Part shown: positions 1 to 64,000 of the stretch, one piece after another
Layout: every line of letters starts with the position of its first letter
Position numbering within the stretch: the stretch's first letter is position 1
NCBI GenBank assembly: GCA_963783255.1
Contig: CAWAMP010000022.1
Location: 566,761 to 630,760, forward strand
Reading direction: 5' to 3'
Length of the DNA stretch: 64,000 bases
Origin: an uncultured Acidobacteriota bacterium
GTDB lineage: Bacteria > Acidobacteriota > Vicinamibacteria > Vicinamibacterales > Fen-181
Notes under the pieces: generated by a model
Database searches by the model: none
Told to the model about the DNA's origin: nothing
Seen by the model: the letters and a program-made list of their open reading frames with translations, nothing else
Program-made: the position numbers and the translations under genes

Positions 1-39
1 ATCTCGCGATCGTGGGATCCGTCGCACGCCGCCGGTTTC

Positions 40-127
40 GCAAGGTCCCACGTTCGCACGATCCCTGGTTCGCACGATCCGTGGTTCGCACGATCTCCAG
101 TTCGCAAGATCGCAAGATCGCAAGATA
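40..127 (+). repeat. 8-nt-period tandem array, locus A (11 phased octamers ending 13 nt before the symporter ATG)
   Basis: Read in one phase: GCAAGGTC CCACGTTC GCACGATC CCTGGTTC GCACGATC CGTGGTTC GCACGATC TCCAGTTC GCAAGATC GCAAGATC GCAAGATA. A weaker same-phase signal continues back to nt 1 at the window edge. Period 8 cannot be coding, although ORF 12..1634 runs through it. Confidence 0.85.
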
Positions 128-140
128 CGAGATTCACCCT

Positions 141-1634
141 ATGGGTTTCTCCGCCATCGACTACGCCGTCCTGCTGGCGTATCTCCTCGGGATCACGATC
201 TTCGGGACGTTGTTCCGCAAATCGCATCGCTCGGTGAAGGACTACTTCGTCGGTACGAAGACGACGCACTGGCTGGTGATCAGCCTGTCGATTGTCGCCA
301 CGGAGACCAGCACACTGACGCTGATCGGCGTGCCGGCGCTGGCCTACTCGACCTACGCCCGGCCGGAGCAGGGCGGGGCGCTCACCTACCTGCAGGTCGT
401 GGCCGGCTATGTCATTGCGCGGGTGATCATCAGCTTCCTGTTCATCCCGGCCTATTTCCAGGGCGAGCTGCTGACGGCCTACGAGCTGCTGTCGCGCCGG
501 TTCGGCGCGGCCACGAAGCACTTCGCCGCCTCGCTCTTCCTGACGATGCGCGCGCTCGCCGAGGGGGTGCGGGTGTTCGCCGCCTCGCTGGTGCTGGCGG
601 CTGTGATCGGCTCGAGCCTGCCCGGGCTCCCCCAGCTGTGGCTCTGGTCGATCGTCCTCGTGGGCCTGCTGACGCTGATCTACACCTTCGAGGGAGGCAT
701 TGCCGCGGTCATCTGGACGGACCTGATTCAGCTGGTCATCTACATCGGCGGCTCGCTGCTCGCCGCCTGGCAGCTGCTGCACATGGTGCCGGGCGGTTGG
801 GCGGCGATCGCCGCGCACGCGGAGGCGGCGCACAAGTTCGAGTGGCTGTCCTTCTCCTGGGACCTGACGCTGCCGTTCACGTTCTGGGCGGGCCTCATCG
901 GGGGCACGTTCCTGACGATGGCGTCGCACGGCACCGATCAGCTCCTGGTGCAGCGGCTGCTGACGTGCAAGAACAAGCGCGACAGTCAGAAGGCGCTCAT
1001 CGCCAGCGGGTTCATCGTGCTGTTCCAGTTCGCGCTGTTCCTGACGATCGGCGTGATGCTGTACGCCTACTACCAGCACGCCCCGCTTCCGCCACTGACG
1101 AGCAACGACGAGATCTTCCCGGTCTTCATCGTGCACGCCCTGCCGAGCGGCATCGCCGGCCTGGTGATTGCGGCGGTGTTCGCGGCGGCAATGTCGAACC
1201 TGAGCGGATCGCTGAACTCGCTTGCGTCGACGACCGTTCTGGACTTCTACAAGCCGATCGCGGGGGCGGACCGCACCGACGCCCAGCTGCTCCGGCTTTC
1301 GCGCTGGTGCACGGCAGCGTGGGGCGTCGTGCTCATCCTGATTGCGATCGTCGCGCGCGGCTGGGGATCGGTGTTCACCGCGGGACTGTCGATCGCGTCT
1401 CTCGTCTACGGCCCGATGCTCGGTGCGTTCCTGCTCGGGGTCCTGACCACGCGCGCGACGCAGCCCGGCGTGATGACCGGGATCGGCGTCTCGCTCGGTT
1501 GCATGCTGATCGTCAAGACCTGCACGCCGCTGGCGTGGACGTGGTATGTGCTGGTCGGCACGGCCATCTGCGTCACCGTCGGCTTCCTCGTGAGCCTCGC
1601 GACGCCGGCGGCCGGCCGCCCGGCAAAGGGGTGA
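141..1634 (+). CDS. sodium:solute symporter (SSS) family transporter
   Basis: The first ATG in ORF 12..1634 gives MGFSAIDYAVLLAYLLGITIFG. The protein is hydrophobic throughout, with SSS-like spacing of helices. Upstream ORF residues are translation of the octamer array. Confidence 0.85.
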   Translation: MGFSAIDYAVLLAYLLGITIFGTLFRKSHRSVKDYFVGTKTTHWLVISLSIVATETSTLTLIGVPALAYSTYARPEQGGALTYLQVVAGYVIARVIISFLFIPAYFQGELLTAYELLSRRFGAATKHFAASLFLTMRALAEGVRVFAASLVLAAVIGSSLPGLPQLWLWSIVLVGLLTLIYTFEGGIAAVIWTDLIQLVIYIGGSLLAAWQLLHMVPGGWAAIAAHAEAAHKFEWLSFSWDLTLPFTFWAGLIGGTFLTMASHGTDQLLVQRLLTCKNKRDSQKALIASGFIVLFQFALFLTIGVMLYAYYQHAPLPPLTSNDEIFPVFIVHALPSGIAGLVIAAVFAAAMSNLSGSLNSLASTTVLDFYKPIAGADRTDAQLLRLSRWCTAAWGVVLILIAIVARGWGSVFTAGLSIASLVYGPMLGAFLLGVLTTRATQPGVMTGIGVSLGCMLIVKTCTPLAWTWYVLVGTAICVTVGFLVSLATPAAGRPAKG

Positions 1635-1637
1635 TCG

Positions 1638-2447
1638 ATGGCGCAGACGCTCAAGCTCCTCCTGGTGCCCGGGTCGGTGCCGTTCCTCGCCATCGGCCTG
1701 GCACTCGGCGTGGGTTTGCTGTACGGCGGCCCGCGACCTCAGCGCTGGGGCCGCGCGTGGCTGACAATCCTGCTGCCCTTCTACCTGTTCCTCTGCACGC
1801 CCCTCGGCGCCGACGTCGTCTCGGCGCCGCTCGCGTGGCGCCACGGGTCAATCGAGCGCGCGGAGCAGGCTGCGGGCGTGGACACCATCGTGGCGATCAC
1901 CACCGGAAGCTGGGTCTACAAGGCCCGAGGGCTCGAGGTGGACGAGATGGGCAGGTTCACCTCGCACAACGCGCTCGAGACCGCGCGCGTCTACCGGCTG
2001 ATGACGAAGCCGACGGTCGTCGTTACCGGGGGCATGGTCGTCGACGGCCAGCAGCGATTCGCCGAGGCCGAGGTGATGGCAGACGGCCTCACCCGCCTCG
2101 GCGTGCCGCGCGACCGCATCGTCCTCGAAACGCGTTCGCACAACACGAGGGAGCAGGCCGCGAACTCGGCCGAGATCCTCAGGAAGCGAGGGACGAAGAG
2201 GTTCGTCCTGGTCACCGACTCCGGGCACATGCCCCGGGCCCTCGCCGCGTTCCGCGCGCAGGGCCTCGACCCGGTGCCGTCCGTGTCGGTGCTGCGGGTG
2301 TGGACGCCGCCCGGGCTTCACCACCGGCTGCGTCCGACCCTCAACGCCTACCTCCAGGGCGAACGCGCGTGCTACGAGTACGTCGCCCGGGCGTACCACT
2401 GGCTTCAGGACACGCTGCGGCGGAACGGGCCACGATCGCGGGGCTGA
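1638..2447 (+). CDS. YdcF/ElyC-like DUF218 family protein
   Basis: The ATG lies 3 nt after the symporter stop. It has N-terminal TM segments and a Rossmann-like core (TIVAITTGS, VVVTGG, FVLVTDSGHMPRA) typical of DUF218. Confidence 0.65.
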   Translation: MAQTLKLLLVPGSVPFLAIGLALGVGLLYGGPRPQRWGRAWLTILLPFYLFLCTPLGADVVSAPLAWRHGSIERAEQAAGVDTIVAITTGSWVYKARGLEVDEMGRFTSHNALETARVYRLMTKPTVVVTGGMVVDGQQRFAEAEVMADGLTRLGVPRDRIVLETRSHNTREQAANSAEILRKRGTKRFVLVTDSGHMPRALAAFRAQGLDPVPSVSVLRVWTPPGLHHRLRPTLNAYLQGERACYEYVARAYHWLQDTLRRNGPRSRG

Positions 2448-2455
2448 AGCCCCGC
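2438..2455. repeat. GC hairpin element copy 1 (GCGGGGC-TGAA-GCCCCGC)
   Basis: A perfect 7-bp stem sits between convergent genes. The TGA stop of gene 1638..2447 lies in the loop. The same element occurs at 28147 and 30105. Confidence 0.8.
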
Positions 2456-2456
2456 G

Positions 2457-3644
2457 CTACACCGAGGCACGCCCGCCGTGCGGCTGCGGCTTCCACGGCG
2501 GCAGGAGCCGGATGAGCACGGCGAGGATGACGAACGGCAGGATGAGCAGCAGGACGGCGGGCAGCAACCCCTCGCGCGTGGCCCACTCCATCTTGTAGCT
2601 GGTGTAGCCGAGGAAGCTCTTCGAGAACAGCTGGCCGCCGATCACGACGTTCCAGCGCATCGCGAAGATGCCGACCATCGTCAGCGTGCCGGCGGTCGCG
2701 TAGATCCACTGCCTCGTCTTCGCCTTGAGCGCGACCAGTTGCGTCACACCCAGCATGCCCAGCGGCACCACGGTGCCGACGATGATCTGCAGGACGACCT
2801 GCGAGGTAAAGAGGCGGGTGCGCACCATGAAGTCGAGCGCGCGGAACGACTCGTCGGCCTCGTAGACCCGGTGGATGAGGTCCAGCATCTCGAGCGAGAA
2901 GTCGACCACGAAGGCGTAGAACAGGTACCGGGCGACCGTGTCGAGGCACTCCATGTCGAACCGGCGCTCGCGCCACCAGGCCGTGACCATGTACACCAGC
3001 ATCACGGCCGCAATGCCGGACACGATCGCCGAGAACAGGAAGACGATGGGCATCAGCGGCGTGGACCACCAGGGATTCGCCTTGATCGACCCGAAGATGA
3101 ACCCGACGTAGCCGTGCAGCAGGAACGCCGACGGGATCCCGATGACGGTCAGCGCACGTCCAATCCGATCGTCGAGCGCGAGCGCCTCCGGGCCGATGTT
3201 GTCCGACCAGAGCGCCATGGCCCCGTACAGCCACCGCTTCGGCCCGCGCGACTCCCGCCACGTCAGCACGATCTCCTTCCGGTAGTCGAGCCAGATCTCG
3301 AGCACGAGCACGACCATCAGGTACCACAGGTAGACGAACCCGAACATCGCCATCGCCGACTCGGTGTGCGGCGTCAGGTACATCTCGAGCGACCGCTCGG
3401 GATGTCCCAGGTGCAGTTGCAGCGGCAGCGGCGCCACCAGCAGGAACGCGAGGGCCGTCAGCAGCGCCAGCCGGTACGTGGGCTTGACGGCCTCGACGTT
3501 GAAGACGCGCTCGAGAGAGGCCAGGATGAACGCGCCGGCCACCAGCCCCGTGACGAACGGGTAGAGGACGATGAGCACGCTCCACTGGAGCTCCAGCTCG
3601 TTCGGGTACATGAACCCCTGCACTGCCGGCAGTACGCTCTCCAT
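2457..3644 (-). CDS. NrfD/PsrC-type polysulfide-reductase-like integral membrane subunit
   Basis: A 395-aa polytopic protein whose N-terminus LQWSVLIVLYPFVTGLVAGAF is characteristic of the NrfD family. GGAGG lies 6 nt upstream of the ATG. It is last in the operon with the ferredoxin and cytochrome genes. Confidence 0.85.
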   Translation of the reverse strand: MESVLPAVQGFMYPNELELQWSVLIVLYPFVTGLVAGAFILASLERVFNVEAVKPTYRLALLTALAFLLVAPLPLQLHLGHPERSLEMYLTPHTESAMAMFGFVYLWYLMVVLVLEIWLDYRKEIVLTWRESRGPKRWLYGAMALWSDNIGPEALALDDRIGRALTVIGIPSAFLLHGYVGFIFGSIKANPWWSTPLMPIVFLFSAIVSGIAAVMLVYMVTAWWRERRFDMECLDTVARYLFYAFVVDFSLEMLDLIHRVYEADESFRALDFMVRTRLFTSQVVLQIIVGTVVPLGMLGVTQLVALKAKTRQWIYATAGTLTMVGIFAMRWNVVIGGQLFSKSFLGYTSYKMEWATREGLLPAVLLLILPFVILAVLIRLLPPWKPQPHGGRASV

Positions 3645-3660
3645 CGAGGTCCTCCGCCTT

Positions 3661-4426
3661 CTACCGCACCGAGCCGTCCAGACCGTTGTAGTAGACCTTC
3701 GAGCCCGTCGCCATCTGCGGCTTCAGCACGAGCACGTGGTGTTCGCGCAGGAACTGGTGAATCGGGTCCTTCTTGTTCTTCAGGTCGCCCAGCTGCCGCG
3801 CATCGGTGGGACACGTCTCGCAGCACGCCGTCGTCAGCCCCTTCGTGATCCGGTGGTAGCACAAGGTGCACTTGTCGACCGTCTCGGTGCGCGGGTCGAT
3901 GAACCGGCAGCCGTACGGGCACGCCTGCACGCAGTACCCGGCATCCCAGGCAGTAGGCCTTGTCCACCAGGACGACGCCATCCGGGCTCTCGAATGTCGC
4001 ACCGACCGGGCAGACCTGGACGCAGGGAGAGTGCGCGCACTGGTTGCAGAGCTTGGGCACGAAGTAGTGCTTGGCCTCAGGGTCCGCCTGCGCCTTCTCG
4101 CGGAACCCGTCGTAGCCCCCGTTCGGGGAGTCGACGATCGGGTGCTCGAAGTCGTCCGGCCTGACCTGGTAGCGCTCGACCCACGTGCGGAAGTACTGTG
4201 CCTCGCGCGGCACGTCGTTCTCTTCCTTGCACGCGCGCACGCAATTGCCGCAGCCGATGCACCGCTCGATGTCGATCACCATGCCCCACCAGTGATCCGT
4301 CATCGTGTAGTTCGCGGCCGTCTCGGGGCGGCCGGCGACAATCGCCTCCCACGCGACGGACGCCGACGCCGACAGCACCAGCAGTTTCCCGGTCGAGAGC
4401 ATGAACGCGCGTCGATCTGGATTCAT
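3661..4426 (-). pseudogene. NrfC/PsrB-like 4x[4Fe-4S] ferredoxin subunit with Tat signal, split by a +1 frame error
   Basis: The N-terminal part lies in ORF 3458..4885 (MNPDRRAFML, CIGCGNCVRAC, CNQCAHSPCVQVCP, DKAYCLGC). The C-terminal part lies in ORF 3661..4002 (YCVQACPYGCRF, CTLCYHR, CCETCP). Deleting one G of the GGG at 3937-3939 (minus sense) restores CLGCRYCVQACPYG, and 765 nt gives 254 aa. Confidence 0.8.
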
Positions 4427-4439
4427 GGCCGCTCCAGTG

Positions 4440-4901
4440 TCAGGACATCTTGGGCGCGTGCGGCTTGTGGCAGGCGACGCAGGGCCCTTCAGGGCTGTGC
4501 TCGGCCACCACGACCTGCGGGTACGCTTTCGGTTTCCACGGACTGGTCTCGTGGCACCGGGCGCACAGCGCGCGCGAGTCGGGGCGGGCCGGCTTCTTCT
4601 CGCCGCCGGCCTGCACGTGGGCGAACAGCGGCCCGTGGCAGGCCTCGCAGCCAATCCGCGCGTGCCGGCTGCCGACCCGGGCGGCGACGACGTCGGAATG
4701 GCAATCCTCGCACGCTGCCCGCCCCGCGTACTGCAGCGGCCGCGCCCTGACGTCGTCGAGCGCCGGGGCCCGGTAGTGGCCGTAGAGCCCGAACCCGGGC
4801 GGCACCATTGCCCAGCGGAGCACGAAGAACGACGTGATGCCGATGGCGAACAACCCCGCCATCCGCACCAGGTGCTGCCTGTCACTTGGCCGACCGCTCA
4901 T
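4440..4901 (-). CDS. membrane-anchored tetrahaem c-type cytochrome
   Basis: A 153-aa protein with four CxxCH motifs (CEDCH, CEACH, CARCH, CVACH) and one N-terminal TM helix (MAGLFAIGITSFFVL). It ends 13 nt upstream of the ferredoxin gene. Confidence 0.8.
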   Translation of the reverse strand: MSGRPSDRQHLVRMAGLFAIGITSFFVLRWAMVPPGFGLYGHYRAPALDDVRARPLQYAGRAACEDCHSDVVAARVGSRHARIGCEACHGPLFAHVQAGGEKKPARPDSRALCARCHETSPWKPKAYPQVVVAEHSPEGPCVACHKPHAPKMS

Positions 4902-5130
4902 CGGGCGCTCCTTGATCGAAGCCCGCGGGAATCCGGTCCGAACCGGCGACCATCCGAGCCTCCGCTCGGGCGGCCGTCCGGGGTGACGAAAGGGTATCAT
5001 TAAACGAAAGCAAGCGTCTGGCCAGTCGGGCCCGGCGTCCGCTTCCCGGCGAAAACCAACGGGTTTCGTCTCGTTCGGCTCGTAGGGCAGCAGACGGCCC
5101 GCTGGTCGTCTGCCGAAAAGCCGGCAGGCG

Positions 5131-7278
5131 TCAGGGCCGTTCTGCCGCCGTGGCGCGGCCGCCGGCCGTTTCGTCGGACAATGACGCCCGGCCAACGGGC
5201 CGCGTGCCGACGTTGCGCAGGAAGAGGACCACCGACCGGGCCCGTACCACGTAGTCGAGCGAGTCCAAGCCAACCGGTGCCTCGTCGGCCACGATGTCCT
5301 CGGGCGACGTCCGCGCCGTGTCCACCACCCGTCGCCACTCGACCGCCGTGCCCTCCTGAATCGCGAAGGTCAGGTCGTCCGGCCCCGCGTTGATCATCAC
5401 GTAGAGGTCGCGGTCCGCCTGCGACGCCCCGCGCAGGCAGTACGCCAGCTGGTGGGAACCATCCGACCAGTCGACGTCGCGCCCGGTGCCGAACCACTCC
5501 ACGTCGTCTCGCCAGAACCGGCTCCGGCCGATCGACGGGTGCGCCTTTCTGAAGGCGATCATCATCTTGAAGAACCGGTGAATGCCGCGGTTCCTGCCGA
5601 GCAGCGACCAGTCGACCCAGGTCGTCTCGTTGTCCTGGTTGTACGGATTGTTGTTGCCGCCCTGCGTCTGCATGAACTCGTCGCCCGCGCAGAACATCGG
5701 CGTCCCGTTGGACAGGAACAGCAGCGCGCAGAAGTTCTTCACCTGTTGCCGACGGAGCGCGAGCACCTCGGCGGGCGCTCCTTCGTCGCCCTCGTGCCCG
5801 CAGTTCCAGCTGACGTTGTGGTCGTTGCCGTCGGCGTTCGCCCAGCCGTTGGCGAGGTTGTGCTTCTGGTTGTACGACACCAGGTCGTACAGGCAGAACC
5901 CGTCGTGGGCTGTGATGAAGTTGACACTCTGGTACGCGTGGTAGGCGTCTGGCAGCGCGTCCGGGAACTGATCGGAACTGCCGTAGAGCCGGGTCATCAG
6001 GCCGGCAACGGTGCACCGGTCGCCCCTCACGAAGGCGCGTACCTCGTCGCGAAACCGGTCGTTCCACTGGTACCATTCGATGCCCGGGAACTGCCGCCCC
6101 AGGAGGTAGCTCCCGAGGTCCCACGCCTCGGCAATCAGCCGCAGGCCCCTGAAGTCGGGGTCGGCGTCGATGGCCGAGATGACCGGCGGGTCGTCCGTGT
6201 CGATCGAACCGTCGGTCCGCCGGGTGAAGATCGACGCCAGGTCGAACCGGAACCCGTCCACGTGCATCTCCCGCACCCAGAACCGCATGCTGTCGACGAT
6301 CAGCTTCCGCACGGCCGCATTCGCCGTGTGGAGGACGTTCCCCGTGCCGGTGTCGTTGCGATAGCGGCTGCGGTCGTGGTGCAGCAGATAGTAGGTGGGG
6401 TTGTCGATTCCGCGATACGAGTACGTCGGGCCTATCTCGTCGGCCTCGACGGTGTGGTTGTACACCACGTCGAGGACCACCTCGATCCCCGCCGCGTGCA
6501 GCGCCCGCACCATGTCCTGCATCTCGGCAATCGCGCGTTCGGGGGCGTGCGCCGCGGCGTACTGCGCGTGCGGCGCGAAGAAATTCAGCGGCATGTAGCC
6601 CCAGTAGTTGCACTCCTGGGGATCGCGCTGAACGACGGGCAGCAGCTCCACCACCGTGACGCCGAGGTCCACGAGATATGGGATCTTGTCGATGACGCCG
6701 GCGAACGTGCCGCGGCGGTCGGCAGGCACGCCCGAGTTGTCGCGCCTCGTGAAACCGCGGACGTGCATCTCGTAGACCACGGTGTCCCAGGAGTGGCGCG
6801 GCCGGCAGCCTTCGTCCCAGCCGTTCGCCTGCCGGCTCGCCTCCAGCACCCCGAGCGGCGCCCGGCCCGCGTTGGAGCCGCGGAGCTTGGCCATCTCGCG
6901 ATCGAACGCCGGCGGAAAGAACACGGCCCGGGCGTACGGGTCGAGCAGGACCTTGTCGGGATCGAACCGAAGCCCGGCAGCGGGATCGTCGGGGCCGCCC
7001 ACCGAGTACGCGTAGTAGCACGCCCCGCGAATCGCCTCATCCGAGAGCCAGCAGTGCCAGACGCGGCCCGACTTGTTGACGAGCGGGTCGAGCGTGATGC
7101 GGTGGAGCGGCTCGGTGAACTCGTCGGCGCCGTAGAGCAGCAGGGTGACCGAGGTCGCGTGTTTCGAGTAGAGCGCGAAGTTCCATGCACCGGCCTTCGC
7201 GTTCCAGGTCGCACCGAGCGGCGACGGGAGCCCTTCGATGCGGGCCCACGGATCTGGCTGGCAGTCGGATGTGCTCAT
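5131..7278 (-). CDS. glgX: glycogen debranching enzyme (GH13, GlgX type)
   Basis: A 715-aa protein with GH13 signature blocks VVLDVVYNH, DGFRFDLAS, IAEAWD and FITAHDGF. Confidence 0.9.
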   Translation of the reverse strand: MSTSDCQPDPWARIEGLPSPLGATWNAKAGAWNFALYSKHATSVTLLLYGADEFTEPLHRITLDPLVNKSGRVWHCWLSDEAIRGACYYAYSVGGPDDPAAGLRFDPDKVLLDPYARAVFFPPAFDREMAKLRGSNAGRAPLGVLEASRQANGWDEGCRPRHSWDTVVYEMHVRGFTRRDNSGVPADRRGTFAGVIDKIPYLVDLGVTVVELLPVVQRDPQECNYWGYMPLNFFAPHAQYAAAHAPERAIAEMQDMVRALHAAGIEVVLDVVYNHTVEADEIGPTYSYRGIDNPTYYLLHHDRSRYRNDTGTGNVLHTANAAVRKLIVDSMRFWVREMHVDGFRFDLASIFTRRTDGSIDTDDPPVISAIDADPDFRGLRLIAEAWDLGSYLLGRQFPGIEWYQWNDRFRDEVRAFVRGDRCTVAGLMTRLYGSSDQFPDALPDAYHAYQSVNFITAHDGFCLYDLVSYNQKHNLANGWANADGNDHNVSWNCGHEGDEGAPAEVLALRRQQVKNFCALLFLSNGTPMFCAGDEFMQTQGGNNNPYNQDNETTWVDWSLLGRNRGIHRFFKMMIAFRKAHPSIGRSRFWRDDVEWFGTGRDVDWSDGSHQLAYCLRGASQADRDLYVMINAGPDDLTFAIQEGTAVEWRRVVDTARTSPEDIVADEAPVGLDSLDYVVRARSVVLFLRNVGTRPVGRASLSDETAGGRATAAERP

Positions 7279-7282
7279 AGCG

Positions 7283-7600
7283 CTACTGCAGGAGCGTGGC
7301 GAGGTGTTCGGAGATCACCTGCCCGACCCGTTCCTCGCCGAGGAAGGTCTTGACGAGCGGCGGCAGCTCCGATTCCACGACGACGCGGTCGTCCATCACG
7401 TCCATGGTCCCGCGGAACGAACTGCCGAAGAACCCCATCGCGATCGCGAACGAGAAGGTCATGCGGTCGCCGTCCCAGTCCTTCGTCGGATCCTTGACCG
7501 TGACTCCGCCTGGCGGCTCCTGGATCAGCCGGTCGAGAAACCGATCCACCCTGCCGATGGCCTCCTGCCGTCCGAGCGTGTGCGGCAGCTCGATGCGCAT
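7283..7600 (-). CDS. small protein resembling the putative polyhydroxyalkanoic-acid system protein family
   Basis: A 105-aa protein. The pattern MRIELPHTLGRQEAIGRV...WDGDRMTF...V...LPPLVK resembles that family from memory. It ends 4 nt upstream of glgX. Confidence 0.5.
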   Translation of the reverse strand: MRIELPHTLGRQEAIGRVDRFLDRLIQEPPGGVTVKDPTKDWDGDRMTFSFAIAMGFFGSSFRGTMDVMDDRVVVESELPPLVKTFLGEERVGQVISEHLATLLQ

Positions 7601-7703
7601 GACGTTCCCTCAGCCGGGCCTCCGGTCGGGCCGGCCCGCATACTGTAGCATCCTTGCGGGCGTGGCGCCGCTTGGGTCACGATGGGTGGCAGGGGGCGCG
7701 ACC

Positions 7704-8561
7704 ATGAAGGTACTGGTGATCGGCGGAACGGGCACGGTCGGTTCGACGGTGGTGAGCCAGTTGACGGCCGGCGGGCACGAGCCGCGCGTGATGACGCGAT
7801 TGGCGGAGAAGGCCGCCCGCGTGCCGCCTGGCACGGCGCACGTGGTCGCAGATCTCGAACAGCCGGCTTCCCTTCCGGCGGCGTTCGCGGGCGTCGGCGG
7901 CGTGTTCCTGATCGCCGCGGTCGGCCCGACCGAAACCGAACAGGGCCTCGCCGGAGTCGCAGCCGCAAAGGCCGCGGGCCTCCAGCGCATCGTCTACGTG
8001 TCGGTGGCCATGCCGCCGGGTTCCGAGGTGATCCCGCACTTCGCGTCGAAGATCCCGGTCGAACAAGCCGTCCAGGCGTCGGGAATCCCGTGGACCATCC
8101 TCAGACCGAACAACTTCTTCCAGAACGACCTGTGGCTGCGCGACGCGATCACGGTCCACGGCGTCTACCCCCAGCCGCTGGGCCCGCGCGGCGTCAACCG
8201 CGTGGATGTGCGCGATGTCGCCGAGGCGGCTGCCAACGCCTTCACGCGCGGCGTCGGCGGCATCGTGCCGCTCAACGGCCCGCGGGGCCTGACCGGCGAC
8301 GACACCGCGCGCGTCTACTCCGAGCACCTGAAGCGCCCGGTGCGCTACGGCGGCGACGACCTCGACGCGTGGGAGCGGCAGGCCGCGATCATGTTCCCGC
8401 CACGGATGGTACAGGACCTCCGGATCATGTACGACTACTTCATCAGGAACGGGATGCATGCCAGCGGAACGGACTTCGCCGCTCAGGAACGCCTGCTCGG
8501 CCGGGGCCCGCGGCCTTTCGAGGCGTTTGCTGCAGAACTCACGGACAGTTGGAAGAAGTAG
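7704..8561 (+). CDS. NmrA-family NAD(P)-binding protein
   Basis: It has an MKVLVIGGTGTVGS Rossmann motif at the internal ATG of ORF 7296..8561 and NmrA-like length (285 aa). Confidence 0.8.
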   Translation: MKVLVIGGTGTVGSTVVSQLTAGGHEPRVMTRLAEKAARVPPGTAHVVADLEQPASLPAAFAGVGGVFLIAAVGPTETEQGLAGVAAAKAAGLQRIVYVSVAMPPGSEVIPHFASKIPVEQAVQASGIPWTILRPNNFFQNDLWLRDAITVHGVYPQPLGPRGVNRVDVRDVAEAAANAFTRGVGGIVPLNGPRGLTGDDTARVYSEHLKRPVRYGGDDLDAWERQAAIMFPPRMVQDLRIMYDYFIRNGMHASGTDFAAQERLLGRGPRPFEAFAAELTDSWKK

Positions 8562-8562
8562 G

Positions 8563-8675
8563 GATCTTGCGACGTTGCGATCTTGCGAACTGGTTATCCC
8601 GCGAGCTGGGATCTCACGGAATGGAGGCTGGCCGAAGTCCTTCGCAAGATCTCGACTTCGCACGATCGCAAGGTG
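8563..8675. repeat. 8-nt-period array, locus B, arranged as two inverted arms between convergent genes
   Basis: Arm 1 is GATCTTGC GACGTTGC GATCTTGC GAACTGGT (8563-8594). Arm 2 is AGTCCTTC GCAAGATC TCGACTTC GCACGATC GCAAGGTG (8636-8675). GATCTTGCGA at 8563-8572 is the exact reverse complement of 8642-8651. Confidence 0.85.
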
Positions 8676-8690
8676 CCCGCTGGTGGCACC

Positions 8691-10556
8691 CTACGTCTTC
8701 CCCATCCAGTGCAGAATACCGAGCGACATCCACTCCGAGTAGGTGATCAGCAGCACGCCGATCGCGAGGATGATCAGGAACGGGATCACGTAGCGATACA
8801 GCTTCGGCAGCGACGTGTTGAACCGCGACGACGACAGGAACAGGTTCAACCCGACCGGCGGGAACAGGAACCCCAGTTCCAGGTTCGACAGGAAGATCAC
8901 GCCGAGGTGAATCGGGTTGATGCCGTAGGCCGCCCCGAGCGGCACGACCAGCGGCGCCAGGATGACGATGGCCGCGTAGATCTCCACCACGCTGCCCACG
9001 ACCAGCAGGAAGACGTTCAGCGCGAGCAGGAACATCGCGGGCGACTGGATGTGCGCCTGGACCCACGCGAGAATCTGGACCGGAATCTGCGCGTCGACCA
9101 GATAGTTCGTGAACCCCATCGCGATGCTCAGCAGCATCAGCACGGCGCCCATCAGGCCCGCCGCCTTCAGCAGCACGCCCGGCAGCGTCCTGAACACGTG
9201 CAGGTCGCGGGTGATGAAACACTCGACGGCGACCGCGTATGCGAGCGCCGCCGCCGCCGTCTCCATCATCGTGAGCCAGCCCGAGGCGAACAGCCCCATC
9301 ACCACGAACGGGAGGCCGAGTTCCCACTTGGCCCGCCAGGTCGAAACGGCCAGTTCCTTCCAGGAGAACGCCTGCCGCTCCCGGCTGACGCGCCGGCCGA
9401 TGAAGATGCCGTAACCCGCCGTGAGGACGACGAGCAGCAGCCCCGGCAGCAGTCCGGCGATGTAGAGCTGATCGAGCGGGACGATCTGGTCGCGTGAGCT
9501 GGCGACGACCGAGTAGAGCACGACGGGGAGGCTCGGCGGGAACAGCAGGCCGAGCGAGCCGGAGGCCGTCACCAGCCCCAGCGAGAACCCTTCCGAGTAG
9601 CCGTCCTTGCGCAGCATCGGATACACGAGCCCGCCGAGCGCGATGATGGTCACGCCCGACCCGCCCGTGAACGTCGTGAACAGCGCGCACACGGCCGCCA
9701 CCATGACGGCGAGGCCGCCGGGCATCCACCCGAACAGCGAACGGAAGAACCGCACCAGCCGCTCCGCCGCCGCGCTCTCGGCGAGCACGTAGCCTGCCGC
9801 CGTCAGCAGCGGGATGGCGGGAAGCGTCGGTGAACCGATCAGGTCGTAGACCTTGCGCGTCACCGCCGACACCGGCGTGCCTTCCGAGAAGAACAGGACC
9901 GCGGCGATCCCGCCCATCGCGATGAACACCGGCGCGCCCAGCAGCGCCGCCGCCAGGACCACGAGCGCCAGCGGCCAGAGGTAACCGACCGCATCGGCGG
10001 GCAGCAGCCCGGTCGCGAACGCCGCCGGGATCGCGAGAAACGCGACCGAGCGCCCCCACCACCGGTCGGACGCCTTGTACGCGAACGCCAGTGCCATCAG
10101 CGCGAGCGCGATCGGCATCACGGCTTCCGATGCCCACTGCGGGATGCCGATCGGCAGCATCTTCGGCTCGGACGCTGCGCGATGCATCCGGACGATGTCG
10201 AACGCGCCCTTGCCGAGGACGGCGATGACCGCCGCCGACACCGAGAAGCCGAACAGCCGCGAGAGGCGGCGCGCGAGTCCCTCGCCGAAGAACTCCGCGG
10301 TCGAGAGCGTCAGGTGCTTGCCCTGGATCGCCGCCGCGAGACCGCCGACGAAGGCCAGCCACAAGGTGAGCTGCTTGACGTACTCGTCCTTGCCCGGCAC
10401 ATGGAATCCGCCGAACGGCCTCCCGACCGCGTCGACGAGCAGGAGGATGGTCGTCAGGGCGAGCGTCGCCGTCAGGATGGTCTGCTCGGCTCCCTTGAGC
10501 GCCCGGGCCAACACGCCCGGGCGGCTGCCGGAGGATTCCCGTGTCGTCTCGATCAT
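8691..10556 (-). CDS. TRAP transporter fused small+large permease (DctQ-DctM type)
   Basis: A 621-aa polytopic protein with an N-terminal DctQ-like four-helix part followed by a DctM-like body. It ends LITYSEWMSLGILHWMGKT. The solute-binding gene is immediately upstream. Confidence 0.9.
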   Translation of the reverse strand: MIETTRESSGSRPGVLARALKGAEQTILTATLALTTILLLVDAVGRPFGGFHVPGKDEYVKQLTLWLAFVGGLAAAIQGKHLTLSTAEFFGEGLARRLSRLFGFSVSAAVIAVLGKGAFDIVRMHRAASEPKMLPIGIPQWASEAVMPIALALMALAFAYKASDRWWGRSVAFLAIPAAFATGLLPADAVGYLWPLALVVLAAALLGAPVFIAMGGIAAVLFFSEGTPVSAVTRKVYDLIGSPTLPAIPLLTAAGYVLAESAAAERLVRFFRSLFGWMPGGLAVMVAAVCALFTTFTGGSGVTIIALGGLVYPMLRKDGYSEGFSLGLVTASGSLGLLFPPSLPVVLYSVVASSRDQIVPLDQLYIAGLLPGLLLVVLTAGYGIFIGRRVSRERQAFSWKELAVSTWRAKWELGLPFVVMGLFASGWLTMMETAAAALAYAVAVECFITRDLHVFRTLPGVLLKAAGLMGAVLMLLSIAMGFTNYLVDAQIPVQILAWVQAHIQSPAMFLLALNVFLLVVGSVVEIYAAIVILAPLVVPLGAAYGINPIHLGVIFLSNLELGFLFPPVGLNLFLSSSRFNTSLPKLYRYVIPFLIILAIGVLLITYSEWMSLGILHWMGKT

Positions 10557-10569
10557 CGCAGTGGCTCGC

Positions 10570-11626
10570 CTACTTCTTCGGCAACGCAGCCTGCTTCTTC
10601 CGGAACTCGTCGCGCGCCTTCATCGCCTCGTCGAACGCATCGGCGGGCACGAAGTCGCCGCGGACCTTTCCGTACGCGGTCTCGGCGGTCTTCCGCCACA
10701 GCTCCTTCGTCCTGGCATCGACCGGCACGACGGTCAGCCCGGCGGTCTTCATCGCGGCCACGTCCTTCTCGCCGCTCTGCCGGATGTCGGCCTGGAGCTT
10801 CGCGCCCGCCTCCTGCATCGCCTTGAGCAGGGCGGGCTTGATGTCGGCGGGGATCTGCGCCCACGTTTCCTTCTTGATGACCGTCCCGCCGAGCAGCAGC
10901 GCCCAGTTGAGGTCGGTCATGAACTTCGCCCTCTCGTAGTAGCGCCCGATCTGCGCCACCTGCGGCGACATCGAGCACGCCTCGAAGAGGCCGGTCGAGA
11001 GACCCATCGGGAGGTCGGCGAGGGCGGCGGGACGAGGGTTGAAGCCCGCCGTCTTCCAGAATCTCGAGCGACTTCGGGTCGCCCGCCCACTGGAACAGCT
11101 TGAGCTTTCTGAGGTCGTCCGGCGTCGCGACGGGCCTGGTCGTGAAGAAGTGGAGCCAGCCGGCGTCGGCCCAGTTCAGCATCAGGAAGCCCTTGGCGTC
11201 GATGGCCGTCTCGAGCCGCGACCTCAGCCGGTCGAGGACGAAGTAGGCCTCCTCGTAGGAGTCGTACGCCATCGGGATGCTCACCGCGTAGACCGACTTC
11301 TCGACCTCCGCGATCCCGACCGAGGTGAGCACGGCCCCCTGCAGTTCGCCGAGCCGCATCGCCGCCACGACCTCCGGCTCGTCACCCTTCGTGCCGCCAC
11401 CATAGAGAATCACCCTCACCCTGCCGTTCGAGAGCTTGCTCCACCTGTCGGCCACTTCCTTCAGCACGAGGAACCAGGACGAGTTGGTGGGCACCGAGGT
11501 GGCCATCTTGATCGTGATTGTCTGGGCGGACGCCGCCGAGGGGAGGGTAAGCGTGCCAACCAGGATCCCGGCCGCAACGACCCACGGGGTCCACCGGGGC
11601 CGTCGAACGTTCATTCTGGGGTTCAT
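10570..11626 (-). pseudogene. TRAP transporter solute-binding subunit (DctP/TatP type), split by a +1 frame error
   Basis: The N-terminal 190 aa lie in ORF 10553..11626 (signal peptide, ITIKMATSVP, GELQGAVLTS). The C-terminus lies in ORF 10570..11007. Deleting one A at 11054-11055 (minus sense GGAAGA) gives SLEILETAGFNPRPAALADLPMGLSTG, and 1056 nt gives 351 aa. Confidence 0.8.
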
Positions 11627-11648
11627 GATGCGGTTTCTCCGTATGCAA

Positions 11649-12560
11649 TCAAAACAGCTCGTCGACCCGCGACAGCAGCCACCGGGCCCGCCGCTGCGAG
11701 AGCACGTTGGCCAGCTTCTGCTCGGGCGGCGCCTTCTCGATGTCGACGGCCAGCGCCTCGTTCAGCAACTGCTCGAACTCCTTCTTCTTCTGCTCGGGCT
11801 GCAGCACCGACTCGGCGAACGACACGAGCGGCGACACCCGCTGTCCGGCCGACAGGTCCCTGGAGCGGGCGTAGTGCTCCCGCGCCTTCTCCACCGAGCC
11901 GCCGGCCGACGAGTGCCCCGCCTCCCAGGAGATGAAGAAGTCGTGCAGCGACCCCTTCTCCCACGCCTCGTCCAGCGCCAGCGCGCGGCGCATCATCTTC
12001 TCGATCGCCGTCTGGTTCACCGACAGCGACGAGTCCGCGACATCGATCGCGAAGGCCGCGGCCCAGGCCGCCCCGGTGTAGTACAGCAGCGGCACGTGCT
12101 TCCTGGTGGCCTTCGCGAGCGCCGCGTCCGGGTCCGTGCGAATCCGCTCGCTGAAGCCGGGGAGCTCCAGGTCGAGCGCACGCATCCCGTAGCCCACCGC
12201 CCTCATGTAGAGCTTCTTGGCGCGGGCGCGCATCGCGGTCGCCTTCTGGAGGTCCTGAGCCTCGACGAAATCGGCCTCCTGCTGGACGAACGCGTAGGAG
12301 TACTGGGTGAACCCGCTGCACGCGGCAAACAGCAGCCCCTTGTGCTTGGGCGACTGCGCCAGCAGGCCCTCGATCGTCTTGAGGCCGAACGGGATGGCGC
12401 CGGCAATGAGTTCGGGGTCGTCGTCGCTGGCGAAGTTCGAACCGGACTCGGCCAGCGCGTTCCCGACCGTGTTGATCGCCATCTTCTTGATGGAGCAGCC
12501 CGGAAGCGACACCACCGCGACGAGGAGCACCAGCAGGCGAACGTGGGTGTGTGAGGCCAT
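11649..12560 (-). CDS. TatT-family (TRAP-associated TPR-like) lipoprotein
   Basis: A 303-aa protein with lipobox LPGC and an all-helical body with a TatT-like N-terminus (INTVGNALAESGSNFASDDDPELIAGAIPFGLKTIEGLL). It is first in the operon with the TRAP genes. Confidence 0.7.
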   Translation of the reverse strand: MASHTHVRLLVLLVAVVSLPGCSIKKMAINTVGNALAESGSNFASDDDPELIAGAIPFGLKTIEGLLAQSPKHKGLLFAACSGFTQYSYAFVQQEADFVEAQDLQKATAMRARAKKLYMRAVGYGMRALDLELPGFSERIRTDPDAALAKATRKHVPLLYYTGAAWAAAFAIDVADSSLSVNQTAIEKMMRRALALDEAWEKGSLHDFFISWEAGHSSAGGSVEKAREHYARSRDLSAGQRVSPLVSFAESVLQPEQKKKEFEQLLNEALAVDIEKAPPEQKLANVLSQRRARWLLSRVDELF

Positions 12561-12679
12561 AATCGCAAAGAGCCGGACCGTTTATTGTAGCCGATTCCCG
12601 CCCGTCACCGCCCTCGCCGGTCCCTCCTTCCTGTATCTGACGAAGCGCCGGTCGGAGGTTACAGGCGGCCGTCGGGCCG

Positions 12680-15337
12680 TCAGCGCCCCGGGGTGTAGAT
12701 CGCCGCGTTGAACAGGACGCGGAACGTCCCGAACGACTGGTCGCGCCACTGCGGGCGGAACCCGAGCAGCACGACGTGCCCCTGGCCGAGTTCGACGTCC
12801 AACGCCGCCGCCTTGCCCAGGAGATACTTCTCCCCAATCAGGTAGCCGGACAGCAGCGGCGAGCCGGCCTCGGCGTACCGGGCGATCACCGTGCCCTTGA
12901 ATCCCTCCAGCGTGTCGAAGACCGGGCTGCCGTCCACGAAGACCGCCGCCCGATCCGGCATCCCGGCCATGACCGGATGGGTCGGGTCTGGCCTGACGTC
13001 GACAATCGAACCGCGCAGGAAGAAGTCCTCGGGCTTGAGGCCCTCGACCGCGTTCTTCACCGGCAGCTTGAGCTGCTGGACGGCCCACCGGGTGGCGCCG
13101 TTCATCGCGACCAGCGTGCCGCCGCTCCTGATGAACGCCTCGAACGCCTGGAGGTCGGCCGCCGTCAGCGCGTACGCGTACTCGGGCCTGACCACGCGGC
13201 TACCGCCGCCTCTCGCTCCACCCGCCGGCGCGCCTTCGACCGGAATCCTCGCGTCTTCCGCCAGGATGACGACGTCGACGCGGCTCCCGAGCGGCGTCCG
13301 GAAGTCCTCGGGGCGGAGGACGACGAAGTCGAAGCCGTATTGCTCCAGCAGCCAGCGCGTCCAGCCCTCGTCGATGCTGCCGCTCCACGGCTGGAACAGC
13401 CCGATGCGCGGCTTCTTCATCGGCGCGGCGGCGGCACTTGTTCGCTCGGCAATGAGCGCGAGGGCCTTCACCACGTCCGCCTGCGCCGCTTCCGTCATCC
13501 CGCTAATCGCGTACCGTGCGCCGGACGCGCCGGGCACGAGGGCCACCGAGGCCCCCTGCTTCCACGCGCGATTGATCGCACGGTAGGCGTTGTTCTGCGC
13601 GGGGTTCACGAGCAGCGTCAACCCGGTCCCGCTGACCCGGCCCGGCGGCGGGACGATGGCCGCGGCGGCGGGGCTCGAATCGAACCCGATGCCGGGCACG
13701 CTGTCGAACGGCGCCGCGTCCCCGGCATCGGTCATGTTGTACGCCGTCGCCTTCCCCTTCGGGGCGACCGGCGTCCCGAGCGGTGCCAGTCTCGCCCGCA
13801 CGTCCGCCTCCAGGGGCTTGGACGCGTACGCGATCTGGACCCCCATCTGAAGCGGTAGCGTCCAGCCGGCCGCGTCGTAGGGTCTCATCGGCGGCCCGCC
13901 CGGGTACTGGCGGAGGTCGGGGTACTTCTGCGGATCGAGCACTTCGCGCGCTACCGCCGCGAACTCCTGGTCGGTCGGCACCACCCACGTGCCCGCAGGA
14001 TAGCTCACACCATCGATCGTCGCTTCCGCCGTCAGCTGGGACACGCGCACGCCGCCGAACGCCAGGCGGCGGAGCATCTCGACGGGGGCGACCGGATCGC
14101 GCTGCTGCTGGTGAATCACGTAGGCGAACGGCGCCGTCGTCTTCCCCTTCGCGATCTGGTCGCGGCCGGCCTGGTAGCGGTTGTAGAGCAGCGAGTCCTT
14201 GTACTTCGCGGCGTACTCCAGCGTCGCGATCGCCGCCGTCTCGTTGTAGTTCACCGCGTCTGCCAGGCGCCACCACCCGGCCGGCCACGGACTCGAGTAG
14301 AGGCTCTGCGGGCGCAGATCCCGAAAGGCCTGGGGCAGGTCGTCGGGCGTGTACTCGCGCGGCGCAGCCTGGTTCCCCGCGGTTTCGGTCCAGAACGCCG
14401 GGATGTTCTTGAACACGGGCGCGTAGTCCACGTAGCCCGGGTACCACGCGTCGAAGGACGTGCCCATGTGGGTGGCGCCGACCTGCCCTCGCGCGTCGAG
14501 CCCCTGCGCGATCGCCATGCCGATCATGTTGATCTCGCGGGAGACGATCGGCGGCGCATGGAGGCCGACCGGCTCGGAGAACGGCGGCAGCCAGATCCTC
14601 GCCGGAAACGGCGCGGTCTGGTGGAAGACGTAGATGATGTGCGGTTCCCACTGCCGCCAGAAGTGCTCGAGCACCCGCGACTCGATCATGTTGACCATGT
14701 AGCCGTCGCGGTTGTTGTCGTGGCCGACGTACTCCTGGTAGAGCCGCGGCAGCCCCGACCGCTCGAACGGCGTGCCCGCGTTCGTGGCCAGCCACTCGCC
14801 CACCATCTGCATCCCATCCGGGTTCATCGTCGGCCACAGCATGACGACGTCGTTGGCGAGGATCTCCTGGATGACCGGGTCACTCGTCCCGGTGAGCAGG
14901 CTGTAGGCGAGCTGTGGCGCCATCTGCGGCCCCGCCACCTCGGTGGCGTGGCAGCCGCCGTCGATGTGGACGAACGCGCGGCCCTCGCGCGCGAGCGCCC
15001 GCGCCTGGGCGTCGGTCAGGTTCCGGGGGTGCGCCAGTTGCTGCGCGATCTCGCGGAGGCGATCGATCCTGCCGAGGTTGGCCGGGGCCGACACGAGGGC
15101 GAAGTACATCGTCCGGCCCTGAGTCGTCCTGCCGGCCTCGACCAGCCTGATCGAACGGCTCGCCGCCGCGAGCTTCTTCAGGTACTCGATGGTCTGGTCG
15201 TAGGTCGCCAGCCTGTTGTCGGCGCCGGGCGTGAACCCGAAGATCGATTCGGGTGTCGGAATCGCCGGCCCGGCCGCCTGGAGCACGACGTAGCTGGCCG
15301 CGACCAGGGCGAGGATCGTGTTGGCGATCTTGCGCAT
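12680..15337 (-). CDS. secreted M14-family metallocarboxypeptidase-like protein with a large C-terminal extension
   Basis: The ATG at 15337 gives the signal peptide MRKIANTILALVAASYVVLQA. The zinc motif is HIDGGCHATEVAG (HxxE). The 885-aa product includes a class-I amidotransferase-like C-terminal region. Confidence 0.75.
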   Translation of the reverse strand: MRKIANTILALVAASYVVLQAAGPAIPTPESIFGFTPGADNRLATYDQTIEYLKKLAAASRSIRLVEAGRTTQGRTMYFALVSAPANLGRIDRLREIAQQLAHPRNLTDAQARALAREGRAFVHIDGGCHATEVAGPQMAPQLAYSLLTGTSDPVIQEILANDVVMLWPTMNPDGMQMVGEWLATNAGTPFERSGLPRLYQEYVGHDNNRDGYMVNMIESRVLEHFWRQWEPHIIYVFHQTAPFPARIWLPPFSEPVGLHAPPIVSREINMIGMAIAQGLDARGQVGATHMGTSFDAWYPGYVDYAPVFKNIPAFWTETAGNQAAPREYTPDDLPQAFRDLRPQSLYSSPWPAGWWRLADAVNYNETAAIATLEYAAKYKDSLLYNRYQAGRDQIAKGKTTAPFAYVIHQQQRDPVAPVEMLRRLAFGGVRVSQLTAEATIDGVSYPAGTWVVPTDQEFAAVAREVLDPQKYPDLRQYPGGPPMRPYDAAGWTLPLQMGVQIAYASKPLEADVRARLAPLGTPVAPKGKATAYNMTDAGDAAPFDSVPGIGFDSSPAAAAIVPPPGRVSGTGLTLLVNPAQNNAYRAINRAWKQGASVALVPGASGARYAISGMTEAAQADVVKALALIAERTSAAAAPMKKPRIGLFQPWSGSIDEGWTRWLLEQYGFDFVVLRPEDFRTPLGSRVDVVILAEDARIPVEGAPAGGARGGGSRVVRPEYAYALTAADLQAFEAFIRSGGTLVAMNGATRWAVQQLKLPVKNAVEGLKPEDFFLRGSIVDVRPDPTHPVMAGMPDRAAVFVDGSPVFDTLEGFKGTVIARYAEAGSPLLSGYLIGEKYLLGKAAALDVELGQGHVVLLGFRPQWRDQSFGTFRVLFNAAIYTPGR

Positions 15338-15480
15338 CGAGAAGTCCCCCCACACGTGTCTCGCGCCTGCGAACAATCGCATGACGCGGCACGTTGTGCG
15401 TACTATACGACGCTCTGAACCACGGAGCCTCTGTGGTCCCTGTGTGCTCCACGGCTGGCCTTCGGTTACCATGGGCGCCT

Positions 15481-16230
15481 ATGAGCCTGCTCTTCGAAGT
15501 GTGCGTGGATTCGGCCGAGGCGGCCGTGGCAGCCGAGGAGGGCGGCGCGGACCGCGTCGAGCTGTGCAGCGACCTGCTCGAGGGCGGCCTGACGCCGAGT
15601 TGCGGGACGCTGGCCGTGGCACGTCGGCGGCTGCGCATCGACATCATGGCCATGGTCCGCCCGCGCGGCGGCGACTTCTGCTACACCGACACCGAGTTCG
15701 CCGTGATGCGCGAGGACCTGCTGGCGGCGAAGCAACTCGGGGCAAACGGCGTCGTGTTCGGACTCCTGAGTCCGGACGGCACCGTCGACCGGCCGAGAAC
15801 GGCGGAACTCATCGCGCTGGCGCGGCCGCTGCCGGTCACCTTCCACCGCGCGTTCGACGTGTCCCGTGACCCGTTCGAAGCGCTGGACACCTTGATCGAT
15901 CTCGGCGTCGAGCGCGTGCTGACGTCCGGCCAGGAGCCGAGCGTTCTCGAAGGCCTCGACCTGATCGCCGCCCTCGTGAAGCGCGCGGCGGGGCGCATCA
16001 TCGTCATGCCCGGGGGCGGCATCACCGAGCGCACGGTCGGCAGGATCGCGCCCGTGTGCGGCGCGACCGAACTGCACTTTGCCAGCCTGGAGCCGCGTGA
16101 GGGGCGGATGACGTATCGGAACCCGCGGGTGTTCATGGGCGGCACACTCCGGCCCCCGGAATACGCGCAGGACGTGACGCGGCCCGCGTCGGTCGCCGCC
16201 ATCATCGCGGCGGCCCGCGGCCGTGCGTGA
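15481..16230 (+). CDS. cutC: copper homeostasis protein CutC
   Basis: A 249-aa protein starting MSLLFEVCVDS, with GADRVELC, VTFHRAFD and VLTSG blocks typical of CutC. Confidence 0.85.
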   Translation: MSLLFEVCVDSAEAAVAAEEGGADRVELCSDLLEGGLTPSCGTLAVARRRLRIDIMAMVRPRGGDFCYTDTEFAVMREDLLAAKQLGANGVVFGLLSPDGTVDRPRTAELIALARPLPVTFHRAFDVSRDPFEALDTLIDLGVERVLTSGQEPSVLEGLDLIAALVKRAAGRIIVMPGGGITERTVGRIAPVCGATELHFASLEPREGRMTYRNPRVFMGGTLRPPEYAQDVTRPASVAAIIAAARGRA

Positions 16231-16240
16231 GCGTCTCTCT

Positions 16241-19200
16241 ATGAACCGTTCGGCGTCGGCGACAGTGACGGCTGCGTGTGCGGCGCTGCTGGGCGCAGTG
16301 TGGCTGACGTCCTGGAGTCCGTCCGCGCAGTCGGACCCAGGCACGCCATCCCGGCCTCGTGTCGCCGTGTTCTTCGAGTCGGGGTTCCCGGCGGTTGACA
16401 TCGACGCGATCGCTGAAGCCGCGCTGCGGACGGCGCTGGCGGGTCTGGACGCGGAGTTCGTGACAGCCGGTCGGCTTTCCTCAGAGCTGACCCGGAGCCG
16501 CTACGACGTCCTGGTGATGCCCTTCGGGAGCGCGTATCCCGAAGAGGCGTGGCCAGCCATCCTGCGATTCCTCGAAGGCGGCGGGAACTTCGTCAATGTC
16601 GGCGGGCGCCCGTTCGCGGTGGCGGTGTCCCGGCGCGGAACGGCCTGGCACGCCCAGGCCGAATCGCCGGCCTGCTACAAGGCGCTAGGCTTCACGCACG
16701 TCTTCCAGGTTCCGGCCGCGGCGGTGTCGGTGTGGACGGCGGCGGGCGCGACGCCGGCCGTCCCCCAGTCTCTTGCCACCGGCTTTCGCGCCGACGCCGT
16801 GTTCGAGGCGGATATCCGGCTGACCAACACGAAGACCTTCCCCGACGAGGACGGCTCGGACGGACCGCGCGAGGGCCGCGTGCAGCCGCTGGTCGTCGGC
16901 ACAGACGCCGCAGGCAGGCCCATCGCGGCGCCCATCATCCGAATCGATCGGCTGGCCGGCCGCTTCTCCGGCGGCGCCTGGGTGCTGGCGAGCCTGCGCG
17001 GACGCGTCAGCCCGGCGGCCGTGCGAACGCTCGTCGAGGCGGCCTCGACCGGTGCGATCGAGATCACCGCGCGACCCACCCTCGCGGGCTATCACCCCGG
17101 CGAAGTGCCCGAGGTGGAGGTGACCGTGAGGCGGCCCGGTGCCCGAACGGACGAACCTCGGCTCCTCGAGGCGACGCTGGCCCTCACCGGCCCTGATGGG
17201 CGGCGCCTCGGCTCGCAGGCAGCGACCCTCGCCGGCACCGCCGCGCTCTCCACGGTACGGGTGCCGTACTCCGGCCTCGATCGTCCGCTCGGCCGGGGCC
17301 TGCACGACGTGCGCGTTACTGTCGTCGTCCGGCCGCCCGGAGTCGGGATGGCGGCCACGCGCCTCGAGACGCGCACCGGCTTCTGGATCTACGACGCGTC
17401 GATGCTCGCAGGGGGCGCGCCCCTCGCCGCGTCGACAGACGGCTTCGCGCGAGGCGGCCGCCCGTTCCCGGTCCTCGGCACCACCTACATGGCGTCGGAC
17501 GTGCACCGCCGGTTCCTCCTCGAGCCGAACCCGTTCGTCTGGAATCGCGATTTCACCGAGATGAAGGCCGCGGGCGTCAACCTGATCCGAACCGGCATCT
17601 GGACCGGGTGGAAGACCTACATGCCCGAGGTCGGACGGCTGGACGAATCGGCCCTCAGGGCGCTCGATGTCTTCCTCCTGACTGCGCGGCAGCACGACAT
17701 CCCGGTCATCTTCACCTTCTTCGCGTTCCTCCCCGAGGCCTGGGGCGGCGAGAATCCGTTCCTGGATCCGCGTGCCGTCGAAGCCCAGCAGGCGTTTCTC
17801 GGCGCCATCGCCCGGCGGTATGCGTCCGCGAACGATCTGATCTGGGACGTGATCAACGAGCCGTCGTTCAGCTCGGCCGCACAGCTGTGGCGGACGCGCC
17901 CGAACGGCGACGCATCGGAGAACGCCGCCTGGGACCAGTGGCTGAGGACGCGCTACGGCACTGGCGGCGAGGACTACCGTGCGGCGGCGCTGCGGGCCTG
18001 GGGCGCGGCGCCCGACGAGACGATCGCGCCGCCCTCGCTCGACGACTTCACGGACCGCAACCTGTTCGGCACGGTCCGCCCCCGGAAGGCTGCCGACTAC
18101 AAGCGGTTCTCGCAGGACATGTTCACGGCGTGGGTCGGCCGGATGACCGAGGCGCTGCGGAGCAACGGAAACCACGCGCAGCTCATCACCGTCGGCCAGG
18201 ACGAGGGCGGCCTGAGCGAGCGGCCGAACCCGCTGTTCTTCGGCCGACGCGTCGACTTCACCTGCATGCACACGTGGTGGAACAACGACGCGCAGGCCTG
18301 GGACGCCGTCCTGTCGGCGCTGCCCGACCGGCCGCTGCTCGTCGAAGAGACGGGCATGATGCGCTACGAGCGGGTCGACGGCACGCCGTGGCGAACCGAG
18401 GAGGAGGCGGCGCGCCTGCTGGAGCGCAAGCTGGCGATCGCGGTCGGATCGGGAAGCTCCGGGTACGTCCAGTGGATCTGGAACACGAATCCGTACATGG
18501 CCAGCGACAACGAGGCCGGCATCGGCTTCTTCCGCGCTGACGGCACGGCGCGCCCCGAACTGGAACCGTTCATCCGCCAGTCGCGCTTCCTGCGCACGCA
18601 CGCCGACCGGCTGCGAGGCCGGACGCTCGAGGACGTCGCGCTGCTCGTCCCGCATTCGCAGATGTTCTCGCCCCGAAACCTGGCCGTCGAGGCCACGCAG
18701 CGCGCGGTCCGGGTGCTGGCGAACCACCTGCACGTACAGGCGCGCGCGGTTGGCGAGTACGGGCTCGCCGACACGCTCGGTTCGCCGCGGCTCATCGTCG
18801 CGCCGTCGCCGCGCGTGCTGACCGACGCCGCCTGGCAGACGTTGATGGCGGCCGTCGAGCAGGGCTCCACGCTGCTCGTCACCGGCATCATCGACGCCGA
18901 CGAACGGTGGCTGACGGTCGAACGGACGAAGGCACTCGGCGTGCGGGCCTCGTCGAGGCCGGTGGCCGGCCAGGAATCAGCGGTGGTCGCCGGCACGACC
19001 TATCGGCTTGGCTACCGGGGCGATCGCCTCGAACGGCTCGAGACGGCATTCGTCGTGGACGATTCGCCAGCCGCGGTTCACAAGGTCGTGCGGGGCAAGG
19101 GGCGCATCCTCTGGATGCCGTTGCCGGTGGAACTGTCGGATTCGCCCGACGCCACGGTCGCACTCTATCGTGCGGCGGTCATCGAGGCCGGCGTCCGACC

Positions 19201-19459
19201 CACCGTCGTCGTCGAGCCCGCCGACGGCAGCACGTACGTGGGCGCCATCATCTACGCCGATGCGGTACTGGTCGCGCTGGCGTCCGAATCGGGCGCGGAC
19301 CTGAACGTCACCGTGTCGCTGCCCGGCACCGCCGGCACAATCGTCCGACTGCCTGCCGGCCGCGCGACGCTGCTGCTGATGGACAGAAAGAGCGGGAAGG
19401 TCGTGGGGACGGACAGGGACTGGGACAGCGGGCCGCAGGCAGCTATCAGCGGACCGTGA
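16241..19459 (+). CDS. large secreted glycoside hydrolase (TIM-barrel, GH5-like) with amidotransferase-like flanking domains
   Basis: It has a signal peptide. The central region has GVNLIRTGIW, IPVIFTFF and DVINEPSF (the NEP acid/base motif of clan GH-A). The exact family is not assignable by eye. Confidence 0.6.
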   Translation: MNRSASATVTAACAALLGAVWLTSWSPSAQSDPGTPSRPRVAVFFESGFPAVDIDAIAEAALRTALAGLDAEFVTAGRLSSELTRSRYDVLVMPFGSAYPEEAWPAILRFLEGGGNFVNVGGRPFAVAVSRRGTAWHAQAESPACYKALGFTHVFQVPAAAVSVWTAAGATPAVPQSLATGFRADAVFEADIRLTNTKTFPDEDGSDGPREGRVQPLVVGTDAAGRPIAAPIIRIDRLAGRFSGGAWVLASLRGRVSPAAVRTLVEAASTGAIEITARPTLAGYHPGEVPEVEVTVRRPGARTDEPRLLEATLALTGPDGRRLGSQAATLAGTAALSTVRVPYSGLDRPLGRGLHDVRVTVVVRPPGVGMAATRLETRTGFWIYDASMLAGGAPLAASTDGFARGGRPFPVLGTTYMASDVHRRFLLEPNPFVWNRDFTEMKAAGVNLIRTGIWTGWKTYMPEVGRLDESALRALDVFLLTARQHDIPVIFTFFAFLPEAWGGENPFLDPRAVEAQQAFLGAIARRYASANDLIWDVINEPSFSSAAQLWRTRPNGDASENAAWDQWLRTRYGTGGEDYRAAALRAWGAAPDETIAPPSLDDFTDRNLFGTVRPRKAADYKRFSQDMFTAWVGRMTEALRSNGNHAQLITVGQDEGGLSERPNPLFFGRRVDFTCMHTWWNNDAQAWDAVLSALPDRPLLVEETGMMRYERVDGTPWRTEEEAARLLERKLAIAVGSGSSGYVQWIWNTNPYMASDNEAGIGFFRADGTARPELEPFIRQSRFLRTHADRLRGRTLEDVALLVPHSQMFSPRNLAVEATQRAVRVLANHLHVQARAVGEYGLADTLGSPRLIVAPSPRVLTDAAWQTLMAAVEQGSTLLVTGIIDADERWLTVERTKALGVRASSRPVAGQESAVVAGTTYRLGYRGDRLERLETAFVVDDSPAAVHKVVRGKGRILWMPLPVELSDSPDATVALYRAAVIEAGVRPTVVVEPADGSTYVGAIIYADAVLVALASESGADLNVTVSLPGTAGTIVRLPAGRATLLLMDRKSGKVVGTDRDWDSGPQAAISGP

Positions 19460-19508
19460 TCCGCTGCCGGCCATCCGCTGACAGCTAACAGCTGACCGCT
19501 GCCAGCCG
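19446..19508. repeat. weak 7-nt-period tract (NNNGCTG units) spanning two convergent stop codons
   Basis: Units read TCAGCGG ACCGTGA TCCGCTG CCGGCCA TCCGCTG ACAGCTA ACAGCTG ACCGCTG CCAGCCG. The hairpin CAGCGGA-CCGTGA-TCCGCTG (19447-19466) carries the hydrolase TGA in its loop. Confidence 0.4.
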
Positions 19509-20687
19509 TTCCCCGACCGCCCGTTCGATCCGCTCGAGCGCCTCCGTGAGCGTCGCGCGCGGGCACCCCAGGTTGATCCGCTCGAACCCGGCCGCCTCCT
19601 CGCCGAACCACGGCCCGCTGTCGAAGTAGACCCGCGCGGTCCTCAGGAAGAAGTCGTCCAGCGCCTTCTGCGGCATCCCAAGCCTGCGGCAGTCGATCAG
19701 CGCCAGATACGTGCCCTGCGGCCGGATGAGGCGAAGCGCCGGGATTCGCTCCCGGATGAATCGGTCGGTGAAGTCGACGTTCGCCGCGACGTACTCGAGG
19801 AGCTGGTCGAGCCACTCGTCGCCGCTCCGGTACGCCTCCTCCAGCGCGACCGTTCCGAACAGGTTGGCAATCTCGAGGCCTGCGGCGTCGAACTGCCTGT
19901 CGTAGCGCGCGAGCAGTTCGGGATTGCCGGCCACGATCAACGACATCGACAGGCCTGCCAGATTGAACGTCTTGCTCGGCGAGACGCACGTCACGGTGCG
20001 CTCGGCCAGTGCCGGCGACACCGCCGCCAGCGGCACGTGCGTGTGGCCGGGCAGCGTGAGGTCCATGTGGATCTCGTCCGACACGACGACGAGGTTCCGA
20101 CGGACGCACACCTCTCCCAGCGCCTCCAGTTCCTCACGCGTCCACACGCGCCCCACCGGGTTGTGCGGGCTGCACAAGATCAGCATGCGCGTCCGCTCGT
20201 CGATCTTCCGTTCGAGATCGGCGAGGTCCATCCGGTAGGTGTCGCCGTCGGCGGCGAGCGGGTTCCTGACCAGCCGGCGCCCGTTCTTCTCGACGGCGCG
20301 GAAGAACGGGTAGTACACCGGGGTCTGAACGACGATGCCGTCACCGGGCTCGGTGAAGGCGTTCACGCAGAGGCTGAGCGCAGGGACGACGCCCGGCGCG
20401 CGGTGGAGCCAGCGCCGGTCCACGGCCCACTTATGACGCCGCCGCAGCCAGGCGATGGCCGATTCCCAGAACGACTCGGGCACCGACACGTAGCCGTACG
20501 CGCCGTGAGCGGCCCGCCGCTCCACGGCCTCAACGACGGTCGGCGGCGCCGCGAAGTCCATGTCCGCCACCCACATCGGGATCACGTCGTCGAGGCCGTA
20601 CGCGTCCCTGCATCGATCCCACTTCAGCGAATGGGTGTGGCGGCGATCGAGCACAGTGTCGAAGTCGTGGCGCATCCCCGCGATCAT
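19485..20687 (-). CDS. MalY/PatB-type PLP-dependent C-S lyase (class I/II aminotransferase fold)
   Basis: A 400-aa protein whose N-terminus FDTVLDRRHTHSLKWD is typical of PatB/MalY. Its ATG overlaps the upstream stop (ATGA). Confidence 0.85.
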   Translation of the reverse strand: MIAGMRHDFDTVLDRRHTHSLKWDRCRDAYGLDDVIPMWVADMDFAAPPTVVEAVERRAAHGAYGYVSVPESFWESAIAWLRRRHKWAVDRRWLHRAPGVVPALSLCVNAFTEPGDGIVVQTPVYYPFFRAVEKNGRRLVRNPLAADGDTYRMDLADLERKIDERTRMLILCSPHNPVGRVWTREELEALGEVCVRRNLVVVSDEIHMDLTLPGHTHVPLAAVSPALAERTVTCVSPSKTFNLAGLSMSLIVAGNPELLARYDRQFDAAGLEIANLFGTVALEEAYRSGDEWLDQLLEYVAANVDFTDRFIRERIPALRLIRPQGTYLALIDCRRLGMPQKALDDFFLRTARVYFDSGPWFGEEAAGFERINLGCPRATLTEALERIERAVGERLAAVSC

Positions 20688-22183
20688 ACAGGGGACGCCG
20701 ACCCCTTCAATTCCTCGAGCCCTTGGCGGACGACCGACACGATGAGGCCGATTTCCTCGCGGGTGATGTCGAAGGCAGGCGTGAAGCGGAGGCCGGTGTC
20801 GCCGCCGTGGATCATCTCGATCCCGTGCGTCCGGAGGTACTGCTCGAACCCTCCTTCGCCGAGCACGCGGTAACGGGCCGGATTCAGCATCGCGCTCACC
20901 ATCAGGCCGGTCCCCTCAACCCGGTCGATCGCTCCCGGGAACTCGGCGGACAGCCGCGAGAGCGCGTCCAGGAAGTCCCGGCCGCGGTCGCGGATGTTCT
21001 GCCGGAGCGGCTCGGTGATCGCGTCCATGACCGCGCAGGCGGTTTCCATCGCGCGTGGATTGCCGGTCATCGTGTTGCCGTAGAGGCCCGTGGCGTATTC
21101 GGCGGCCGCCTCGTCGGTCAGCGCGACGATCGACAGCGGGAACTGGCCGGCATTGAGCGCCTTCGAGTAGGTTTCCATGTCCGGAGGCGCGCACGACTCG
21201 AAGCCCGGATAGTCGACGATCGAGAGGCACCCGGCGGCGCGCAGCGCGGCCTGGATGGAGTCGACGACGAGGAACGAACCCATGGCGGCGGTCGCGGCCC
21301 GCAGCGCGTCGTAGTAGTCGCGGGTCATCGCGAGGCCGGGCACCCCCTCCCCCATCACCGGCTCGACGAACGCCGCCTCGATGTAGATGCCGTCCCGTTC
21401 GGCGTCAGCGAACGCACGAGCGATCGCCGCGACGTCGTTGATGGGCACGAAGACGATGTCGTCGGTCCGGCGGAACGAGGCGAGGCGCGCGACGTACGCC
21501 GGCCGGCACGAGTCCGACATTCGCGCGGGCCCTTCGGTCCGGCCGTGGAAGCCGTCGGTCACGGCCAACCGCACGATGCGCTTGCCTTCGTGACGGCTCC
21601 CGGGGTTGGTCATCGCGCGCGCACGGGCGTCCGTCACGCGGCACGTGAAGGTGACCGCCTCGGAGCCGCTGTTCAGAAAGACGAACTTCCCGAACGGACA
21701 GCCGCCGCGCGTCCGCCCAATCTCGCTCCCGAGCCGTTCGGTCAGCCGGCGCTGGCTGAAGGACGGGGTCATCACGTTGGCCATCGCCAGCGGCCGGCCC
21801 ATCGCCGTCAGGACCGACTCGGGACCGTGTCCCAGTCCCAGCATCCCGTAGCCGCCGGAATCGTGCACGACGGCACCGTGAGTGGTCACAATCCACGGCC
21901 CGCACGCGGCGAGCGGCACGTAAGGATTGATGCCGGAGGCGGGGTAGAAGTTCAGGATCTGATCCTGGAGCCACCGGCAGAGGTCCGTCTCGCTCATTCG
22001 AACGTAGCCGTCGAACGCCGGTTCCAGGGCCGCCCGGGACTCGACCGCCAGTTCGATCGCCCGCAACAGCCTCGGGTCGCGTCCGGCCCAGTCCTCCACG
22101 AGGTCGTCGGTCAGGCCGCGCGTCCACGCCGGACCGGCTGCCGCGCGAAGAGTGTGCAGATTCTCGAGAGGCGACGAAGTCAT
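20684..22183 (-). CDS. class III (acetylornithine/GABA-type) aminotransferase
   Basis: It contains LNSGSEAVTF, GFHGRT and a DSIQAALRAAG region of class III aminotransferases. The start is taken at ATG 22183; TTG 22219 is also possible. Confidence 0.8.
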   Translation of the reverse strand: MTSSPLENLHTLRAAAGPAWTRGLTDDLVEDWAGRDPRLLRAIELAVESRAALEPAFDGYVRMSETDLCRWLQDQILNFYPASGINPYVPLAACGPWIVTTHGAVVHDSGGYGMLGLGHGPESVLTAMGRPLAMANVMTPSFSQRRLTERLGSEIGRTRGGCPFGKFVFLNSGSEAVTFTCRVTDARARAMTNPGSRHEGKRIVRLAVTDGFHGRTEGPARMSDSCRPAYVARLASFRRTDDIVFVPINDVAAIARAFADAERDGIYIEAAFVEPVMGEGVPGLAMTRDYYDALRAATAAMGSFLVVDSIQAALRAAGCLSIVDYPGFESCAPPDMETYSKALNAGQFPLSIVALTDEAAAEYATGLYGNTMTGNPRAMETACAVMDAITEPLRQNIRDRGRDFLDALSRLSAEFPGAIDRVEGTGLMVSAMLNPARYRVLGEGGFEQYLRTHGIEMIHGGDTGLRFTPAFDITREEIGLIVSVVRQGLEELKGSASPV

Positions 22184-22202
22184 GGGAAGCGACGCCTGCC
22201 TT

Positions 22203-23834
22203 CTACCTGTTACTCGCAATGAGCGACGCGTCGTAGCCCTCCGGCTTCTCGAAGCCGAGCAGCGCGAGCAGCGTCGCCGCGACGTTGCTCAATCCGGGCG
22301 ACGGCACACCGGCGAGCGACAAGCGGTTGGCGACCGAGAAGTCTTTCACGATGAACGGCACGGGATTGAGCGTGTGCGCGACCATCGCCTCGCGCTTGCC
22401 CTTCTTCTCGGTGAACATGCAGTCGGCGTTGCCGTGGTCGGCCGTGACCACCAGGACGCCGCCCGCGGCGCGAATGACCGGCAGGAGGCGCTGGAGGCCG
22501 AGGTCGACCGACTCGACCGCGACCCGGACCGCCGGGATGATGCCGGTGTGGCCCACCATGTCGCCGTTGGGGTAGTTCAGCCTGACGAACCGGTATCGCC
22601 CGGACTGGATCGCCTCGATCACGGCGTCGGTGATCTCTGCCGACTTCATCCACGGCCGCTCGTCGAACCTCACCTTGTCGGAGGGGATCTCGACGTAGCG
22701 CTCCAGGCCCTCGTCGATGTAGCCGGAGTTGTTCCCGTTCCAGAAGTACGTGACGTGCCCGAACTTCTGCGTCTCCGAGATCGCGAACGACGTGACGCCC
22801 GCCGCGCAGAGATACTGCGACACGGTGCGGTCGATGGCGGGTGGCTCGACGAGGAACTGCTTCGGAATCTGCGCGTCGCCGTCGTACTGCATCATCCCGG
22901 CGTAGAAGACGTCGGGCACGCGCACGCGATCGAACTCGCTGAAGTCCTCCTCCTCGAATGCGCGCGAGATCTCGATCGCGCGGTCCCCGCGGAAGTTGAA
23001 GAAGACCACCGCGTCGCCGTCCTGGATCGTCCCGACCGGTTCGCCGCCCGACTCGATGACGAAGCTCTCGAGGTACTGATCGGTGCTCGCCGGATCCTCG
23101 CGATAGAAGGTCTCCACCGCCTGGCGGGCCGACGCGAAATGGCGCCCGACGCCGAGTACGTGCGCCTTCCAGCCGCGCTCGACGACCGACCAGTTGGCGT
23201 TGTAGCGGTCCATCGTCGTCACCATGCGACCGCCGCCCGACGCGATCCGAAAGTCCCGCCCGCCCGCGGCGTTCAACTGCGCGAGTCGGCCTTCGAGCGC
23301 GTCCAGATACGTGAGCGCGCTTCGCTCGCCCACGTCGCGGCCGTCGAGCAGCGGATGCACCCGCACACGGGCCATGCCCTCTTCCGCGCATCGGTCGAGC
23401 AAGGCGAACAGGTGGTCAATGTGGCTGTGCACGTTGCCGTCGGAGAGCAGCCCGATGAAGTGGATCGTGCCGCCGGCCCTGCCACGGGCCATCGCCGACT
23501 GCCAGGCGGCGCTCATGACAATCGAACCCGAGGCAACCGCGTCGTTCACCAGCTGCGCGCCCTGGGCGAACACCCGGCCGGCGCCGAGCGCGTTGTGCCC
23601 CACCTCGGAGTTGCCCATGTCCTCGTCCGACGGCAGGCCCACCGCCCTCCCATGGGCCCTGAGCGACACGGAGAGCGGTTCGGCGAGCAGCGCGTCGAGG
23701 ACCGGCGTGTTCGCCAGGAAGACACCGTCCGATTCGTCCCGCTTGCCCAGGCCGACGCCGTCCATGATGACCAGAACGATGGGACCCGGAAACGGGTGAA
23801 AGCCGGGAAGCGGATCGAGATGAAGCTTCGTCAC
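22203..23834 (-). CDS. gpmI: 2,3-bisphosphoglycerate-independent phosphoglycerate mutase
   Basis: It contains VLVIMDGVGLG, NSEVGHNALGAG, GLLSDGNVHSH and VTADHGNAD. The GTG at 23834 has AAGGAG 10 nt upstream; GTG 23864 is the alternative. Confidence 0.9.
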   Translation of the reverse strand: MTKLHLDPLPGFHPFPGPIVLVIMDGVGLGKRDESDGVFLANTPVLDALLAEPLSVSLRAHGRAVGLPSDEDMGNSEVGHNALGAGRVFAQGAQLVNDAVASGSIVMSAAWQSAMARGRAGGTIHFIGLLSDGNVHSHIDHLFALLDRCAEEGMARVRVHPLLDGRDVGERSALTYLDALEGRLAQLNAAGGRDFRIASGGGRMVTTMDRYNANWSVVERGWKAHVLGVGRHFASARQAVETFYREDPASTDQYLESFVIESGGEPVGTIQDGDAVVFFNFRGDRAIEISRAFEEEDFSEFDRVRVPDVFYAGMMQYDGDAQIPKQFLVEPPAIDRTVSQYLCAAGVTSFAISETQKFGHVTYFWNGNNSGYIDEGLERYVEIPSDKVRFDERPWMKSAEITDAVIEAIQSGRYRFVRLNYPNGDMVGHTGIIPAVRVAVESVDLGLQRLLPVIRAAGGVLVVTADHGNADCMFTEKKGKREAMVAHTLNPVPFIVKDFSVANRLSLAGVPSPGLSNVAATLLALLGFEKPEGYDASLIASNR

Positions 23835-23903
23835 GAGGCACCGACTCCTTGCTGGCGGGAACACGGCACGGTGCCCGCCCTGACAGTTAACGTATCGCTC
23901 GGA

Positions 23904-24773
23904 CTACTGATTCGTCACGTCAGCGGCCAGCTTCCAGCCGTCGGCCAGTCGCTTCCAGACGTGGAGGTAATAGCCGCGCCTGGGATCTCCCCGCTCGGCC
24001 GCCTCGGTGTAGGCGCCGTAGGTGAAGCCCAGGTCGCCCGCCTGTGAGGCCTCTGCGTGTGAAGGTTGCAGCGTCAGGCGCAGCGGCGCGGACGGCGTGG
24101 CGGACAGGACCGCCACCCGGCCTTCGAGTGGCCTGCTGCCCTGTCGATAGACCAGCACGTCCTTCGTCGACCACTCCCCGTAGGTCGCCTGGAGCCCCCG
24201 CTCGACGGCCAGCGCGGCGAACGCCGCGTCGGCGGCACGGAGTTCATCCGCGGATACCTTCGGCCCCGGCTTCCCCTTCGGTTGAGCGGCCCGAACGTCC
24301 GCCCGCTTGAACGCGCGGGGCCGCAGCGGGCCGGAGGCGGGGCCCTCAATCCCGAAATCGGCCGCGACCTTCCACTGGACATCACCCCGCCACCGCCACA
24401 CCGAGAAGAACCATCCGGTTCGAGGCGCCCCGTCGGACGCCCTCGGCGTCGACACATAGGGGCCGGTCGTGTAGCCGAGGTCCCCCGACGCCGCCACGTC
24501 GCCGGTCGTCGGCTCCCAGTCGAGCGTACGGACCGGCGGACCGGCCGGAGCCGGCTGCTTCCGCAGGGCGTCCTTCGTGTTCTCCGGCCCCGGGCTGAAC
24601 CATACGCCATCGTCGGCGAAGTTCGCCAGGAACGCTTCGCGCTGCGACGTCCCCACGCTCATCCGGGCGAACTCCCGTTCGGCCTTCACCAGCGAGTCCA
24701 TCGAGCCGGAGCCTGCCTGCGCCCCCACCGCCACCGCTGCAAGCGCCCCCGCCATCCACAGCCTTCTTGCCAT
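23904..24773 (-). CDS. secreted protein with two NTF2/SnoaL-like (DUF4440-type) halves
   Basis: It has a signal peptide and an internal duplication (..GDLGYTTGPY..WFFSVWRWRGD.WKVAADF and ..GDLGFTYGAY..YYLHVWKRLADGWKLAADV). Confidence 0.5.
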   Translation of the reverse strand: MARRLWMAGALAAVAVGAQAGSGSMDSLVKAEREFARMSVGTSQREAFLANFADDGVWFSPGPENTKDALRKQPAPAGPPVRTLDWEPTTGDVAASGDLGYTTGPYVSTPRASDGAPRTGWFFSVWRWRGDVQWKVAADFGIEGPASGPLRPRAFKRADVRAAQPKGKPGPKVSADELRAADAAFAALAVERGLQATYGEWSTKDVLVYRQGSRPLEGRVAVLSATPSAPLRLTLQPSHAEASQAGDLGFTYGAYTEAAERGDPRRGYYLHVWKRLADGWKLAADVTNQ

Positions 24774-24854
24774 GCCCTCTCTCCTCCGCTCACCAGTATG
24801 CGCCGGGCAGCAGGCCGGTGACTCCCTTCACCCCGCCGTCCGACCTCGTGAATA

Positions 24855-25382
24855 ATGGACGGCATGCCGAGGCTGATTGTCGGGCCCGCCGGGCGGACGA
24901 TGGCCAGAATCGTCCTCATCGCCATCATCGCAGTGGCGGTGGCGTACCTCGCGTTCCTGCGCCCGATGCAGATGCAGTGGGGAGCGACCGCCCTCGAGAG
25001 GGCCCGTCCCATGCCTGGCGACCGCGTAATCGGCAGCGCCACCTTCGTGGCCACCCGCGCCGTCACGGTCGAGGCGGCGCGCGACCAGGTCTGGCCCTTG
25101 ATCGAACAGATGGCCCGGCGCCAGCGCTACTTCGTCAAGGGGTTCGAGGCCAACCGATACATGTTGTGGCTGTCGCGTTCGGCGCCCCGGCTGTCGTGGT
25201 GCTGGGAGCTCGAACCGACCGGAACCCGCCAGACCCGTCTGGTCACGCGGGTTCGTTTTCGCCACCCGTGGCTGTCGACCGGGATCTTCCGCGCGCTCGC
25301 CGCCGACGTCCGCAACGGATTCACCGTGCGAGACGCCATGCTCGAGGTGAAGGCGCAGGCGGAGGCGGCGACCCGGAAGTGA
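24855..25382 (+). CDS. SRPBCC-like (polyketide cyclase/START fold) protein, membrane anchored
   Basis: A 175-aa ORF with a TM helix followed by RDQVWPLIEQM and a beta-rich body. The start is uncertain (24855 or 24900). Confidence 0.45.
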   Translation: MDGMPRLIVGPAGRTMARIVLIAIIAVAVAYLAFLRPMQMQWGATALERARPMPGDRVIGSATFVATRAVTVEAARDQVWPLIEQMARRQRYFVKGFEANRYMLWLSRSAPRLSWCWELEPTGTRQTRLVTRVRFRHPWLSTGIFRALAADVRNGFTVRDAMLEVKAQAEAATRK

Positions 25383-25385
25383 CCG

Positions 25386-25411
25386 ACGGGCCCGCGCGGA
25401 CGCGGGCCCGT
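25386..25411. terminator. bidirectional GC hairpin between convergent genes
   Basis: ACGGGCCCGCG-CGGA-CGCGGGCCCGT forms a perfect 11-bp stem. It lies 3 nt after the TGA at 25380-25382 and 12 nt before the stop at 25424. Confidence 0.7.
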
Positions 25412-25423
25412 TCGTGGCGGAGG

Positions 25424-26263
25424 CTACTTCACCTTTGTGGCCGACCACGCCGTGCTGGTCGAACCGGTGGTCGCCTTCCCTTGAATCGTCGAGCCATTCA
25501 CCGTGCCGGTGTACTTCGTGCCGCCCACCGTAAAGGTGATCTGGTCACCGCGAAGCCTGCCGTCCGAAATCGGAGCGCTCCTGTCGCCGCTGCGGGCCGT
25601 GCCCGCCAGCATCTGAAACGTCTGAGTCAGCGTCAGCTCGCCGTTGGGGAACGTCCAGGTTCCGCCCGCCTTGGCCGGGACGATCCAGAAGAGCGCCGTG
25701 CACCATGACGTGCAGTCCTCGCCAATCGTCGCAATCTCGTCCGCGTTCCAGTCGTCCATCGTGAACGTGTTCGAGACGACGCGTGTGCCCGGCTTCAGGT
25801 CGAGGATGTTCGGACGGAGGCGCAGGTTGATGTCGGGGAGCAGGAACATGGTGATGACGGTCGCCTTCGAGAGGTCGGTCTCGAACAGGTCGGCCTTGAT
25901 GAACTCCGCGCGAGCGCTCACGCCTTCCTTCTCGGCGTTCTGCTTCGAAAGCTCCACCATGTCGGGGTTGTACTCGATGCCCTGGGCGCGCGCCCCGCGC
26001 TTGGCCGCGGTGATGACCGTCCGGCCGTCGCCCGAACCGAGGTCCATGACGAAGTCCTGCGGTGTCACACCCGCCATGTCCAGCATCTTGTCGACGAGGG
26101 CTTGCGGCGTCGGCACCCACACGACGTCCTTGCCCCCCTGCCCGACCTGCGGCTGAAACGGCTGGGGCTTCTGTGTCTGAGTGGCCTGGGCGAACGCCGG
26201 CACGGCGGCCAGCAGCAGGCAGAGGGCCAGGAGCGTCTGGCGCATACGAAGCGAACGGTGCAT
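25424..26263 (-). CDS. class I SAM-dependent methyltransferase carrying a signal peptide and a C-terminal beta-rich domain
   Basis: The signal-like N-terminus is MRQTLLALCLLLAAVPAFAQA. SAM motif I is VMDLGSGDGR. The start is ATG 26263 or 26245. Confidence 0.75.
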   Translation of the reverse strand: MHRSLRMRQTLLALCLLLAAVPAFAQATQTQKPQPFQPQVGQGGKDVVWVPTPQALVDKMLDMAGVTPQDFVMDLGSGDGRTVITAAKRGARAQGIEYNPDMVELSKQNAEKEGVSARAEFIKADLFETDLSKATVITMFLLPDINLRLRPNILDLKPGTRVVSNTFTMDDWNADEIATIGEDCTSWCTALFWIVPAKAGGTWTFPNGELTLTQTFQMLAGTARSGDRSAPISDGRLRGDQITFTVGGTKYTGTVNGSTIQGKATTGSTSTAWSATKVK

Positions 26264-26854
26264 GTGTCTTCTCCTCACGCGGATGGTTCGATTCTCTCCA
26301 TGGCTGACAACCGGCCGATTATACAGCCGGTCGGCCTCCTTCAGGGCGACTTCCCGGAGGCGCAGCCACTCCTCGGGTAGGTCCGGGGTCATCCGGCCGG
26401 GCGCGGGCAGTGATGCCACACGTATCGGTCGCGGACGCAGCCGCCCTTCGAGTGTCCCGGAGCCTTCGGTGGGCACGTACCGTTGGCGATCCGCCGGCGA
26501 TTGACAGCCCCGCGGGACCGGATGTAGGGTGCGCTCCGTTCCGGCGTTCGGCGGTCGGTCGGGTCGCTGGCACTCCCGCCCGGATTCCCCGGGGGGATGT
26601 CGCACGGAGAACCTGGCGGTTCACCTCGTGCTGCTCGGGGGGGTCGCGCTGGCGGCGATTCTCGTTACCGGCGGCGGCCTCATGGGCAGCATGACGACCC
26701 TGAGCGATCGCGAGACGCGCATGATGGCCGCGCTCTACTCGCTGCCGCACGGGGCGGCGGTGGAGGCCGACGGAGCCTGGCGAATTCTGCCGTAGCGCAC
26801 GGCCGACGGCGGACGTGTGTCTTCATCCCGTGCGGACGAGCCGGGCGGCCGGGG

Positions 26855-27581
26855 CTACCGGACGCCAATCGTGCCGACGAGCACGTGCCGACCGGAGCTG
26901 AGCCACGTGTAGTCGACCCCGACGTACAGGGGCGGGCGGACATGCCAGCGGGCGCCGGCGCCGACGCCCAGGACGGTGCGCCAGCGGTCCTCGCAGCGGT
27001 TCTGGTACGCCGTCAGGTCGCAGACGTTCTCGAAATCGCCCTCACAGATGGTGCCCGTCGCACCGTAGTAGCAGGATGGGTTGGATCGCTCGAGCAGGAA
27101 CGTCCTGTACCTCTTCGACAATCGACGGGCCGGCGTGGATGTCCACGAAGAACCGCGGCGTCTTGACGACGTCGAAGGCGATTGCAGGCGTCACCGCAAA
27201 CCAGTGTCCCTCCCGCTTCACTCGGCTGCCCAACTCCGGATCGATGTATTCCGACGACCCGAGGGGCGCGTAGTCGAACACGAACTGCAGGTTCAGCCGA
27301 CCGTCGAGATGGCTCGTGAAGTACCAACCGAACCGCGCGCCAAAGACCGGTTGGGTCGTCGATGTGTCACCATCGGACCCGTCGACTACGAGCGGGGGCT
27401 GCGGCCACAGCGCTCCAAATCGGCCCTCGAACATCAGTGGCGGAGCCTGCGCGGCCGAGGGTGGTGCCTGGGCCGGCGCCGCGGCCGTCGGCTTCACGGT
27501 CCCCTGTGCCGACACCGTGTCTGCCAGGCACGCTCCGAGAAGTAGCAACGCCGCTGCCGCTGCCGTCGTCCTTCGGTGCAT
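26855..27581 (-). pseudogene. putative outer-membrane beta-barrel protein, split by a +1 frame error
   Basis: The N-terminal part lies in ORF 27042..27599 (signal peptide, alternating beta pattern). The C-terminal part lies in ORF 26855..27121. The frames meet at about 27098-27115, and 726 nt after removing one base gives an intact frame. Confidence 0.5.
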
Positions 27582-27761
27582 GGCGCCTCCTTGCGGCACC
27601 CATGCCGCTGCCCGCTCCTACCGTCCGGATGCGAAAAGGGGTCGCAGACCGGCTCACGCCGGGAACAACAGCCTGGCACAGGGAGCGACTGGTGCGATCG
27701 ACGTGCGGCCGGCGGCGGGAGACGTGCGTCCTGGCTGCTGAATTCTGGATTCTTCCTGGCA

Positions 27762-27847
27762 TGCCGGGGGTGGGGATCGAACCCACACGACCCTTGCGAG
27801 TCCCAGGATTTTAAGTCCTGTGCGTCTGCCAGTTCCGCCACCCCGGC
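27762..27847 (-). tRNA. tRNA-Leu (anticodon UAA)
   Basis: Cloverleaf read by eye. The acceptor is GCCGGGG/CCCCGGC. The anticodon stem is CAGGA/TCCTG with loop CTTAAAA. It has a long variable arm and T-loop GGTTCGATCC. Length is 86 nt, and CCA is not encoded. Confidence 0.9.
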
Positions 27848-27914
27848 TCAAGGTGGGTTGCCGGGATCATAGCACCGCTCGCCGAAGACCGACGGGCGGA
27901 GGCGGCAGATCGCG

Positions 27915-28100
27915 CTATCGCCGTCCGAGGCTCAGGACGCGCGCGGGCAGCATGACCACCGCGCGGAAGAGCTCCAGAACGCCCTCCACCGCGATCCCCA
28001 GCAGCCGGAACGGCAGCAGGAACAGCCAGACGATCGGGTACAACAGGATCGCGAGCAGCGCCAGCGGCCAGCAGAAGAACAGCAAGACGAGCCACAACAT
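27915..28100 (-). CDS. small two-TM membrane protein (hypothetical)
   Basis: The ATG at 28100 gives MLWLVLLFFCWPLALLAILLYPIVWLFLLPF (61 aa). No family was recognised. Confidence 0.35.
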   Translation of the reverse strand: MLWLVLLFFCWPLALLAILLYPIVWLFLLPFRLLGIAVEGVLELFRAVVMLPARVLSLGRR

Positions 28101-28146
28101 GAACTTGAGCACCGGAACCTCCGTCACGCTGAGCCATCTGCCCACC

Positions 28147-28164
28147 GCGGGGCTGAAGCCCCGC
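28147..28164. repeat. GC hairpin element copy 2 (GCGGGGC-TGAA-GCCCCGC)
   Basis: It is identical to copy 1, including the loop and the 3' flank GCCAC. It lies 69 nt downstream of the stop at 28233. Confidence 0.8.
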
Positions 28165-28232
28165 GCCACGACAGAGGACGACTCCGCATCGCCGTCCCCA
28201 ACCCAATTCGACGAGGGAACGGGCGGGAAGGT

Positions 28233-30092
28233 TCAGCGCCCCTCTCCCGCATGCCACGACGACAGCGCCGTCAGCATCAGCGGCACGGCTCGGCCCATCT
28301 TCGTCAGCCGCGAGGCGAAGAGCCTCAGCGTCCGCTCGATCTTGTCGCGGCTATCGTCCGGCGCCGCACGAAGACGCGCCAGCGTCTGGAGGTTGCGGAC
28401 CGATACCGAACTCGCGGCGGGCTCCGCGCCGTCGTAGTCCTCCTTGAAGCGCCAGCGGATGGTCGGGTCGCGGCCGTCGGTGCTGTACCAACCGCCCGAC
28501 ACGCGGTCCCAGAACAGCGCGTCCTGGCGGCGCTGCAGGTCGACCGCCCAGTCGAGCCACACTCGGTCGCCGTCCGCCTGATGCAGCTCGAGGAGTCCAA
28601 AGATCAGGCAGGCGTAGTCCTCGGCGAACGCGTCGATCGCCGCCTCGCCGTCGCGGTAGCGGCGGCACAGGCGGCCGGTGGCCGGGTCCCACAGGCGGGT
28701 GCGGACGAAAGAGGCGGCGCGTCGGGCGGAAGACAGGTAATCGGACTCCGGCACGGCACAGCTCGCGCGCGCGAAGGCACCGACCATCAAGCCGTTCCAT
28801 GCCGTGAGGATCTTGTCGTCGAGCTGCGGCCGGCGCCGCGCGCTGCGCGCGCGCAACAGGGCCCGCCGCGCGCGGCCCAACGCCGCGGTGACCTCGTCGA
28901 CCGTCCCGTCGGTCTCGCCCGCGATGGCCTCGATCGGCCGCGCCTCGTACAGGATGTTCCGGCCCGTGAACTCGCCATGCGGGTCGCTCAGCGCGTTTCC
29001 GTCGCGCTCCACGCCGTAGCGCTCGCAGAACACCTGCGCGTCCGGCCCGAGCAGCCGTTCGAGCTCGTCCATGGTCCACAGGTAGAACGCTCCCTCGGAC
29101 GCGTGCGCGCCAGGAGGCGCATCGGCCGGAAGGCTGTCCGCGTCCTCTGCCGAGAAGAACGCGCCCTCCTGGCTCGTCATGTCCCGCTGGACGTAGCGAA
29201 GCGTGTCTTCGGCCACGTCCGTGAGACGGCGGTCCCCGGTCGCCTGCGCGGCATCCAGATAGGCCAGCACCAGCTGCGCCTGGTCGTACAGCATCTTCTC
29301 GAAGTGGGGAACCCGCCATCGGGCGTCCACCGAGTAGCGGTGAAACCCGCCGCCGATCTGGTCGCGCATCCCGCCGGCCGCCATGGCCGCCAGCGTGCGC
29401 GCGACGACATCGAGCAGCTTCCAATCGCCGGTCCGGCGGTGCTCCGCCAGCAGGAACAGCAGCTCGGAGGGCCGGGGGAACTTGGGAGCGCCGCCGAATC
29501 CGCCGTTCCGCCAGTCGTAGCTGGACAGGAAGTCCCGTGTCGCGGCATCGAGCGCGCCTGTGCCGGGAACGTCGGCCGCCGCGTCGTTCGCCCCGCCCGT
29601 GGCGGCCAGCCGTTCCGCGACGCTCTCGGCCGCCCGCTCCACCCGCACCCGCTCGTCGCGCCACAGCCGCGCCATCTCGAGCAGCAGGTCGCGGAAGCCG
29701 GGCTTCCCCCAGCGCTCGGTCGGGGGAAAGTACGTGCCGCCGTAGAACGGCCGCCGGTCGGGCGTCATCCAGACGCTCATCGGCCACCCTCCCCCACCCG
29801 TCGTCTGTTGCACGAACGCCATGTAGACGCGGTCCACGTCGGGGCGCTCTTCGCGGTCCACCTTGATGGAAACGAAGTGTTCGTTCAGCACGGCAGCCAC
29901 GTCGGCGTCCTCGAACGACTCGTGCGCCATCACGTGACACCAGTGACACGTGGCGTAGCCGACTGAGAGGAACACGAGCTTGTCCTCGCGGCTCGCCGCC
30001 GCGAACGCGTCCTCACCCCACGGGCGCCAGTCCACGGGGTTGTGGGCGTGCTGCAGGAGGTAGGGGCTCTTTTCGGCGGTCAGGCGATTCAT
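28233..30092 (-). CDS. thioredoxin-domain protein of the DUF255/YyaL type (thioredoxin + six-hairpin glycosidase-like domains)
   Basis: A 619-aa protein starting [26 protein letters not shown], with [11 protein letters not shown] and [12 protein letters not shown]. Confidence 0.9.
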
Positions 30093-30104
30093 GCAGATCC
30101 GATC

Positions 30105-30122
30105 GCGGGGCCAAAGCCCCGC
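30105..30122. repeat. GC hairpin element copy 3 (GCGGGGC-CAAA-GCCCCGC)
   Basis: It has the same stem and 3' flank GCCAC as copies 1 and 2. It lies 24 nt after the stop at 30146 and 13 nt before the start at 30092. Confidence 0.8.
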
Positions 30123-30145
30123 GCCACAGCGATCACGGCCACGCG

Positions 30146-31054
30146 CTACACCTGCTGTTCGCGCAGGAGGCGGGCGTAGGCGGCCGTGAACTCCACGCCG
30201 TACAGCAGGATGACCGACGAGGTGTAGACCCACACGAGAAACACGACGACGGCCGCGATCGACCCGTGTACCAGATTGAACCGGCTCATGTCGCGCAGGT
30301 AGAACGAGAACCCCTCGAGCGCCAGCTGCCAGAGGACACCGGTCACGATGGCGCCGGGCCACACGTCGCGCAATCTCACCTTCGTATTCGGCACGAAGTA
30401 GTAGATCAGGCCGATGCCGACCGTCAGCAGGATGGTCGCGCCGTAGCGGAGGAAGAACGTTCCCAGGGCCGCGAATCCGGGGGCGCGCCAGGTGGCGTCC
30501 GAGAACCACGTTGACTGGACGATCTGGAACACGCTCCCGACGAGCAGCAGCACGAGGAGACTGACCGCGGCAGCGACCAGCATCAGGAACGAGAACAGCT
30601 TGTGGCGCAGAAAGCTCCGCGGCTGCTCCACCCCCCATGCGTGATTCACGGCGGAACTCACGGCGCCGAAGACGCCATGAGCCGCCCACAGCAGCGCGAC
30701 GGCGCCGCCAATCCCAATCCGGTACCGGATCTGCTGAAGGGCATCCAGCTGCCCGGACAGGAAGTCGAACTTCGTCGGGAAATACCGAAGGAGGAAATTG
30801 ATGACCGCCGTCCGCCGGCCTTCAGACGACGTGATGCTGCCGAGGATCGAGAACATCAGGAGGAAGAACGGAAAGAGCGACAGCAGGCCGTAGTAGGCGA
30901 CGGCCGCCGCGTGAGTCATGTCGTCGCTGCCGTAGAGCCCGACGACTCCCCGCCACGCCGCGCGGCCGAAGAGGCTGAACCACGACGTCACGGCCCGACC
31001 CGCCGGTCTCAGGCGGCCTGCCGGGCGTAGGCCCGTCCGCTCGCTGGGTGCCAC
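30146..31054 (-). CDS. YihY/BrkB (ribonuclease BN-like) family membrane protein
   Basis: It contains [19 protein letters not shown] and [14 protein letters not shown] blocks. The start is uncertain and no ATG is available; GTG 31054 was chosen. Confidence 0.7.
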
Positions 31055-31180
31055 GGCGGCTATTCTCTCACGGACACGGGCTGCCGCAGGAACAGTTACC
31101 GCCCGCCGAACCCCGGCGGCGGTATGAGACGGGGCCGATCGGCAGTATGATGGAAGGCCTTCAAAGGAGGAGGGGCCCGC

Positions 31181-31846
31181 ATGAAGAAGCTCGCAATCGG
31201 GTGTGCGATCGTGCTCGTGGTGCTGATCGTCGTCGGCGGCATCGCCGGATACTTCATTTGGTCGAAGGTGGGCGGATCCATTACGGGTATCACGAAGTTC
31301 ACGACCAGCATGCAGGCGGTGGCGGAGATCGAGAAGGAGGTGAAGAACACCTCGTCCTTCACGGCGCCGGAAAACGGGGAGCTGACCGAGGAGACGGTGT
31401 CCCGCTTCATGAAGGTGCAGGCACACATGCAGTCGAAGCTCGGCAAGCGGGTGGACGAATTCAAGGCCACCTACGACAAGCTCGACAAGACGCTGAAGGC
31501 GGAACAGCGAGATGCGTCGTTCACGGAGGCGATGGGCGCGCTCGGGGATCTGGCCGCGCTGATCACGGATGCGAAGAAAGCGCAGGTCGAAGGCCTGAAC
31601 CAGGCCGGCTTCTCCATGCGGGAGTACCAGTGGGTCCGTACCCAGGCCTACGCGGCAGTCGGGGTGCTCGCCGGCGGCTTCGACATGACGAAGTTCGCCG
31701 AGCAGATAAAGGCAGGCGACGCCGAAGGGCTGTCGAAGGCTGACGCGGAATCGCTGCCTGACGTCCCCGAGAAGAACAAGGCACTGGTCGCGCCCTACGA
31801 AAAGCAGCTCAAGGAGTGGGCGCCGCTGGCCTTCTTCGGCTTCTGA
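31181..31846 (+). CDS. hypothetical membrane-anchored helical protein
   Basis: AGGAGG precedes the ATG. It has an N-terminal TM helix (LAIGCAIVLVVLIVVGGIAGYFIW) followed by a Lys/Glu-rich helical body. Its stop overlaps the next ATG (TGATG). Confidence 0.55.
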   Translation: MKKLAIGCAIVLVVLIVVGGIAGYFIWSKVGGSITGITKFTTSMQAVAEIEKEVKNTSSFTAPENGELTEETVSRFMKVQAHMQSKLGKRVDEFKATYDKLDKTLKAEQRDASFTEAMGALGDLAALITDAKKAQVEGLNQAGFSMREYQWVRTQAYAAVGVLAGGFDMTKFAEQIKAGDAEGLSKADAESLPDVPEKNKALVAPYEKQLKEWAPLAFFGF

Positions 31847-32517
31847 TGCGGGGGGCCATTTTCGACCTCGACGGCACGATCGTGGACAACATGCCGGTCC
31901 ACGCCGATGCCTTCGCGATCTTCGTCGAGCGTCACGGGCTCCGCCCGCTGACGCTCGACGACCGCAGGCGGCTCGACGGCCGCCGCAACCGCGACATCTT
32001 CCCCGATCTTCTCGGGCGCGAGTTGACCGACGCCGAGCAGGAGGCCTTCGCGGACGAAAAGGAGGCGCTCTACCGGGAGCTGTCGGTCGGGCGCCTGGCG
32101 CCGGCCGCCGGTTTCGTCAGGTTGCTCGACAGCCTGGCGGCCAGCGGCATCCCGGTCGCGGTGGCCACCTCGGCCCCTCCCGACAACGTGAATCACACGC
32201 TCACCGAGCTCGGCCTGGCCTCGCGCCTGACGTCGGTCGTTCGAAGCGACCAGGTGCCGCGGGGCAAGCCGTTCCCGGACGTGTTCCTGGCGGCGGCCGA
32301 GCGGCTGGGGGTGCCGGCGGCTGACTGCGTGGCGTTCGAGGACGCGCCGATCGGCATCGTCGCGGCGCGGACAGCCGGCATGACGACGGTGGCCATCGGC
32401 AGCAGCTTCTCGGCGGACGTCTTCCTTGCCCCTGAAGTCGGGGCAGACGTCGTCGTGAAGGACTTCGAGGAGTACCTGGACGGACCGGGACGGTGGCTCA
32501 CGCGCCCGAAAATGTAG
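31846..32517 (+). CDS. HAD-superfamily hydrolase (beta-phosphoglucomutase-like subfamily IA)
   Basis: HAD motifs are FDLDGT (motif I), VATSA (motif II) and K...FEDAPIG (motifs III/IV). Confidence 0.85.
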   Translation: MRGAIFDLDGTIVDNMPVHADAFAIFVERHGLRPLTLDDRRRLDGRRNRDIFPDLLGRELTDAEQEAFADEKEALYRELSVGRLAPAAGFVRLLDSLAASGIPVAVATSAPPDNVNHTLTELGLASRLTSVVRSDQVPRGKPFPDVFLAAAERLGVPAADCVAFEDAPIGIVAARTAGMTTVAIGSSFSADVFLAPEVGADVVVKDFEEYLDGPGRWLTRPKM

Positions 32518-32607
32518 AACTGGGAATGTAGAATTGAGAAGGGAGCCTCCCTACTGCTCAGTTCCTGATTCCCAGTTCCCAATACTCAATACTCAATCTT
32601 CCAATTC
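32510..32607. repeat. 7-nt-period array, locus G (14 phased heptamers, dyad centred on GGGAG-C-CTCCC)
   Basis: Units read AAATGTA GAACTGG GAATGTA GAATTGA GAAGGGA GCCTCCC TACTGCT CAGTTCC TGATTCC CAGTTCC CAATACT CAATACT CAATCTT CCAATTC. They fill the spacer between convergent stops at 32517 and 32609. Confidence 0.8.
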
Positions 32608-32608
32608 C

Positions 32609-35862
<3,254 letters not shown>

Positions 35863-35866
<4 letters not shown>

Positions 35867-37284
35867 GACTCGCCTCCCCGCTCGCCGCGCTGGCCTCGCT
35901 GCCCGCCGCCCTCGGCGCCGGCACCGGGCCGGCCGCCGCCCGGCTGCCCGCCGCCTTGCGAGCCGCCCTGCCGTCCGCCCGGGCCGCGGCGGCCTCCGCC
36001 TTCCTCGCCCGTGCCAACCTGCACGCTCATGCCGGTCGCCAGCTCGTTGAGCCGGTTGTTCGCCAGCGTTTCGTCGCCCTTCAGCCCCTCCACGATCTCC
36101 CACAGGGGACCCTGACGAACGCCGAGCGTCACCTGCTGCTGCGTGATCCGGCCGTTCCTGATGACGTAGACCGACGAGACGCCGGCCAGGGTGGATACGG
36201 CGGTGTCGGGAACGGCCAGCACGCCTTCATCCTTGTTCGTGAGGATCACACCCTTGGCGAAGAACCCGGGCTTCAGCCGGCGGTCGGTGTTGTCCACCAG
36301 CGCCTCGACCGCAAACGTCCGCATCGTCTGATCCAGCGACGGACTCACGTAGGCCACCTTGCCGTGGAACAGCGTGTCGCCGTACGACTCCACACGAAAC
36401 TCGACCGGCTGCCCGGGCTGGATGAGGCCGGCGTGCTTCTCCTGCGCCCCCGTGCGCAGCTTCAACGGATTCACCTGGACGATGGTCGCGACCACGGTGC
36501 GCTCGCTGATGTACTCGCCAACCTGGACGGGACGTTCCGACACGATGCCGGAGATGGGAGCCCGCACCGTGGCGTCGTTGAGCTTCTTCACCGCCAGATC
36601 GTAGGACGCCCGGCGGTCCTGCAGCAACGCCTTCTGGCCGCGCATGGTGTCGGTGGCCGACTGGTGGGCGGCTTCGGCCACCTTCAGCCTCGTGTCGGCG
36701 GCCTGCAGGTCGGAGGGCGATACGATGCCCTTCCCGGCCAGCGTATGGATCCGGTCCGCGGTGGCTTTGGCGTCGAGGTAGGTCGCGTATGCGTTCTTGA
36801 CCGACGCGACCTCGTCGTCCGGCGGCGGGTTGTCGCCTTCTTCGAGCGGCCCATGCATTCCGAGCTGGGCCCGCGTCTGGCGCAGTGCGCTTTCCGCTCG
36901 GGCCAGCGCGAGCTGCAATTCCCTCGGCTCGAGCCTCACGAGCGGGGTGCCGACCTTCACCTCGGCGCCAATCTCGACCATCACGGCGCGCACCACGCCG
37001 GCCGCCTCGGCGCTCACCTTCGCCTGGTCGGGCGACAACAGCGTGCCGGCCAGGTCGACCATGCGCTGGACGCTCATCCGCTGAACCGTCGTGGAGCGGA
37101 CGCTCACCGCCGGGCCTCCCCGGCCGCCGCGAGCGCCGCCGCCGGCTCGGGCCCCAGAGGCCGCGCCGCCGCCCGAAGCCGGCGCGCCAGGCGCGGAACC
37201 GCCGCAGGCGGAAAGAACCACCGCCAGAAGTCCAGCCAGGACCGCCAGGCGCAAGGACACAGGTCGTTCGATGATCTGGGCCAT
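35863..37284 (-). CDS. RND periplasmic adaptor (membrane fusion protein) with Gly/Arg-rich termini
   Basis: The ATG at 37284 gives a lipoprotein-like N-terminus (LLAVVLSACGG). It has hairpin, lipoyl and beta-barrel regions (GTPLVRLEPRELQLALARAESAL). The C-terminal 50 aa are Gly/Arg/Gln rich. Confidence 0.85.
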
Positions 37285-37487
37285 GAGAAGGAATCCGAAA
37301 TCAAAACACAGCAGGAGCCGGGCACACCACAGACGTCGGAGTCTACTACGACAGGTGGCTGGCACTCGCTTACCCGGACCCGTTCGAGGCCCGCGGACTC
37401 CGGGCCGGACTTTTCTCTGGTGCGTGTAAGCAACGGGATGGAGTGCGCCGTATATCGCTGGTGGACCTAGAGCAACCCACCTCCCTT

Positions 37488-37518
37488 GGGGCCCCTTGCG
37501 AAAAGGGGCCCCCTTTTT
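37488..37518 (+). terminator. orphan Rho-independent terminator-like hairpin in a divergent spacer
   Basis: GGGGCCCCTT-GCGAA-AAGGGGCCCC (perfect 10-bp stem) is followed by C and TTTTT. It lies 85 nt upstream of the DUF2339 ATG. No plus-strand gene lies upstream. Confidence 0.6.
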
Positions 37519-37602
37519 CACCCTTTGCAGTAACATCCGCCGGACGATCATTCAAGTCTGGGCAGAACCGACCCGGGGTGCTCCCGGGGGAGGACCGAAG
37601 CC

Positions 37603-40600
37603 ATGTTGCTGGTGGTTCTCGCGCTCGTTGTCCTGTTCATCGTTGTCGTCCGGTTGGCCTCGAGGGTCTCGGACCTCGAATCACGCGAATCCGAATCGGC
37701 GGAAACGCTGTCCCAGCTCAGCCGGAGGCTCGACGAGTTGGCAAGGGCGTCGGGCCCGGTACGGCAGGCCGCTGCGGCTCCTGCCGGCCCTGCCCCGGCC
37801 GGCCCTGCCCCCGCTGCCACGCCACCCCCAGTCGTCCTGACACCGCCGCCAGTGGTCGCCGAACCGGTCGCCGCCGTGGAACCGGTGGCGCGGTCCGTCG
37901 AGGCGCCACCCGTTCTGGCGCCGCCCCCGCCCGTGGCCGTTCGCATCCCGGAACCGTCCGTCGCGACCGAGGGGCCGAAGACGACCCCCGATGCCTTGGC
38001 TGCCGCCGAGGCGGAGGTGCCGGCGGCCGAGCGCAAGCCGGCGTTCGATTGGGAGGAACTGGTCGGCGTCCGGCTCTTCTCGTGGGCCGCAGGGATTCTG
38101 CTCGCCCTGGCCGCGGTCTATTTCCTGGGCTACTCGATTCAGAGGGGCTGGCTGCAGCCGCCGGTGAGGATGGCCATCGGGACGGCGGTGGGCATCGGCC
38201 TGCTGGTCGGGTGCGAACTGAAGGCCGCACGCCGATACCCGGTCACGGCGAACGCCCTCGACGGTTCGGCCGTCGCGATCCTGTTCGCCACGTTTTTCGC
38301 CGCCTACCGGCTGTGGGCGCTACTCAGTCCGGTCGTGGCGTTCGGGCTGATGGCCCTGGTCACGGTGGTGGCGGTGCTGCTGTCGATCCGGCGCGACTCG
38401 GTGTTCATCGCCCTTCTGGGACTCGTCGGGGGCTTCTCGACCCCGGCGCTGCTCTCGACCGGCCAGGACAACCCGGTCGGCCTGTTCAGCTATCTCCTGA
38501 TGCTGAACGCCGGCCTCGGCTGGGTGGCCTACAGGAAGCGATGGCCGGTGCTGGTCGGGTTGAGCCTGCTCTTCACTACGCTCTACCAGTGGGGCTGGGT
38601 GACGACGTTCCTCACACGCGACAGCGGCAATCAGGGGATTGCCACGGCGATCTTCCTGGCGTTCCCGACGCTGGGCTATGTGTCCCTCGGCCTGGCGGGC
38701 AGGTCGGGCGCGCTCGACACGGAGGCCGAGGACGGGCGGCGGCCGTGGTTCGAGGAAATCGCCCGGATGAATGCGGCGCTGCCGCTGCTGTTTGCGTTGT
38801 TCATGGCCACGTCGGAAGCCTACGGCGGGCACCCGGCGCTGATGTTCGGGTTCCTGTTCTGCGTCGACGCCGGGCTGTTCGCGGTCGCGCTCTGGCGCCG
38901 CCAGCCAATGCTGCACGTGCTCGGCGGCATCGCGACACTCCTCGTATTCGGGGCCTGGATGAGCAGGCTCTACGGCGGGACCGTGCCGGTCGACGTGGCC
39001 GACGGGTCTGCGGCCGCCTACCCGGTGAGCCTCGGCTACGTGAGCCTGTTTGTCGTGCTCTACCTGGCATCGGGGCTGACCGCCCGTCGCGGCCCCGTAC
39101 GGCTCGAGGGCGTCGGCCGGCTGGCGAGCTACGCCGCGCCGCTGCTGCTCTTCGTCTTCCCGACGGTGCTGGCCTCGGACCCGGGCGCGGCATGGCCGAC
39201 GCTCCCCTTCACCGTGCTTTTTGCACTCCTTGCCGCCTGCGCCGCGTTCGCCGCGTTCGAAGGCGAAGGCGTCGTCTACTTCATCGGCGCGTTCGTGGCG
39301 GTGGCCGCCGAGGCGGCCTGGTCCGCCCGGCACCTGGCCGGCGACACGCTCCTCCATGCGGTGGCCATCTACGGCCTGTTCGGCGTCCTGTTCCTCTTCG
39401 TGCCAATGGCAGCGAGGCGATGGGCGAAACCGCTCCAGCCCGAGTGGCTGGCCGGCGCGGTCCTCGTCGCAAGTATCGCGCTGCTCTTCTTCCTCTCGAA
39501 CGAGGCCGTGGCGCCCGAATCGCTCTGGGGCCTGGCCCTCCTGCTCGGCGTGCTCAACATCGCGCTCCTGGTTGAAACGAGGGCGGCGGGGTTGCGATGG
39601 CTCGCGGTTGGGGGCGGGGCGTTGTCGTGGGTCGTGATCGGCGCGTGGTGGGCCGGCGGCACGCTGACGAGCCAGGTCGTGCCCGCCGTGTCCGTCGTCG
39701 CCGGGTTCGGGCTCCTGATGCTCGGCGGCCAGCTCTGGGCCGGCGGCGAGGAGGCGGCGGACGACGCGACCCAGGCCGGCATGTCGCTGACGCTCGTCGG
39801 CCACGTGTTCATGCTGGCCGTCGCGGCCCGGCAGGCGCTCTCGATTCCCCCGTGGCCGATGTTCGCGGCGCTCGCCGCGCTGGACCTGGCGGTGGCTGCC
39901 GCCGCGCTGCGCACGCGGCGGGCCGAGCTGCTCGCGGCGGCGCTCGGACTGTCGCAGATCGATCTGATCGTCTGGGCGGCCGTGGGGGGCTTCAGCCCGT
40001 GGCCGCTCACCGCGATGCTCGCCGGCAGCGTCGTGGCCGCGCTCGGCCTCGGGTGCGCGGCGATGGCGGCCACGCTCGTCACCGAAGAGACCCTGCGAGA
40101 GCGTTTCCACATGGCCGCCGCGATCTCGGTCATCCTCGGTGAGGCGCTGCTGGTCGTGGCCGCTGCCGTCAGCGAGCCACCCGCCGCGATCGTGCTCGCG
40201 GCGTTCCACCTGCTGTTCCTCGTCGCACTGCTCGCTCTAGCCTCCTTCATGCGCTGGTACGTGCTGGCGATGGCGGCTGTCGCCCTCACGTGGGTCGCCA
40301 CCTGGGGTTGGCAGTCGACGCACAGGGGCCCCGACGGCTGGGTGGACGTGCTCGCGCTGGCGACGCCAATCTACCTGGCGTTCGTGGTGTACCCGCTGGT
40401 CCTCGGCAAGCGGGTCGGGCGCGAGATGTGGCCGCACCTGGCTGCCGTCCTGGCCAGCGCGTCCTTCTTCCACGTCGCCCGCCTCAGCATCGTGGCGGCC
40501 GGCTACGAGGACTTCATCGGCGCGCTGCCGGTGCTGCAGGCCGCGCTGCTCGGCGTCGTCCTGGCCGGCCTGTTGCGCGTCGAGCCCCCCGACGGCCGGA

Positions 40601-41340
40601 CGCTCGGCCGGCTCGCGCTCGTCGCCGGTGCGGTGCTGGCCTTCGTCACCGTCGCCATTCCGCTGCAGTTCGACAAGCAGTGGATCACGCTCGGGTGGGC
40701 GCTCGAGGGCGCCGCGCTCGCGTGGCTCTACCGGCGCGTCCCGCATCGCGGCTTGTTCTGGTGGGCCATCGGCCTGCTGGCGGCGGTCTTCGTGCGGCTG
40801 GCGCTCAACCCCGAGGTGCTCGTCTACCACGCGCGGAGCGAGGTGCCGATCCTCAACTGGTACCTCTACACGTATCTGACGTCGGCCGCGGCCATGCTCG
40901 CGGCGGGCTGGATGTTCTCGACGACCGACGACACCGTGGCGGAGCCGCTGCGGGGATCGCAGATGGCGCCCGCTGCGGGCACGATCCTGCTGTTCCTGCT
41001 GATGAACATCGAGATCGCCGACTTCTTCGCCACCGGCGACACGATTCGCTTCAACCTGTCGGCCGGCCTCGGGCAGAACCTCACCTACACGCTCGGGTGG
41101 GCGGTGTTCGCCGTGGCGCTCCTGGCGACCGGCATCGCGCTCCGCTCCCACGCCGCGCGGCTGGCGGCGATCGTGCTCCTCACGGTCGCCGCACTCAAGG
41201 GTTTCCTCTCGGATGTGGCGCGGCTCCCGGGCCTGTACCGCGTGATGTCGCTCGTGGGCCTCGCCATCTGCCTGTCGCTGGTGGCCGTCGTGCTGCAGCG
41301 GTTCGTGATGGCACCGAGGAAGTCGGAGAAGCAGGAATGA
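37603..41340 (+). CDS. DUF2339-like giant polytopic membrane protein
   Basis: A 1245-aa protein with GGAGG before the ATG. It has an N-terminal TM helix, an acidic coiled segment and a Pro/Ala/Val-rich linker. FDWEELVGVRLFSWAAGILLALAAVYFLGY follows, and hydrophobic segments then continue to the C-terminus. Confidence 0.75.
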   Translation: MLLVVLALVVLFIVVVRLASRVSDLESRESESAETLSQLSRRLDELARASGPVRQAAAAPAGPAPAGPAPAATPPPVVLTPPPVVAEPVAAVEPVARSVEAPPVLAPPPPVAVRIPEPSVATEGPKTTPDALAAAEAEVPAAERKPAFDWEELVGVRLFSWAAGILLALAAVYFLGYSIQRGWLQPPVRMAIGTAVGIGLLVGCELKAARRYPVTANALDGSAVAILFATFFAAYRLWALLSPVVAFGLMALVTVVAVLLSIRRDSVFIALLGLVGGFSTPALLSTGQDNPVGLFSYLLMLNAGLGWVAYRKRWPVLVGLSLLFTTLYQWGWVTTFLTRDSGNQGIATAIFLAFPTLGYVSLGLAGRSGALDTEAEDGRRPWFEEIARMNAALPLLFALFMATSEAYGGHPALMFGFLFCVDAGLFAVALWRRQPMLHVLGGIATLLVFGAWMSRLYGGTVPVDVADGSAAAYPVSLGYVSLFVVLYLASGLTARRGPVRLEGVGRLASYAAPLLLFVFPTVLASDPGAAWPTLPFTVLFALLAACAAFAAFEGEGVVYFIGAFVAVAAEAAWSARHLAGDTLLHAVAIYGLFGVLFLFVPMAARRWAKPLQPEWLAGAVLVASIALLFFLSNEAVAPESLWGLALLLGVLNIALLVETRAAGLRWLAVGGGALSWVVIGAWWAGGTLTSQVVPAVSVVAGFGLLMLGGQLWAGGEEAADDATQAGMSLTLVGHVFMLAVAARQALSIPPWPMFAALAALDLAVAAAALRTRRAELLAAALGLSQIDLIVWAAVGGFSPWPLTAMLAGSVVAALGLGCAAMAATLVTEETLRERFHMAAAISVILGEALLVVAAAVSEPPAAIVLAAFHLLFLVALLALASFMRWYVLAMAAVALTWVATWGWQSTHRGPDGWVDVLALATPIYLAFVVYPLVLGKRVGREMWPHLAAVLASASFFHVARLSIVAAGYEDFIGALPVLQAALLGVVLAGLLRVEPPDGRTLGRLALVAGAVLAFVTVAIPLQFDKQWITLGWALEGAALAWLYRRVPHRGLFWWAIGLLAAVFVRLALNPEVLVYHARSEVPILNWYLYTYLTSAAAMLAAGWMFSTTDDTVAEPLRGSQMAPAAGTILLFLLMNIEIADFFATGDTIRFNLSAGLGQNLTYTLGWAVFAVALLATGIALRSHAARLAAIVLLTVAALKGFLSDVARLPGLYRVMSLVGLAICLSLVAVVLQRFVMAPRKSEKQE

Positions 41341-42293
41341 CACGCCGCGCAGCGACCGCGCTGCTGGCACTCGCAGCCGTCCTGGTCGTCGCGGACGGTT
41401 CGGTGATCGCCGCCCCGCAGGCGGCGCCGTCGGCGGCCGGAGGCGCGTCCATCGACCGCGGAACGTTCGAGCACCAGCGCCGGATCCCTCCCGGCCCGAT
41501 CGGCGTCTCGCTGCTGCGGCTCGATGTCCAGGCCCTGGCCCATGCCCGGCTGGCCGACGTCCGCCTGGTCACGGCCGACGGGTTTCAGGTGCCCTATGTG
41601 CTCGAGAACGACGAGACGCCGTGGCGCATCGAGCTCGCGCCGTTGGTCGCGGTCGACGAGCCACGGGTCGCGGCTCGCCTGAGTCAGAGGCAGGGCCGGT
41701 CGCGCAGCGTCTACCAGATCGTGTTCCCGATCGCCGGGATGCCGCCGTGCGACCTCATCCTCGAAACGAACGCGCGGGTATTCGAGCGCGAAGTCAGCCT
41801 GCTCGTGAAGGACGACGGGCGTCGGAGACGGCCGCCAGGGGATTGGGAGACGGCCGCATGGGCGGCGTGGCGGCATGCGGACCCCGACACGCCGGCGGCA
41901 CCGCTCGTCCTCCACCTGCCCCGCCTGCCCGTGCCGGGATCGGCCACGGGCCGCCTGGTTGTAGACGAGGGGGACAACCGGCGGTTGCCGATCGCCGCGC
42001 CGAGGATCGAGGTGCGAACCTGTCGGCTTCGGTTCGTGAGGGAATCGCCCGACGAGATGTGGTTGGTCTACGGACGGGCGGGACTGACCGCGCCGCAGTA
42101 CGACCTGGCACTGCTCGACCGACGGCTACGCAGGTCGGAGGCTCACGAGGTGATGGCCGAGGCCGAACGGCCGGCGGGCGGCCCCGAGTTCGACGGCCGT
42201 TCGCGAGCGGTGTTCTGGGGGGTACTGATCGCGGCGGTGGTGGCGCTGCTGGCCGTCGTCGCCCGGCTGCTGATGTCGCAGCCGGGCCGCTGA
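41337..42293 (+). CDS. secreted, C-terminally anchored protein (DUF3999-like; family name tentative)
   Basis: Its ATG overlaps the upstream TGA (ATGA at 41337-41340). The 318-aa product has a signal peptide, a beta-rich body and the C-terminal TM helix VFWGVLIAAVVALLAVVARLL. Confidence 0.6.
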   Translation: MTRRAATALLALAAVLVVADGSVIAAPQAAPSAAGGASIDRGTFEHQRRIPPGPIGVSLLRLDVQALAHARLADVRLVTADGFQVPYVLENDETPWRIELAPLVAVDEPRVAARLSQRQGRSRSVYQIVFPIAGMPPCDLILETNARVFEREVSLLVKDDGRRRRPPGDWETAAWAAWRHADPDTPAAPLVLHLPRLPVPGSATGRLVVDEGDNRRLPIAAPRIEVRTCRLRFVRESPDEMWLVYGRAGLTAPQYDLALLDRRLRRSEAHEVMAEAERPAGGPEFDGRSRAVFWGVLIAAVVALLAVVARLLMSQPGR

Positions 42294-42309
42294 CCTGCCG
42301 GCACGGCCG

Positions 42310-42330
42310 CGCCCTGGGATTCGCAGGGCG
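42310..42330. terminator. hairpin between convergent genes
   Basis: CGCCCTG-GGATTCG-CAGGGCG forms a 7-bp stem. It lies 17 nt after the stop at 42293 and 4 nt before the infA stop. Confidence 0.5.
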
Positions 42331-42333
42331 AAC

Positions 42334-42552
42334 CTAGCGGGCGCGGAAGGTGATGATCCCTCGCACGAGGTCGTAGGGAGAGACGCTGACGGTCACGCGG
42401 TCGCCGGTGACGACCTTGATGCGGAACCGGCGCATCCGGCCGCTCAGCTGGGCGAGAACCTCGTGCCCGGCGTCGGCCTGGACGCGGTAGAGCCCGCCGC
42501 CGTGGATGGAAGTGACCGTGCCCTGGATGTCGAGAAGATCCTCTTTGCTCAA
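42334..42552 (-). CDS. infA: translation initiation factor IF-1
   Basis: The TTG start at 42552 gives a 72-aa product, (M)SKEDLLDIQGTVTSIHGGGLYRVQADAGHEVLAQLSGRMRRFRIKVVTGDRVTVSVSPYDLVRGIITFRAR. This is canonical IF-1 length and sequence. Confidence 0.9.
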   Translation of the reverse strand: MSKEDLLDIQGTVTSIHGGGLYRVQADAGHEVLAQLSGRMRRFRIKVVTGDRVTVSVSPYDLVRGIITFRAR

Positions 42553-42596
42553 AGTGCGATGCCCTTCGTAGCAGTGGCCAGAATCGGAAGAAGTTC

Positions 42597-42699
42597 GATC
42601 TTGCGGTCTTGCGATCTTGCGAAGTACGCATGGGCTGCTGGACGCCCCCGACCGCGCGATTGCACGTCGCACGATCGCACAATCGTACTTCGCAAGATG
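42597..42699. repeat. 8-nt-period array, locus C, two inverted arms in the infA leader / 3' region of the RRM gene
   Basis: Arm 1 is GATCTTGC GGTCTTGC GATCTTGC GAAGTACG (42597-42628). Arm 2 is GCACGTC GCACGATC GCACAATC GTACTTC GCAAGATG (42662-42699). ATCTTGCGAAGTACG at 42614-42628 is the exact reverse complement of 42684-42698. Confidence 0.85.
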
Positions 42700-42709
42700 C
42701 GACTACGAA

Positions 42710-43021
42710 CTACCAGCGCGGCTCGCGCCGCCGGTTGCCGCCACCGCCGCCGCCGAAACCGCCCGAGCGCTCTGGGCGCGGCTTCGCCTCGTTGACCGTC
42801 AGGCTGCGGCCGCCGAGATCGCGGCCGTGCATCTGCGCGATGGCGTTCTGCGCGTCCGCCTCGGACGCCATCTCGACGAACGCAAAGCCGCGCGCCCTGC
42901 CCGTCGCCATGTCGCGGACGACGTTCACCGATGCCACCTGTCCCGCCGTGCCGAAGAGGTCCTGCAGGTCCTGCTCGGTCGTGTTGAACGGGATGTTGCC
43001 AACGTAGAGTCTCATGCCCAT
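42710..43021 (-). CDS. RRM-type RNA-binding protein with C-terminal Gly/Arg tail
   Basis: RNP motifs are LYVGNIPF (RNP2) and RGFAFVEM (RNP1). The tail is SGGFGGGGGGNRRR. GAGGAG lies 10 nt before the ATG at 43021. Confidence 0.9.
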   Translation of the reverse strand: MGMRLYVGNIPFNTTEQDLQDLFGTAGQVASVNVVRDMATGRARGFAFVEMASEADAQNAIAQMHGRDLGGRSLTVNEAKPRPERSGGFGGGGGGNRRREPRW

Positions 43022-43323
43022 ATCCGTCTGGCTCCTCTGATCCCAGCGCCTGCGACCGCCGCACCGTGGCGCCACGCGGTTGGTGAAGTCGAGGGGTCCC
43101 CCTCGATGCAGCTGTTAGCCGGTGAAAACGTCGCAAGAGAGAGGAGCGAGTCCGGACGACTCGTTTCAGCTCGTGTCGCGGGCTTTCGAGGATAGGCTAC
43201 GGAAACAGTATAGCACGGGCGGGCCTGGCGTCCGGCCCCGGCATTCGGTCCTTGATCTCCGGCCGGGAACGGCGTAGTGTCGTATGGAGCCCCGGCTCCG
43301 AAACCCAGCCTGTCGAGGTACCC

Positions 43324-43536
43324 ATGGCGACGTTCAAGGTAGGCGACCGCGTCACACAGCCGAACTACGGCGACGGCACGATTACCGGCGCGGACGACCA
43401 CCACATCGTGATTGACTTCGACGGGCACGGTGTCAAGCGGTTTGCCAGCAGTCTCGTCGTCCTCGAGCGCACGTCCGCGCCCGCGCCTGCCAGGGCCGTC
43501 AAGCCCAAGCGGGTCCCCAAGACCGCCAAGGCGTAG
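43324..43536 (+). CDS. small protein with Tudor/DUF3553-like N-terminal domain and basic tail
   Basis: A 70-aa protein. FKVGDRVTQPNYGDGTITG...IVIDFDGHGVKRF resembles the UvrD/PcrA C-terminal Tudor-like fold. The C-terminus is Lys/Pro/Ala rich. Confidence 0.5.
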   Translation: MATFKVGDRVTQPNYGDGTITGADDHHIVIDFDGHGVKRFASSLVVLERTSAPAPARAVKPKRVPKTAKA

Positions 43537-43686
43537 GGCGCCTGGCGGTTTGGTGCTACACTTTCTTCGGGACTCCCAACACGAATATCGCTGGTTCCCG
43601 CCAGGACGGCACGCGTCGACTGCGGCGTACCCTCTGGTTCGGTGGCTCGGTTCCACGTCCGGCATCCGGGAGATTGGCTTCGCAGC

Positions 43687-45312
43687 ATGCACATCCTGTT
43701 GTACGTCCCCGACAACCACGTCACCCGCAACTTCCTGCCGCAGCTGTGGCCGTTCATCCTGAAGGAACGGACGCCGCCTGGCCACCGCGTGACGATTATC
43801 GACGGCAACGCCCAGCGTCTGACCGTCGCCGAGATCGTGCAGTTCGTGCGTGACGAGGACGTGGATCTGGTCGGCATGGGTTTCATGACGCGAATGGCGC
43901 GAGCCGCCTACCGGCTCGCAACCGCCATCCGCGCCGAGACGCGCGCGAAGGTCGTCCTCGGAGGGCCCCATGTGACGGGGTTGCCCGACGAACCGCTCGG
44001 CCGGACGGGAATTCCCCGCATGGCGGACGCGATCGCAATCGGCGAAGCCGACGACATCTGGGCCGAGATCGTCGCGGATGCCGAGCGCGGGACGCTCGCG
44101 GACACCTACGGCCCGGACGGGCACGGCGTCAAGCCCACGCTCAAGGATTACCGTGCCGTCGACTGGGAAACGGTGGATCTCGGTCTGTTCGACCTGATGC
44201 GGTTCGCGCCCAGGTCGGTTCGGCGGCTCTTCACCGCAATGCACATCCCGTTCCAGAAGGCCTACTTCATCCCGGTCGAATCGGGCCGCGGGTGTCCGTA
44301 CGGCTGCGAGTTCTGCACGGTCACCGGGTTCTTCGGCCGGGAGCTCCGCTTCCGGTCGAACGAGAGCGTCATCGCCGAACTGCTCGCGCTCAAGCGGGTG
44401 GCCAAGCGAGACCGCGCGCTGGTGAGCGTCTTCTTCGTCGACGACAACTTCGCGATCAACAAGAACCGGCTGAAGTCGCTCCTGCGTGACATGATCCGCT
44501 ACGACGCCTGCGTGCCGTGGACCGGGCAGATCAGCGTCAACCTGCTCGACGACGAGGAACTGGTCGACCTCATCGGCCGGAGCAACGGTCGTTTCATCTT
44601 CATGGGCCTCGAGTCGGTGGACGCAGACAGCCTGAAGAGCGCGCGCAAGGCATTCAACAAGCCGGCCGACTACGCGCGCATCCTCGAGCGCATGGCCCGC
44701 CACGACGTCTACGCGGTGACCTCGTTCATCGTCGGACTGGACGGCGACCGGCCGGGAACCGCGGACCGGATCGAGGCGGAGCTCGTGAAGTGGCCGCCGG
44801 TGCTGCCGGTGTTCGGGCTGCTCACCCCCTACCCGTCGACGCCGTTGTACGACAAGCTCAAGGCAAGCGGACGGCTGCTTCGGCCCACGCACTGGCTCGG
44901 AGGCGAAGCGTTCAAGGCGACGTTCGAGCCCGAGGGGTTCACGACCGAGATGTTCGAGGCGGAGCTTCGGCGCGCGTGGGCGCGCGCTTATCGGCCGGCG
45001 TCATTCGCGCGCTCGCAGAAGTGGATGCTCTCCCAGGGCAAGGGGATGGAGAAGCAGGTGACGTTCTTCATCACCCGGATGCTGTTCCGCGGCATCTACT
45101 TCCCGCAGGCGTCGGGGTGGAACTGGGTGCGGCTGCTCGCCGCCAACCTGCCCACCATCACCAGCATCGTGGCCCGTCAGCTGCTGGGGGGCCGGCCGAA
45201 GACCGCCGCGCCGGCGGCGGTGCAGGCGCCGGCGCCTGAACTGGTGGCGGCCGTACCCGCCGACGGGCCCGCCCGCGCGTTTGCCTCGGAGGATGGTTCG
45301 GCCGCGGCGTGA
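43687..45312 (+). CDS. B12-binding-domain radical SAM protein (DUF4070-type C-terminus)
   Basis: It has an N-terminal cobalamin-binding-like domain (MHILLYVPDN...VDLVGMGFMT). The radical SAM cluster motif is GRGCPYGCEFCTV (CxxxCxxC). Length is 541 aa. Confidence 0.85.
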   Translation: MHILLYVPDNHVTRNFLPQLWPFILKERTPPGHRVTIIDGNAQRLTVAEIVQFVRDEDVDLVGMGFMTRMARAAYRLATAIRAETRAKVVLGGPHVTGLPDEPLGRTGIPRMADAIAIGEADDIWAEIVADAERGTLADTYGPDGHGVKPTLKDYRAVDWETVDLGLFDLMRFAPRSVRRLFTAMHIPFQKAYFIPVESGRGCPYGCEFCTVTGFFGRELRFRSNESVIAELLALKRVAKRDRALVSVFFVDDNFAINKNRLKSLLRDMIRYDACVPWTGQISVNLLDDEELVDLIGRSNGRFIFMGLESVDADSLKSARKAFNKPADYARILERMARHDVYAVTSFIVGLDGDRPGTADRIEAELVKWPPVLPVFGLLTPYPSTPLYDKLKASGRLLRPTHWLGGEAFKATFEPEGFTTEMFEAELRRAWARAYRPASFARSQKWMLSQGKGMEKQVTFFITRMLFRGIYFPQASGWNWVRLLAANLPTITSIVARQLLGGRPKTAAPAAVQAPAPELVAAVPADGPARAFASEDGSAAA

Positions 45313-45324
45313 GCGTCGCGGCGT

Positions 45325-46260
45325 CTACTCTGGCCGGCTGCCGGCCACCACGCACCGGTTGCGGCCGAGCGCCTTCGCCCGGTAGAGGGCGGTGTCCGCC
45401 GACCGGACCAGCTCTTCCACGGTCGCGCCGTCGGCCGGGTAGGTCGCCACGCCGATCGAGATCCGCACCTGGTAGCTGGTCCCGCCGTAGTCGAACGTCC
45501 GAGCCGCCAGCGCCTCCCTGACCCGCTCGGCCACCATCAACGCCGCCGCCGTGTCGGTCTCCGGAAGGAACGACACGAACTCCTCCCCGCCGTAGCGGCC
45601 ATTCACGTCCGTGACCCGCGTGGTTTCGCGGATGAGCAATCCCACTTCCGACAGGCAATGCGAGCCGACCAGGTGTCCGTGGGTGTCGTTGACCTGCTTG
45701 AAGTGGTCCAGATCCATCATGAGGACCGAGACCGGGTGCTGGTAGCGTTCGGTCCGAATCAGTTCCTTCTCGAGCTCCCGGAACAGCGACCGCTTCGTCA
45801 GCAGTCCGGTCAGGTCGTCGAGGTGGATCATCTGGACGATGCGCGACTGATAGGCGACGTCGGCCTTGTCCACCATCTCGAACTTGAGGATCCGGCCGCC
45901 GATGGCGACCTTGCTGCCGGGCGCGAGCGCCTGGCGCTCCACCCGCTGCCCGTCCACGAACGTCCCGTTGGTCGAACCGAGATCCACCACCTCGAAGTCG
46001 TCGGCGCCGCGGGCCGCTCGGCGGATGACCGCGTGGCACCGCGACACGCGCGATTCCGGGATGACGATATCCGCCCCGGCCGTGCGGCCGATCACCGTCT
46101 CGTCCTTGGTCAGGCTGTGGAGGCCGCCAATCTCGTCCCCGTCGTACAGGATGAGCGCGGGCATGCGGCGGTCGCCGGCCGGATCCGGAGGGCGGACCTC
46201 CACCCGGGGAAAGACCAGTGTGCGGTCGTCGAAGTCCCTGTCCGGCCCTGGTTCGATCAT
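45325..46260 (-). CDS. FHA-domain diguanylate cyclase (FHA-GGDEF)
   Basis: The FHA core is TVIGR...SRCHAVI...DLGSTNGTFVDG. The GGDEF domain has active site GGEEF and I-site RVTD five residues upstream. GGGAGG precedes the ATG. Confidence 0.9.
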   Translation of the reverse strand: MIEPGPDRDFDDRTLVFPRVEVRPPDPAGDRRMPALILYDGDEIGGLHSLTKDETVIGRTAGADIVIPESRVSRCHAVIRRAARGADDFEVVDLGSTNGTFVDGQRVERQALAPGSKVAIGGRILKFEMVDKADVAYQSRIVQMIHLDDLTGLLTKRSLFRELEKELIRTERYQHPVSVLMMDLDHFKQVNDTHGHLVGSHCLSEVGLLIRETTRVTDVNGRYGGEEFVSFLPETDTAAALMVAERVREALAARTFDYGGTSYQVRISIGVATYPADGATVEELVRSADTALYRAKALGRNRCVVAGSRPE

Positions 46261-46309
46261 GGGCGGGGCCTCCCACTACAGGATTTCGGTGGGAGAAGGA
46301 CAGGACTTC

Positions 46310-46349
46310 AATCTTGCGATCGTGCGAAGTGGCGAACTGGCGAACTGGC
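46310..46349 (-). repeat. 8-nt-period array, locus D (5 phased octamers)
   Basis: The plus strand reads AATCTTGC GATCGTGC GAAGTGGC GAACTGGC GAACTGGC. This is the same unit vocabulary as locus E. It lies 50 nt upstream of the FHA-GGDEF start. Confidence 0.85.
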
Positions 46350-46354
46350 GGCCG

Positions 46355-46418
46355 GCGACTGGCGGCTTGCGGCGGTGTCACGGGCGACAGCGTGACCCGG
46401 CCGCAAGCCGCCAGTCGC
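46355..46418 (-). terminator. long GC hairpin after the M28 peptidase gene
   Basis: GCGACTGGCGGCTTGCGGC (46355-46373) is the exact reverse complement of 46400-46418, a 19-bp stem. The 26-nt loop contains a further GTCACG/CGTGAC pair. It starts 7 nt after the stop at 46425. There is no U-tract. Confidence 0.75.
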
Positions 46419-46424
46419 GAGCCG

Positions 46425-48410
46425 CTACTTGATCGGCGTGAGCTTGCCCCAGCCCTGCTCCTTCACCGTCTTCATGTCGTTGACCAGCTGCTCGGGCAGC
46501 TTCTCGTTCAGCTTCGGGCGCGTGGCCGCGTTGCCCAGGACCCAGCTGACCGCGTACACCGTCTTGGTCACGGCCTCGAGTTTGTCGTAGTCGATCCTCT
46601 CCGCGCTGTCGGTCACGCGGTGGTAGTCGCTGTGCAGCCCGTCGCAGAAGAAGGCGATCGGAATCCCCATCTTGACGAAGTTGTAGTGGTCGCTGCGGGA
46701 GAAGATCCGCTGGCCGCTCGTGCCCGGACCGAGGTTGTCGTGCGTCGCGTCCGGCACTACCGTGTCGTAGAAATCGCTGAGCTTCATCTTCAGGTAGCGG
46801 CCGTTCACGTCCGCCACGATCTTCCCGAGCTCCGCACTCGCGATGCGGGGACCGACGACGAACACCTCGTTCGGCTCGGCCAGCTTGTAGGATGGCGGGT
46901 CGACGTAGCCGGGTGTCTTGCTGCGGCCGACCATGTCCATGTTCAGATCCGCGACGACCTTGGTGATGTCGACCGGCGGGAACTGGTTGAAGTACTGCGA
47001 GCCCCAGAGCCCCTTCTCTTCGCCTGCCATCCACAGGAAGATGATGGTCCGCTTCGCGCGCCGGCCCTTCGCGGCACCGGTCGCGTACGCTCTCGCCATG
47101 GCCATCATCGCGACACATCCCGACGCATCGTCATCGGCGCCGTTGTAGACGCCGTCGCCGTTCGCGTCGGCAGCGGCGAGGCCGTTGTGATCGAGGTGGG
47201 CGCTGATCACGACGTACTCGTTCTTCAGCACCGGGTCGCTCCCTTCGACCATGGCCATGACGTTGTAGGCGTACTTCTTGTCGGAGGTGACCGCGAGCTT
47301 GAGCGTCACCTTCTTGTCCGCCGCGAGGTCGAACGAGTCGAGCCTGGCGTTGGCCGCGGCGCCGTTGAACACCTGCGCGCCGGTCAGCTTCTCGCCCTGG
47401 AACAGGCCGTTGATGAGCTCGACGCCTGCCATGATCGCCGGCACGGAAGCGGGCCGGTTCGCCTGGAACTTCACGACCTGGTAGGACGGGCCGTTGAGCG
47501 AGGCGCGGGGCGCGGTCGGCGTCGCCATGCCGGAGAGTTGCTGGAACGTGGGAATCGTGATGATGCCGACGGCGCCGTTCCTCGCGGCGTAGGTCTGCGG
47601 CGTCGTAAAGTCGGTGTTCTCGACGCCGAGCGGGTTGGGCGGCCCGCCGCGGCCACCGCCGCCACGCCCGCCGGCGCCCGCGCCCGCCGCGGCCTGGGCT
47701 GCCGCGAGCTCGGCGGGCAGGCCGGCCACCACCATCACCTTCCCCCGAACGTCGATGCCCTCGTACGGATTCGTCTTCGTCTTGTTGATGACGTAGCCGT
47801 TCCCGACGAAGACGAGGTTGGCCGACGAGATCTCGGCCGGCGTCACGCCGCCGCCCCCGCGCCCACCGCCGCCTCCGCCCGCCGTCCAGTCCTTACCGTA
47901 CTCGAACGCGCGAGGTACGGCGGGCGGCACCGGCGCCGGCGCGGCTGCGCGGGCTCCTGGCACGGCCGCCGCGCCCGCCCCGGCGGGTGCACCCGCGCCG
48001 CCTCGCCCGCCCCGTCCACCGGCCGCGGCCAGCGTGATCGACAGCTTCATGTTCGGGGTGTCGTTCTGGCTGCTGATCAGGTCGAACGGCACCAGATAGG
48101 CCTGGAGCGGTCCGTCGGCCGGCGCGACGCTGCGAGCCGGCGTAAGACCCCATTCCTTCATGTGGCTGGCGATATAGAGCGCTGCCGTGTCGTATCCGCG
48201 CGAAGGCAGATTGCGGCCCTCGAGTTGGTCGGAGGAGAGGAAGTACTCGTAGGTCTTCAGTTCGTCCTGGGTGATCGCGTCGGCGTTGCCGAACGCCTTG
48301 CCGGACGCCTTGATGTACGGCGACTTGGCCTGCTGAGCCGCCACGCCTGTCCACATGAGCAGCGCCAGCAGCCCGATGAGAAGTGAGGTGGAACCAGTGA
48401 TTCGACGCAT
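46425..48410 (-). CDS. secreted M28-family aminopeptidase with PA-like insert and Gly/Arg/Ala low-complexity segments
   Basis: It has a signal peptide. M28 metal-ligand blocks are VISAHLDHNG and YNGADDDASG. Length is 661 aa. Confidence 0.85.
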   Translation of the reverse strand: MRRITGSTSLLIGLLALLMWTGVAAQQAKSPYIKASGKAFGNADAITQDELKTYEYFLSSDQLEGRNLPSRGYDTAALYIASHMKEWGLTPARSVAPADGPLQAYLVPFDLISSQNDTPNMKLSITLAAAGGRGGRGGAGAPAGAGAAAVPGARAAAPAPVPPAVPRAFEYGKDWTAGGGGGGRGGGGVTPAEISSANLVFVGNGYVINKTKTNPYEGIDVRGKVMVVAGLPAELAAAQAAAGAGAGGRGGGGRGGPPNPLGVENTDFTTPQTYAARNGAVGIITIPTFQQLSGMATPTAPRASLNGPSYQVVKFQANRPASVPAIMAGVELINGLFQGEKLTGAQVFNGAAANARLDSFDLAADKKVTLKLAVTSDKKYAYNVMAMVEGSDPVLKNEYVVISAHLDHNGLAAADANGDGVYNGADDDASGCVAMMAMARAYATGAAKGRRAKRTIIFLWMAGEEKGLWGSQYFNQFPPVDITKVVADLNMDMVGRSKTPGYVDPPSYKLAEPNEVFVVGPRIASAELGKIVADVNGRYLKMKLSDFYDTVVPDATHDNLGPGTSGQRIFSRSDHYNFVKMGIPIAFFCDGLHSDYHRVTDSAERIDYDKLEAVTKTVYAVSWVLGNAATRPKLNEKLPEQLVNDMKTVKEQGWGKLTPIK

Positions 48411-48485
48411 GCCTGCCTCGGTTCTTTGTGTGTCAGAAGATGGACGGGAGCTTGGGTCGCATTACGACACGGGCCCCGCGGTCGT

Positions 48486-51400
48486 TTAGTGCGGGTGTCC
48501 AGACCCCGGGGCCGGCCACTCGACCAACACGCGGTGCTCCAGGGTGCCAGGCTTGGGGGGCGTGGGCGGGCCAAGGCGGTCCGTGATGGCCTGCGCCTCG
48601 GCTGGCCGGCCGAGCCGCACGAGACATTGCGCCTGGAGCCGGTCTTCGAGCCGTTCGTCCACATCCTCCGCGTACGGCTTCCCGGCACCCAGGTTCTCCG
48701 GCCACTCCCGCGCGGCGGCCACGCGCCTCGCGGCTTCGGCCCACCTCCCCGCCCGGGCATCGGCGGCCCCCAGCATCAGCTGCGCCTCGCGGTAGAGCGC
48801 CCGCCCCTCGGTGGCGCCTTCGTACGGCAGGACCCTCAACCTGGCGAGGGCGTCGCCCGCCTCGGCGAACCGCCGACTGAACAGCAGCGCCTTGGCGTGC
48901 AGCATGCCGAGCATGTAGTTGCCGGGCGACGCCTTGAAGTAGCGCGCCGCGATGTCGAGCGCCCGGTCGAACGCCTTGTCGTCAATGAAGCGCTCTGCCA
49001 AGAGCTTGCCGTAGCGCCATTCACGCGGGTCGAGCTCCGCCGCGTGCCGCAGGTCGGCCAGTGAGCTCTCACGCGAGGCCGATTCGAGCGCCTTTGCCCT
49101 CCCCGCGTAGAACGGCGCGAAGTCCGGCACGTTCCCGCAGGAGACGAGGAGGTCGCGCGCCCGCGCCACCTCGTGTCGGCTCCAGAGGACGAGCGCCAGG
49201 TAGTACTTCGGACGCCAGTTCTCGGTCCGGCGCATCGCCCACTCGAACACCCGCGCGCTCTCGGACCGGAACGGGAACACGAGCCGCGGCGACGCCGCGT
49301 CGGCCGTCTTCAGAGTCCCGGCGGCAGCGGGATCGTGGAGCGCGTCCTGGATGAACGCAAGCCAGTAGAAGACTTCGCCCTGCGGAGGCGCCAGTTCGAG
49401 CACCTGCCGGGCCTCGTGCAGCAGCCCGAGGTCGTGATACCAGGAGGCGAGTTCGAGGAACGTCTCGTGCGGCATCTCGTGCCTGACCCCGCCCACGAAC
49501 TCCTTCCGGCTCGTCTCGTCCTTCTGGTTCAGGTAGCGCTCGAACCGAGCGAAGTGGTTGAGGGGAAGGTGCAGCGGAGCCGAGTCGTCGGCGAGAGCCA
49601 GCGTCAGGTTGCCGCGCAGCCGTTCGACCACCGTCGTGAGCTGGAACGCCTCGACGTTGTTCGGGTCCGACAGCCACGCGCGCTCCGTATAGTCCCGAGC
49701 CTTGGCCAGATTCCCGCCCCGGAGGTGGATCTTCGCGAGTTCGACCTCGGCGGCGGACCGAAACGCAGGTGACGAGGCCGCCACCTCGAACCCGTCCAGC
49801 GCGTCCACGATGCGGCCGAGGCGGACCGACGCGAGGCCGTAGTAGTAGTTCGACGCCGGGTCGTACGTGTCGATGGCAAGGCCTCTCCGGGCAAGGTCCC
49901 ACGCGCCCTTGTAGTCCATGGCCCGGTAGCGCACGATCGCCAGGTCGGCGAGCGCGGGAAGGAAGTTCGGGTCCCGTTCGAGGCACGCCTCCAGTTCGGT
50001 CTGAGCCCGGACGTAGTCGCGCTGACGCATCCACTCCTTGCCCTTCAGGTGGAGCCCCTGGACCGACTGCCAGTCGAAGTTCTTCGGCGACTCGACCGGC
50101 CGCGACAGTTCGTCGCCCGCCGCCGGCCGGTAGTCCATCCAGGTCCCGATGCGCACGCGCAGCCGGTCGGCGGGCACCCGCACGTCGACCGACTGCGACC
50201 AGGTCTGCATCGGCGCCAGCGACAATCGGGCCGCGAACACGACCCGCTCGCCGTCGAGCACCTCGAGTGGCTCGTTCAGCAGCACCCGGAGCGGCGAGAA
50301 CCGGAGCTCCATTGCCTTCGCCGTCACGTCCGGCGCGCCCTTCCCCACACCCGGCCGCTTCGTCCCCGGCAGGACGACGTTCAGCGCGCCGTGCTCGTTG
50401 GCCTTGACGTAGCCGCGCGTTTCTTTCACCGGGAACCAGGTACTCGGTCCACGTGTCGGTCGAGTACCGGCTCGAAGCCGCGGTGCTTGAACGGCGTGAG
50501 GGTGCTCCCCTCCGCAGCCTGATTGAACAGCCGGCCCGACTGCACCTCCACGTATTGCCCGTCGGCGTCGGTCAGGAGCTTCTCCCAGATCATCCCTTGT
50601 CGCGACAGGCCCCAGATCCACGCCTTCTTCCCGAGCTTGTCGTCGCGCGTCGAGTACCGCCCCATCCCGAAGTCGTCGTCGTGCCAATACGCGCCGAAGA
50701 AATCCGAGTAGCGGCCGAAGACGTGGTAGGACTTGTAGGGGCCGAAGTCGTTTTGTTCGTAGAACGCCAGGTTCCTCCCGTTGCCGGGGTGGATGGGCCA
50801 CGGGAAGACCTCGCCGCCGTGCCCCAGGTAGTGCGTGCCCGGGTAGACCAGCTCGAGATTGCCGGCCGCCTTGATGCCCGCGTTCATCCACGTGTAGTAG
50901 GGCTGCTCGATCGGCGTCGCGTTGTGCCAGACCGAGCGCGTCGTGAAATACGCCTTGTCGTGCGGGAGGGTGATGACGAGCCGCCAGGGCGTGCGCGTCA
51001 GCAGGTCCAGCACGCCGATGACGACCGTCGCGCCGTCCGCGTCGGTCCGCGTCGCGTAGTCCACCGGCGTCGCGCAGTTCGGCGTGTGGCCGATGATGCC
51101 GTAGTTCGGCTCGATCCCGCCGCTCGTCCACGGCCCCCGCATCGCGATGTCGCGGAACTTCACCACCTGATTGTTGTAGATGAACGACCGGGCCGTGGAC
51201 TTCTCGAAGGCCGCCCAGATCTTCCCGCCAATCTCGGGCAGGATCATCACGCGCAGGTGGTCGTTCTCGAGCTCGACGACCGTCCACTCGCGGTCCACCG
51301 GCGTATCCGTGTAGCCCTCGAACCGGAAGTACGGGTAGATCCGGCCGACCTCGGGAATCGGGTTGGGATCGGAGAACGGATAGGTGCGGAAAACCTTCTT

Positions 51401-51502
51401 GAACTCGCGCACGGTCGCGCGGCCGGGCTCCGCGCCCGCCGGCGCTGCCGCCATCAAGACCAGGGCCACCGCCAGCGTCGTCCATCGTCTCCAGGTCTTC
51501 AT
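48486..51502 (-). pseudogene. DUF5107-like (aldose-epimerase-like N-domain + TPR C-domain) secreted protein, frame-disrupted
   Basis: The N-terminal 355 aa lie in ORF 50426..51769 from ATG 51502 (signal peptide, FKKVFRTYPFSDPNPIP). The C-terminal 650 aa lie in ORF 48486..51485 (WFPVKETRGYVKANEHG, then TPR-like repeats). The frames change at about 50437-50470. Confidence 0.7.
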
Positions 51503-51574
51503 TGTGGGTCGGATTCTAGCACCCCTTGACGCCCGCCGGCCTCGCGGTGAAACATCGTGGACCCGAGGTGGCCG

Positions 51575-51793
51575 ATGCGAGCCCGACTGTCGGTGGTCAC
51601 GGCGTTCGTCCCAGCACTGGCGCTGGTGGCCGGCCTGCCGTTCGTGAACCGTCTTGAGCCGATGGTGTTCGGCCTGCCCTTTCTCCTGTCCTGGATCCTC
51701 GGCTGGGTGCTGGCGACCCCGCTCTTTCTGGCCGCCGCCTACCTCCTGGCCGATCGGACGTCCGATCATCCGGAAGACGGGTCGCGCGGATGA
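51575..51793 (+). CDS. DUF3311-like small membrane protein partnered with a symporter
   Basis: A 72-aa protein with two TM helices and GAGGTG 5 nt before the ATG. Its stop overlaps the symporter ATG (ATGA at 51790-51793). Confidence 0.55.
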   Translation: MRARLSVVTAFVPALALVAGLPFVNRLEPMVFGLPFLLSWILGWVLATPLFLAAAYLLADRTSDHPEDGSRG

Positions 51794-53223
51794 CGGTCCC
51801 CCTGCTCGTCATTCTGGCGTTCATCCTCGCGTCGGCGGCGGTCGGGATGGTGGGACGCGGCCGGGGCGAGATGAACCTCGAACGGTGGACGGTCGGCGGC
51901 CGCCGTTTCGGCCTCATCCTCGTCTGGCTGCTGATGGCCGGAGAGATCTACACGACGTTCACGTTTCTCGGGGCGAGCGGCTGGGCCTATTCGCGGGGCG
52001 CCCCGGCCTTCTACATCCTCGCCTACGGCACGATCGGCTACATCATCTCGTTCTTCCTGCTCCCGCCGGTCTGGCGCATGGCGAAGCGCCTCGGCCTCCA
52101 CACGCAGCCCGACTTCTTCCTCGCGCGATACGGCAGCCCGGCGCTCGCCGGGATGGTGGCGGTCGTCGGCGTCGTCTCGATCGTGCCCTACCTGCAACTC
52201 CAACTCGCGGGCCTCGGCATGATCGTCGAGACCGCCAGCGGCGGAGCGATCGCCTCGGCTCCGGCCATCGTCCTCGCCTTCGTGCTGACGTGCGTCTTCG
52301 TCTACACGAGCGGCCTGAAGGGAATCGCGTGGGTCGCCATCGTCAAGGACGTTTCGATGGTGGTCGCCATCGTGGTCATCGGCGTCGGCCTGCCCGCGAT
52401 GTACTTCGGCAGCCTGCGCGGAATGCTGGCCGAGCTCGTCCGGCAACATCCCGCCCACCTGACGTTTCCGGGCGCGACGACGACGATGGACGTGGGGTGG
52501 GTGGCCAGCACCATCCTGCTGACCGGCATGGGCTTCTACTGCTGGCCGCACGGGTTTGCGGCGACATTCTCGGCGAAGGACGAGCGCACGATCCGGCGCA
52601 ACGCCGTGATCATGCCGCTCTACCAGATCCCGATCCTGCTCGTCTTCTTCGTCGGATTCACGGCCCTGCTCGTCCTGCCCGGCCTCGAGCAGCCGGACAA
52701 GGCACTGCTGACGCTGGTCACCCGCAGCTACCCGGGCTGGTTCGCCGGGTTCGTGGGCGGCGCCGGGGCGGTCACGGCGATGGTCCCCGCGTCGATGCTG
52801 CTGCTGGTCTCGTCGACGCTCGTGGCCAAGAACATCTACCGGCCGCTGCGACGGTGCGAGGTGGGCGACGCGGAACTGATGCGCGCCTCGCGCGGGTTCA
52901 TGCTGGTCATCGCGGTCGTCGCGCTGGTGCTGGCGCTCTGGTCACCCAACGAGCTGGTGAAGCTGCTGATCTTCGGCTACGACGGGATTGCGCAGTTCTT
53001 CCCCGGCATCGCCCTGGGTGTGTTCACCCGCCGAGTCAGTGCGCGCCCGGTCATCCTGGGCCTCGTCGCCGGAGAAGCCGTCGTCATCTCGCTGATCTGG
53101 ACCGGCCACGACCCGTTCCTGGGCATGAACGCCGGGTTCGTGGGACTCGCCGTCAACGGACTGGTCGCACTGGTGTCGATGGCGATCGGTGGCTCGCCCG
53201 CGGCACTCGAGGGCGAGGCGTGA
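51790..53223 (+). CDS. sodium:solute symporter (SSS) family transporter
   Basis: A 477-aa polytopic protein (GRRFGLILVWLLMAGEIYTTFTFLGASGWAY). It is translationally coupled to the upstream small membrane protein. Confidence 0.9.
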   Translation: MTVPLLVILAFILASAAVGMVGRGRGEMNLERWTVGGRRFGLILVWLLMAGEIYTTFTFLGASGWAYSRGAPAFYILAYGTIGYIISFFLLPPVWRMAKRLGLHTQPDFFLARYGSPALAGMVAVVGVVSIVPYLQLQLAGLGMIVETASGGAIASAPAIVLAFVLTCVFVYTSGLKGIAWVAIVKDVSMVVAIVVIGVGLPAMYFGSLRGMLAELVRQHPAHLTFPGATTTMDVGWVASTILLTGMGFYCWPHGFAATFSAKDERTIRRNAVIMPLYQIPILLVFFVGFTALLVLPGLEQPDKALLTLVTRSYPGWFAGFVGGAGAVTAMVPASMLLLVSSTLVAKNIYRPLRRCEVGDAELMRASRGFMLVIAVVALVLALWSPNELVKLLIFGYDGIAQFFPGIALGVFTRRVSARPVILGLVAGEAVVISLIWTGHDPFLGMNAGFVGLAVNGLVALVSMAIGGSPAALEGEA

Positions 53224-53305
53224 GTCCGCAGTCATCCGTTCTGAGTTCGGAGTTCGGAGTTCTGAGTTCTGAGTTGTGAGTGGTGAGTGGTGAGGCGAGA
53301 GGAAC
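53222..53305 (+). repeat. 7-nt-period array, locus F (12 phased heptamers filling the whole spacer from stop to start codon)
   Basis: Units read GAGTCCG CAGTCAT CCGTTCT GAGTTCG GAGTTCG GAGTTCT GAGTTCT GAGTTGT GAGTGGT GAGTGGT GAGGCGA GAGGAAC, then AC-ATG (53308). Confidence 0.9.
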
Positions 53306-53307
53306 AC

Positions 53308-54471
53308 ATGGACAGGGCACTGGCGGCAGAAGTCGAGTCGATGGCCGGCACGCTGGTGGCGTGGCGGCGCGACTTCCACCGGCACCCGGAACTCGGGTTC
53401 GAGGAGCACCGGACGTCCGGCGTGGTGCGCGCGTTCCTCGAGGCGACGGGCATCGAAGTCCGCTCGTGCGGCAGGACGGGGCTCCGGGGCTTCCTCCGAG
53501 GCGGAAGGGCGGGCCGGACCGTGGCGCTTCGCGCCGACATGGACGCGCTGCCGGTCGCCGAGATCGCCGACCACGACTACCAGTCCGAGCATCAGGGCGT
53601 CATGCACGCGTGCGGGCACGACGGCCACATGGCCATCCTGATGGGCGCCGCCAGGATCCTGGCCGCCCGGCGCGACACGCTCGCCGGAAACGTCGTGTTC
53701 CTGTTCCAGCCGTCCGAGGAGAGATCGCCGGGCGGCGCGCCGCTCATGATCGAGGAAGGCGCCCTCGAGGGAGTGGACAGCATCTTCGGCCTTCACCTGT
53801 GGCAGCCACTGCCTTCGGGCGTCGTGGGCCTGCGCGCGGGCGCCATGATGGCGCAGGCCGACGAGTTCGAGGTGGTCGTCCACGGTCGCGGCGGCCACGC
53901 GTCGCAGCCGCAGATGACGGTCGATCCCGTCGTGGTCGCCTCGCACCTCGTCGTCGCGGCGCAGACCATCGTCAGCCGGTTCGCGGACCCGGTGAAAGCC
54001 GCCGTCGTGTCGTTCACCACGATCCACGGCGGTCGGATTCACAACATCATCCCCGACTCGGTGACGATGGCCGGGACCGTGCGGACGCTCGACCTGGCGA
54101 CTCAGCGGGCCGTGAAGCAGCGGCTCGGCGAGGTGTGCGAGGCGACGTGCCGGTTGTTCGGCGCCACCGCCGAATTCACGTACGCGGACGGCTATCCGCC
54201 GCTGCTGAACGACGAGTCGTCGGTGGACCTCGTGTCCCGCGCGGCCGCCCGCGAACTGGGCGCCGACCGCGTCCGAACCATCGCGCCGGTGATGGGCGGC
54301 GAGGATTTCGCGTACTTTCTGCAGCGCGTCCCCGGAGCGTTCGCGATGCTGGGCACCGGCGACAACCGGCCGTACCCGCACCACAACGCGCGGTTCGACA
54401 TCGACGAGAGCGTCCTGCCGATCGGTGTGCGGCTGATGACCGCCGTCGCGCTGGAGATGATGCAGGGGTAG
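53308..54471 (+). CDS. M20D-family amidohydrolase (N-acyl-amino-acid amidohydrolase / hippuricase type)
   Basis: It contains WRRDFHRHPELGFEE, MHACGHDGH, FQPSEE and the GGEDFAYF blocks of M20D. Confidence 0.9.
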   Translation: MDRALAAEVESMAGTLVAWRRDFHRHPELGFEEHRTSGVVRAFLEATGIEVRSCGRTGLRGFLRGGRAGRTVALRADMDALPVAEIADHDYQSEHQGVMHACGHDGHMAILMGAARILAARRDTLAGNVVFLFQPSEERSPGGAPLMIEEGALEGVDSIFGLHLWQPLPSGVVGLRAGAMMAQADEFEVVVHGRGGHASQPQMTVDPVVVASHLVVAAQTIVSRFADPVKAAVVSFTTIHGGRIHNIIPDSVTMAGTVRTLDLATQRAVKQRLGEVCEATCRLFGATAEFTYADGYPPLLNDESSVDLVSRAAARELGADRVRTIAPVMGGEDFAYFLQRVPGAFAMLGTGDNRPYPHHNARFDIDESVLPIGVRLMTAVALEMMQG

Positions 54472-54596
54472 ACCGCAGCCGCTTGCGACTGGCGGCCCTT
54501 CGACACGCTCAACGTTCTCCCGACCCAAGTCGAGGGACGATTGGCGGCGGCGCGAGTTGATTGAACGCACCCGTTCGGCTATACGATAATCCCCCC

Positions 54597-55956
54597 ATGA
54601 GATACGTCGCTGTCGTCGCCATCGCCCTCGCCGTGCTCGCGGCCCCGCTCGGTGCCGCCGACGCCTGGCGGCCCCTGTTCAACGGACGAACCCTCGACGG
54701 CTGGGTGGCCTGCAACGGCACGGCGCCGTTCACGGTCGAGGACGGCGCCATCGTCGGCAGGACCGTCGTCGGCTCGCCGAACAGCTTCCTCTGCACCAAG
54801 GAGGCGTTTGGCGACTTCATTCTCGAGTACGAGGCCCGGATCGAGTCGGAGATGAACAGCGGCGTCCAGGTCCGCGGCATCAGCGACCCGGCCATCAAGG
54901 GCGGCCGCGTGCACGGCTACCAGGTGGAGATCGACCCGTCGGCCCGCGCGTGGACCGGTGGCATCTACGACGAGGCGCGCCGCGGCTGGCTGCACACGCT
55001 CGAGGGGCAGAAGGACGCGCAACAGGCCATCCGCAAGGGCGAATGGAACCGATTCCGCGTCGAGGCCATCGGCACGTCCATCCGGACGTGGCTGAACGGC
55101 GTCCCGTGCGCGGACATCGTCGACGATCTGACGCCGCGCGGCATCGTTGCGCTCCAGGTGCACGCGATCGGATCGGACCAGACCAAGGTGGGCGAGACCA
55201 TACGATTCCGCAACATCCGCGTGCTCACCGAGAACCTGGAGAGGAACCGGACGAAGGACCTCAAGGACACGCCGCAGTTCAACTACATCCCGAACACGGT
55301 CAGCGAACGCGAGAGGGCCGACCGCTGGACGCTGCTCTGGGACGGCAAGACGACGGCGGGCTGGCGGGGCGCGAAACTGGATCGGTTCCCGGCCTCCGGC
55401 TGGGAGATCAGGAACGGCGAGCTCTCGGTGCTCGAAGCCGAGGGGCGCGAGGCGGCGGCCGGCGGCGACATCGTCACCGTCGCGAAGTACAAGGACTTCG
55501 AGCTGATCGTCGACTTTAGCATCACCAAGGGCGCCAACAGCGGCATCAAGTACTTCGTCGACACCGAACTCAACAAGGGCGAAGGGTCCTCAATCGGCTG
55601 CGAGTTCCAGATCCTCGATGACGCGGTGCACCCGGATGCCAAGCTGGGGGTGAACGGCAACCGGAAGCTGGCCGGGCTGTACGACCTCATACCGCCGCGG
55701 AACGTGCGGTTCAATGGCGTCGGCGAGTGGAACCGCGCGCGGATCGTCGTCCGCGGCTCCCGCGTCGAGCACTGGATGAACGGGTTCAAAACGGCGGAGT
55801 ACGAGCGCGGCACCCAGCTGTGGCGCGCGCTGGTCGATCACAGCAAGTACACGGTGTGGCCGGCGTTCGGCGAGGCGCCCACCGGCCACATCCTGCTGCA
55901 GGACCACGGCAACCGCGTGTCCTTCCGGTCGATCAAGAATCAGGAAGCTGGAATAG
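54597..55956 (+). pseudogene. secreted protein with two DUF1080 (3-keto-disaccharide hydrolase-like) domains; native stop lost through a +1 frame error
   Basis: It has a signal peptide. Two repeats match WRPLFNGRTLDGW...FRNIRV and WTLLWDGKTTAGWRG...VSFRSIK. Deleting one A at 55938-55939 gives ...VSFRSIKIRKLE-TAG (stop 55954-55956). As given, the ORF reads on antisense to the S46 gene as far as 56936. Confidence 0.75.
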
Positions 55957-55967
55957 GCAGAGGGCCG

Positions 55968-58133
55968 CTACTGCACGCCCATCTCCTTCAGCAGGAACCC
56001 GGCCTTGCCGACCTTCTCGGTGACCCAGAGCACGTAGCGGATGTCGACGGCGATCGAGCGGCTGTAGGCCTCGTTCCACGCGTAGTCGTTGATGGTGGCG
56101 CCCCAGGCGCGATCGAAGTTCACGCCGACCAGTTCGCCCTTCGCGTTCATCACCGGACTGCCCGAATTCCCGCCCGTCGTGTCGGTGTTGTAGAGAATCG
56201 CCACCGGCAGCTCGTTGACCTTCGGCAGCCGGTACCGGCCGTAGTCCTTCGCCTTGAACAGGTCGCGGACCGCCTGCGGCGTCGCGTACGGATACTCGTC
56301 GCGCGTCTTCTGCATGACGCCGGTCAGCGTCGTGATCGGCGTGAGGTGGGTCGCGTCGGCCGGCGAGTAGCCGCGAATGTGTCCGTAGGTGAACCGCAGC
56401 GTGCTGTTGGCGTCGGGCACGAAGTCCTTCTGGAGGAACGCCTGCTTGACGTCGATGAGCAGCGCCGAGAGCTTCGACAGCTCGGCGGCGCGCCGCTGGC
56501 GGGTGTCGCGCAGCTTCTGGAGAAGCGGAGCCACGTCCTTGACGAAGTTCACGAACGGATCGTCGAGCCTCGCCATCTCCTCCGGGGTCCTGCCGATGGC
56601 GCTCGCCAGCCCCTCGGGCGTCTTCAGGGTCGTCGCCGCGAGCGCCTCGTCCACCGCCCTCCCGATGTTCTGGTCCGAGAAGTCGCCGCTCAAGCGGTCG
56701 TCGACCGGGGCAATCCGCTGGTCCTTCGGCAGACGGGCCGCCATCGCGAGCATCTTGCGCAGGAACAGCCTCTCGGCCGGCTCGTGGTAGTTGGCGAAGT
56801 TGGCCGCCGACGCCTTCCTCGTGTCGGCCAGCGCGCCATCCCGGTACGGCGCCGCGCGCTCGGCGCTCGGCCGGGCCATCTCGCGGCTCGCCTCGAACAC
56901 GGTGGTCGCCAGCCGGACGAGCTGGGACATCCCTGACGACGTGCCCGAGAAGGTATCGAGCGCCAGCTCGTACTGCGAGCGGCTCGTCATGTCGGCGTAG
57001 ACCCTCCCGGTCTCTTCGAGCACCGTCCCGTACGCCGCCTTGCGCCGCGGGTTCGCGTCGATGAACTTCTGGAGCGCCGCTTCCTCCTGCCGCTTCGAAG
57101 CCACCAGCCCGAGCCGCCCCATGCCCACGAGCTTCCCGCGGTAGTTCTTCATCGTGTTGGCGAGCCCTCTGATCCGCGCGTCGAACTTGAGCGCCGTCCC
57201 GCGATCCGCGCGGCCCAGCTCCTCCATCGTCCGGATCTGCCACTCGTTGAGATCGGCGACGAACGGCATGCGCACGTCCTCCTCGTACGCCATGTAGAAG
57301 GAGGTCTGGTGCCGGTAGGTACGGCCGGGATACCCGAGGATGAAGACGAAGTCCTCCTCGTTGACGCCCTGCGGGTTCACCTTGAGGAACCGCTTCGGGT
57401 GATACGGCACGTTGGTCACCGCGTAGTCCGCCGGCTTGCCGTCGGCCGCGGCGTACGCGCGCAGGAACGAGAAGTCTCCGGTGTGGCGCGGCCACACCCA
57501 GTTGTCGTCTTCGCCGCCGAACTCGCCGATCGAGCGCGGCGGCACGTACGCCAGCCGGACGTCTCTGAGCGTGGTCGAGATGAACATCAGGTACGACTTC
57601 CCGGGCAGCATCTCGGAAATGCCGATGGACTTGCCCGGCAGGTCCTTCTCGGCCGCCCTCGTCAATTCGGCGATGCGCCCTTCGATCGCCTTCGCGCGTC
57701 CGATCGGGTCCATCGTGTCCGTCACGGCGCTCATCACCTGGGCGGTCACGTCGCGCATCTGCTCGGTGATGCGCGCCGTCATGCCGCGGGCGCGGATCTC
57801 GTCGGAACGCGTGGCGGCGAGGAACCCGTTGGTCAGGTAGTCCCTCTCCACCGTGCTCACGGCCTGCACGGCGCTGAACACGCAGTGGTGATTGGTGATG
57901 ATCAGGCCGTCGGGCGAAACGAACGACGCGCTGCACCCGCCGAGGCTGACGATGCCCTCGATGAGGCTCGTGCCCTTCGGGTTGTAGATCTCGTCGGTCT
58001 CGATCTTCAGCCCCTTTTCCTTGAGCTTGAGGCCCGCGATCGACGTAATCGGGTACATCCCCTCTTCGCCGATCGTCGGGCGGAGAAGGGCCGCACACAG
58101 GATGATGGCAACGGCAAGCGCGCGTCGAGGCAT
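55968..58133 (-). CDS. S46-family dipeptidyl-peptidase (DPP7/DPP11 type)
   Basis: GGCSASFVSPDGLIITNHHC is the catalytic His block, and GGNSGSPV is the Ser block. The ATG at 58133 has GAAGGAG 7 nt upstream. Confidence 0.9.
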   Translation of the reverse strand: MPRRALAVAIILCAALLRPTIGEEGMYPITSIAGLKLKEKGLKIETDEIYNPKGTSLIEGIVSLGGCSASFVSPDGLIITNHHCVFSAVQAVSTVERDYLTNGFLAATRSDEIRARGMTARITEQMRDVTAQVMSAVTDTMDPIGRAKAIEGRIAELTRAAEKDLPGKSIGISEMLPGKSYLMFISTTLRDVRLAYVPPRSIGEFGGEDDNWVWPRHTGDFSFLRAYAAADGKPADYAVTNVPYHPKRFLKVNPQGVNEEDFVFILGYPGRTYRHQTSFYMAYEEDVRMPFVADLNEWQIRTMEELGRADRGTALKFDARIRGLANTMKNYRGKLVGMGRLGLVASKRQEEAALQKFIDANPRRKAAYGTVLEETGRVYADMTSRSQYELALDTFSGTSSGMSQLVRLATTVFEASREMARPSAERAAPYRDGALADTRKASAANFANYHEPAERLFLRKMLAMAARLPKDQRIAPVDDRLSGDFSDQNIGRAVDEALAATTLKTPEGLASAIGRTPEEMARLDDPFVNFVKDVAPLLQKLRDTRQRRAAELSKLSALLIDVKQAFLQKDFVPDANSTLRFTYGHIRGYSPADATHLTPITTLTGVMQKTRDEYPYATPQAVRDLFKAKDYGRYRLPKVNELPVAILYNTDTTGGNSGSPVMNAKGELVGVNFDRAWGATINDYAWNEAYSRSIAVDIRYVLWVTEKVGKAGFLLKEMGVQ

Positions 58134-58157
58134 GAACGGGCTCCTTCTCACAAGGAT

Positions 58158-58241
58158 GGCTCCTGGCTCTTGGCTCTCGGCTCCCGGCTCTCGGCAGAGA
58201 GCCAGACGCGGCCTGAGGCCGAAGGTCGAGAGCCCAGAGCC
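58158..58241. repeat. 7-nt-period array, locus H (12 phased heptamers with inverted arms)
   Basis: Units read GGCTCCT GGCTCTT GGCTCTC GGCTCCC GGCTCTC GGCAGAG AGCCAGA CGCGGCC TGAGGCC GAAGGTC GAGAGCC CAGAGCC. There is a perfect hairpin, GGCTCTC-GGCA-GAGAGCC (58186-58203). Confidence 0.85.
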
Positions 58242-58245
58242 GGTA

Positions 58246-58674
58246 TTATCGTGCAGGTCGGATGCGGAGGATCCCCAACTGGGCGAGCAGGCCGGTAAAG
58301 TCGTAGAAGCGCCGCTCCGCGGCGATGAGCAGATCGGGGTTCAGATCGAACAGCGACACGCCGTCGAACGAGCACCGCTTGCCCGTCCCGGCAAGCCCCA
58401 TGAAGCTGCCTCTGTGGGTGGCGCTGACCGAGAAGGCGACCGCCAGTCGGTGACCGTCTGTGATGGGTGTGTCGAAGCCGATCTGCCAGTCGGGGAAGAT
58501 CTCGAACAGCGTTTCATACGTGCCGCGAATCGCCAGCTGCCCCTCGACGCGGGCGAACATGGGGCTGTCGATCACACCGTTCTCGGCATGGTCGAGCGAG
58601 AGGGCCACCGCGTCGCGATGATTCCACCCGGCCGTGTGGCGCTCGATGAATGACGTGATCGGGTCGGTGGTCAT
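58246..58674 (-). CDS. SnoaL-like ester cyclase family protein
   Basis: A 142-aa protein with ITSFIERHTAGWNHRD, FEIFPDWQ and the THRGSFMGLAGTGK blocks typical of ester cyclases. Confidence 0.7.
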   Translation of the reverse strand: MTTDPITSFIERHTAGWNHRDAVALSLDHAENGVIDSPMFARVEGQLAIRGTYETLFEIFPDWQIGFDTPITDGHRLAVAFSVSATHRGSFMGLAGTGKRCSFDGVSLFDLNPDLLIAAERRFYDFTGLLAQLGILRIRPAR

Positions 58675-58845
58675 CGCCCTCTCCCATCTTCAATGGCGGT
58701 GGGTGCCTGATGGTCGCCCGGGATGGATGTGAGTATACCGCGATTGCGGCGGCTACGCCTGCAGGAGGCAGCCGGCTTCGAATTGACGCATAATGGCGGT
58801 TTCGGCCCAGCTGTTCTGAAGCCGATTCCGGACAAAGAGGACATC

Positions 58846-60270
58846 ATGGCGACGAAGCGAGAGGAAGCCATGGAACGGCCGGAGCAGAACGCTCCCCTGC
58901 CTGTTCCTGCCTCGGTGAAGGGGCTTTCCAGAGACGAGGCCTACGGCCTCGGGAAGCAGTTGCGGAAGGCCTGTCCGAGGTCCTCCCACGCCGACTGGAA
59001 GCCGCCGCACGGCCGCCCCGATGCCGTCCTGCTCGTGCTCGAGGCCGAGAAGGGACGGATGCCGGACCTGCTCCCGCTCCGCCACGGGCGGATGGCGAAG
59101 TCGGCGTTCACCTTCTACAGGGGCGCGGCGCTCACCATGGCCTTCGACCTCGGCCGGTCGCCGGTGTCAGGCATCCGCGTGCAGTGCTGCGGGGACGCGC
59201 ACCTCTGCAACTTCGGCGGATTCGCCACGCCGGAGCGGAAGGTCATCTTCGCCATCAACGACCTCGACGAAACGCTCCCGGCGCCCTGGGAGTGGGACGT
59301 CAAGCGCCTCGCGGCCAGCTTCGTCGTGGCGTGCCGGGACAACGGCCTGAGCGAAGCGATCGCCAAGGACGCCGCAAGGACAGCGGTCCGCACCTACCGC
59401 GAGTCGATGGCCGAGTTCAGCCAGATGAAGACGCTGGAGCTCTGGTACTACACGCTGGAGGCGGACGAAATCGCGGCAAGCATCAAGGATGCCGCCATGC
59501 GCAAGCGTGTGATTGCCCGGATTCAGAAGGAACGGGGCAAGAGCATTGCGGAGGACGTCTTCCCGAAGCTCGTGGAGCACAAGGGGGACAAGCCCATCAT
59601 CAAAGACCAGCTCCCCACCATCTTCCACCTCGAGGGCCATCCGCCAGGCGAAATCCAGAAGGCCATGCACGACGCCCTCGCCGTTTATGCCGAGAGCCTC
59701 AATCCCGCCACACGGTCGTTGCTGAGCCGGTACGAACTCCACGATGCCGCCATCAAGGTGGTCGGCATCGGCAGCGTCGGCACAGCCTGCTGGGTGTTCC
59801 TGTTCACGGCCGGCGAGGGTGACCCGCTGTTCCTGCAGGTCAAGGAGGCGCGGGCGTCCGTGCTCGAGCCGTACGCCGGCGCGAGCGTCTTCCCCAACAA
59901 TGGCCAGCGCGTCGTGCACGGCTACCGGCTCATGCAGCCGGCCAGCGACATGTTCCTCGGCTGGTCCCAGGGCCCGAGGCGCCACTTCTTCATCCGCCAG
60001 CTGAGGGACATCAAGATCAGCGCTCGAGTGGAGGTGTTCGATTCGGCCGCAATGGACACGTACGCGACCTGGTGCGGACGGGCGCTCGCGCTCTCCCACG
60101 CGCGGTCCGGAATGTCGCTCCCGATCAGCGGGTACATGGGGAAGAGCGATGCCTTCGACAAGGCGCTCGCGTCGTTTGCGGCCGCCTACGCGGATCAGAA
60201 CGAGAAGGACCACGCAGCCCTGAAGCGGGCCATCAAGGCGGGCAAGGTCGACGCAGGTCACCAGGAGTAG
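58846..60270 (+). CDS. DUF2252 family protein
   Basis: A 474-aa protein from ATG 58846. It contains RHGRMAKSAFTFYRGAALTMAFD, CGDAHLCNFG and INDLDETLPAPWEWDVKRL, as I recall for DUF2252. Confidence 0.8.
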   Translation: MATKREEAMERPEQNAPLPVPASVKGLSRDEAYGLGKQLRKACPRSSHADWKPPHGRPDAVLLVLEAEKGRMPDLLPLRHGRMAKSAFTFYRGAALTMAFDLGRSPVSGIRVQCCGDAHLCNFGGFATPERKVIFAINDLDETLPAPWEWDVKRLAASFVVACRDNGLSEAIAKDAARTAVRTYRESMAEFSQMKTLELWYYTLEADEIAASIKDAAMRKRVIARIQKERGKSIAEDVFPKLVEHKGDKPIIKDQLPTIFHLEGHPPGEIQKAMHDALAVYAESLNPATRSLLSRYELHDAAIKVVGIGSVGTACWVFLFTAGEGDPLFLQVKEARASVLEPYAGASVFPNNGQRVVHGYRLMQPASDMFLGWSQGPRRHFFIRQLRDIKISARVEVFDSAAMDTYATWCGRALALSHARSGMSLPISGYMGKSDAFDKALASFAAAYADQNEKDHAALKRAIKAGKVDAGHQE

Positions 60271-61382
60271 CCGAACTTCAGGTAGATCCCGTAGTTGTCC
60301 TCTCTGCCTCGGGCGTACTCGAAGTTGACCAGCATGTGGTCTTCCGGCTTCAGCACGAAGTGGACGCCAGCCCCGTACGATGGATAGTAGCCGTCGTTGT
60401 TGAGAGGAGCGCTCGAGCCGCCGTAGAGCCACGCGACGCCGCCGAAGATGGTCGCGCCCCACCTCCTCGAGAAACGGATCCGCTCCTCCACTTCGATCGA
60501 GGACATGTAGCGGCCGAGGTACTGCTCCAGCTTGTAGCCCCGCAGGTCGATCGTCGCCTCGGCGCTCGTCGGCGCGTTCGAGGTGATCTGGTTGTTCTCG
60601 CGCATCGCGAACACGTGTCCCTTCCCATGCTCGACGAAGCCTTTGACTTCCAGCCGGTAGGAGGAGTAGTCGTCGTCCGCGCCGAGCCAGGTGCGGTTGG
60701 CGAGGTTGTTCAGGTTGGCGTACCACCCTTTCACGGGCATGTCCTGGTTATCGCGCGAGTCGTGCATCACCACCAGGCCGAGGCCCCCGGAATTGACCCC
60801 GGCGAGCCCCAGGACGTCGAGTATCCTCTGGTCCGTCTCGGTCGCTCCTGCGACCACGTAGTTCGCGCCTACGCCCTGCGCGCCGACGAACCAGCCACCC
60901 TTTACGCGATACAGGTACCGGCCGGCAACCGCGCGGAGGTCGTCGGTCGTTTTGAACGGCTTGCCGGTACCGAGGTAGTCCTCGTACTCGTTCTCCACGT
61001 AGCCGAAGCCGACGAAACCCTCCAGCCGGTGGTGGTCGGCACCGAACGAGGTGCGCGCGAAGACGCCTCCGAGCATCGAGTGCGTGGTGCTGTATTGGAA
61101 GATGGCGCCGAACATCGACACTGCCGACTTCGGGTCGAAATAGTGCAGGTAGGCCCCCAGGCCGCCAAACGACGTGCCCATCTTCGGACCGTTCGAGACG
61201 AGCGGTACCAGCAGCCAGGGAGATTCCTTCTTCGTCTGCGACTGGTCCTGGCCGGGGACCATGGTCGTCGCCAGCCGCAGTTCTCCGTCATCAGCCGGGT
61301 TTGGAGTGGTCTGCCCGGCCGCGGGGGATGGTGTGACGAGGATTCCGAGCAGACATGCAACGCGCAGGACAGTCGTGTTCAT
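60258..61382 (-). CDS. Omp85/surface-antigen (D15) type outer-membrane beta-barrel protein
   Basis: The ATG at 61382 has GGAGGG upstream. It has a signal peptide, alternating beta pattern and aromatic C-terminus YLKFGYSW. Its 3' end overlaps the convergent DUF2252 gene by 13 nt. Confidence 0.7.
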   Translation of the reverse strand: MNTTVLRVACLLGILVTPSPAAGQTTPNPADDGELRLATTMVPGQDQSQTKKESPWLLVPLVSNGPKMGTSFGGLGAYLHYFDPKSAVSMFGAIFQYSTTHSMLGGVFARTSFGADHHRLEGFVGFGYVENEYEDYLGTGKPFKTTDDLRAVAGRYLYRVKGGWFVGAQGVGANYVVAGATETDQRILDVLGLAGVNSGGLGLVVMHDSRDNQDMPVKGWYANLNNLANRTWLGADDDYSSYRLEVKGFVEHGKGHVFAMRENNQITSNAPTSAEATIDLRGYKLEQYLGRYMSSIEVEERIRFSRRWGATIFGGVAWLYGGSSAPLNNDGYYPSYGAGVHFVLKPEDHMLVNFEYARGREDNYGIYLKFGYSW

Positions 61383-61715
61383 CTCTCCCTCCAGCTTCAA
61401 TCGCGGAACCGAGAGCGCACGCCTTCCTCACGCTCCATCTCGAAGAGCTTGCAGGGATTCTACTCCTGGCCGAATGACGCTGCCACCAAACCGGCCATCA
61501 CGCCGGCCATCACCGGCCGGCGTAGTCGCGCAGGAGACACGCGACGCGATCCTGCGGGGCTTGATGACGCTGATCGACTGGAAGCGAGCAGGCGCCTGGC
61601 AGTCGTCACCTGCCCTTCCCTGGCGGCCCGGAAGCCAGGCGGGACAAGGGGCTGCTTCGGCGAGGTTTTCGGCCCGGCCTGATTCCATCAGCAGTTGATG
61701 TTGGGAGAACGAGTG

Positions 61716-61789
<74 letters not shown>

Positions 61790-61828
61790 CCGAGGGTCCC
61801 GCGCGGAGCGTCAGCTGCCGGCGCGGAC

Positions 61829-61854
61829 AAAAAACGCGCGGTCACGGCCGCGCG
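61829..61854 (-). terminator. Rho-independent terminator directly after tRNA-Gly
   Basis: In minus sense, CGCGCGG-CCGTGA-CCGCGCG is followed by TTTTTT (plus-strand A6 at 61829-61834). It lies between tRNA-Gly and tRNA-Cys. Confidence 0.65.
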
Positions 61855-61871
61855 CTTGGCAGGGAAAAAGA

Positions 61872-61946
61872 TGGAGCGGGAAACGGGATTCGAACCCGCG
61901 ACTTCGACCTTGGCAAGGTCGCACTCTACCACTGAGTTATTCCCGC
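61872..61946 (-). tRNA. tRNA-Gly (anticodon GCC)
   Basis: The acceptor is GCGGGAA/TTCCCGC. The anticodon stem is CGACC/GGTCG with loop TTGCCAA. The T-loop is GGTTCGAATCC. Length is 75 nt including an encoded CCA. Confidence 0.9.
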
Positions 61947-61982
61947 CCGAGCGAAGTCTGAAAGTACCACACGAGGCCGCCT

Positions 61983-62513
61983 CTAGGCAAGAGCGGGTGC
62001 CGCCGCGCCGAGGTCCGTCGGCCGAAACACCTGAATCCCCTCCACACGCTCGAAATCGCGATCGGCCGTCGCAATCGCACTCACCCCCGCATCGCGCATC
62101 GTCGCCACGATGATCGAGTCGTTCGTGAGAAGTCCCGTCTCGGCGCGAACGTCGGCAGCACCCATGAACAGTCTCACGTCGAGCGGAAGCACATCGATTC
62201 CCACGAGGGGAATCCGCTGGAGATACTCCCGATACTCTGTCAATTGCCGCACAACATCGGGCCGACTGCGCAGTTTCCTGCCGACTCCACCGGGCGGCAT
62301 CAGACCCTTCGAGAGAGCCTCGAACGCCATCAGACGATGACAAACCTCGGCCATGACGACCGTCGAGGTGACGCCGGTGATGGCGTGCTCCTCGCATCGG
62401 CGCAGCAGTGCTCGACACTCCGCGGATGAAGCAGAGAACACGTACAGAAGAACCGGGGAGTCGAGAAAGACCGTGGTCCCCGGCGGCAGGGCGTCAAGAC
62501 TCGAGCCAGTCAT
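61983..62513 (-). CDS. PIN-domain ribonuclease toxin (VapC-like)
   Basis: A 176-aa protein with acidic residues in PIN spacing (VFLDSPVLLY, MAEVCHRL, LTNDSIIVATM, TADRDFERV). It overlaps the upstream small gene by 20 nt. Confidence 0.8.
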   Translation of the reverse strand: MTGSSLDALPPGTTVFLDSPVLLYVFSASSAECRALLRRCEEHAITGVTSTVVMAEVCHRLMAFEALSKGLMPPGGVGRKLRSRPDVVRQLTEYREYLQRIPLVGIDVLPLDVRLFMGAADVRAETGLLTNDSIIVATMRDAGVSAIATADRDFERVEGIQVFRPTDLGAAAPALA

Positions 62514-62739
62514 CTTCGTCTTCCATGATCTCGCGCACCACCTCTGGCGGGAGCCGGAACACTCCCCAACTCGCGTCGACCAGGCTGGCCTTTGGAGCCG
62601 CATCCTGGGCCGGGCCGGCAAAGTAGCGCCTCAAGGCGTCCTCGAGAATCGCCGCCATCGGCCGCCCTTGGCGGGCGGCCTCGAGCTTCGCCCGGTGAAA
62701 CAGCGACGCGTCCATGACCGTACTCACCTTCTTCCTCAT
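62494..62739 (-). CDS. putative antitoxin of the PIN toxin
   Basis: An 81-aa protein, MRKKVSTVMDASLFHRAKLEAARQGRPMAAILEDALRRYF (ribbon-helix-helix-like), with an acidic tail. It sits upstream of and overlapping the PIN gene. Confidence 0.55.
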   Translation of the reverse strand: MRKKVSTVMDASLFHRAKLEAARQGRPMAAILEDALRRYFAGPAQDAAPKASLVDASWGVFRLPPEVVREIMEDEDDWLES

Positions 62740-62745
62740 TTCATA

Positions 62746-62777
62746 ATGATACCATGATTTCATGATATCATCATGAT
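62746..62777 (-). promoter_or_regulatory. AT-rich putative operator/promoter of the toxin-antitoxin pair
   Basis: This is the only AT-rich patch in the window. ATGAT occurs four times, starting at 62746, 62754, 62762 and 62773. The palindrome ATGATATCAT spans 62762-62771. It lies 7 nt upstream of the antitoxin ATG. Confidence 0.4.
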
Positions 62778-62782
62778 GTCGC

Positions 62783-63160
62783 CTATCGGTAGACCGCGTC
62801 GAACGCGTTCTGGAACACGACAACCTTCAGGCCCGCGCCCGGCTCGAACTGCACAGCCACCACGTCGAACCGGCACGGCACGCCGTGCAGATGACGGCGA
62901 ACAAGGTAGTCCTCCGCCATGGCGGTCACCTTCGCCTGCTTGTGCAGCGTCACGGCGTCGGCCGGCTCGCCGTAGCGGTCGTTCGTCCTCGCCTTGACCT
63001 CCACGAAGACAATCGTCGGCCCGTCGCGGCAGACAATGTCAATTTCGCCAAAGCGAGTGCGGTAGCGGCGAGCAAGAACTGAGTACCCGCGGCGCTCCAG
63101 CTCGCGGCAGGCGAGGTCCTCGCCCGAAATTCCTAAGGAAATGCGATCCAGGGTGGGCAT
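62783..63160 (-). CDS. yraN: YraN-family (UPF0102) endonuclease-like protein
   Basis: A 125-aa protein with GEDLACRELERRGYSVLARRYR, GEIDIV and the VFVEVKAR blocks. Confidence 0.85.
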   Translation of the reverse strand: MPTLDRISLGISGEDLACRELERRGYSVLARRYRTRFGEIDIVCRDGPTIVFVEVKARTNDRYGEPADAVTLHKQAKVTAMAEDYLVRRHLHGVPCRFDVVAVQFEPGAGLKVVVFQNAFDAVYR

Positions 63161-63206
63161 ATGCCCGGATCAACGTGCAAGGACGGGGCCGGGGGGAGAA
63201 TCCAGC

Positions 63207-63286
63207 GATCTTGCGATCTTGCGATCTTGCGATCTTGCGATCTGGCGAACTGGCGAACTGGCGAACTGGCAATCGTGCGAAGTTGC
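63207..63286 (-). repeat. 8-nt-period array, locus E (10 phased octamers, best copy)
   Basis: The plus strand reads GATCTTGC x4, GATCTGGC, GAACTGGC x3, AATCGTGC, GAAGTTGC with no phase slip. It lies 47 nt upstream of the yraN start and 29 nt downstream of the ribF stop. Confidence 0.95.
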
Positions 63287-63314
63287 GAACCGGGAGGGAG
63301 CGGTCCGTCGACGG

Positions 63315-64000
63315 CTATCGGGGGCTCGTCGACAACGCGGTGCGGGCGGAGTGGCAGTCGGCGGCGATCTGCGCCTTCAGCGCCTCGACACCGTCGAACG
63401 TTCTTTCGTCGCGGATGCGGTGGACGAACGACACGCGGATCGGCGCACCGTAGAGATCGCGGTCCATGTCGAGGATGTGGGTTTCGACGACGGTCGCCGA
63501 CGGCAGGTGGAACGTCGGACGGATTCCGATGTTCGTGACCGACGGGTACTCGACGCCATCGAGCGTCGCGAGCGTCGCGTAGACGCCGTTGGGCGGCAGC
63601 AGTTCGTTCGGCGTGTCCAGGTTGGCCGTTGGAAACCCGAGCGTCCGTCCTCTCTGGAGCCCGTGGACCACGACGCCGTCCATACTGTAGCGGCGTCCCA
63701 ACAGCGTGGCCGCCTCCTCAACCCGCCCCTCCGCGATCAGCTGCCTCGCACGCGAACTCGACACGACGAACTCCTTGTACCGCACCGGCTCGATGGCCTC
63801 CGCGCCGAATCCGTACCGCGACCCGAGCTGTCGCAACGTCGAGAGGGTTCCGGCCCGGTCGTGCCCGAACACGAAACCCGCGCCAACCCAGACCTCCGCG
63901 ACGCCCAGCCACCCGGCCAGCACCAGCCGCACGAACGTCTCCGGGTCCCATGCCGCCACGTCGCGCGTGAACGTGACAATCGCGACGCCCTGCACGCCGA
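63315..64000 (-). CDS. ribF: bifunctional riboflavin kinase / FMN adenylyltransferase, 3' part (5' end outside window)
   Basis: The riboflavin-kinase blocks are GVVVHGLQRGRTLGFPTANL and VETHILDMDRDLYG. The ORF is open to the window edge. Confidence 0.85.
   Translation of the reverse strand, partial: GVQGVAIVTFTRDVAAWDPETFVRLVLAGWLGVAEVWVGAGFVFGHDRAGTLSTLRQLGSRYGFGAEAIEPVRYKEFVVSSSRARQLIAEGRVEEAATLLGRRYSMDGVVVHGLQRGRTLGFPTANLDTPNELLPPNGVYATLATLDGVEYPSVTNIGIRPTFHLPSATVVETHILDMDRDLYGAPIRVSFVHRIRDERTFDGVEALKAQIAADCHSARTALSTSPR

Follow-up and report, generated by a model that had tools for sequence, protein, structure and literature searches.

The spacer described here is located between two forward-strand genes in a window of 64 kb, the window being the whole stretch of DNA that was analysed. 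Upstream is a gene of the SSF (sodium:solute symporter family) at 51790-53223 (+), which was recognized from its ORF translation and a match to Pfam PF00474 (E=4e-27). Downstream is an M20 family amidohydrolase gene at 53308-54471 (+), which matches PF01546 and PF07687 (M20/M20_dimer). The two genes belong to a DUF3311-symporter-M20 string, probably transcribed together. The TGA stop codon of the symporter gene, at 53221-53223, overlaps the first unit of a tandem heptamer array, which ends 2 nt from the M20 ATG (53308) and is in the sense orientation. A 387-aa database protein that is 100% identical begins at this same ATG, and the N-terminus, MDRAL, is kept in relatives. An alternative start, GTG 53287, was considered and rejected; it lies within the array, just past an in-frame TGA, and relatives keep MDRAL at the ATG. 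The array analysis favours ATG 53308 over the upstream GTG as the start of the M20 gene.

Direct reading of the window shows twelve 7-nt units in a single phase at 53222-53305, and the stop codon, the start codon and all twelve phases are exactly as listed in an earlier, sequence-only reading of this DNA. That reading described a single 12-unit array with GAG heading every unit. The single phase holds, however, GAG heads only 10 of the 12 units, the exceptions being unit 2 (CAGTCAT) and unit 3 (CCGTTCT), and the first three units are degenerate. The array features nine clean units (53243-53305) preceded by these three 5' edge units, GAGTCCG, CAGTCAT and CCGTTCT (53222-53242, +). The edge units match GAGTTCT at 14 of 21 positions (chance P ~4e-5), which suggests that they are probably old repeat units. 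The core of the array (53243-53291, +) consists of seven well-kept units, GAGTTCG x2, GAGTTCT x2, GAGTTGT and GAGTGGT x2, and is followed by the proximal units GAGGCGA and GAGGAAC and the dinucleotide AC (53292-53307, +), a block that contains the Shine-Dalgarno (SD) sequence GAGAGGA and is conserved in relatives. Identical units occur as adjacent pairs and the array is degenerate at both edges. Additionally, an in-phase GAGGCGT is found inside the last symporter codons (53215-53221, +); symporter 3' ends vary among relatives, and this heptamer may be a thirteenth unit that was absorbed into the coding sequence.

Tandem Repeats Finder (TRF) reports a period of 7 at 53238-53281, with 6.3 copies, 91% matches and a score of 67, and makes a second period-7 call at 53270-53294 with a score of 43. 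The calls start at 53238, leaving the first two units outside. As a null model, the 64 kb window was shuffled 200 times with its dinucleotides preserved. The best period-7/8 score among the shuffles was 45, compared to the 67 observed, and the longest phased GAG-N4 run was 5 units, compared to the run of 9 units that begins at 53243. The heptamer array is real and far above chance. The unit junctions, T|GA(G), create seven TGA triplets between 53221 and 53293 (+) that cover all three reading frames, and the last in-frame TGA is 24 nt upstream of the M20 ATG. TGA in all three frames is also found in every orthologous array examined.

Orthologous spacers and other arrays of the clade

A protein-seeded scan of genome contigs found at least two close relatives among the 80 loci listed; a metagenome DNA-pattern scan returned three loci, none of which has the array. 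The relatives reveal an array that is lineage-specific: a single clade of Thermoanaerobaculia-like Acidobacteriota carries it, and the nearest relatives of this clade do not. The spacers of the outgroup relatives (L001, L002, L082-84 and L090) are 16-29 nt long and have no array. Among the array bearers, L085 and L086 feature four GAGTTCT-type units, L081 has five copies of GAGAATT, L088 has five copies of GGGAATT/GAGAATT, and the 79-nt spacer of L089 has GAGAATT x5 and GGGAATT x3-4. Only 2-3 units are present in L091 and L092, and the spacer of a relative at 91% is 58 nt. TRF copy counts in the array-bearing orthologous spacers are 5.0-9.3, with GAGTTCT, GAGAATT or GGGAATT as the unit; across the relatives, GAGAATT is repeated 2-5 times. 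The gene pair is retained while the number of recognisable units ranges from about 2-3 up to 12 and the stop-to-start distance from 16 to 84 nt. The alleles at this one operon junction form a natural series, with no array at one end, about 2-5 units in between and 9-12 units at the other, and could be used for asking whether such repeats affect translational coupling.

Within the clade, copy number and unit sequence have changed, whereas the period, the position and the downstream SD/start block have been kept. The last 13-16 nt before the ATG, GCGAGAGGA[A/T]CA, are constant in all array-bearing relatives. Some units of the relatives begin with GGG instead of GAG, and the GAG phase can be offset by 2 nt relative to the ATG. 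The symporter stop lies within the array or, as in L088, the ORF continues through it, and arrays of this kind can remodel the 3' ends of upstream genes. The M20 nucleotide sequence differs by ~15% across the lineages that retain an array at this spacer. Unit counts are equal in the only two near-identical pairs compared, L085 and L086 (98.3% M20 nucleotide identity) and L091 and L092 (100%). Of three short-read contigs, two stop at the array or close to it, and such arrays may break short-read assemblies.

The proposal that the array arose by tandem duplication followed by point change is borne out by the adjacent identical pairs, the degenerate edges, and the orthologous arrays that differ in length and unit. 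A second proposal, that the array shares an AGTTC core with the octamer GCGAACTG, is correct as a literal overlap, but kinship is not supported, since the deeper branches have GAGAATT or GGGAATT. All array bearers fall within one clade and GAGAATT is found in both of its sub-clades; because the deeper branches carry GAGAATT/GGGAATT, AGTTC is a recent, derived state of this lineage and GAGAATT the older form.

Similar arrays are frequent in the DNA sampled from the clade, with 16 of period 7 or 8 in 143 kb, compared to none in 63 kb of outgroup relatives and about one per 100 kb in other bacteria (1.28 Mb). All seven 7/8-nt array loci of the window are intergenic, and a crude census of these few cases by spacer gives five co-directional, one convergent and no divergent. 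The array at 8566-8588 lies between convergent 3' ends, and the array at 2588-2661 of L091 is antisense to both flanking genes. GAG-N4 phased runs occur at two window loci with differing units, both in sense orientation and just upstream of the start codons of peptide-degrading enzymes. The array at 58157-58195, upstream of an S46 peptidase gene, is made of copies of that gene's own SD heptamer, AGGAGCC. A GGCTCTC unit recurs in two spacers of the clade, in one of them antisense to its neighbours, and the octamer GCGATCTT/GCGAACTG occurs at five or more loci. The window also encodes an RRM protein.

Translation signals and predicted structure

With a generic bacterial anti-SD sequence, which may not be that of the host, the strongest predicted pairing (-9.9 kcal/mol) is at -12, and the conserved SD, GAGAGGA, spans about -9 to -16 from the M20 ATG. 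The last two units had been described as supplying the only SD-like GAGG of the spacer. GAGG is indeed confined to these two units, however, GGAG is present at two unit junctions (TCGGAGTT), and these junctions as well as the GGUGAG units have a moderate predicted affinity of -6 to -8 kcal/mol for the same generic anti-SD. No affinity for it is predicted for the GAGUUCU units of L086 or the GAGAAUU units of L081, L088 and L089. Judged from these predicted pairings, resemblance to an SD is not a trait that the units of the orthologous arrays have kept.

The SD and the ATG are predicted to be unpaired in both minimum-free-energy and centroid folds, and the array is predicted to be single-stranded or weakly paired. 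The whole proximal block (53292-53307) is open in the predicted minimum-free-energy fold. No significant RNA structure was found in the window array (z = 0.17) or in that of L089 (z = 0.14), where the SD is also predicted to be free. There is no adjacent inverted partner array near the heptamer array; the sole complementarity to it, GGAACTC, is located 109-130 nt off in the M20 coding sequence and was judged coincidental. The window spacer has no promoter-like or terminator-like site and 53222-53305 has no GGG tract. Rfam gave no match for the whole window at gathering thresholds or for 53100-53420 at E<=1. In L089 alone, the GAGAATT array features a weak promoter-like site, TTGAGA-N17-GAGAAT (9/12 match), and the L089 spacer has four GGG tracts separated by 4-nt loops.

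Comparison with known repeat systems

Heptameric simple sequence repeats are an over-represented class in many bacteria and have been ascribed to polymerase slippage (PMC4692102, PMC4679880). Long simple-sequence repeats (LSSRs; Mrazek et al. 2007, as summarised in PMC4679880 and PMC4692102) are uninterrupted head-to-tail copies of a 5-11 nt unit and are described there as being of sporadic, lineage-specific abundance. The window array resembles the LSSRs of these summaries in that it consists of head-to-tail 7-nt copies above chance length, is non-coding and lineage-specific, and is of a kind ascribed to slippage; it is also polymorphic in length and sequence at the same locus. It differs in its host, an uncultured Acidobacteriota clade outside the lineages that the summaries name, in which the excess was sampled in ~143 kb.

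The Xanthomonas heptamer repeats are kept between the same genes while varying in length and sequence (Rehm et al. 2015, PMC4692102). Like these GGGAATC repeats and the GGGGA(C/T)T repeats of Nostoc, the arrays of the clade are intergenic heptamers near ORF ends that are found at the same genes in relatives with extensive variation. Inverted arrangements occur in both, and no function has been established for either (PMC4692102). GGGAATT units, carried by L088 and L089, add to the likeness. However, the window array has no G-tracts and is incapable of forming a quadruplex, while the (GGGANTN)n repeats are defined by at least four G-tracts, and its unit occupies one locus rather than about 180.

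The TAACTGA repeats of marine Beggiatoaceae, some Cyanobacteria and some Bacteroidetes (MacGregor 2015, PMC4679880) are likewise sense heptamers a few nucleotides from a start codon, with no predicted RNA structure and with stops in three frames that limit the overlap of the upstream ORF. In contrast, the window units (GAGTTCG, GAGTTCT and GAGTGGT) are not common to many loci, there are up to 12 copies compared to 2-6, and the window array keeps a canonical SD, which is rare with TAACTGA repeats; these cover the ribosome-binding site or take its place (PMC4679880). Non-coding tandem heptamers near promoters or start codons, of debated role, also include the STRR heptamers of Calothrix PCC 7601, as outlined in PMC4692102, and the contiguous heptamer repeats of Nostoc near start codons (bioRxiv 10.1101/2022.06.06.494920). 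These belong to another phylum and have other units, and STRRs comprise a small number of fixed units that recur as families throughout the genome.

In phase-variable loci such as the AGAT repeat in the 5' UTR of Moraxella catarrhalis uspA2, as this case is described in PMC4679880, the repeat also lies between upstream signals and the start codon and its copy number depends on the genome. The window genes, however, serve metabolism and not the cell surface, the repeat period is 7 nt compared to 1-5 nt, and the array follows a stop codon and precedes an SD, not being in an ORF or between -35 and -10. Length also did not change between near-identical genomes (two pairs). Lastly, GAG triplets spaced by 4 nt resemble the XAG-N4 motifs of HutP/TRAP operators (HutP: PMC2425495). 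The A and G of the triplets are unconserved in the orthologues, which have GGGAATT in L088 and L089 and a 2-nt phase offset, and there is no two-site architecture, no terminator and no structure (z = 0.17). Because of the unconserved triplets and the missing architecture, membership in the HutP/TRAP operator class was rejected.

Origin and possible roles of the array

We consider it probable, though well short of certain, that the array is a heptanucleotide LSSR that was made and remodelled by slippage and is tolerated upstream of an intact SD. It would have had a single origin, probably the duplication of an SD-proximal GAGAGGA-like heptamer, followed by expansion, contraction and homogenisation through replication slippage and point mutation. 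Such a history would account for units that drift step by step, for identical neighbours in pairs and for edges that are degenerate. The array may persist through doing little harm, because it lies upstream of an intact SD, does not fold, and has period-7 T|GAG junctions that give TGA in every frame, so that the symporter ORF is always closed within the array or close to it. The effect of the array would likely be passive, moving the M20 start from about 16-29 nt to 84 nt past the symporter stop, and M20 translation would consequently rely on its own SD and not on coupling by termination and reinitiation, with no need for a function tied to the sequence of the units. Three observations count against a neutral slippage reading: persistence across ~15% M20 nucleotide divergence is long for a purely neutral repeat, the sense, start-proximal siting of both GAG-N4 runs of the window could reflect function, and the equal unit count of L085 and L086 at 98.3% identity indicates that slippage is not very fast.

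The sequence-only reading had suggested a ribosome standby or spacing element, in which an unstructured, purine-headed array would keep 30S subunits close to the SD of the M20 gene or would provide the best distance from the symporter stop. We regard this as unlikely. The array is predicted to be unstructured and adjoins the SD, its GGAG junctions and GGUGAG units have the predicted affinity noted above, the S46 peptidase array is built of SD copies, and a translational role has been proposed for TAACTGA repeats as well (PMC4679880). However, a standby site serves a sequestered ribosome-binding site beside a single-stranded flank, and no such site should be needed here because the SD and the start codon are unpaired in the predicted minimum-free-energy fold. 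The GAGUUCU and GAGAAUU units of relatives lack anti-SD affinity, outgroup relatives do without an array, bearers range from about 2-3 to 12 units, and arrays of the same class are also found between convergent genes and in antisense orientation. The comparison of unit number among relatives that had been put forward as a check shows free variation, which is one half of the outcome named as refuting the standby idea, the other half being no effect on downstream expression; the idea is not supported. A similarly improbable alternative is an operator that co-regulates the array-preceded genes, read by an RNA binder (a HutP/TRAP-like triplet reader, CsrA, S1, Csp or an RRM protein) or by a cooperative DNA binder of the ribbon-helix-helix type. 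The 9-10 GAG triplets have the exact 7-nt period of the XAG-N4 spacing read by HutP (PMC2425495), another GAG-N4 run precedes the S46 peptidase gene, the GGCTCTC and octamer units recur at unrelated loci, and an RRM protein gene is in the window. Against this, the triplet is not conserved, being replaced by GGGAATT or offset by 2 nt in relatives, and the HutP architecture of 3+3 motifs, a 12-17 nt linker and a terminator stem is missing. Units vary between loci, one GGCTCTC array is antisense to its neighbours, and no candidate binder was identified in the 64 kb window and the 21 kb loci of relatives.

It is doubtful that the array acts as an evolutionary tuning knob or contingency locus, with slippage altering the stop-to-start distance or the symporter C-terminus and thereby adjusting the M20:symporter ratio heritably and reversibly. 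The range of distances among array bearers (16 to 84 nt) and the remodelled symporter C-termini are consistent with this mechanism, the contig ends at the array might reflect population heterogeneity, and the AGAT repeat upstream of UspA2, as described in PMC4679880, provides a precedent for expression tuning by 5'-UTR repeats. The near-identical pairs, however, have equal unit counts, the array does not interrupt an ORF or separate two promoter elements, the genes belong to ordinary metabolism, and phase variation was judged unlikely for the comparable Xanthomonas repeats (PMC4692102). Control of M20 transcription at the DNA level, by an internal promoter or a G-quadruplex formed by the array, is extremely improbable. 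GAGAATT arrays of at least five units give the promoter-like match seen in L089, and the GGG tracts of L089 are spaced like those of the quadruplex-forming GGGAATC repeats of Xanthomonas, but the window array has neither a promoter-like site nor a GGG tract, so that the orthologous arrays do not have these properties in common. It is very unlikely, on a broader proposal, that the 7-8 nt arrays of the clade form a lineage-specific layer of post-transcriptional control, in which arrays seeded from SDs would serve as decoys or standby sites open to tuning, or would be bound by a protein that reads repeats (e.g., the RRM protein of the window), and would set relative translation within operons, with unit turnover as the means of evolutionary tuning. 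Such a layer would include the M20 array as well as the SD copies ahead of the S46 peptidase gene and the octamer arrays with hairpin-forming inverted partners.

If the array is neutral, as the slippage reading would have it, it is an ordinary by-product of slippage. Heptameric intergenic repeats were earlier described from Xanthomonas, cyanobacteria, Beggiatoaceae and Burkholderia, and this poorly understood class is now extended to an uncultured Acidobacteriota clade.

The heptamer array and its flanking genes

The heptamer array is located at 53222-53305 on the plus strand, between an SSF symporter gene (51790-53223) and an M20/M20_dimer amidohydrolase gene (53308-54471). It runs in twelve 7-nt phases from the symporter TGA (53221-53223) to 2 nt short of the ATG at 53308, exactly as first listed in the sequence-only reading. 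That reading also put GAG at the head of every unit, which holds for 10 of the 12 units and fails for two, and it named the last two units as the source of the only Shine-Dalgarno (SD)-like GAGG, to which GGAG at two unit junctions has to be added. Tandem Repeats Finder (TRF) reported period 7 at 53238-53281, with 6.3 copies, a score of 67 and 91% matches, and again at 53270-53294. When the whole window was shuffled 200 times with dinucleotide content preserved, the highest period-7/8 score was 45 and phased GAG-N4 runs reached at most 5 units on either strand; the real array has a run of 9, starting at 53243. Units 1-3 are degenerate, agreeing with GAGTTCT in 14 of their 21 bases (P about 4e-5), and an in-phase GAGGCGT lies within the final symporter codons.

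The window has a G+C content of 68%. A 100%-identical 387-aa M20 protein is present in the protein collection, and the named relatives, among the matches listed, are Thermoanaerobaculaceae/Acidobacteriota MAGs. In relatives the genes are ordered DUF3311-SSF-M20, and the spacers can be as short as 16 nt. Because these spacers are short and no promoter-like or terminator-like site was found in 52900-53500, it is reasonable to infer that the symporter and M20 genes are co-transcribed.

Orthologous spacers in related genomes

Among the sequence evidence, the comparison of orthologous spacers is what decides on the nature of the array. This comparison of unit number, which had been suggested earlier, is between species (M20 nucleotide identity 84-90%), and the spacers differ in count and unit, with some lacking an array. 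Loci L085 and L086 (91-92% amino-acid identity to the window) read CAGTTGT GAGTTCT GAGTCTT GAGTTCT GAGTTCT, two drifted units, and then GAGGAAC AA ATG. L081 (90%) features 5.3 copies of GAGAATT with the symporter TGA within the array, and L088 (85%) features 5.1 copies of GGGAATT and GAGAATT, read through by the symporter ORF. The 79-nt spacer of L089 (84%) consists of five GAGAATT and three GGGAATT units followed by GGGAACT GAAGACT GAGAAGC. L091 and L092 (86%) retain 2-3 GAGAATT units, and the spacer of P0004 (91%) measures 58 nt. Arrays are absent from L001, L002, L082-L084 and L090, which have spacers of at most 29 nt with an ordinary SD.

A neighbour-joining tree of the M20 protein places every array bearer in one clade, with the arrayless L090 nested within. 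GAGAATT is found in both sub-clades, and GAGTTCT is limited to the window/L085-87 branch. The block GCGAGAGGA[A/T]CA precedes the ATG in all bearers, so the array is an insertion between stop codon and SD. The older arrays read GAATTGA/GAATTGG in ATG-fixed phase, and the GAG head is therefore conserved in neither phase nor sequence. A proposed kinship with the octamer family, a separate set of 8-nt tandem arrays in window spacers, through a shared AGTTC is not supported, since the overlap is late and derived, GAGTTCT being confined to one branch. The array probably had a single origin with later turnover of unit number and unit sequence. Tandem duplication followed by point change, as originally proposed, is borne out by this turnover and by the degenerate edges. 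Unit counts are identical within both close pairs, L085/L086 (98.3% M20 nucleotide identity) and L091/L092 (100%), so the repeat is not demonstrably hypermutable.

The symporter ORF ends in or passes through the array in L088 (9950-9985), L081 (9951-9987) and L086 (525-560), and its last residues are thereby repeat-encoded and differ among these relatives. In L091 (90-1283) and L092 (88-1281), the place of the symporter just before the remnant GAGAATT array is taken by an inserted DDE_Tnp_1 transposase gene. Of three short-read metagenome contigs, two (L085 and L087, both at position 1) stop at the array or no more than 31 nt from it, perhaps because the repeat breaks assemblies or because its length varies within the population.

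Origin and possible roles of the array

Judged from its sequence, the array matches a slippage-driven long simple-sequence repeat (SSR), a reading that follows from one origin, kept position and period, turnover of units and unit number, degenerate edges and an intact SD block. In many bacteria heptamers are the over-represented class of long SSRs, an excess ascribed to polymerase slippage, according to the summaries of Mrazek et al. 2007 in PMC4679880 and PMC4692102. Nearest in behaviour are the Xanthomonas GGGAATC and Nostoc GGGGAYT repeats, which are intergenic and, across related species, keep their place between the same genes while varying greatly in length and sequence (PMC4692102). The Beggiatoaceae TAACTGA repeats (MacGregor, PMC4679880) are likewise start-proximal, sense, and carry stops in every frame; unlike the window array, they take the place of the SD and occur as a single unit at ~170 loci. 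TGA occurs in all three frames of every orthologous array because T|GA(G) junctions repeat at period 7. The window array would represent a known repeat class in a new host lineage. The purine-rich SD region may have seeded it, the purine head being most simply a legacy, and a second heptamer array before the S46 peptidase gene, built of SD copies, supports this. The likeliest effect of the window array is a passive increase of the stop-to-start distance.

The alternatives each lack a property conserved across orthologous arrays. A ribosome standby site is quite unlikely: a generic anti-SD tail is predicted to pair strongly with the conserved SD alone (-9.9 kcal/mol), moderately with the window GGAG junctions and GGUGAG units, and not with the GAGUUCU units of L086 or the GAGAAUU units of L081, L088 and L089. 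The SD and ATG of M20 are unpaired in the predicted fold. The earlier idea of a standby or spacing element is thus unsupported, as the SD-likeness of the units is not conserved. It is about equally improbable that a repeat-binding protein recognizes the array, which shares only XAG-N4 spacing with the HutP operator (PMC2425495). The array has no Rfam match and no adjacent inverted partner, and its folding is no stronger than that of shuffled controls (z = 0.17 for the window, 0.14 for L089). A tuning knob or contingency locus would draw on the differing unit numbers and is unlikely given the equal counts in close pairs. A promoter or G-quadruplex is very improbable. In L089 the GAGAATT array (9913-9977) yields a sigma-70-like TTGAGA-N17-GAGAAT match, and the GGGAATT part contains four G3 tracts separated by 4-nt loops, which might form a G-quadruplex; the window array has neither pattern.

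Other short-period arrays

At period 7/8 and at least 3.5 copies, the array clade has 16 arrays in 143 kb and outgroup relatives have none in 63 kb; other bacteria have 12 in 1.28 Mb, 10 of them from two genomes. The S46 array (58157-58195, sense on the minus strand) lies in the SnoaL-S46 peptidase spacer, with a counterpart at L081 14146-14190. Each of its units (GAGAGCC, AAGAGCC, AGGAGCC) is a copy of the SD heptamer of the S46 gene, and the array pairs with upstream inverted GGCTCTC units (z = -2.1). The array is absent from this spacer in L088 and L089, L088 reading only TAG-AGGAGCC-CATTC-ATG. The S46 peptidase is 721 aa long in both the window and L088; in L081 (11967-14140) and L089 (12633-14800) the gene is called as short fragments, probably through frameshift errors in those assemblies. 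GGCTCTC/GGCTCAC arrays of up to 10.6 copies, the S46 unit family reversed relative to transcription, begin right after the M20 stop in L091 (2588-2661), L092 (2586-2659), L088 (11172-11200) and L089 (11172-11202), and none is present in window 54472-54560.

Octamer arrays of GCGATCTT/GCGAACTG and variants occupy many intergenic spacers, with at least five window loci (37-126, 8566-8588, 42596-42685, 46324-46366, 63205-63288), one at L081 2638-2740, and up to 11.8 copies. Recurrence of this unit at unrelated loci goes beyond what simple local slippage explains. Octamer or heptamer arrays with a nearby inverted partner form long imperfect hairpins at 8555-8695, 42565-42710 (minus) and 46285-46425 (minus), with z = -3.7, -3.9 and -5.4; the purely direct arrays at 63170-63315 and 20-145 are unstructured. 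One hairpin-forming octamer array lies between convergent NmrA-like and DctQM genes. This example and the antisense post-M20 arrays indicate that the class also occurs elsewhere than 5' of genes and on either strand. The spacer between an RRM-protein gene and infA (IF-1) (42553-42709, ~157 nt) is full of inverted octamer arrays, and in L088 (about 2558) these genes abut.

Heptamer-array clusters also surround M20 homologues in two MAGs unrelated to this clade, one deltaproteobacterial and one from Caldilineaceae (L042 11188-11351 and 17963-19601; L080 9549-9758 and 11532-11860), with units GGAATGC/GGAATTC with an inverted partner, CAGTGGT and AGGAGAG, so the phenomenon extends to further phyla. 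An AT-rich short repeat of period 8/11, ATGATATC / ATGTCATGATA, lies amid GC-rich DNA at L081 20722-20751 and at window 62746-62771, where it adjoins the 3' end of a UPF0102 gene.

Follow-up and report, generated by a model that had tools for sequence, protein, structure and literature searches.

A heptanucleotide repeat array at a SnoaL-S46 operon junction in Vicinamibacterales

The SnoaL-S46 junction and its repeats

Within the 64-kb window, the whole stretch of DNA analysed here, a SnoaL-like gene (58246-58674) and the gene for an S46 peptidase (55968-58133) lie on the minus strand. Translation gives the upstream cistron as a SnoaL-like protein (Pfam SnoaL, E = 2.3e-16) and the downstream one as an S46 peptidase (Pfam Peptidase_S46, E = 8e-198), and the two form a conserved gene pair among relatives. 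The best genome matches of the S46 protein are Acidobacteriota MAGs with at most 83% identity, several of them labelled Vicinamibacterales, and the window belongs to a soil acidobacterium of that order. The SnoaL-like gene ends with a TAA stop codon at 58246-58248. The S46 gene starts at the ATG at 58131-58133, with an N-terminus that is conserved in orthologues, and is preceded by a Shine-Dalgarno (SD) box, AAGGAGCC, at 58139-58146, which contains the heptamer AGGAGCC. An earlier description made from the letters alone, here called the sequence-only reading, had called these genes correctly. The spacer between the two genes is 112 nt long (58134-58245) and holds the repeats that are the subject of this study, array H.

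The two genes are probably transcribed together. Upstream of the SnoaL-like gene, the minus-strand sequence GGTATACTCAC (58729-58739) includes TATACT, the likely -10 element of an operon promoter. It matches GCTATACTCGC in the orthologous locus L127, in upstream DNA that has otherwise diverged. A scan of the spacer for a sigma-70 promoter and a U-tract terminator found neither. Since TATACT is kept upstream of the SnoaL-like gene and the spacer lacks promoter- and terminator-like sites, both genes appear to share a single bicistronic mRNA that includes array H. A -10-like GATAAT overlaps the SnoaL stop codon (58242-58250); it has no -35 partner and is not taken as a promoter. The S46 reading frame is open through the spacer, but upstream of the ATG it offers one start codon only, the GTG at 58151, which lacks an SD. 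The conservation of the ATG and N-terminus in S46 orthologues also counters a coding spacer.

In the sense of the mRNA, the stop codon TAA is followed by TACC, two inverted units (GGCTCTG and GGCTCTC), a G, ACCTT, a small palindrome (CGGCC-TCA-GGCCG), CGTCT, a third inverted unit (GGCTCTC) and TGCC. The direct array comes next, then ATCCTTGTGAG, the SD box, CGTTC and the ATG. The direct array (58158-58192, minus strand), found by TRF and by pattern search, consists of five RRGAGCC units: GAGAGCC, GGGAGCC, GAGAGCC, AAGAGCC and AGGAGCC. On the plus strand they read GGCTCCT GGCTCTT GGCTCTC GGCTCCC GGCTCTC, the five GGCTCYY units of the sequence-only reading. TRF reports a period of 7, with 4.4-4.9 copies and 87-88% matches. 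The dimer pattern RRGAGCCRRGAGCC, with at most one mismatch, has five matches in 64 kb where 0.9 are expected, and all five lie in array H. The three inverted units share the consensus GGCTCTS.

The 3' end of the array lies 24 nt before the S46 ATG and 11 nt before the SD box, and the 11 nt in between are not unit-like. The SD heptamer AGGAGCC itself fits the RRGAGCC consensus and is identical to the array unit nearest the S46 gene (58158-58164).

Direct and inverted units together form nested stems, all on the minus strand. The inverted or "left" arm, GGCTCTG GGCTCTC G (58227-58241), begins 4 nt past the SnoaL stop codon and is the 5' half of an outer stem whose 3' half is formed by direct units 3 and 4. 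In plus-strand letters, GGCTCTTGGCTCTCG (58165-58179) pairs with CGAGAGCCCAGAGCC (58227-58241) with one mismatch. A small central hairpin, CGGCC-UCA-GGCCG (58209-58221), appears in RNA and DNA folds. The third inverted unit and the first direct unit make a perfect inner hairpin, GGCUCUC-UGCC-GAGAGCC (58186-58203), which on the plus strand is GGCTCTC-GGCA-GAGAGCC and which both the repeat finder and the fold recover. A weak local hairpin, UCCUU-GUGAG-AAGGA (58142-58156), overlaps the SD box in the folds. The sense RNA of the spacer folds into a stable branched hairpin of -66 kcal/mol, far better than shuffled sequences (z -3.73). The antisense RNA (-70.8, z -3.55) and the single-stranded DNA (-29.6, z -4.54) also fold far better than their shuffles.

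The sequence-only reading was right about this anatomy: the direct units, the inverted units, the nested stems and their pairing, and the true SD downstream. Its "twelve phased heptamers" are an overcount, since recognisable units number only five direct and three inverted. The in-phase units 6-10 (GGCAGAG, AGCCAGA, CGCGGCC, TGAGGCC and GAAGGTC) are no repeat units, and the inverted unit in the middle (58197-58203) is out of phase.

Presence and divergence in relatives

In at least ten relatives, the SnoaL stop codon directly abuts the SD heptamer AGGAGCC and the ATG, and the spacer is only 12-13 nt long. The array-less loci are L001, L002, L081, L083, L084, L101 and L162-L169. They include the sister lineage L163, whose junction TAAAGGAGCCTGTTCATG reads CGCTAA-AGGAGCC-TGTTC-ATG. 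Among the relatives compared, the long spacer is confined to four lineages: the window, L127 (from a JGI contig that is also L171), L161 (from a MAG contig of 803 kb that shares synteny with the window) and L170. Relative to the sister lineage, the insert amounts to approximately 98 nt and lies between the stop codon and the SD.

In a tree of concatenated SnoaL and S46 sequences, the window, L127 and L161 form a group with the array-less L163 as its sister. The first 618 nt of S46 alone leave the array-bearing clade unresolved; adding SnoaL resolves it. L170 lies outside the sample of this tree and is nearest to L127 and L161 by SnoaL distance. From this grouping and the array-less sister, the insert was therefore born once in this Vicinamibacterales clade, between TAA and AGGAGCC. 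The SD heptamer AGGAGCC is older than the array. One further locus, L082, has a 48-nt spacer (TAC GGTCTTC GGTCCC GGTCCC ...) of which about 67% can be aligned by eye with the left arm of the window. Homology is doubtful because L082 belongs to another clade in the tree.

The four arrays differ in their units. The five units of the window are matched by five in L127 (GAGAGCC CAGAGCC CAGAGCC AAGAGCC AAAAGCC), and both lineages have the inverted arm. L161, which also has it, carries six direct units (three copies of GAGAACC, one GAGAGCC and two AAGAGCC). L170 carries seven (GAGGGCC AAGAGCC CAGAGCC AAGAGCC GAGAGCC GAGTGCC GAGAGCC), and the inverted arm is absent. Variant units that recur within a lineage, such as the three GAGAACC units of L161 and the two CAGAGCC units of L127, indicate homogenisation by slippage or conversion. 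Three further contigs from one sample, whose SnoaL genes fall in the same 90% cluster as those of L161 and L127, have gaps of 112, 112 and 119 nt between SnoaL and S46 (gene gaps only).

The direct array persists across approximately 13% divergence of the SnoaL DNA. At 22% divergence of four-fold-degenerate sites, which were taken from the flanking genes, the window and L127 still agree in their number of units and in the length of the spacer. Between L127 and L161, the spacer has diverged by 11.6%, plus one unit indel, and four-fold sites by 10.7% (Fisher p 0.85). The corresponding values are 13.4% and 22.5% for the window and L127 (p 0.06), and 8.9% and 20.4% for the window and L161 (p 0.01). 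By these comparisons the spacer diverges at roughly half to all of the four-fold-site (neutral) rate, so that constraint is weak at most. The clearest sign of constraint is the left arm, which is nearly invariant, with one change in its 15 nt across three lineages: it is identical in L161, has one substitution in L127 and is absent in L170.

The stems are kept unevenly. The central hairpin survives in L161 (CGGCC-UUC-GGCCG) and in L127 (CGGCU-UUC-GGCCG, with G.U replacing C-G), and pairing of the SD-overlapping hairpin is kept in both through U.G or a shift of register. The outer stem of the window fold is identical in L161. The inner hairpin is weakened in L127 by GGCUAUC and in L161 by the GAGAACC units, which weaken pairing while the left arm has no compensating change. 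Fold z-scores are -3.7 for the window, -1.9 for L161, -1.0 for L127 (not significant) and +1.5 for L170. The structure is not conserved among the four orthologous arrays. In a two-sequence consensus fold, the central and SD-overlapping hairpins show compatible single changes (C-G to U-G); the only double change lies outside the array, which is not enough to argue for covariation. Predicted accessibility of the SD, as its probability of being unpaired, ranges from 0.16 to 0.47 in array-bearing mRNAs and from 0.04 to 0.50 in array-less ones, with no consistent shift.

A comparison of spacers across relatives, proposed in the sequence-only reading, makes it doubtful that the spacer is a conserved leader or terminator, because the insert is absent in most relatives and neither the nested stems nor the GGAG-like units are conserved. 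That reading had also called the units GGAG-rich. This holds in the window, where two of the five units contain GGAG, and fails in L127, L161 and L170, where none does.

Heptamer arrays in this lineage and in other bacteria

Array H is one of many such arrays in its lineage. The expectation that similar arrays would occur elsewhere in the genome is borne out in the window, which has nine arrays of period 7 or 8 with at least three copies, against 0.3 in dinucleotide shuffles. By inspection, they lie outside coding sequence except for two: that at 19477-19506 overlaps a stop codon, and that at 24529-24555 lies inside a crudely called ORF. Vicinamibacterales-type loci (293 kb) contain 15 arrays per 100 kb and the S46 loci of other phyla (529 kb) contain 1.9, a density approximately eight times higher in Vicinamibacterales. 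Period 7 is the commonest, and units differ from locus to locus in nearly all cases.

Many of these arrays are also palindromic. A significant reverse-complement partner occurs within 130 nt of 11 of the 28 arrays (approximately 40%). The start of a palindromic array typically lies 0-6 nt past a stop codon, frequently where two genes converge, and such arrays fold as long stems with z-scores of -2.7 to -5.7. Canonical terminators made of a hairpin and a U-tract are not enriched in the window (5 found, 8.4 expected). Between L010 and L007, a central hairpin is conserved and the repeat arms differ in extent: in L010 the array is one-sided, with 9.6 copies of AGTTGTT, and in L007 both arms are present. 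At the junction from SSF to M20, a period-7 array persists over deeper divergence while its unit changes, from GTTCTGA grading to GTGGTGA in the window to TTGAGAA in L161 and L001 and AGAATCC in L002. Array H fits this lineage class, with its small central hairpin, unequal arms and locus-specific unit.

Searches for relatives of the unit itself gave little. The RRGAGCC unit was found nowhere beyond this locus and its orthologues in the 64-kb window and 171 loci, and no further RRGAGCC dimers or copies of GGCTCNGGGCTC beyond chance were present in the window or in 20 kb of the syntenic L161 contig. GGCTCNG-type arrays do occur at non-orthologous sites in L001, L112 and L103; kinship with array H is not demonstrable. 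At Rfam 15 gathering thresholds, only tRNAs pass in the window, and the best sub-threshold match in the spacer is the mir-3160 hairpin, which scores 28.6 bits where its threshold is 80.

Among the long simple sequence repeats (SSRs) of repeat-rich bacteria, those with heptanucleotide units are reported to be the most frequent, and polymerase slippage has been proposed as their cause (Mrazek, Guo and Shah 2007, as cited in PMC4679880 and PMC4692102). As far as those accounts of the LSSR5-11 class, with its tandem units of 5-11 nt, go, array H has its features. It is a non-coding tandem array of 7-nt units beyond chance, its unit number varies among relatives, its host is free-living, period 7 is the commonest in its lineage, and a slippage origin is proposed for it. 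Unlike the class as cited there, its unit is locus-specific and matches the neighbouring SD, and inverted copies make the array a nested palindrome. Its host lineage, Vicinamibacterales in the Acidobacteriota, does not come up in the literature open to search.

An example of intergenic heptamer arrays close to the ends of ORFs is found in Xanthomonas (GGGAATC) and Nostoc (GGGGAYT) (Rehm et al. 2015, PMC4692102). A number of them are arranged as inverted pairs that can form stem-loops; the arrays are transcribed, with no function found, and they recur at the same gene pairs in related species with varying length and sequence (PMC4692102). Array H resembles them in being intergenic and near an ORF end, in its inverted copies and in its variation between relatives. 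It differs in that Xanthomonas and Nostoc use one G-rich unit with G-quadruplex potential genome-wide, whereas the lineage of array H has a different unit at each locus and RRGAGCC has no G-tracts.

Another example is the TAACTGA repeat of marine Beggiatoaceae, forward copies of which stand shortly upstream of start codons, also within operons, with a proposed role in translation (MacGregor 2015, PMC4679880). This single unit is used at approximately 170 sites, most of which end just 1 nt short of a start codon, and the SD there is weak or absent (PMC4679880). Array H likewise has forward-oriented heptamers a short distance upstream of a start codon in an operon. Unlike TAACTGA, its unit is unique, it ends 24 nt from the ATG, and a strong SD follows. 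The window also holds an octamer family, TCGCAAGA, which is a closer analogue of the TAACTGA system than array H.

Some known intercistronic elements look similar at first. REP or BIME elements in E. coli operons, such as malE-malF, are imperfect intercistronic palindromes that form a stable stem-loop in the mRNA and can protect the upstream message. REPs belong to one sequence family with hundreds of copies, share a conserved 5' tetranucleotide and are associated with genes for RAYT (Y1) transposases. An imperfect palindrome in an intercistronic spacer is also what array H forms, and it would work in a similar way if functional. Unlike a REP, it is single-copy in the window and the loci examined, and its arms consist of heptamers in tandem; no dispersed family of palindromic copies is found in the window or in L161. 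The mycobacterial MIRUs are intercistronic tandem repeats whose copy number varies between strains. Their units are 40-100 bp long and carry short ORFs that overlap the stop codon on one side and the start codon on the other. Array H shares the intercistronic position and the variable number, but its unit has 7 nt, and its spacer contains neither an ATG nor an SD-preceded start codon and so no relay ORF. Intrinsic terminators have a G+C-rich hairpin followed by a U-tract; here the hairpin is followed by AGGAGCCAUCCUUGUGAG. Finally, in template switching at quasipalindromes, one arm of an imperfect hairpin serves as the template for its partner. This is a process rather than a family of elements, and by analogy it could generate the inverted heptamers of array H.

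Array H is thus unlike REP or BIME elements, intrinsic terminators, contingency loci and TAACTGA repeats, and it has the features of a heptanucleotide long SSR. Set against the literature open to search, it differs from described cases in its locus-specific, SD-like unit, in forming a nested palindrome in an operon junction and in its host lineage.

Origin of array H and its possible effects

The account that fits these observations best, and that is judged rather better than evenly probable, is that array H is a young heptanucleotide long SSR, a bacterial microsatellite, which was born in a tight operon junction, probably seeded by the SD, and has since followed microsatellite dynamics. The ancestral junction was a SnoaL stop codon followed at once by the S46 SD (TAA-AGGAGCC-N5-ATG). 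In one small clade of Vicinamibacterales, this junction then gained approximately 100 nt, placed ahead of the SD and after the stop codon. The direct RRGAGCC units probably arose by slipped-strand duplication seeded on the SD heptamer AGGAGCC, as their similarity to it suggests. The inverted GGCTCTS units, which are anti-SD-like, are probably the product of intrastrand template switching or of slippage next to a small hairpin. Since then, the array has gained and lost units, become homogenised within each lineage and changed at a roughly neutral rate. On this account, array H is a local instance of a tendency, seen across the lineage, for mutation to build arrays of 7-8 nt in non-coding DNA.

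The mRNA of the window is predicted to form a strong branched stem-loop from 4 nt past the SnoaL stop codon. This would probably part termination from re-initiation, so that translational coupling is lost, and place a stable hairpin at the cistron boundary. Most likely, array H is a product of slippage whose effects on the mRNA are only incidental, and no conserved, sequence-specific regulatory role is evident. Several observations point the other way. The left arm is nearly invariant, the central hairpin keeps its pairing despite a G.U change, the very stable fold of the window shares its outer stem with L161, and the direct array has lasted through approximately 13% SnoaL DNA divergence. In the two deeper comparisons, the spacer is approximately half as diverged as four-fold sites, which makes some constraint possible. 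The SSF-to-M20 array is kept while its unit changes, which could reflect selection for the array as such. Against seeding by the SD stand the 11 nt between array and SD, which do not resemble the unit.

The stem-loop might instead be what selection maintains. An intercistronic structure that sets the ratio of SnoaL to S46 expression, in the manner of REP or BIME elements or of hairpin terminators without a U-tract, is unlikely. A role for it in protecting the 3' end of the upstream message, attenuating read-through or providing a processing site, with heptamer arms that lengthen the stem, is to be rated no higher. The position of the fold just past the stop codon and its z-score of -3.7 in the window are what such a device would predict, as are the outer stem shared with L161, the other palindromic arrays of the order that start 0-6 nt past stops, the lack of enrichment of canonical terminators and, for two comparisons out of three, a spacer that has diverged less than the four-fold sites. 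It is harder to reconcile with L170, whose seven units without an inverted arm fold worse than shuffles, with the non-significant fold of L127 and with the uncompensated GAGAACC units of L161. Most relatives have no spacer at all, and the conserved central hairpin of L010 and L007 has very different arms, in one of the two arrays one-sided. An efficient terminator would moreover silence S46, because the spacer offers it no separate promoter, and yet the gene is intact and conserved. Alternately, array H might act as a translational leader, with purine-rich, SD-like units that serve as ribosome standby sites or decoys, as anti-anti-SD partners that sequester the anti-SD-like units of the left arm, or as a platform for an RNA-binding protein. 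Its place 11 nt upstream of the SD agrees with this, as do the two GGAG units of the window, the proximal unit that equals the SD heptamer, the left-arm GGCUCUS that can pair with the SD, and the excess of direct over inverted units in every lineage (5-7 against 0-3). The TAACTGA repeats, a few nt upstream of start codons, offer a precedent, since a protein platform has been proposed for them in Beggiatoaceae (PMC4679880). The idea is nevertheless quite unlikely: GGAG units are missing from the other three lineages, the SD is not consistently more or less accessible in the predicted folds, and a dedicated trans-acting binder is improbable because the unit is unique to this locus in the 64-kb window and 171 loci.

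Two further explanations concern how the array changes or arrived. It would be a contingency locus if rapid gain and loss of heptamers switched S46 expression by phase variation, and the unit counts of 5, 5, 6 and 7 among relatives fit this, as do the gaps of 112 and 119 nt that co-occur in one metagenome sample beside near-identical SnoaL genes. Array H is intercistronic with no promoter-like site in or around it. It lies outside reading frames and is not flanked by promoter elements, so that a change in unit number shifts nothing obvious. The window and L127 have kept the same number of units over considerable divergence, and the S46 product is a secreted peptidase of housekeeping type rather than a surface antigen; phase variation is thus very unlikely. 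The arrival of a mobile palindromic element, MITE- or REP-like, at the junction would account for a discrete insert of ~98 nt with inverted ends and for the GGCTCNG-type units at non-orthologous sites in L001, L112 and L103. This origin is the most improbable considered, given that neither the window nor the 20 kb covered of the sister-species contig syntenic with it holds a second copy, that a target-site duplication is absent, that L170 has a direct array without an inverted end, and that arms of tandem heptamers in varying number fit growth in place.

The microsatellite account of array H gives a stepwise, dated view of how a junction in which the stop codon abuts the SD may turn into a structured spacer of 100 nt through the birth of a microsatellite, with the array-less sister state and four diverged descendants all documented. 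Vicinamibacterales, an abundant order in soil, joins the bacteria with heptamer-rich non-coding DNA, here with locus-specific units that are often palindromic beside stop codons. This bears on why 7 nt is favoured in long bacterial SSRs and on whether such repeats act.

A broader reading, which is speculative and on balance unlikely, is that Vicinamibacterales build the stems of post-stop and intercistronic hairpins from self-expanding heptamers, with slippage as a rheostat of stem length and array H as a young example. If this were so, stem length would set read-through, protection of mRNA 3' ends and the coupling of cistrons gene by gene, and array H would have been caught soon after its birth from an SD box at a formerly overlapping stop/SD junction. 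The lineage-wide habit of heptamer-built hairpin stems is a more interesting lead than array H. Arrays of period 7 and 8 could also serve as markers in the typing of strains, and errors of assembly and gene calling are likely to concentrate at them in Vicinamibacterales MAGs.

An octamer family common to several genes

An octamer, TCGCAAGA, which grades into CAGTTCGC, recurs at no fewer than six intergenic sites in the window, among them 37-126, 8563-8667, 42596-42698, 46312-46366 and 63205-63288. Near-matches to the octamer dimer number 18 in the window, against 0.67 expected. The units are sense-oriented and stand immediately 5' of the SSF transporter gene, infA, the GGDEF gene and the YraN/UPF0102 gene. 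In the syntenic contig L161, the YraN site orthologous to that of the window holds just 3.8 units of GTTCGCAC.

The closest parallel drawn here is with the TAACTGA system, the heptamer direct repeats found upstream of start codons in marine Beggiatoaceae (PMC4679880). As in that system, a single unit and a single orientation are common to the sites. By this analogy, the common unit and orientation hint that a trans-acting factor could bind the octamer family.

The octamers also occur as inverted pairs, which form long hairpins. The longest inverted repeat of the window (46295-46440, minus strand) has arms of 40 nt that are 85% complementary. It begins at the upstream gene's stop codon and has a predicted fold of -75 kcal/mol (z = -5.6 relative to shuffled sequences). 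This palindrome is followed by CAGTTCGC/TCGCAAGA units and then by the GGDEF gene. A palindromic octamer array also lies between infA and the gene that infA directly follows, which encodes an RRM-domain glycine-rich RNA-binding protein (42336-43021, minus strand; Pfam RRM_1, E = 7.6e-25).

Hairpins can also carry heptamer-like arms. At 32517-32600, between convergent genes, the arm GAACTGG GAATGTA GAATTGA pairs with a complementary arm (z = -4.5), and the hairpin is followed by a tract without G that carries CAATACT repeats.

Arrays at the SSF-M20 and S46 junctions

At the junction between the SSF transporter and M20 peptidase genes, an array of period 7 reaches the Shine-Dalgarno (SD) box in four lineages (window 53238-53294; L161 14683-14719; L001 7226-7261; L002 6396-6420). 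The units differ, and across the four include GTTCTGA grading to GTGGTGA, TTGAGAA and AGAATCC. The L161 array encloses the TGA stop codon of the upstream gene.

Heptamers similar to array H, the RRGAGCC array between the SnoaL-like and S46 peptidase genes, are found at non-orthologous sites in three other loci. These are of the GGCTCNG / NRRAGCC type and lie 3' of an S46 or M20 stop codon (L103 2350-2485; L001 6011-6039; L112 2783-2812). For the L103 array, the hairpin has a predicted folding energy of -84 kcal/mol (z = -4.6).

In L003, a lineage whose S46 gene has its own promoter, two additional copies of AGGAGCC(C)GTTTGCC are located about 90 nt 5' of the S46 start (2895-2925). They resemble the SD and start region, and are a further sign that the SD region undergoes duplication. 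In the more distant relative L006, the region 5' of S46 is occupied by a tandem repeat with a unit of roughly 47 nt. The repeat-rich segments of L006 span 1025-1671 and 2700-2960, and this locus also has serial 8-nt arrays (CGGGACTC), about 80 nt apart.

Stop-codon context, an S46 frameshift and a possible operator

The stop-codon context of the SnoaL-like gene (58242-58250, minus strand) reads CGATAATACC, which includes a -10-like GATAAT. This type of context is common to the long-spacer lineages (window, L127, L161 and L082), with GATGAT instead in L170; in array-less relatives the context is CGCTAAAGG. The GATAAT at 58242-58250 lacks a -35 partner, and the promoter scan did not call the site.

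The S46 gene of L161, a MAG from a sister species that bears the array, contains one frameshift at about 11430. There the tblastn match leaves frame 1 and continues in frame 2, and both flanks show 87-90% identity. Either the sequence is in error at this point or the gene has recently become a pseudogene.

Short repeats of the ATCATGA type (ATGATATC, 3.2 copies; window 62740-62780) are kept in L161 (3920-3950). They lie immediately 5' of a small gene that is followed by a PIN-domain gene, and resemble an operator in a toxin-antitoxin promoter, not an array made by slippage.

Follow-up and report, generated by a model that had tools for sequence, protein, structure and literature searches.

The ribF-yraN array and other repeat loci in the window

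The spacer between ribF and yraN contains ten phased octamers at 63207-63286, reading on the plus strand GATCTTGC x4, GATCTGGC, GAACTGGC x3, AATCGTGC, GAAGTTGC, exactly as an earlier note on this DNA had parsed them unit by unit. In the mRNA sense, on the minus strand, they become GCAACTTC GCACGATT GCCAGTTC x3 GCCAGATC GCAAGATC x4. Tandem Repeats Finder places the repeat at 63205-63288 (period 8, 10.5 copies, 86% matches, score 91). Past the ribF stop (63315-63317) come 28 nt and then the array, whose sharp GCAAGATC end leaves a further 46 nt to the yraN ATG (63160). Consensus scans of this spacer for sigma-70 promoters and intrinsic terminators returned no matches, and over 40 kb they gave no excess relative to shuffled sequence. 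As RNA the array is predicted to be unstructured (fold z = +0.28), in a host genome of 68% GC. The unit reads GCAAGATC as DNA and GCAAGAUC as RNA.

Five spacers of the window (the whole 64-kb stretch of DNA analyzed), including this one, use a common octamer vocabulary, and three others hold arrays of heptamers:

1..20, minus strand: probable inverted partner arm of 40-127, truncated by the window edge (by eye; degenerate, tentative)
40..127, plus strand: sense arm, eleven phased units (sequence, Tandem Repeats Finder)
8563..8594, minus strand: inverted pair of a convergent spacer, left arm (sequence, spacer fold)
8640..8675, plus strand: right arm of the 8563-8594 pair (sequence, spacer fold)
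32515..32608, no strand assigned: convergent-spacer hairpin (GAACTGGGAAT... / ...ATTCCCAGTTC) plus CAATACT heptamers (Tandem Repeats Finder, fold z = -5.6)
42597..42628, minus strand: gene-proximal arm of the RRM-infA spacer pair (sequence, orthologs, fold)
42658..42699, plus strand: stop-proximal partner arm in the RRM-infA spacer (sequence, fold)
46310..46349, minus strand: array of five units in the M28-GGDEF spacer (sequence, ortholog L033)
46355..46418, no strand assigned: strong hairpin directly past the M28 peptidase stop, 46425-46427 (fold, ortholog L033)
53238..53294, plus strand: heptamers GTTCTGA/GTTCGGA, then GTGGTGA (Tandem Repeats Finder)
58157..58245, no strand assigned: heptamers TGGCTCY x5 facing an inverted partner, GAGAGCC... 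(Tandem Repeats Finder, fold z = -2.2)
63207..63286, minus strand: focal solo arm, ten phased octamers (sequence, Tandem Repeats Finder, fold)

The four octamer loci besides ribF-yraN had already been pointed out (40-127, 8563-8594 with a partner, 42597-42628 with a partner, and 46310-46349), and all are present. The partner arms, previously placed at 8636-8675 and 42662-42699, are both there as well, with limits read here as 8640-8675 and 42658-42699; a suspected 2-unit remnant at 54476-54498 was not counted, as its degenerate sequence cannot be told from chance. Counting runs of at least three phased units, each with at most two mismatches from GCAAGATC, there are four in the window; 50 first-order Markov simulations averaged 0.02 and never exceeded 1.

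At 40-127, GCACGATC and NNNGGTTC alternate, forming a 16-nt higher-order repeat, and are followed by GCAAGATC x2 and GCAAGATA; the array ends 13 nt ahead of the start (ATG 141) of a sodium:solute symporter gene. Its tentative partner at 1-20 reads ATCTCGC GATCGTGG GATC on the plus strand. The 8563-8594 arm (GATCTTGC GACGTTGC GATCTTGC GAACTGGT on the plus strand) begins 1 nt past the TAG (8559-8561) of an NmrA-like gene, and its partner (CTTC GCAAGATC TCGACTTC GCACGATC GCAAGGTG) ends 15 nt from the stop (8691-8693) of a minus-strand TRAP DctQM gene. In the RRM-infA spacer the gene-proximal arm reads CGTACTTC GCAAGATC GCAAGACC GCAAGATC in the mRNA sense, with the infA TTG (42552) 44 nt farther on; 10 nt separate the other arm from the RRM-protein gene's stop (42710-42712). 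The 46310-46349 array (GCCAGTTC x2 GCCACTTC GCACGATC GCAAGATT, mRNA sense) is followed after 49 nt by the ATG (46260) of an FHA-GGDEF gene. The four array-to-start distances (13, 44, 49, and 46 nt) thus agree with those first reported. The arms of the neighboring hairpin at 46355-46418 (GCGACTGGCGGCTTGCGGC / GCCGCAAGCCGCCAGTCGC) resemble degenerate units, and its 3′ arm continues into the array. Inverted pairs are therefore found at four of the five window loci (8563/8640, 42597/42658, 46310 with 46355-46418, and 40-127 with its tentative partner); the ribF-yraN array is the only solo arm, its spacer holding no partner.

The heptamer arrays at 53238-53294, 58157-58245, and 32515-32608 share the niche of the octamer arrays. 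The 58157-58245 repeats, between a SnoaL gene stop and an S46 peptidase start, have the paired architecture with a non-octamer unit; those at 53238-53294 lie between a stop at 53223 and an M20 peptidase gene's Shine-Dalgarno sequence and start codon (ATG 53308), a similar niche, and their unit is unrelated to the octamer. The 32515-32608 element has a CCAGTTC inner motif in common with the octamer family. In all, 8 of the 49 window spacers (about one in six) contain a 7- or 8-nt array, and over about 210 kb of these genomes short tandem arrays numbered 44 and 42 for periods 7 and 8, with at most 9 for any other period.

Unit order, polarity and placement

More than 50 loci, in soil metagenome contigs and several Acidobacteriota MAGs, are built on this unit grammar, which bears out the proposal that these arrays are a real dispersed family and not products of independent slippage. 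Each arm has a polarity: degenerate NNNAGTTC/NNNACTTC units (...AGTTC/...ACTTC) lie inward, and a homogeneous GCAAGATC block lies outward, toward the flanking gene. The outer edge is sharp and the inner one graded: phased 8-mers past the inner end finish in TC in 51 of 62 arms, vs. 14 of 62 past the outer end (Wilcoxon p = 1e-4). The unit order first noticed in the window, with TTC-ending units distal and GCAAGATC proximal, is thus conserved.

Placement relative to genes is also regular. Outer edges in the window are either 13-50 nt ahead of a co-oriented start or 0-15 nt past a stop. Among scored arms, the GCAAGAT end points toward a co-oriented start in 21 of 37 (median distance about 25 nt, by a crude estimate of the start) and toward a stop in the other 16, where 15 of the 16 ends fall between -15 and +21 nt of the stop codon, so that the stop-codon adjacency proposed for the window holds more widely. 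Of 27 solo arms, 21 have their outer rather than their inner end closer to a gene (p = 0.006). The earlier note had orientation following the mRNA; the arms are described better by a GCAAGAT end turned toward whichever gene boundary is nearest, start or stop, and all 11 strictly scored pairs are alike in this, ordered GATCTTGC...GCAAGATC. Three arms in co-directional spacers (L011b, L055, and L063) are antisense to both genes.

Divergent spacers had been thought to be free of arrays. This is true of the eight in the window, not a significant absence with about five arrays among 49 spacers, but among relatives 7 of about 38 classifiable elements are in divergent spacers, including arrays only 17-26 nt ahead of start codons (L001, L006/L059, and L073).

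Nearly all elements (50 of 51) are extragenic. A period of 8 had been taken to exclude coding, which is not borne out: read as the eight codons GCA AGA TCG CAA GAT CGC AAG ATC, GCAAGATC contains no stop and no start, and the unit is stop-free on both strands as well as start-free in the sense reading, with little self-structure. In several genomes the linker of dnaE2 encodes a complete pair in-frame, as SCDLAILRSCDL...SHDRKIARSQD; GC3 over this insert is 0.51, vs. 0.79 and 0.94 in its flanks, and GAAG is found on both sides. Shine-Dalgarno sequences are inconsistently present after the arrays. By inspection, complementarity to the 16S rRNA 3′ end is limited to the 4-nt GAUC, and pairing with it was rejected as a role.

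Hairpins and transcript ends

The three pairs contained wholly within the window fold with z = -2.8 (42597/42658, a perfect 15-17 bp stem, dG -64.2), -3.2 (8563/8640), and -5.3 (46355-46418, dG -82.5), and paired elements account for three or four of its six most structured spacers. Arms range from 3 to 18 units. In a shared-loop test the pair centers were unrelated, locus-specific GC-rich mini-hairpins, with only residual units in common.

Canonical hairpin-plus-T-run terminators are below shuffle expectation in the 40 kb scanned, and all of them are inside genes. None of the array spacers has such a structure, the hairpins being followed by octamer units or unique sequence, and with no U-tract they do not qualify as intrinsic (Rho-independent) terminators. 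Nor does hairpin stability favor the transcribed strand (four cases for, four against or equal). The paired arms are probably transcript 3′-end or terminator hairpins of a kind without a U-tract.

Distribution and turnover among relatives

A probe of three GCAAGATC units matched 32 genome loci, 19 of them in Acidobacteriota MAGs, together with about 25 high-GC soil and sediment contigs; against viral contigs it gave no matches. The closest named relatives of the array-bearing sequences are Vicinamibacterales, and the family is lineage-specific, in Acidobacteriota and probably in this order. An Rfam scan at the gathering score found only three tRNAs in the window, and permissive scans added only sub-threshold miRNA-hairpin noise. 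Literature searches with the octamer strings yielded primer matches only, and the Acidobacteria and Vicinamibacter literature searched does not describe such repeats. The earlier statement that this is not a named repeat therefore holds for Rfam and the searchable literature: the octamer family is previously undescribed, although short-unit intergenic tandem arrays are a known kind of sequence.

Alignment of orthologous spacers, which the earlier note had suggested, reveals unit-number polymorphism between relatives, and turnover is rapid. Orthologous ribF-yraN spacers contain 10, 4, 0, or 0 octamers, or in their place four GGCTGGC heptamers of unrelated sequence. The 45 nt preceding the yraN ATG are nevertheless conserved. 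The RRM-infA spacer has 3, 4, or 1 unit across contigs with an identical IF-1 protein; the L033 ortholog has four, and more distant orthologs a single unit and no hairpin. A short version of this spacer retains its one unit exactly at the would-be hairpin site. In the M28-GGDEF spacer there are 5 units in the window and 11 in L033, and the stem at 46355-46418 keeps its pairing between the two despite a change from GGCGG:CCGCC to GGGGG:CCCC and an indel, +C/+G, that is matched. Arm-to-arm templated repair is another way for a DNA palindrome to acquire such compensatory changes.

The most likely status of the ribF-yraN array is that of a recently expanded, unstructured filler of its spacer, lacking any sequence-specific function.

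Comparison with known repeat systems

The STRR sequences of heterocystous cyanobacteria are dispersed, lineage-specific heptamer arrays, intergenic, with several unit families per genome. The comparison drawn in the earlier note is apt as an analogy: in both cases a short unit whose length is not divisible by three is found in intergenic, lineage-specific arrays of several families per genome, and the dispersal is similar (50 of 51 elements extragenic, the family being confined to MAGs of Acidobacteriota and to high-GC contigs like theirs). Membership does not follow, the unit here being an octamer, GCAAGATC/GCCAGTTC, of a different sequence and period, without the heptamer consensus and in another phylum. 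We know of no description for STRR of a graded inner and sharp outer edge, of orientation by gene boundary, of mirror pairs around a unique hairpin, or of 16-nt higher-order units.

Tandem heptanucleotides are also mentioned in Calothrix, and the GGGAATC and GGGGA(T/C)T heptamers of Xanthomonas and Nostoc are G-rich and quadruplex-forming (PMC4692102). The latter resemble the octamer arrays in being intergenic and in varying in length and sequence within the same spacer between close relatives, but GCAAGATC has no G-runs. TAACTGA direct repeats, 7-nt AT-rich units in 2-6 copies, occur in marine Beggiatoaceae and some Cyanobacteria and Bacteroidetes, with only one indirect (inverted) repeat reported and a post-transcriptional role proposed (PMC4679880). 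These too are abundant intergenic short units, a few to tens of nt before the starts of heterogeneous genes. The octamer differs from them in its unit, in having about half of its ends face stops, in occurring mostly as inverted pairs, and in not being conserved in orthologous spacers.

REP, BIME, and REPIN sequences are likewise extragenic, often stop-proximal, lineage-specific, and present in high copy as inverted hairpin pairs (PMC3116915, PMC3337134). Inverted pairs were found here at four of five window loci, with the ribF-yraN array solo; elsewhere, strict scoring gave 11 or more paired loci. Instead of a fixed 20-40 nt palindrome, however, the arms have 3-18 units around unrelated centers, and there is no RAYT gene among the approximately 56 window proteins. 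Some REPs have known terminator or mRNA-stabilizing roles.

The tandem repeats of Borgs, archaeal extrachromosomal elements, are locus-unique and perfect, and make disordered protein regions (PMC9879509). Like them, the octamer arrays evolve fast and are able to sit in-frame, the dnaE2 linker being an example; they differ in being a single unit family spread over bacterial chromosomes and almost always extragenic. Intergenic arrays of 6-11 bp units are over-represented in some genomes, for which polymerase slippage and weak mismatch repair of loops of at least 4 nt have been proposed (PMC6749651, PMC4060949; a 2007 survey of such repeats is cited as reference 33 in PMC4692102). These papers report neither an Acidobacteriota family nor the GCAAGATC unit.

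Possible origins and roles

The reading we favor, tentatively and at a little under an even chance, is that the 63207-63286 tract is one arm of a slippage-driven, largely extragenic satellite family in Acidobacteriota, probably Vicinamibacterales. Slippage during replication, or else unequal exchange, would add and remove units, loops of at least 4 nt being poor substrates for mismatch repair (PMC4060949), and growth would be at the outer end, with the homogeneous outer block changing fastest. The sharp boundaries would be set by selection, acting at the stop codon on one side and at the approximately 45-nt conserved leader before the start on the other. Between these limits the unit may be tolerated, and perhaps be neutral, because of its lack of stops on both strands and of starts in the sense reading, and its low self-structure. 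Arms are solo or mirrored around a locus-specific GC-rich mini-hairpin, which mirrored arms lengthen to a 15-35 bp stem starting within about 15 nt of a stop. Against this reading, some divergent spacers have arrays 17-26 nt before starts; no terminator is needed there, and these arrays must be transcribed or overlap the promoter. The three arms antisense to both of their genes and the lack of transcribed-strand bias in hairpin stability also count against it.

Independent slippage alone is insufficient, since one octamer and the same inner ACTTC/AGTTC units are found at dozens of loci in several genomes; a dispersal step is needed. Ectopic conversion and mobilization are candidate routes of a unit into new spacers. 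Simple slippage also predicts degenerate edges on both sides, and the observed outer edge is sharp.

The dispersal of a common sequence over many loci and several genomes could instead mean that these are non-autonomous mobile elements (REPIN- or MITE-like), inverted pairs moved in trans by a transposase encoded elsewhere, with solo arms as decayed halves and tandem units as secondary expansions of terminal repeats. We consider this unlikely, though it has several points in its favor: all pairs have one polarity, orthologous spacers are polymorphic for presence, the extragenic, stop-proximal niche is that of REPs (PMC3116915, PMC3337134), and a complete pair, with a GC3 dip and a GAAG on each side, lies within dnaE2. 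One argument against it is that pair centers are unrelated between loci and that arm length varies from 3 to 18 units; another is the failure to see target-site duplications with any consistency. The window proteins include no transposase and no Y1 (RAYT-type) domain, but 64 kb is a poor guide to a whole genome. Heptamers of unrelated unit with the same paired architecture point to a general process more than to one element, and the unit kept at the hairpin site of the short RRM-infA spacer fits hairpin deletion or expansion as well as it fits insertion.

As a second alternative, sense arrays in 5′ leaders and intercistronic spacers might act in cis as RNA, either as multivalent sites for a single-stranded-RNA-binding protein (S1, cold-shock, RRM, or Hfq-like) or as an unstructured leader that tunes translation, as has been proposed for the TAACTGA repeats (PMC4679880). 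The start-facing orientation of 21 of 37 arms (13-49 nt away in the window), arrays in divergent spacers too near the start to fit a promoter downstream, the lack of structure of a solo array in a 68% GC genome, and a sense reading free of starts and stops would all be consistent with this, as, anecdotally, would the RRM-protein gene adjoining one element. Nonetheless, sixteen arms face stops in the opposite sense, arrays are not kept before the same gene among close relatives, where an unrelated heptamer can substitute, Shine-Dalgarno sequences follow them inconsistently, and the downstream genes (infA, yraN, a GGDEF gene, a symporter) are functionally unrelated. Such a role seems distinctly unlikely.

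A third alternative, which we regard as improbable, places the function in the DNA: clustered GATC methylation, binding of a regulatory or nucleoid-associated protein where genes begin or end, or phase-variable promoter spacing. The symmetry of polarity about gene boundaries, whatever the gene orientation, is easier to state for DNA than for RNA, and the lack of transcribed-strand bias in hairpin stability, the single GATC per unit at 8-bp spacing, and the variation in unit number between relatives could be read in the same way. On the other hand, inner units and the co-resident heptamer families have no GATC, which is otherwise ordinary (431 per 64 kb, neither depleted nor special outside arrays), and a Dam/GATC role was rejected. 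Successive sites 8 bp apart would be on different helix faces. As contingency repeats the arrays have the variable unit number, but their neighbors (infA, yraN, a GGDEF gene, transporters) are housekeeping genes, not typical contingency genes, and there are no sigma-70-like hexamers in or beside them. A search by eye for -35/-10 hexamers set 24 bp apart by the 8-bp period turned up only a GATAAT at one array end (L006/L059), and this candidate was dropped.

It is equally improbable, in our estimate, that the arrays are not passive satellites but the cis part of a lineage-specific system for marking gene boundaries, written outward from spacer hairpins (by templated repeat addition or hairpin-primed copying) or read by a modular repeat-binding protein. 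The GCAAGAT-toward-gene polarity would then be functional, for example in boundary or insulator elements or in RNase III-type processing stems with single-stranded tails. Chance low-complexity sequence, with 0.02 arrays expected and 4-5 observed, and assembly artefact, to which short-period repeats in MAGs are prone but which is effectively refuted by the same structures in assemblies made independently, by different projects and on different sequencing platforms, have a negligible probability.

Implications

Few soil bacteria are more abundant than Vicinamibacterales-type Acidobacteriota, whose non-coding genome is, to our knowledge, almost unstudied. On the satellite reading, the sharp outer and graded inner edges, together with mirror pairing, make these arrays a tractable bacterial case of directional satellite growth, and dnaE2 illustrates how a protein can take up array DNA, here as a predicted disordered linker. 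Differences in unit number between near-identical strains make the arrays VNTR markers for uncultured populations, as well as likely break or collapse points in MAG assemblies. Finally, most of the strongly structured post-stop spacers in the window are those with 7- or 8-nt arrays; since canonical terminators are absent, the arrays may contribute to transcript ending or processing in these genomes.

Octamer arrays and their gene neighbours

The ten in-phase octamers that the earlier note had placed at 63207-63286 are confirmed (GATCTTGC x4, GATCTGGC, GAACTGGC x3, AATCGTGC, GAAGTTGC); Tandem Repeats Finder places a period-8 array of 10.5 copies at 63205-63288, with 86% matches. All of the other array loci it cited were found as well.

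Repeat arrays, array-flanking genes (Pfam), and tRNA genes (Rfam) of the window
40-127: octamer array, eleven units in phase, 16-nt higher-order period
141-1634, plus: sodium:solute symporter
7296-8561, plus: NmrA-like gene
8563-8594 with 8640-8675: octamer arrays
8691-10556, minus: TRAP DctQM
27762-27847, minus: tRNA
32515-32608: hairpin GAACTGGGAAT.../...ATTCCCAGTTC plus CAATACT heptamers, convergent spacer (z = -5.6)
42334-42552, minus: IF-1
42597-42628 with 42658-42699: octamer arrays
42710-43075, minus: RRM protein
45325-46260, minus: FHA-GGDEF protein
46310-46349: octamer array
46425-48410, minus: M28 peptidase
53238-53294: heptamer array filling a spacer, GTTCTGA/GTTCGGA grading to GTGGTGA
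58157-58245: heptamer array between two minus-strand genes, TGGCTCY x5 against inverted partner GAGAGCC...
61719-61789, minus: tRNA
61875-61946, minus: tRNA
62783-63160, minus: YraN (flanks focal array)
63207-63286: focal octamer array
63315-63995, minus: RibF (flanks focal array)

Four runs (at least 3 units in phase, at most 2 mismatches to GCAAGATC) occur in the window, against 0.02 per simulation in first-order Markov sequence. Window G+C is 64-72%. By a gene call from codon-position G+C, all of the window arrays are intergenic; the focal array has the ribF stop 28 nt before it and the yraN ATG 46 nt beyond. Near another array, a CTCCCAC...GTGGGAG hairpin at 46269-46296, kept in the relative L033 (a locus from another genome), would mask the Shine-Dalgarno GGGAGG just 5′ of the FHA-GGDEF start (46260), and could serve to control translation.

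Polarity, pairing, and position

In sense reading, each arm (one tandem array) begins with NNNAGTTC or NNNACTTC units and ends with a homogeneous GCAAGATC block, the final unit being GCAAGAT plus a non-C base. Over 62 arms, phased 8-mers in the inner flank, toward the spacer interior, are still unit-like (mean 4.0 and 4.3 mismatches; 51/62 TC-ending), while those in the outer flank are near random (mean 5.2, 5.6, and 6.0 mismatches; 14/62 TC-ending; Wilcoxon p = 1e-4). Loci beyond the window were collected with a perfect three-unit probe, so that arrays containing a homogeneous block are favoured among them; neither the flank-decay test nor the orientation test depends on this block.

The GCAAGAT end points to the nearest gene: the outer end is the nearer one in 21 of the 27 solo (unpartnered) arms with both flanks visible (p = 0.006). 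Stop-facing outer ends lie within -15 to +21 nt of the stop codon in 15 of 16 cases. Those facing a co-oriented start have a median distance to it of about 25 nt on a rough estimate (beyond the window, genes are only crudely called and their starts approximate). Since this end faces starts and stops alike, the mRNA-sense orientation rule of the earlier note stands as one half, but not the whole, of a rule symmetric about gene boundaries. The absence of arrays from divergent spacers, which it saw in the window, does not hold as a rule: of the roughly 38 classifiable elements, about 19, 12, and 7 lie in co-directional, convergent, and divergent spacers, respectively, and the window's own 0 of 8 is not significant.

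Of the five loci in the window, four are inverted pairs (two mirror-oriented arms around a centre), as are many loci in other genomes. Their order is always 5′-GATCTTGC...GAAGT - centre - ACTTC...GCAAGATC-3′ (11 of 11 strictly scored pairs; at least 18 pairs if degenerate partner arms are included by eye). The centres are GC-rich mini-hairpins specific to each locus, with no relation between loci.

Distribution and unit families

With one genome scanned per species, (GCAAGATC)x3 was found at 32 loci, of which 19 lie in Acidobacteriota MAGs, with up to 8 in one fragmentary MAG; the 13 others, in unrelated taxa at one locus each and without the surrounding grammar, look like sporadic simple repeats. 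The same scan found 36 loci in metagenome contigs, about 25 of these at 62-71% G+C with the family grammar, and none in viral contigs. The nearest named relative of the window YraN (80% identity) is annotated as Vicinamibacterales. Long perfect (GCAAGATC)n arrays at L009, L040, L064, and L072, one per unrelated low-GC genome or contig (e.g., Testudinibacter at 36% GC; 11 units in a contig of 41% GC), show none of the ACTTC/AGTTC grammar and probably represent independent simple repeats.

In the window plus 20 Acidobacteriota loci (~210 kb), Tandem Repeats Finder counts 44 arrays of period 7, 42 of period 8, and at most 9 of any other. The octamers form a single family (GCAAGATC, GCACGATC, GCCAGATC, GCCAGTTC); the heptamers form several, including GTACTTC, CTAGCCA, and GCCGACC. 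The heptamer array at 53238-53294 sits between a stop at 53223 and an M20 peptidase gene, ahead of that gene's Shine-Dalgarno sequence and ATG (53308). That at 58157-58245 has the octamer-type mirror-pair architecture with an unrelated unit, and the 32515-32608 element has a CCAGTTC motif in common with inner units of the octamer family.

Turnover at orthologous spacers

Unit number differs between relatives at RRM-infA, M28-GGDEF, and ribF-yraN, a polymorphism that the earlier note had put forward for checking, and also within L026/L048 and within L006/L059. At RRM-infA, the window's exact IF-1 protein is encoded on five other contigs. The syntenic close relative L033 shares the window's paired element, with 4 GCAAGATC units to the window's 3; in four other contigs the spacer is 61 nt long, lacks the hairpin, and contains one unit (gatcGCACGATCgaac or gatcGCAAGATCacac). 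At M28-GGDEF, L033 has 11 units and the window 5; pairing of the post-stop hairpin is kept (GGCGG:CCGCC to GGGGG:CCCC, with a C inserted in one arm and, to match it, a G in the opposite one); the loop differs. At ribF-yraN, the window's 10 octamers correspond to 4 degenerate units of their family in L077, in matching place and orientation, to none in L076 and L038, and to four GGCTGGC heptamers in L039; about 45 nt upstream of the ATG are conserved in all five.

Array length thus changes freely, and one spacer can host different unit families; these differences imply persistence over short evolutionary distances only. In related genomes, heptamer arrays of differing units occupy orthologous spacers (ribF-yraN, carA-carB, and that 3′ of carB) at L039:2884-2911, L076:523-550 and 3876-3927, and L077:402-498 and 3841-3880. 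Certain spacers seem to be array-prone regardless of unit sequence.

Folding and other signals

Paired spacers fold more stably than shuffles: RRM-infA at -64.2 kcal/mol (z = -2.8; perfect 15-17 bp stem), 8562-8690 at z = -3.2, and M28-GGDEF at -82.5 kcal/mol (z = -5.3). Three or four of the six most structured window spacers are paired octamer or heptamer elements. The focal solo array gains nothing over shuffles (z = +0.28), and hairpin stability shows no transcribed-strand bias in 8 co-directional pairs.

In 40 kb (1-20000 and 40001-60000), hairpin-plus-T-run terminators fall under shuffle expectation (3 vs. 6.6 and 4 vs. 7.5), every candidate being intragenic, and sigma-70 consensus promoters are not enriched. 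The arrays match no Rfam family; the tRNA genes are the window's only Rfam matches. CTAG is nearly missing from the window (6 in 64 kb), and GATC occurs 431 times where base composition predicts 189. At 62730-62775, 5′ of a 67-aa ORF and the PIN-domain gene that comes after it (61986-62513), AT-rich repeats of ATGATA type, both direct and inverted, look like a toxin-antitoxin operator and are unrelated to the octamers.

Possible origin and roles

A slippage-driven extragenic satellite family is the best-supported reading. Mismatch repair recognises loops of eight nucleotides poorly (PMC4060949), and over-representation of 7-8 nt units in bacteria is a long-standing observation (PMC4692102, which cites a 2007 survey). 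With a graded inner edge and a homogeneous outer block, arms would seem to have gained their newest units in the outer block, and the sharp boundaries suggest that selection on the stop codon and conserved leader might set the array limit. Mirror arms lengthen the unique GC-rich hairpin between them. Judged from sequence, pairs are plausible as putative 3′-end or terminator hairpins without a U-tract, given their compensatory maintenance and the lack of canonical terminators in the window. A sequence-specific function for the focal array is unlikely, since it is unstructured, partnerless, and missing from the closest orthologous spacers.

Slippage does not by itself account for spread to new spacers or for the strict polarity, which keeps three other possibilities in play. 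A mobile element of REPIN or MITE type, unlikely but the foremost of these, would fit the presence/absence polymorphism, the fixed pair polarity, and an insertion in dnaE2, but the pair centres are unrelated, array length varies, and no transposase was found among the proteins of the 64-kb window. In that insertion (L028:6216-6345), the one element placed inside a gene, a complete inverted octamer pair lies in-frame within a dnaE2-like gene (3678-6776), in the linker of the error-prone polymerase between the HHH_6 and OB-fold domains; the unit permits this, since none of its frames, on either strand, contains a stop codon. Third-position G+C of the insert (0.51) is below that of its flanks (0.79 and 0.94). 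The predicted peptides (SCDLAILRSCDL...SHDRKIARSQD) occur at varying lengths in close homologues and are missing from more distant ones (homologues examined include the protein hits P0121-P0125). Many dnaE2 homologues on long contigs are called as short C-terminal proteins starting MLEV..FCNNCAHDW (P0131, P0141, P0152, and similar); the genes may be split there, or calling may have restarted ahead of the linker, in an insert region that resembles a zinc finger.

A TAACTGA-type leader element acting at the RNA level (PMC4679880) is somewhat less probable still, and an array of sites or methylation targets at the DNA level is the most doubtful of the three.

The closest analogues of this presumed satellite family are the cyanobacterial STRR heptamers, TAACTGA repeats, Xanthomonas/Nostoc GGGAATC-type heptamers (PMC4692102), REP/REPIN (PMC3116915, PMC3337134), and generic prokaryotic satellites (PMC6749651); none matches the octamer arrays in unit, phylum, or architecture. 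The arrays lack the defining STRR unit, the fixed copies of REPINs (no RAYT was found in the 64-kb window), and the U-tract of intrinsic terminators, and full-text literature searches returned no description of them. They belong to a known kind, dispersed intergenic short-unit arrays.
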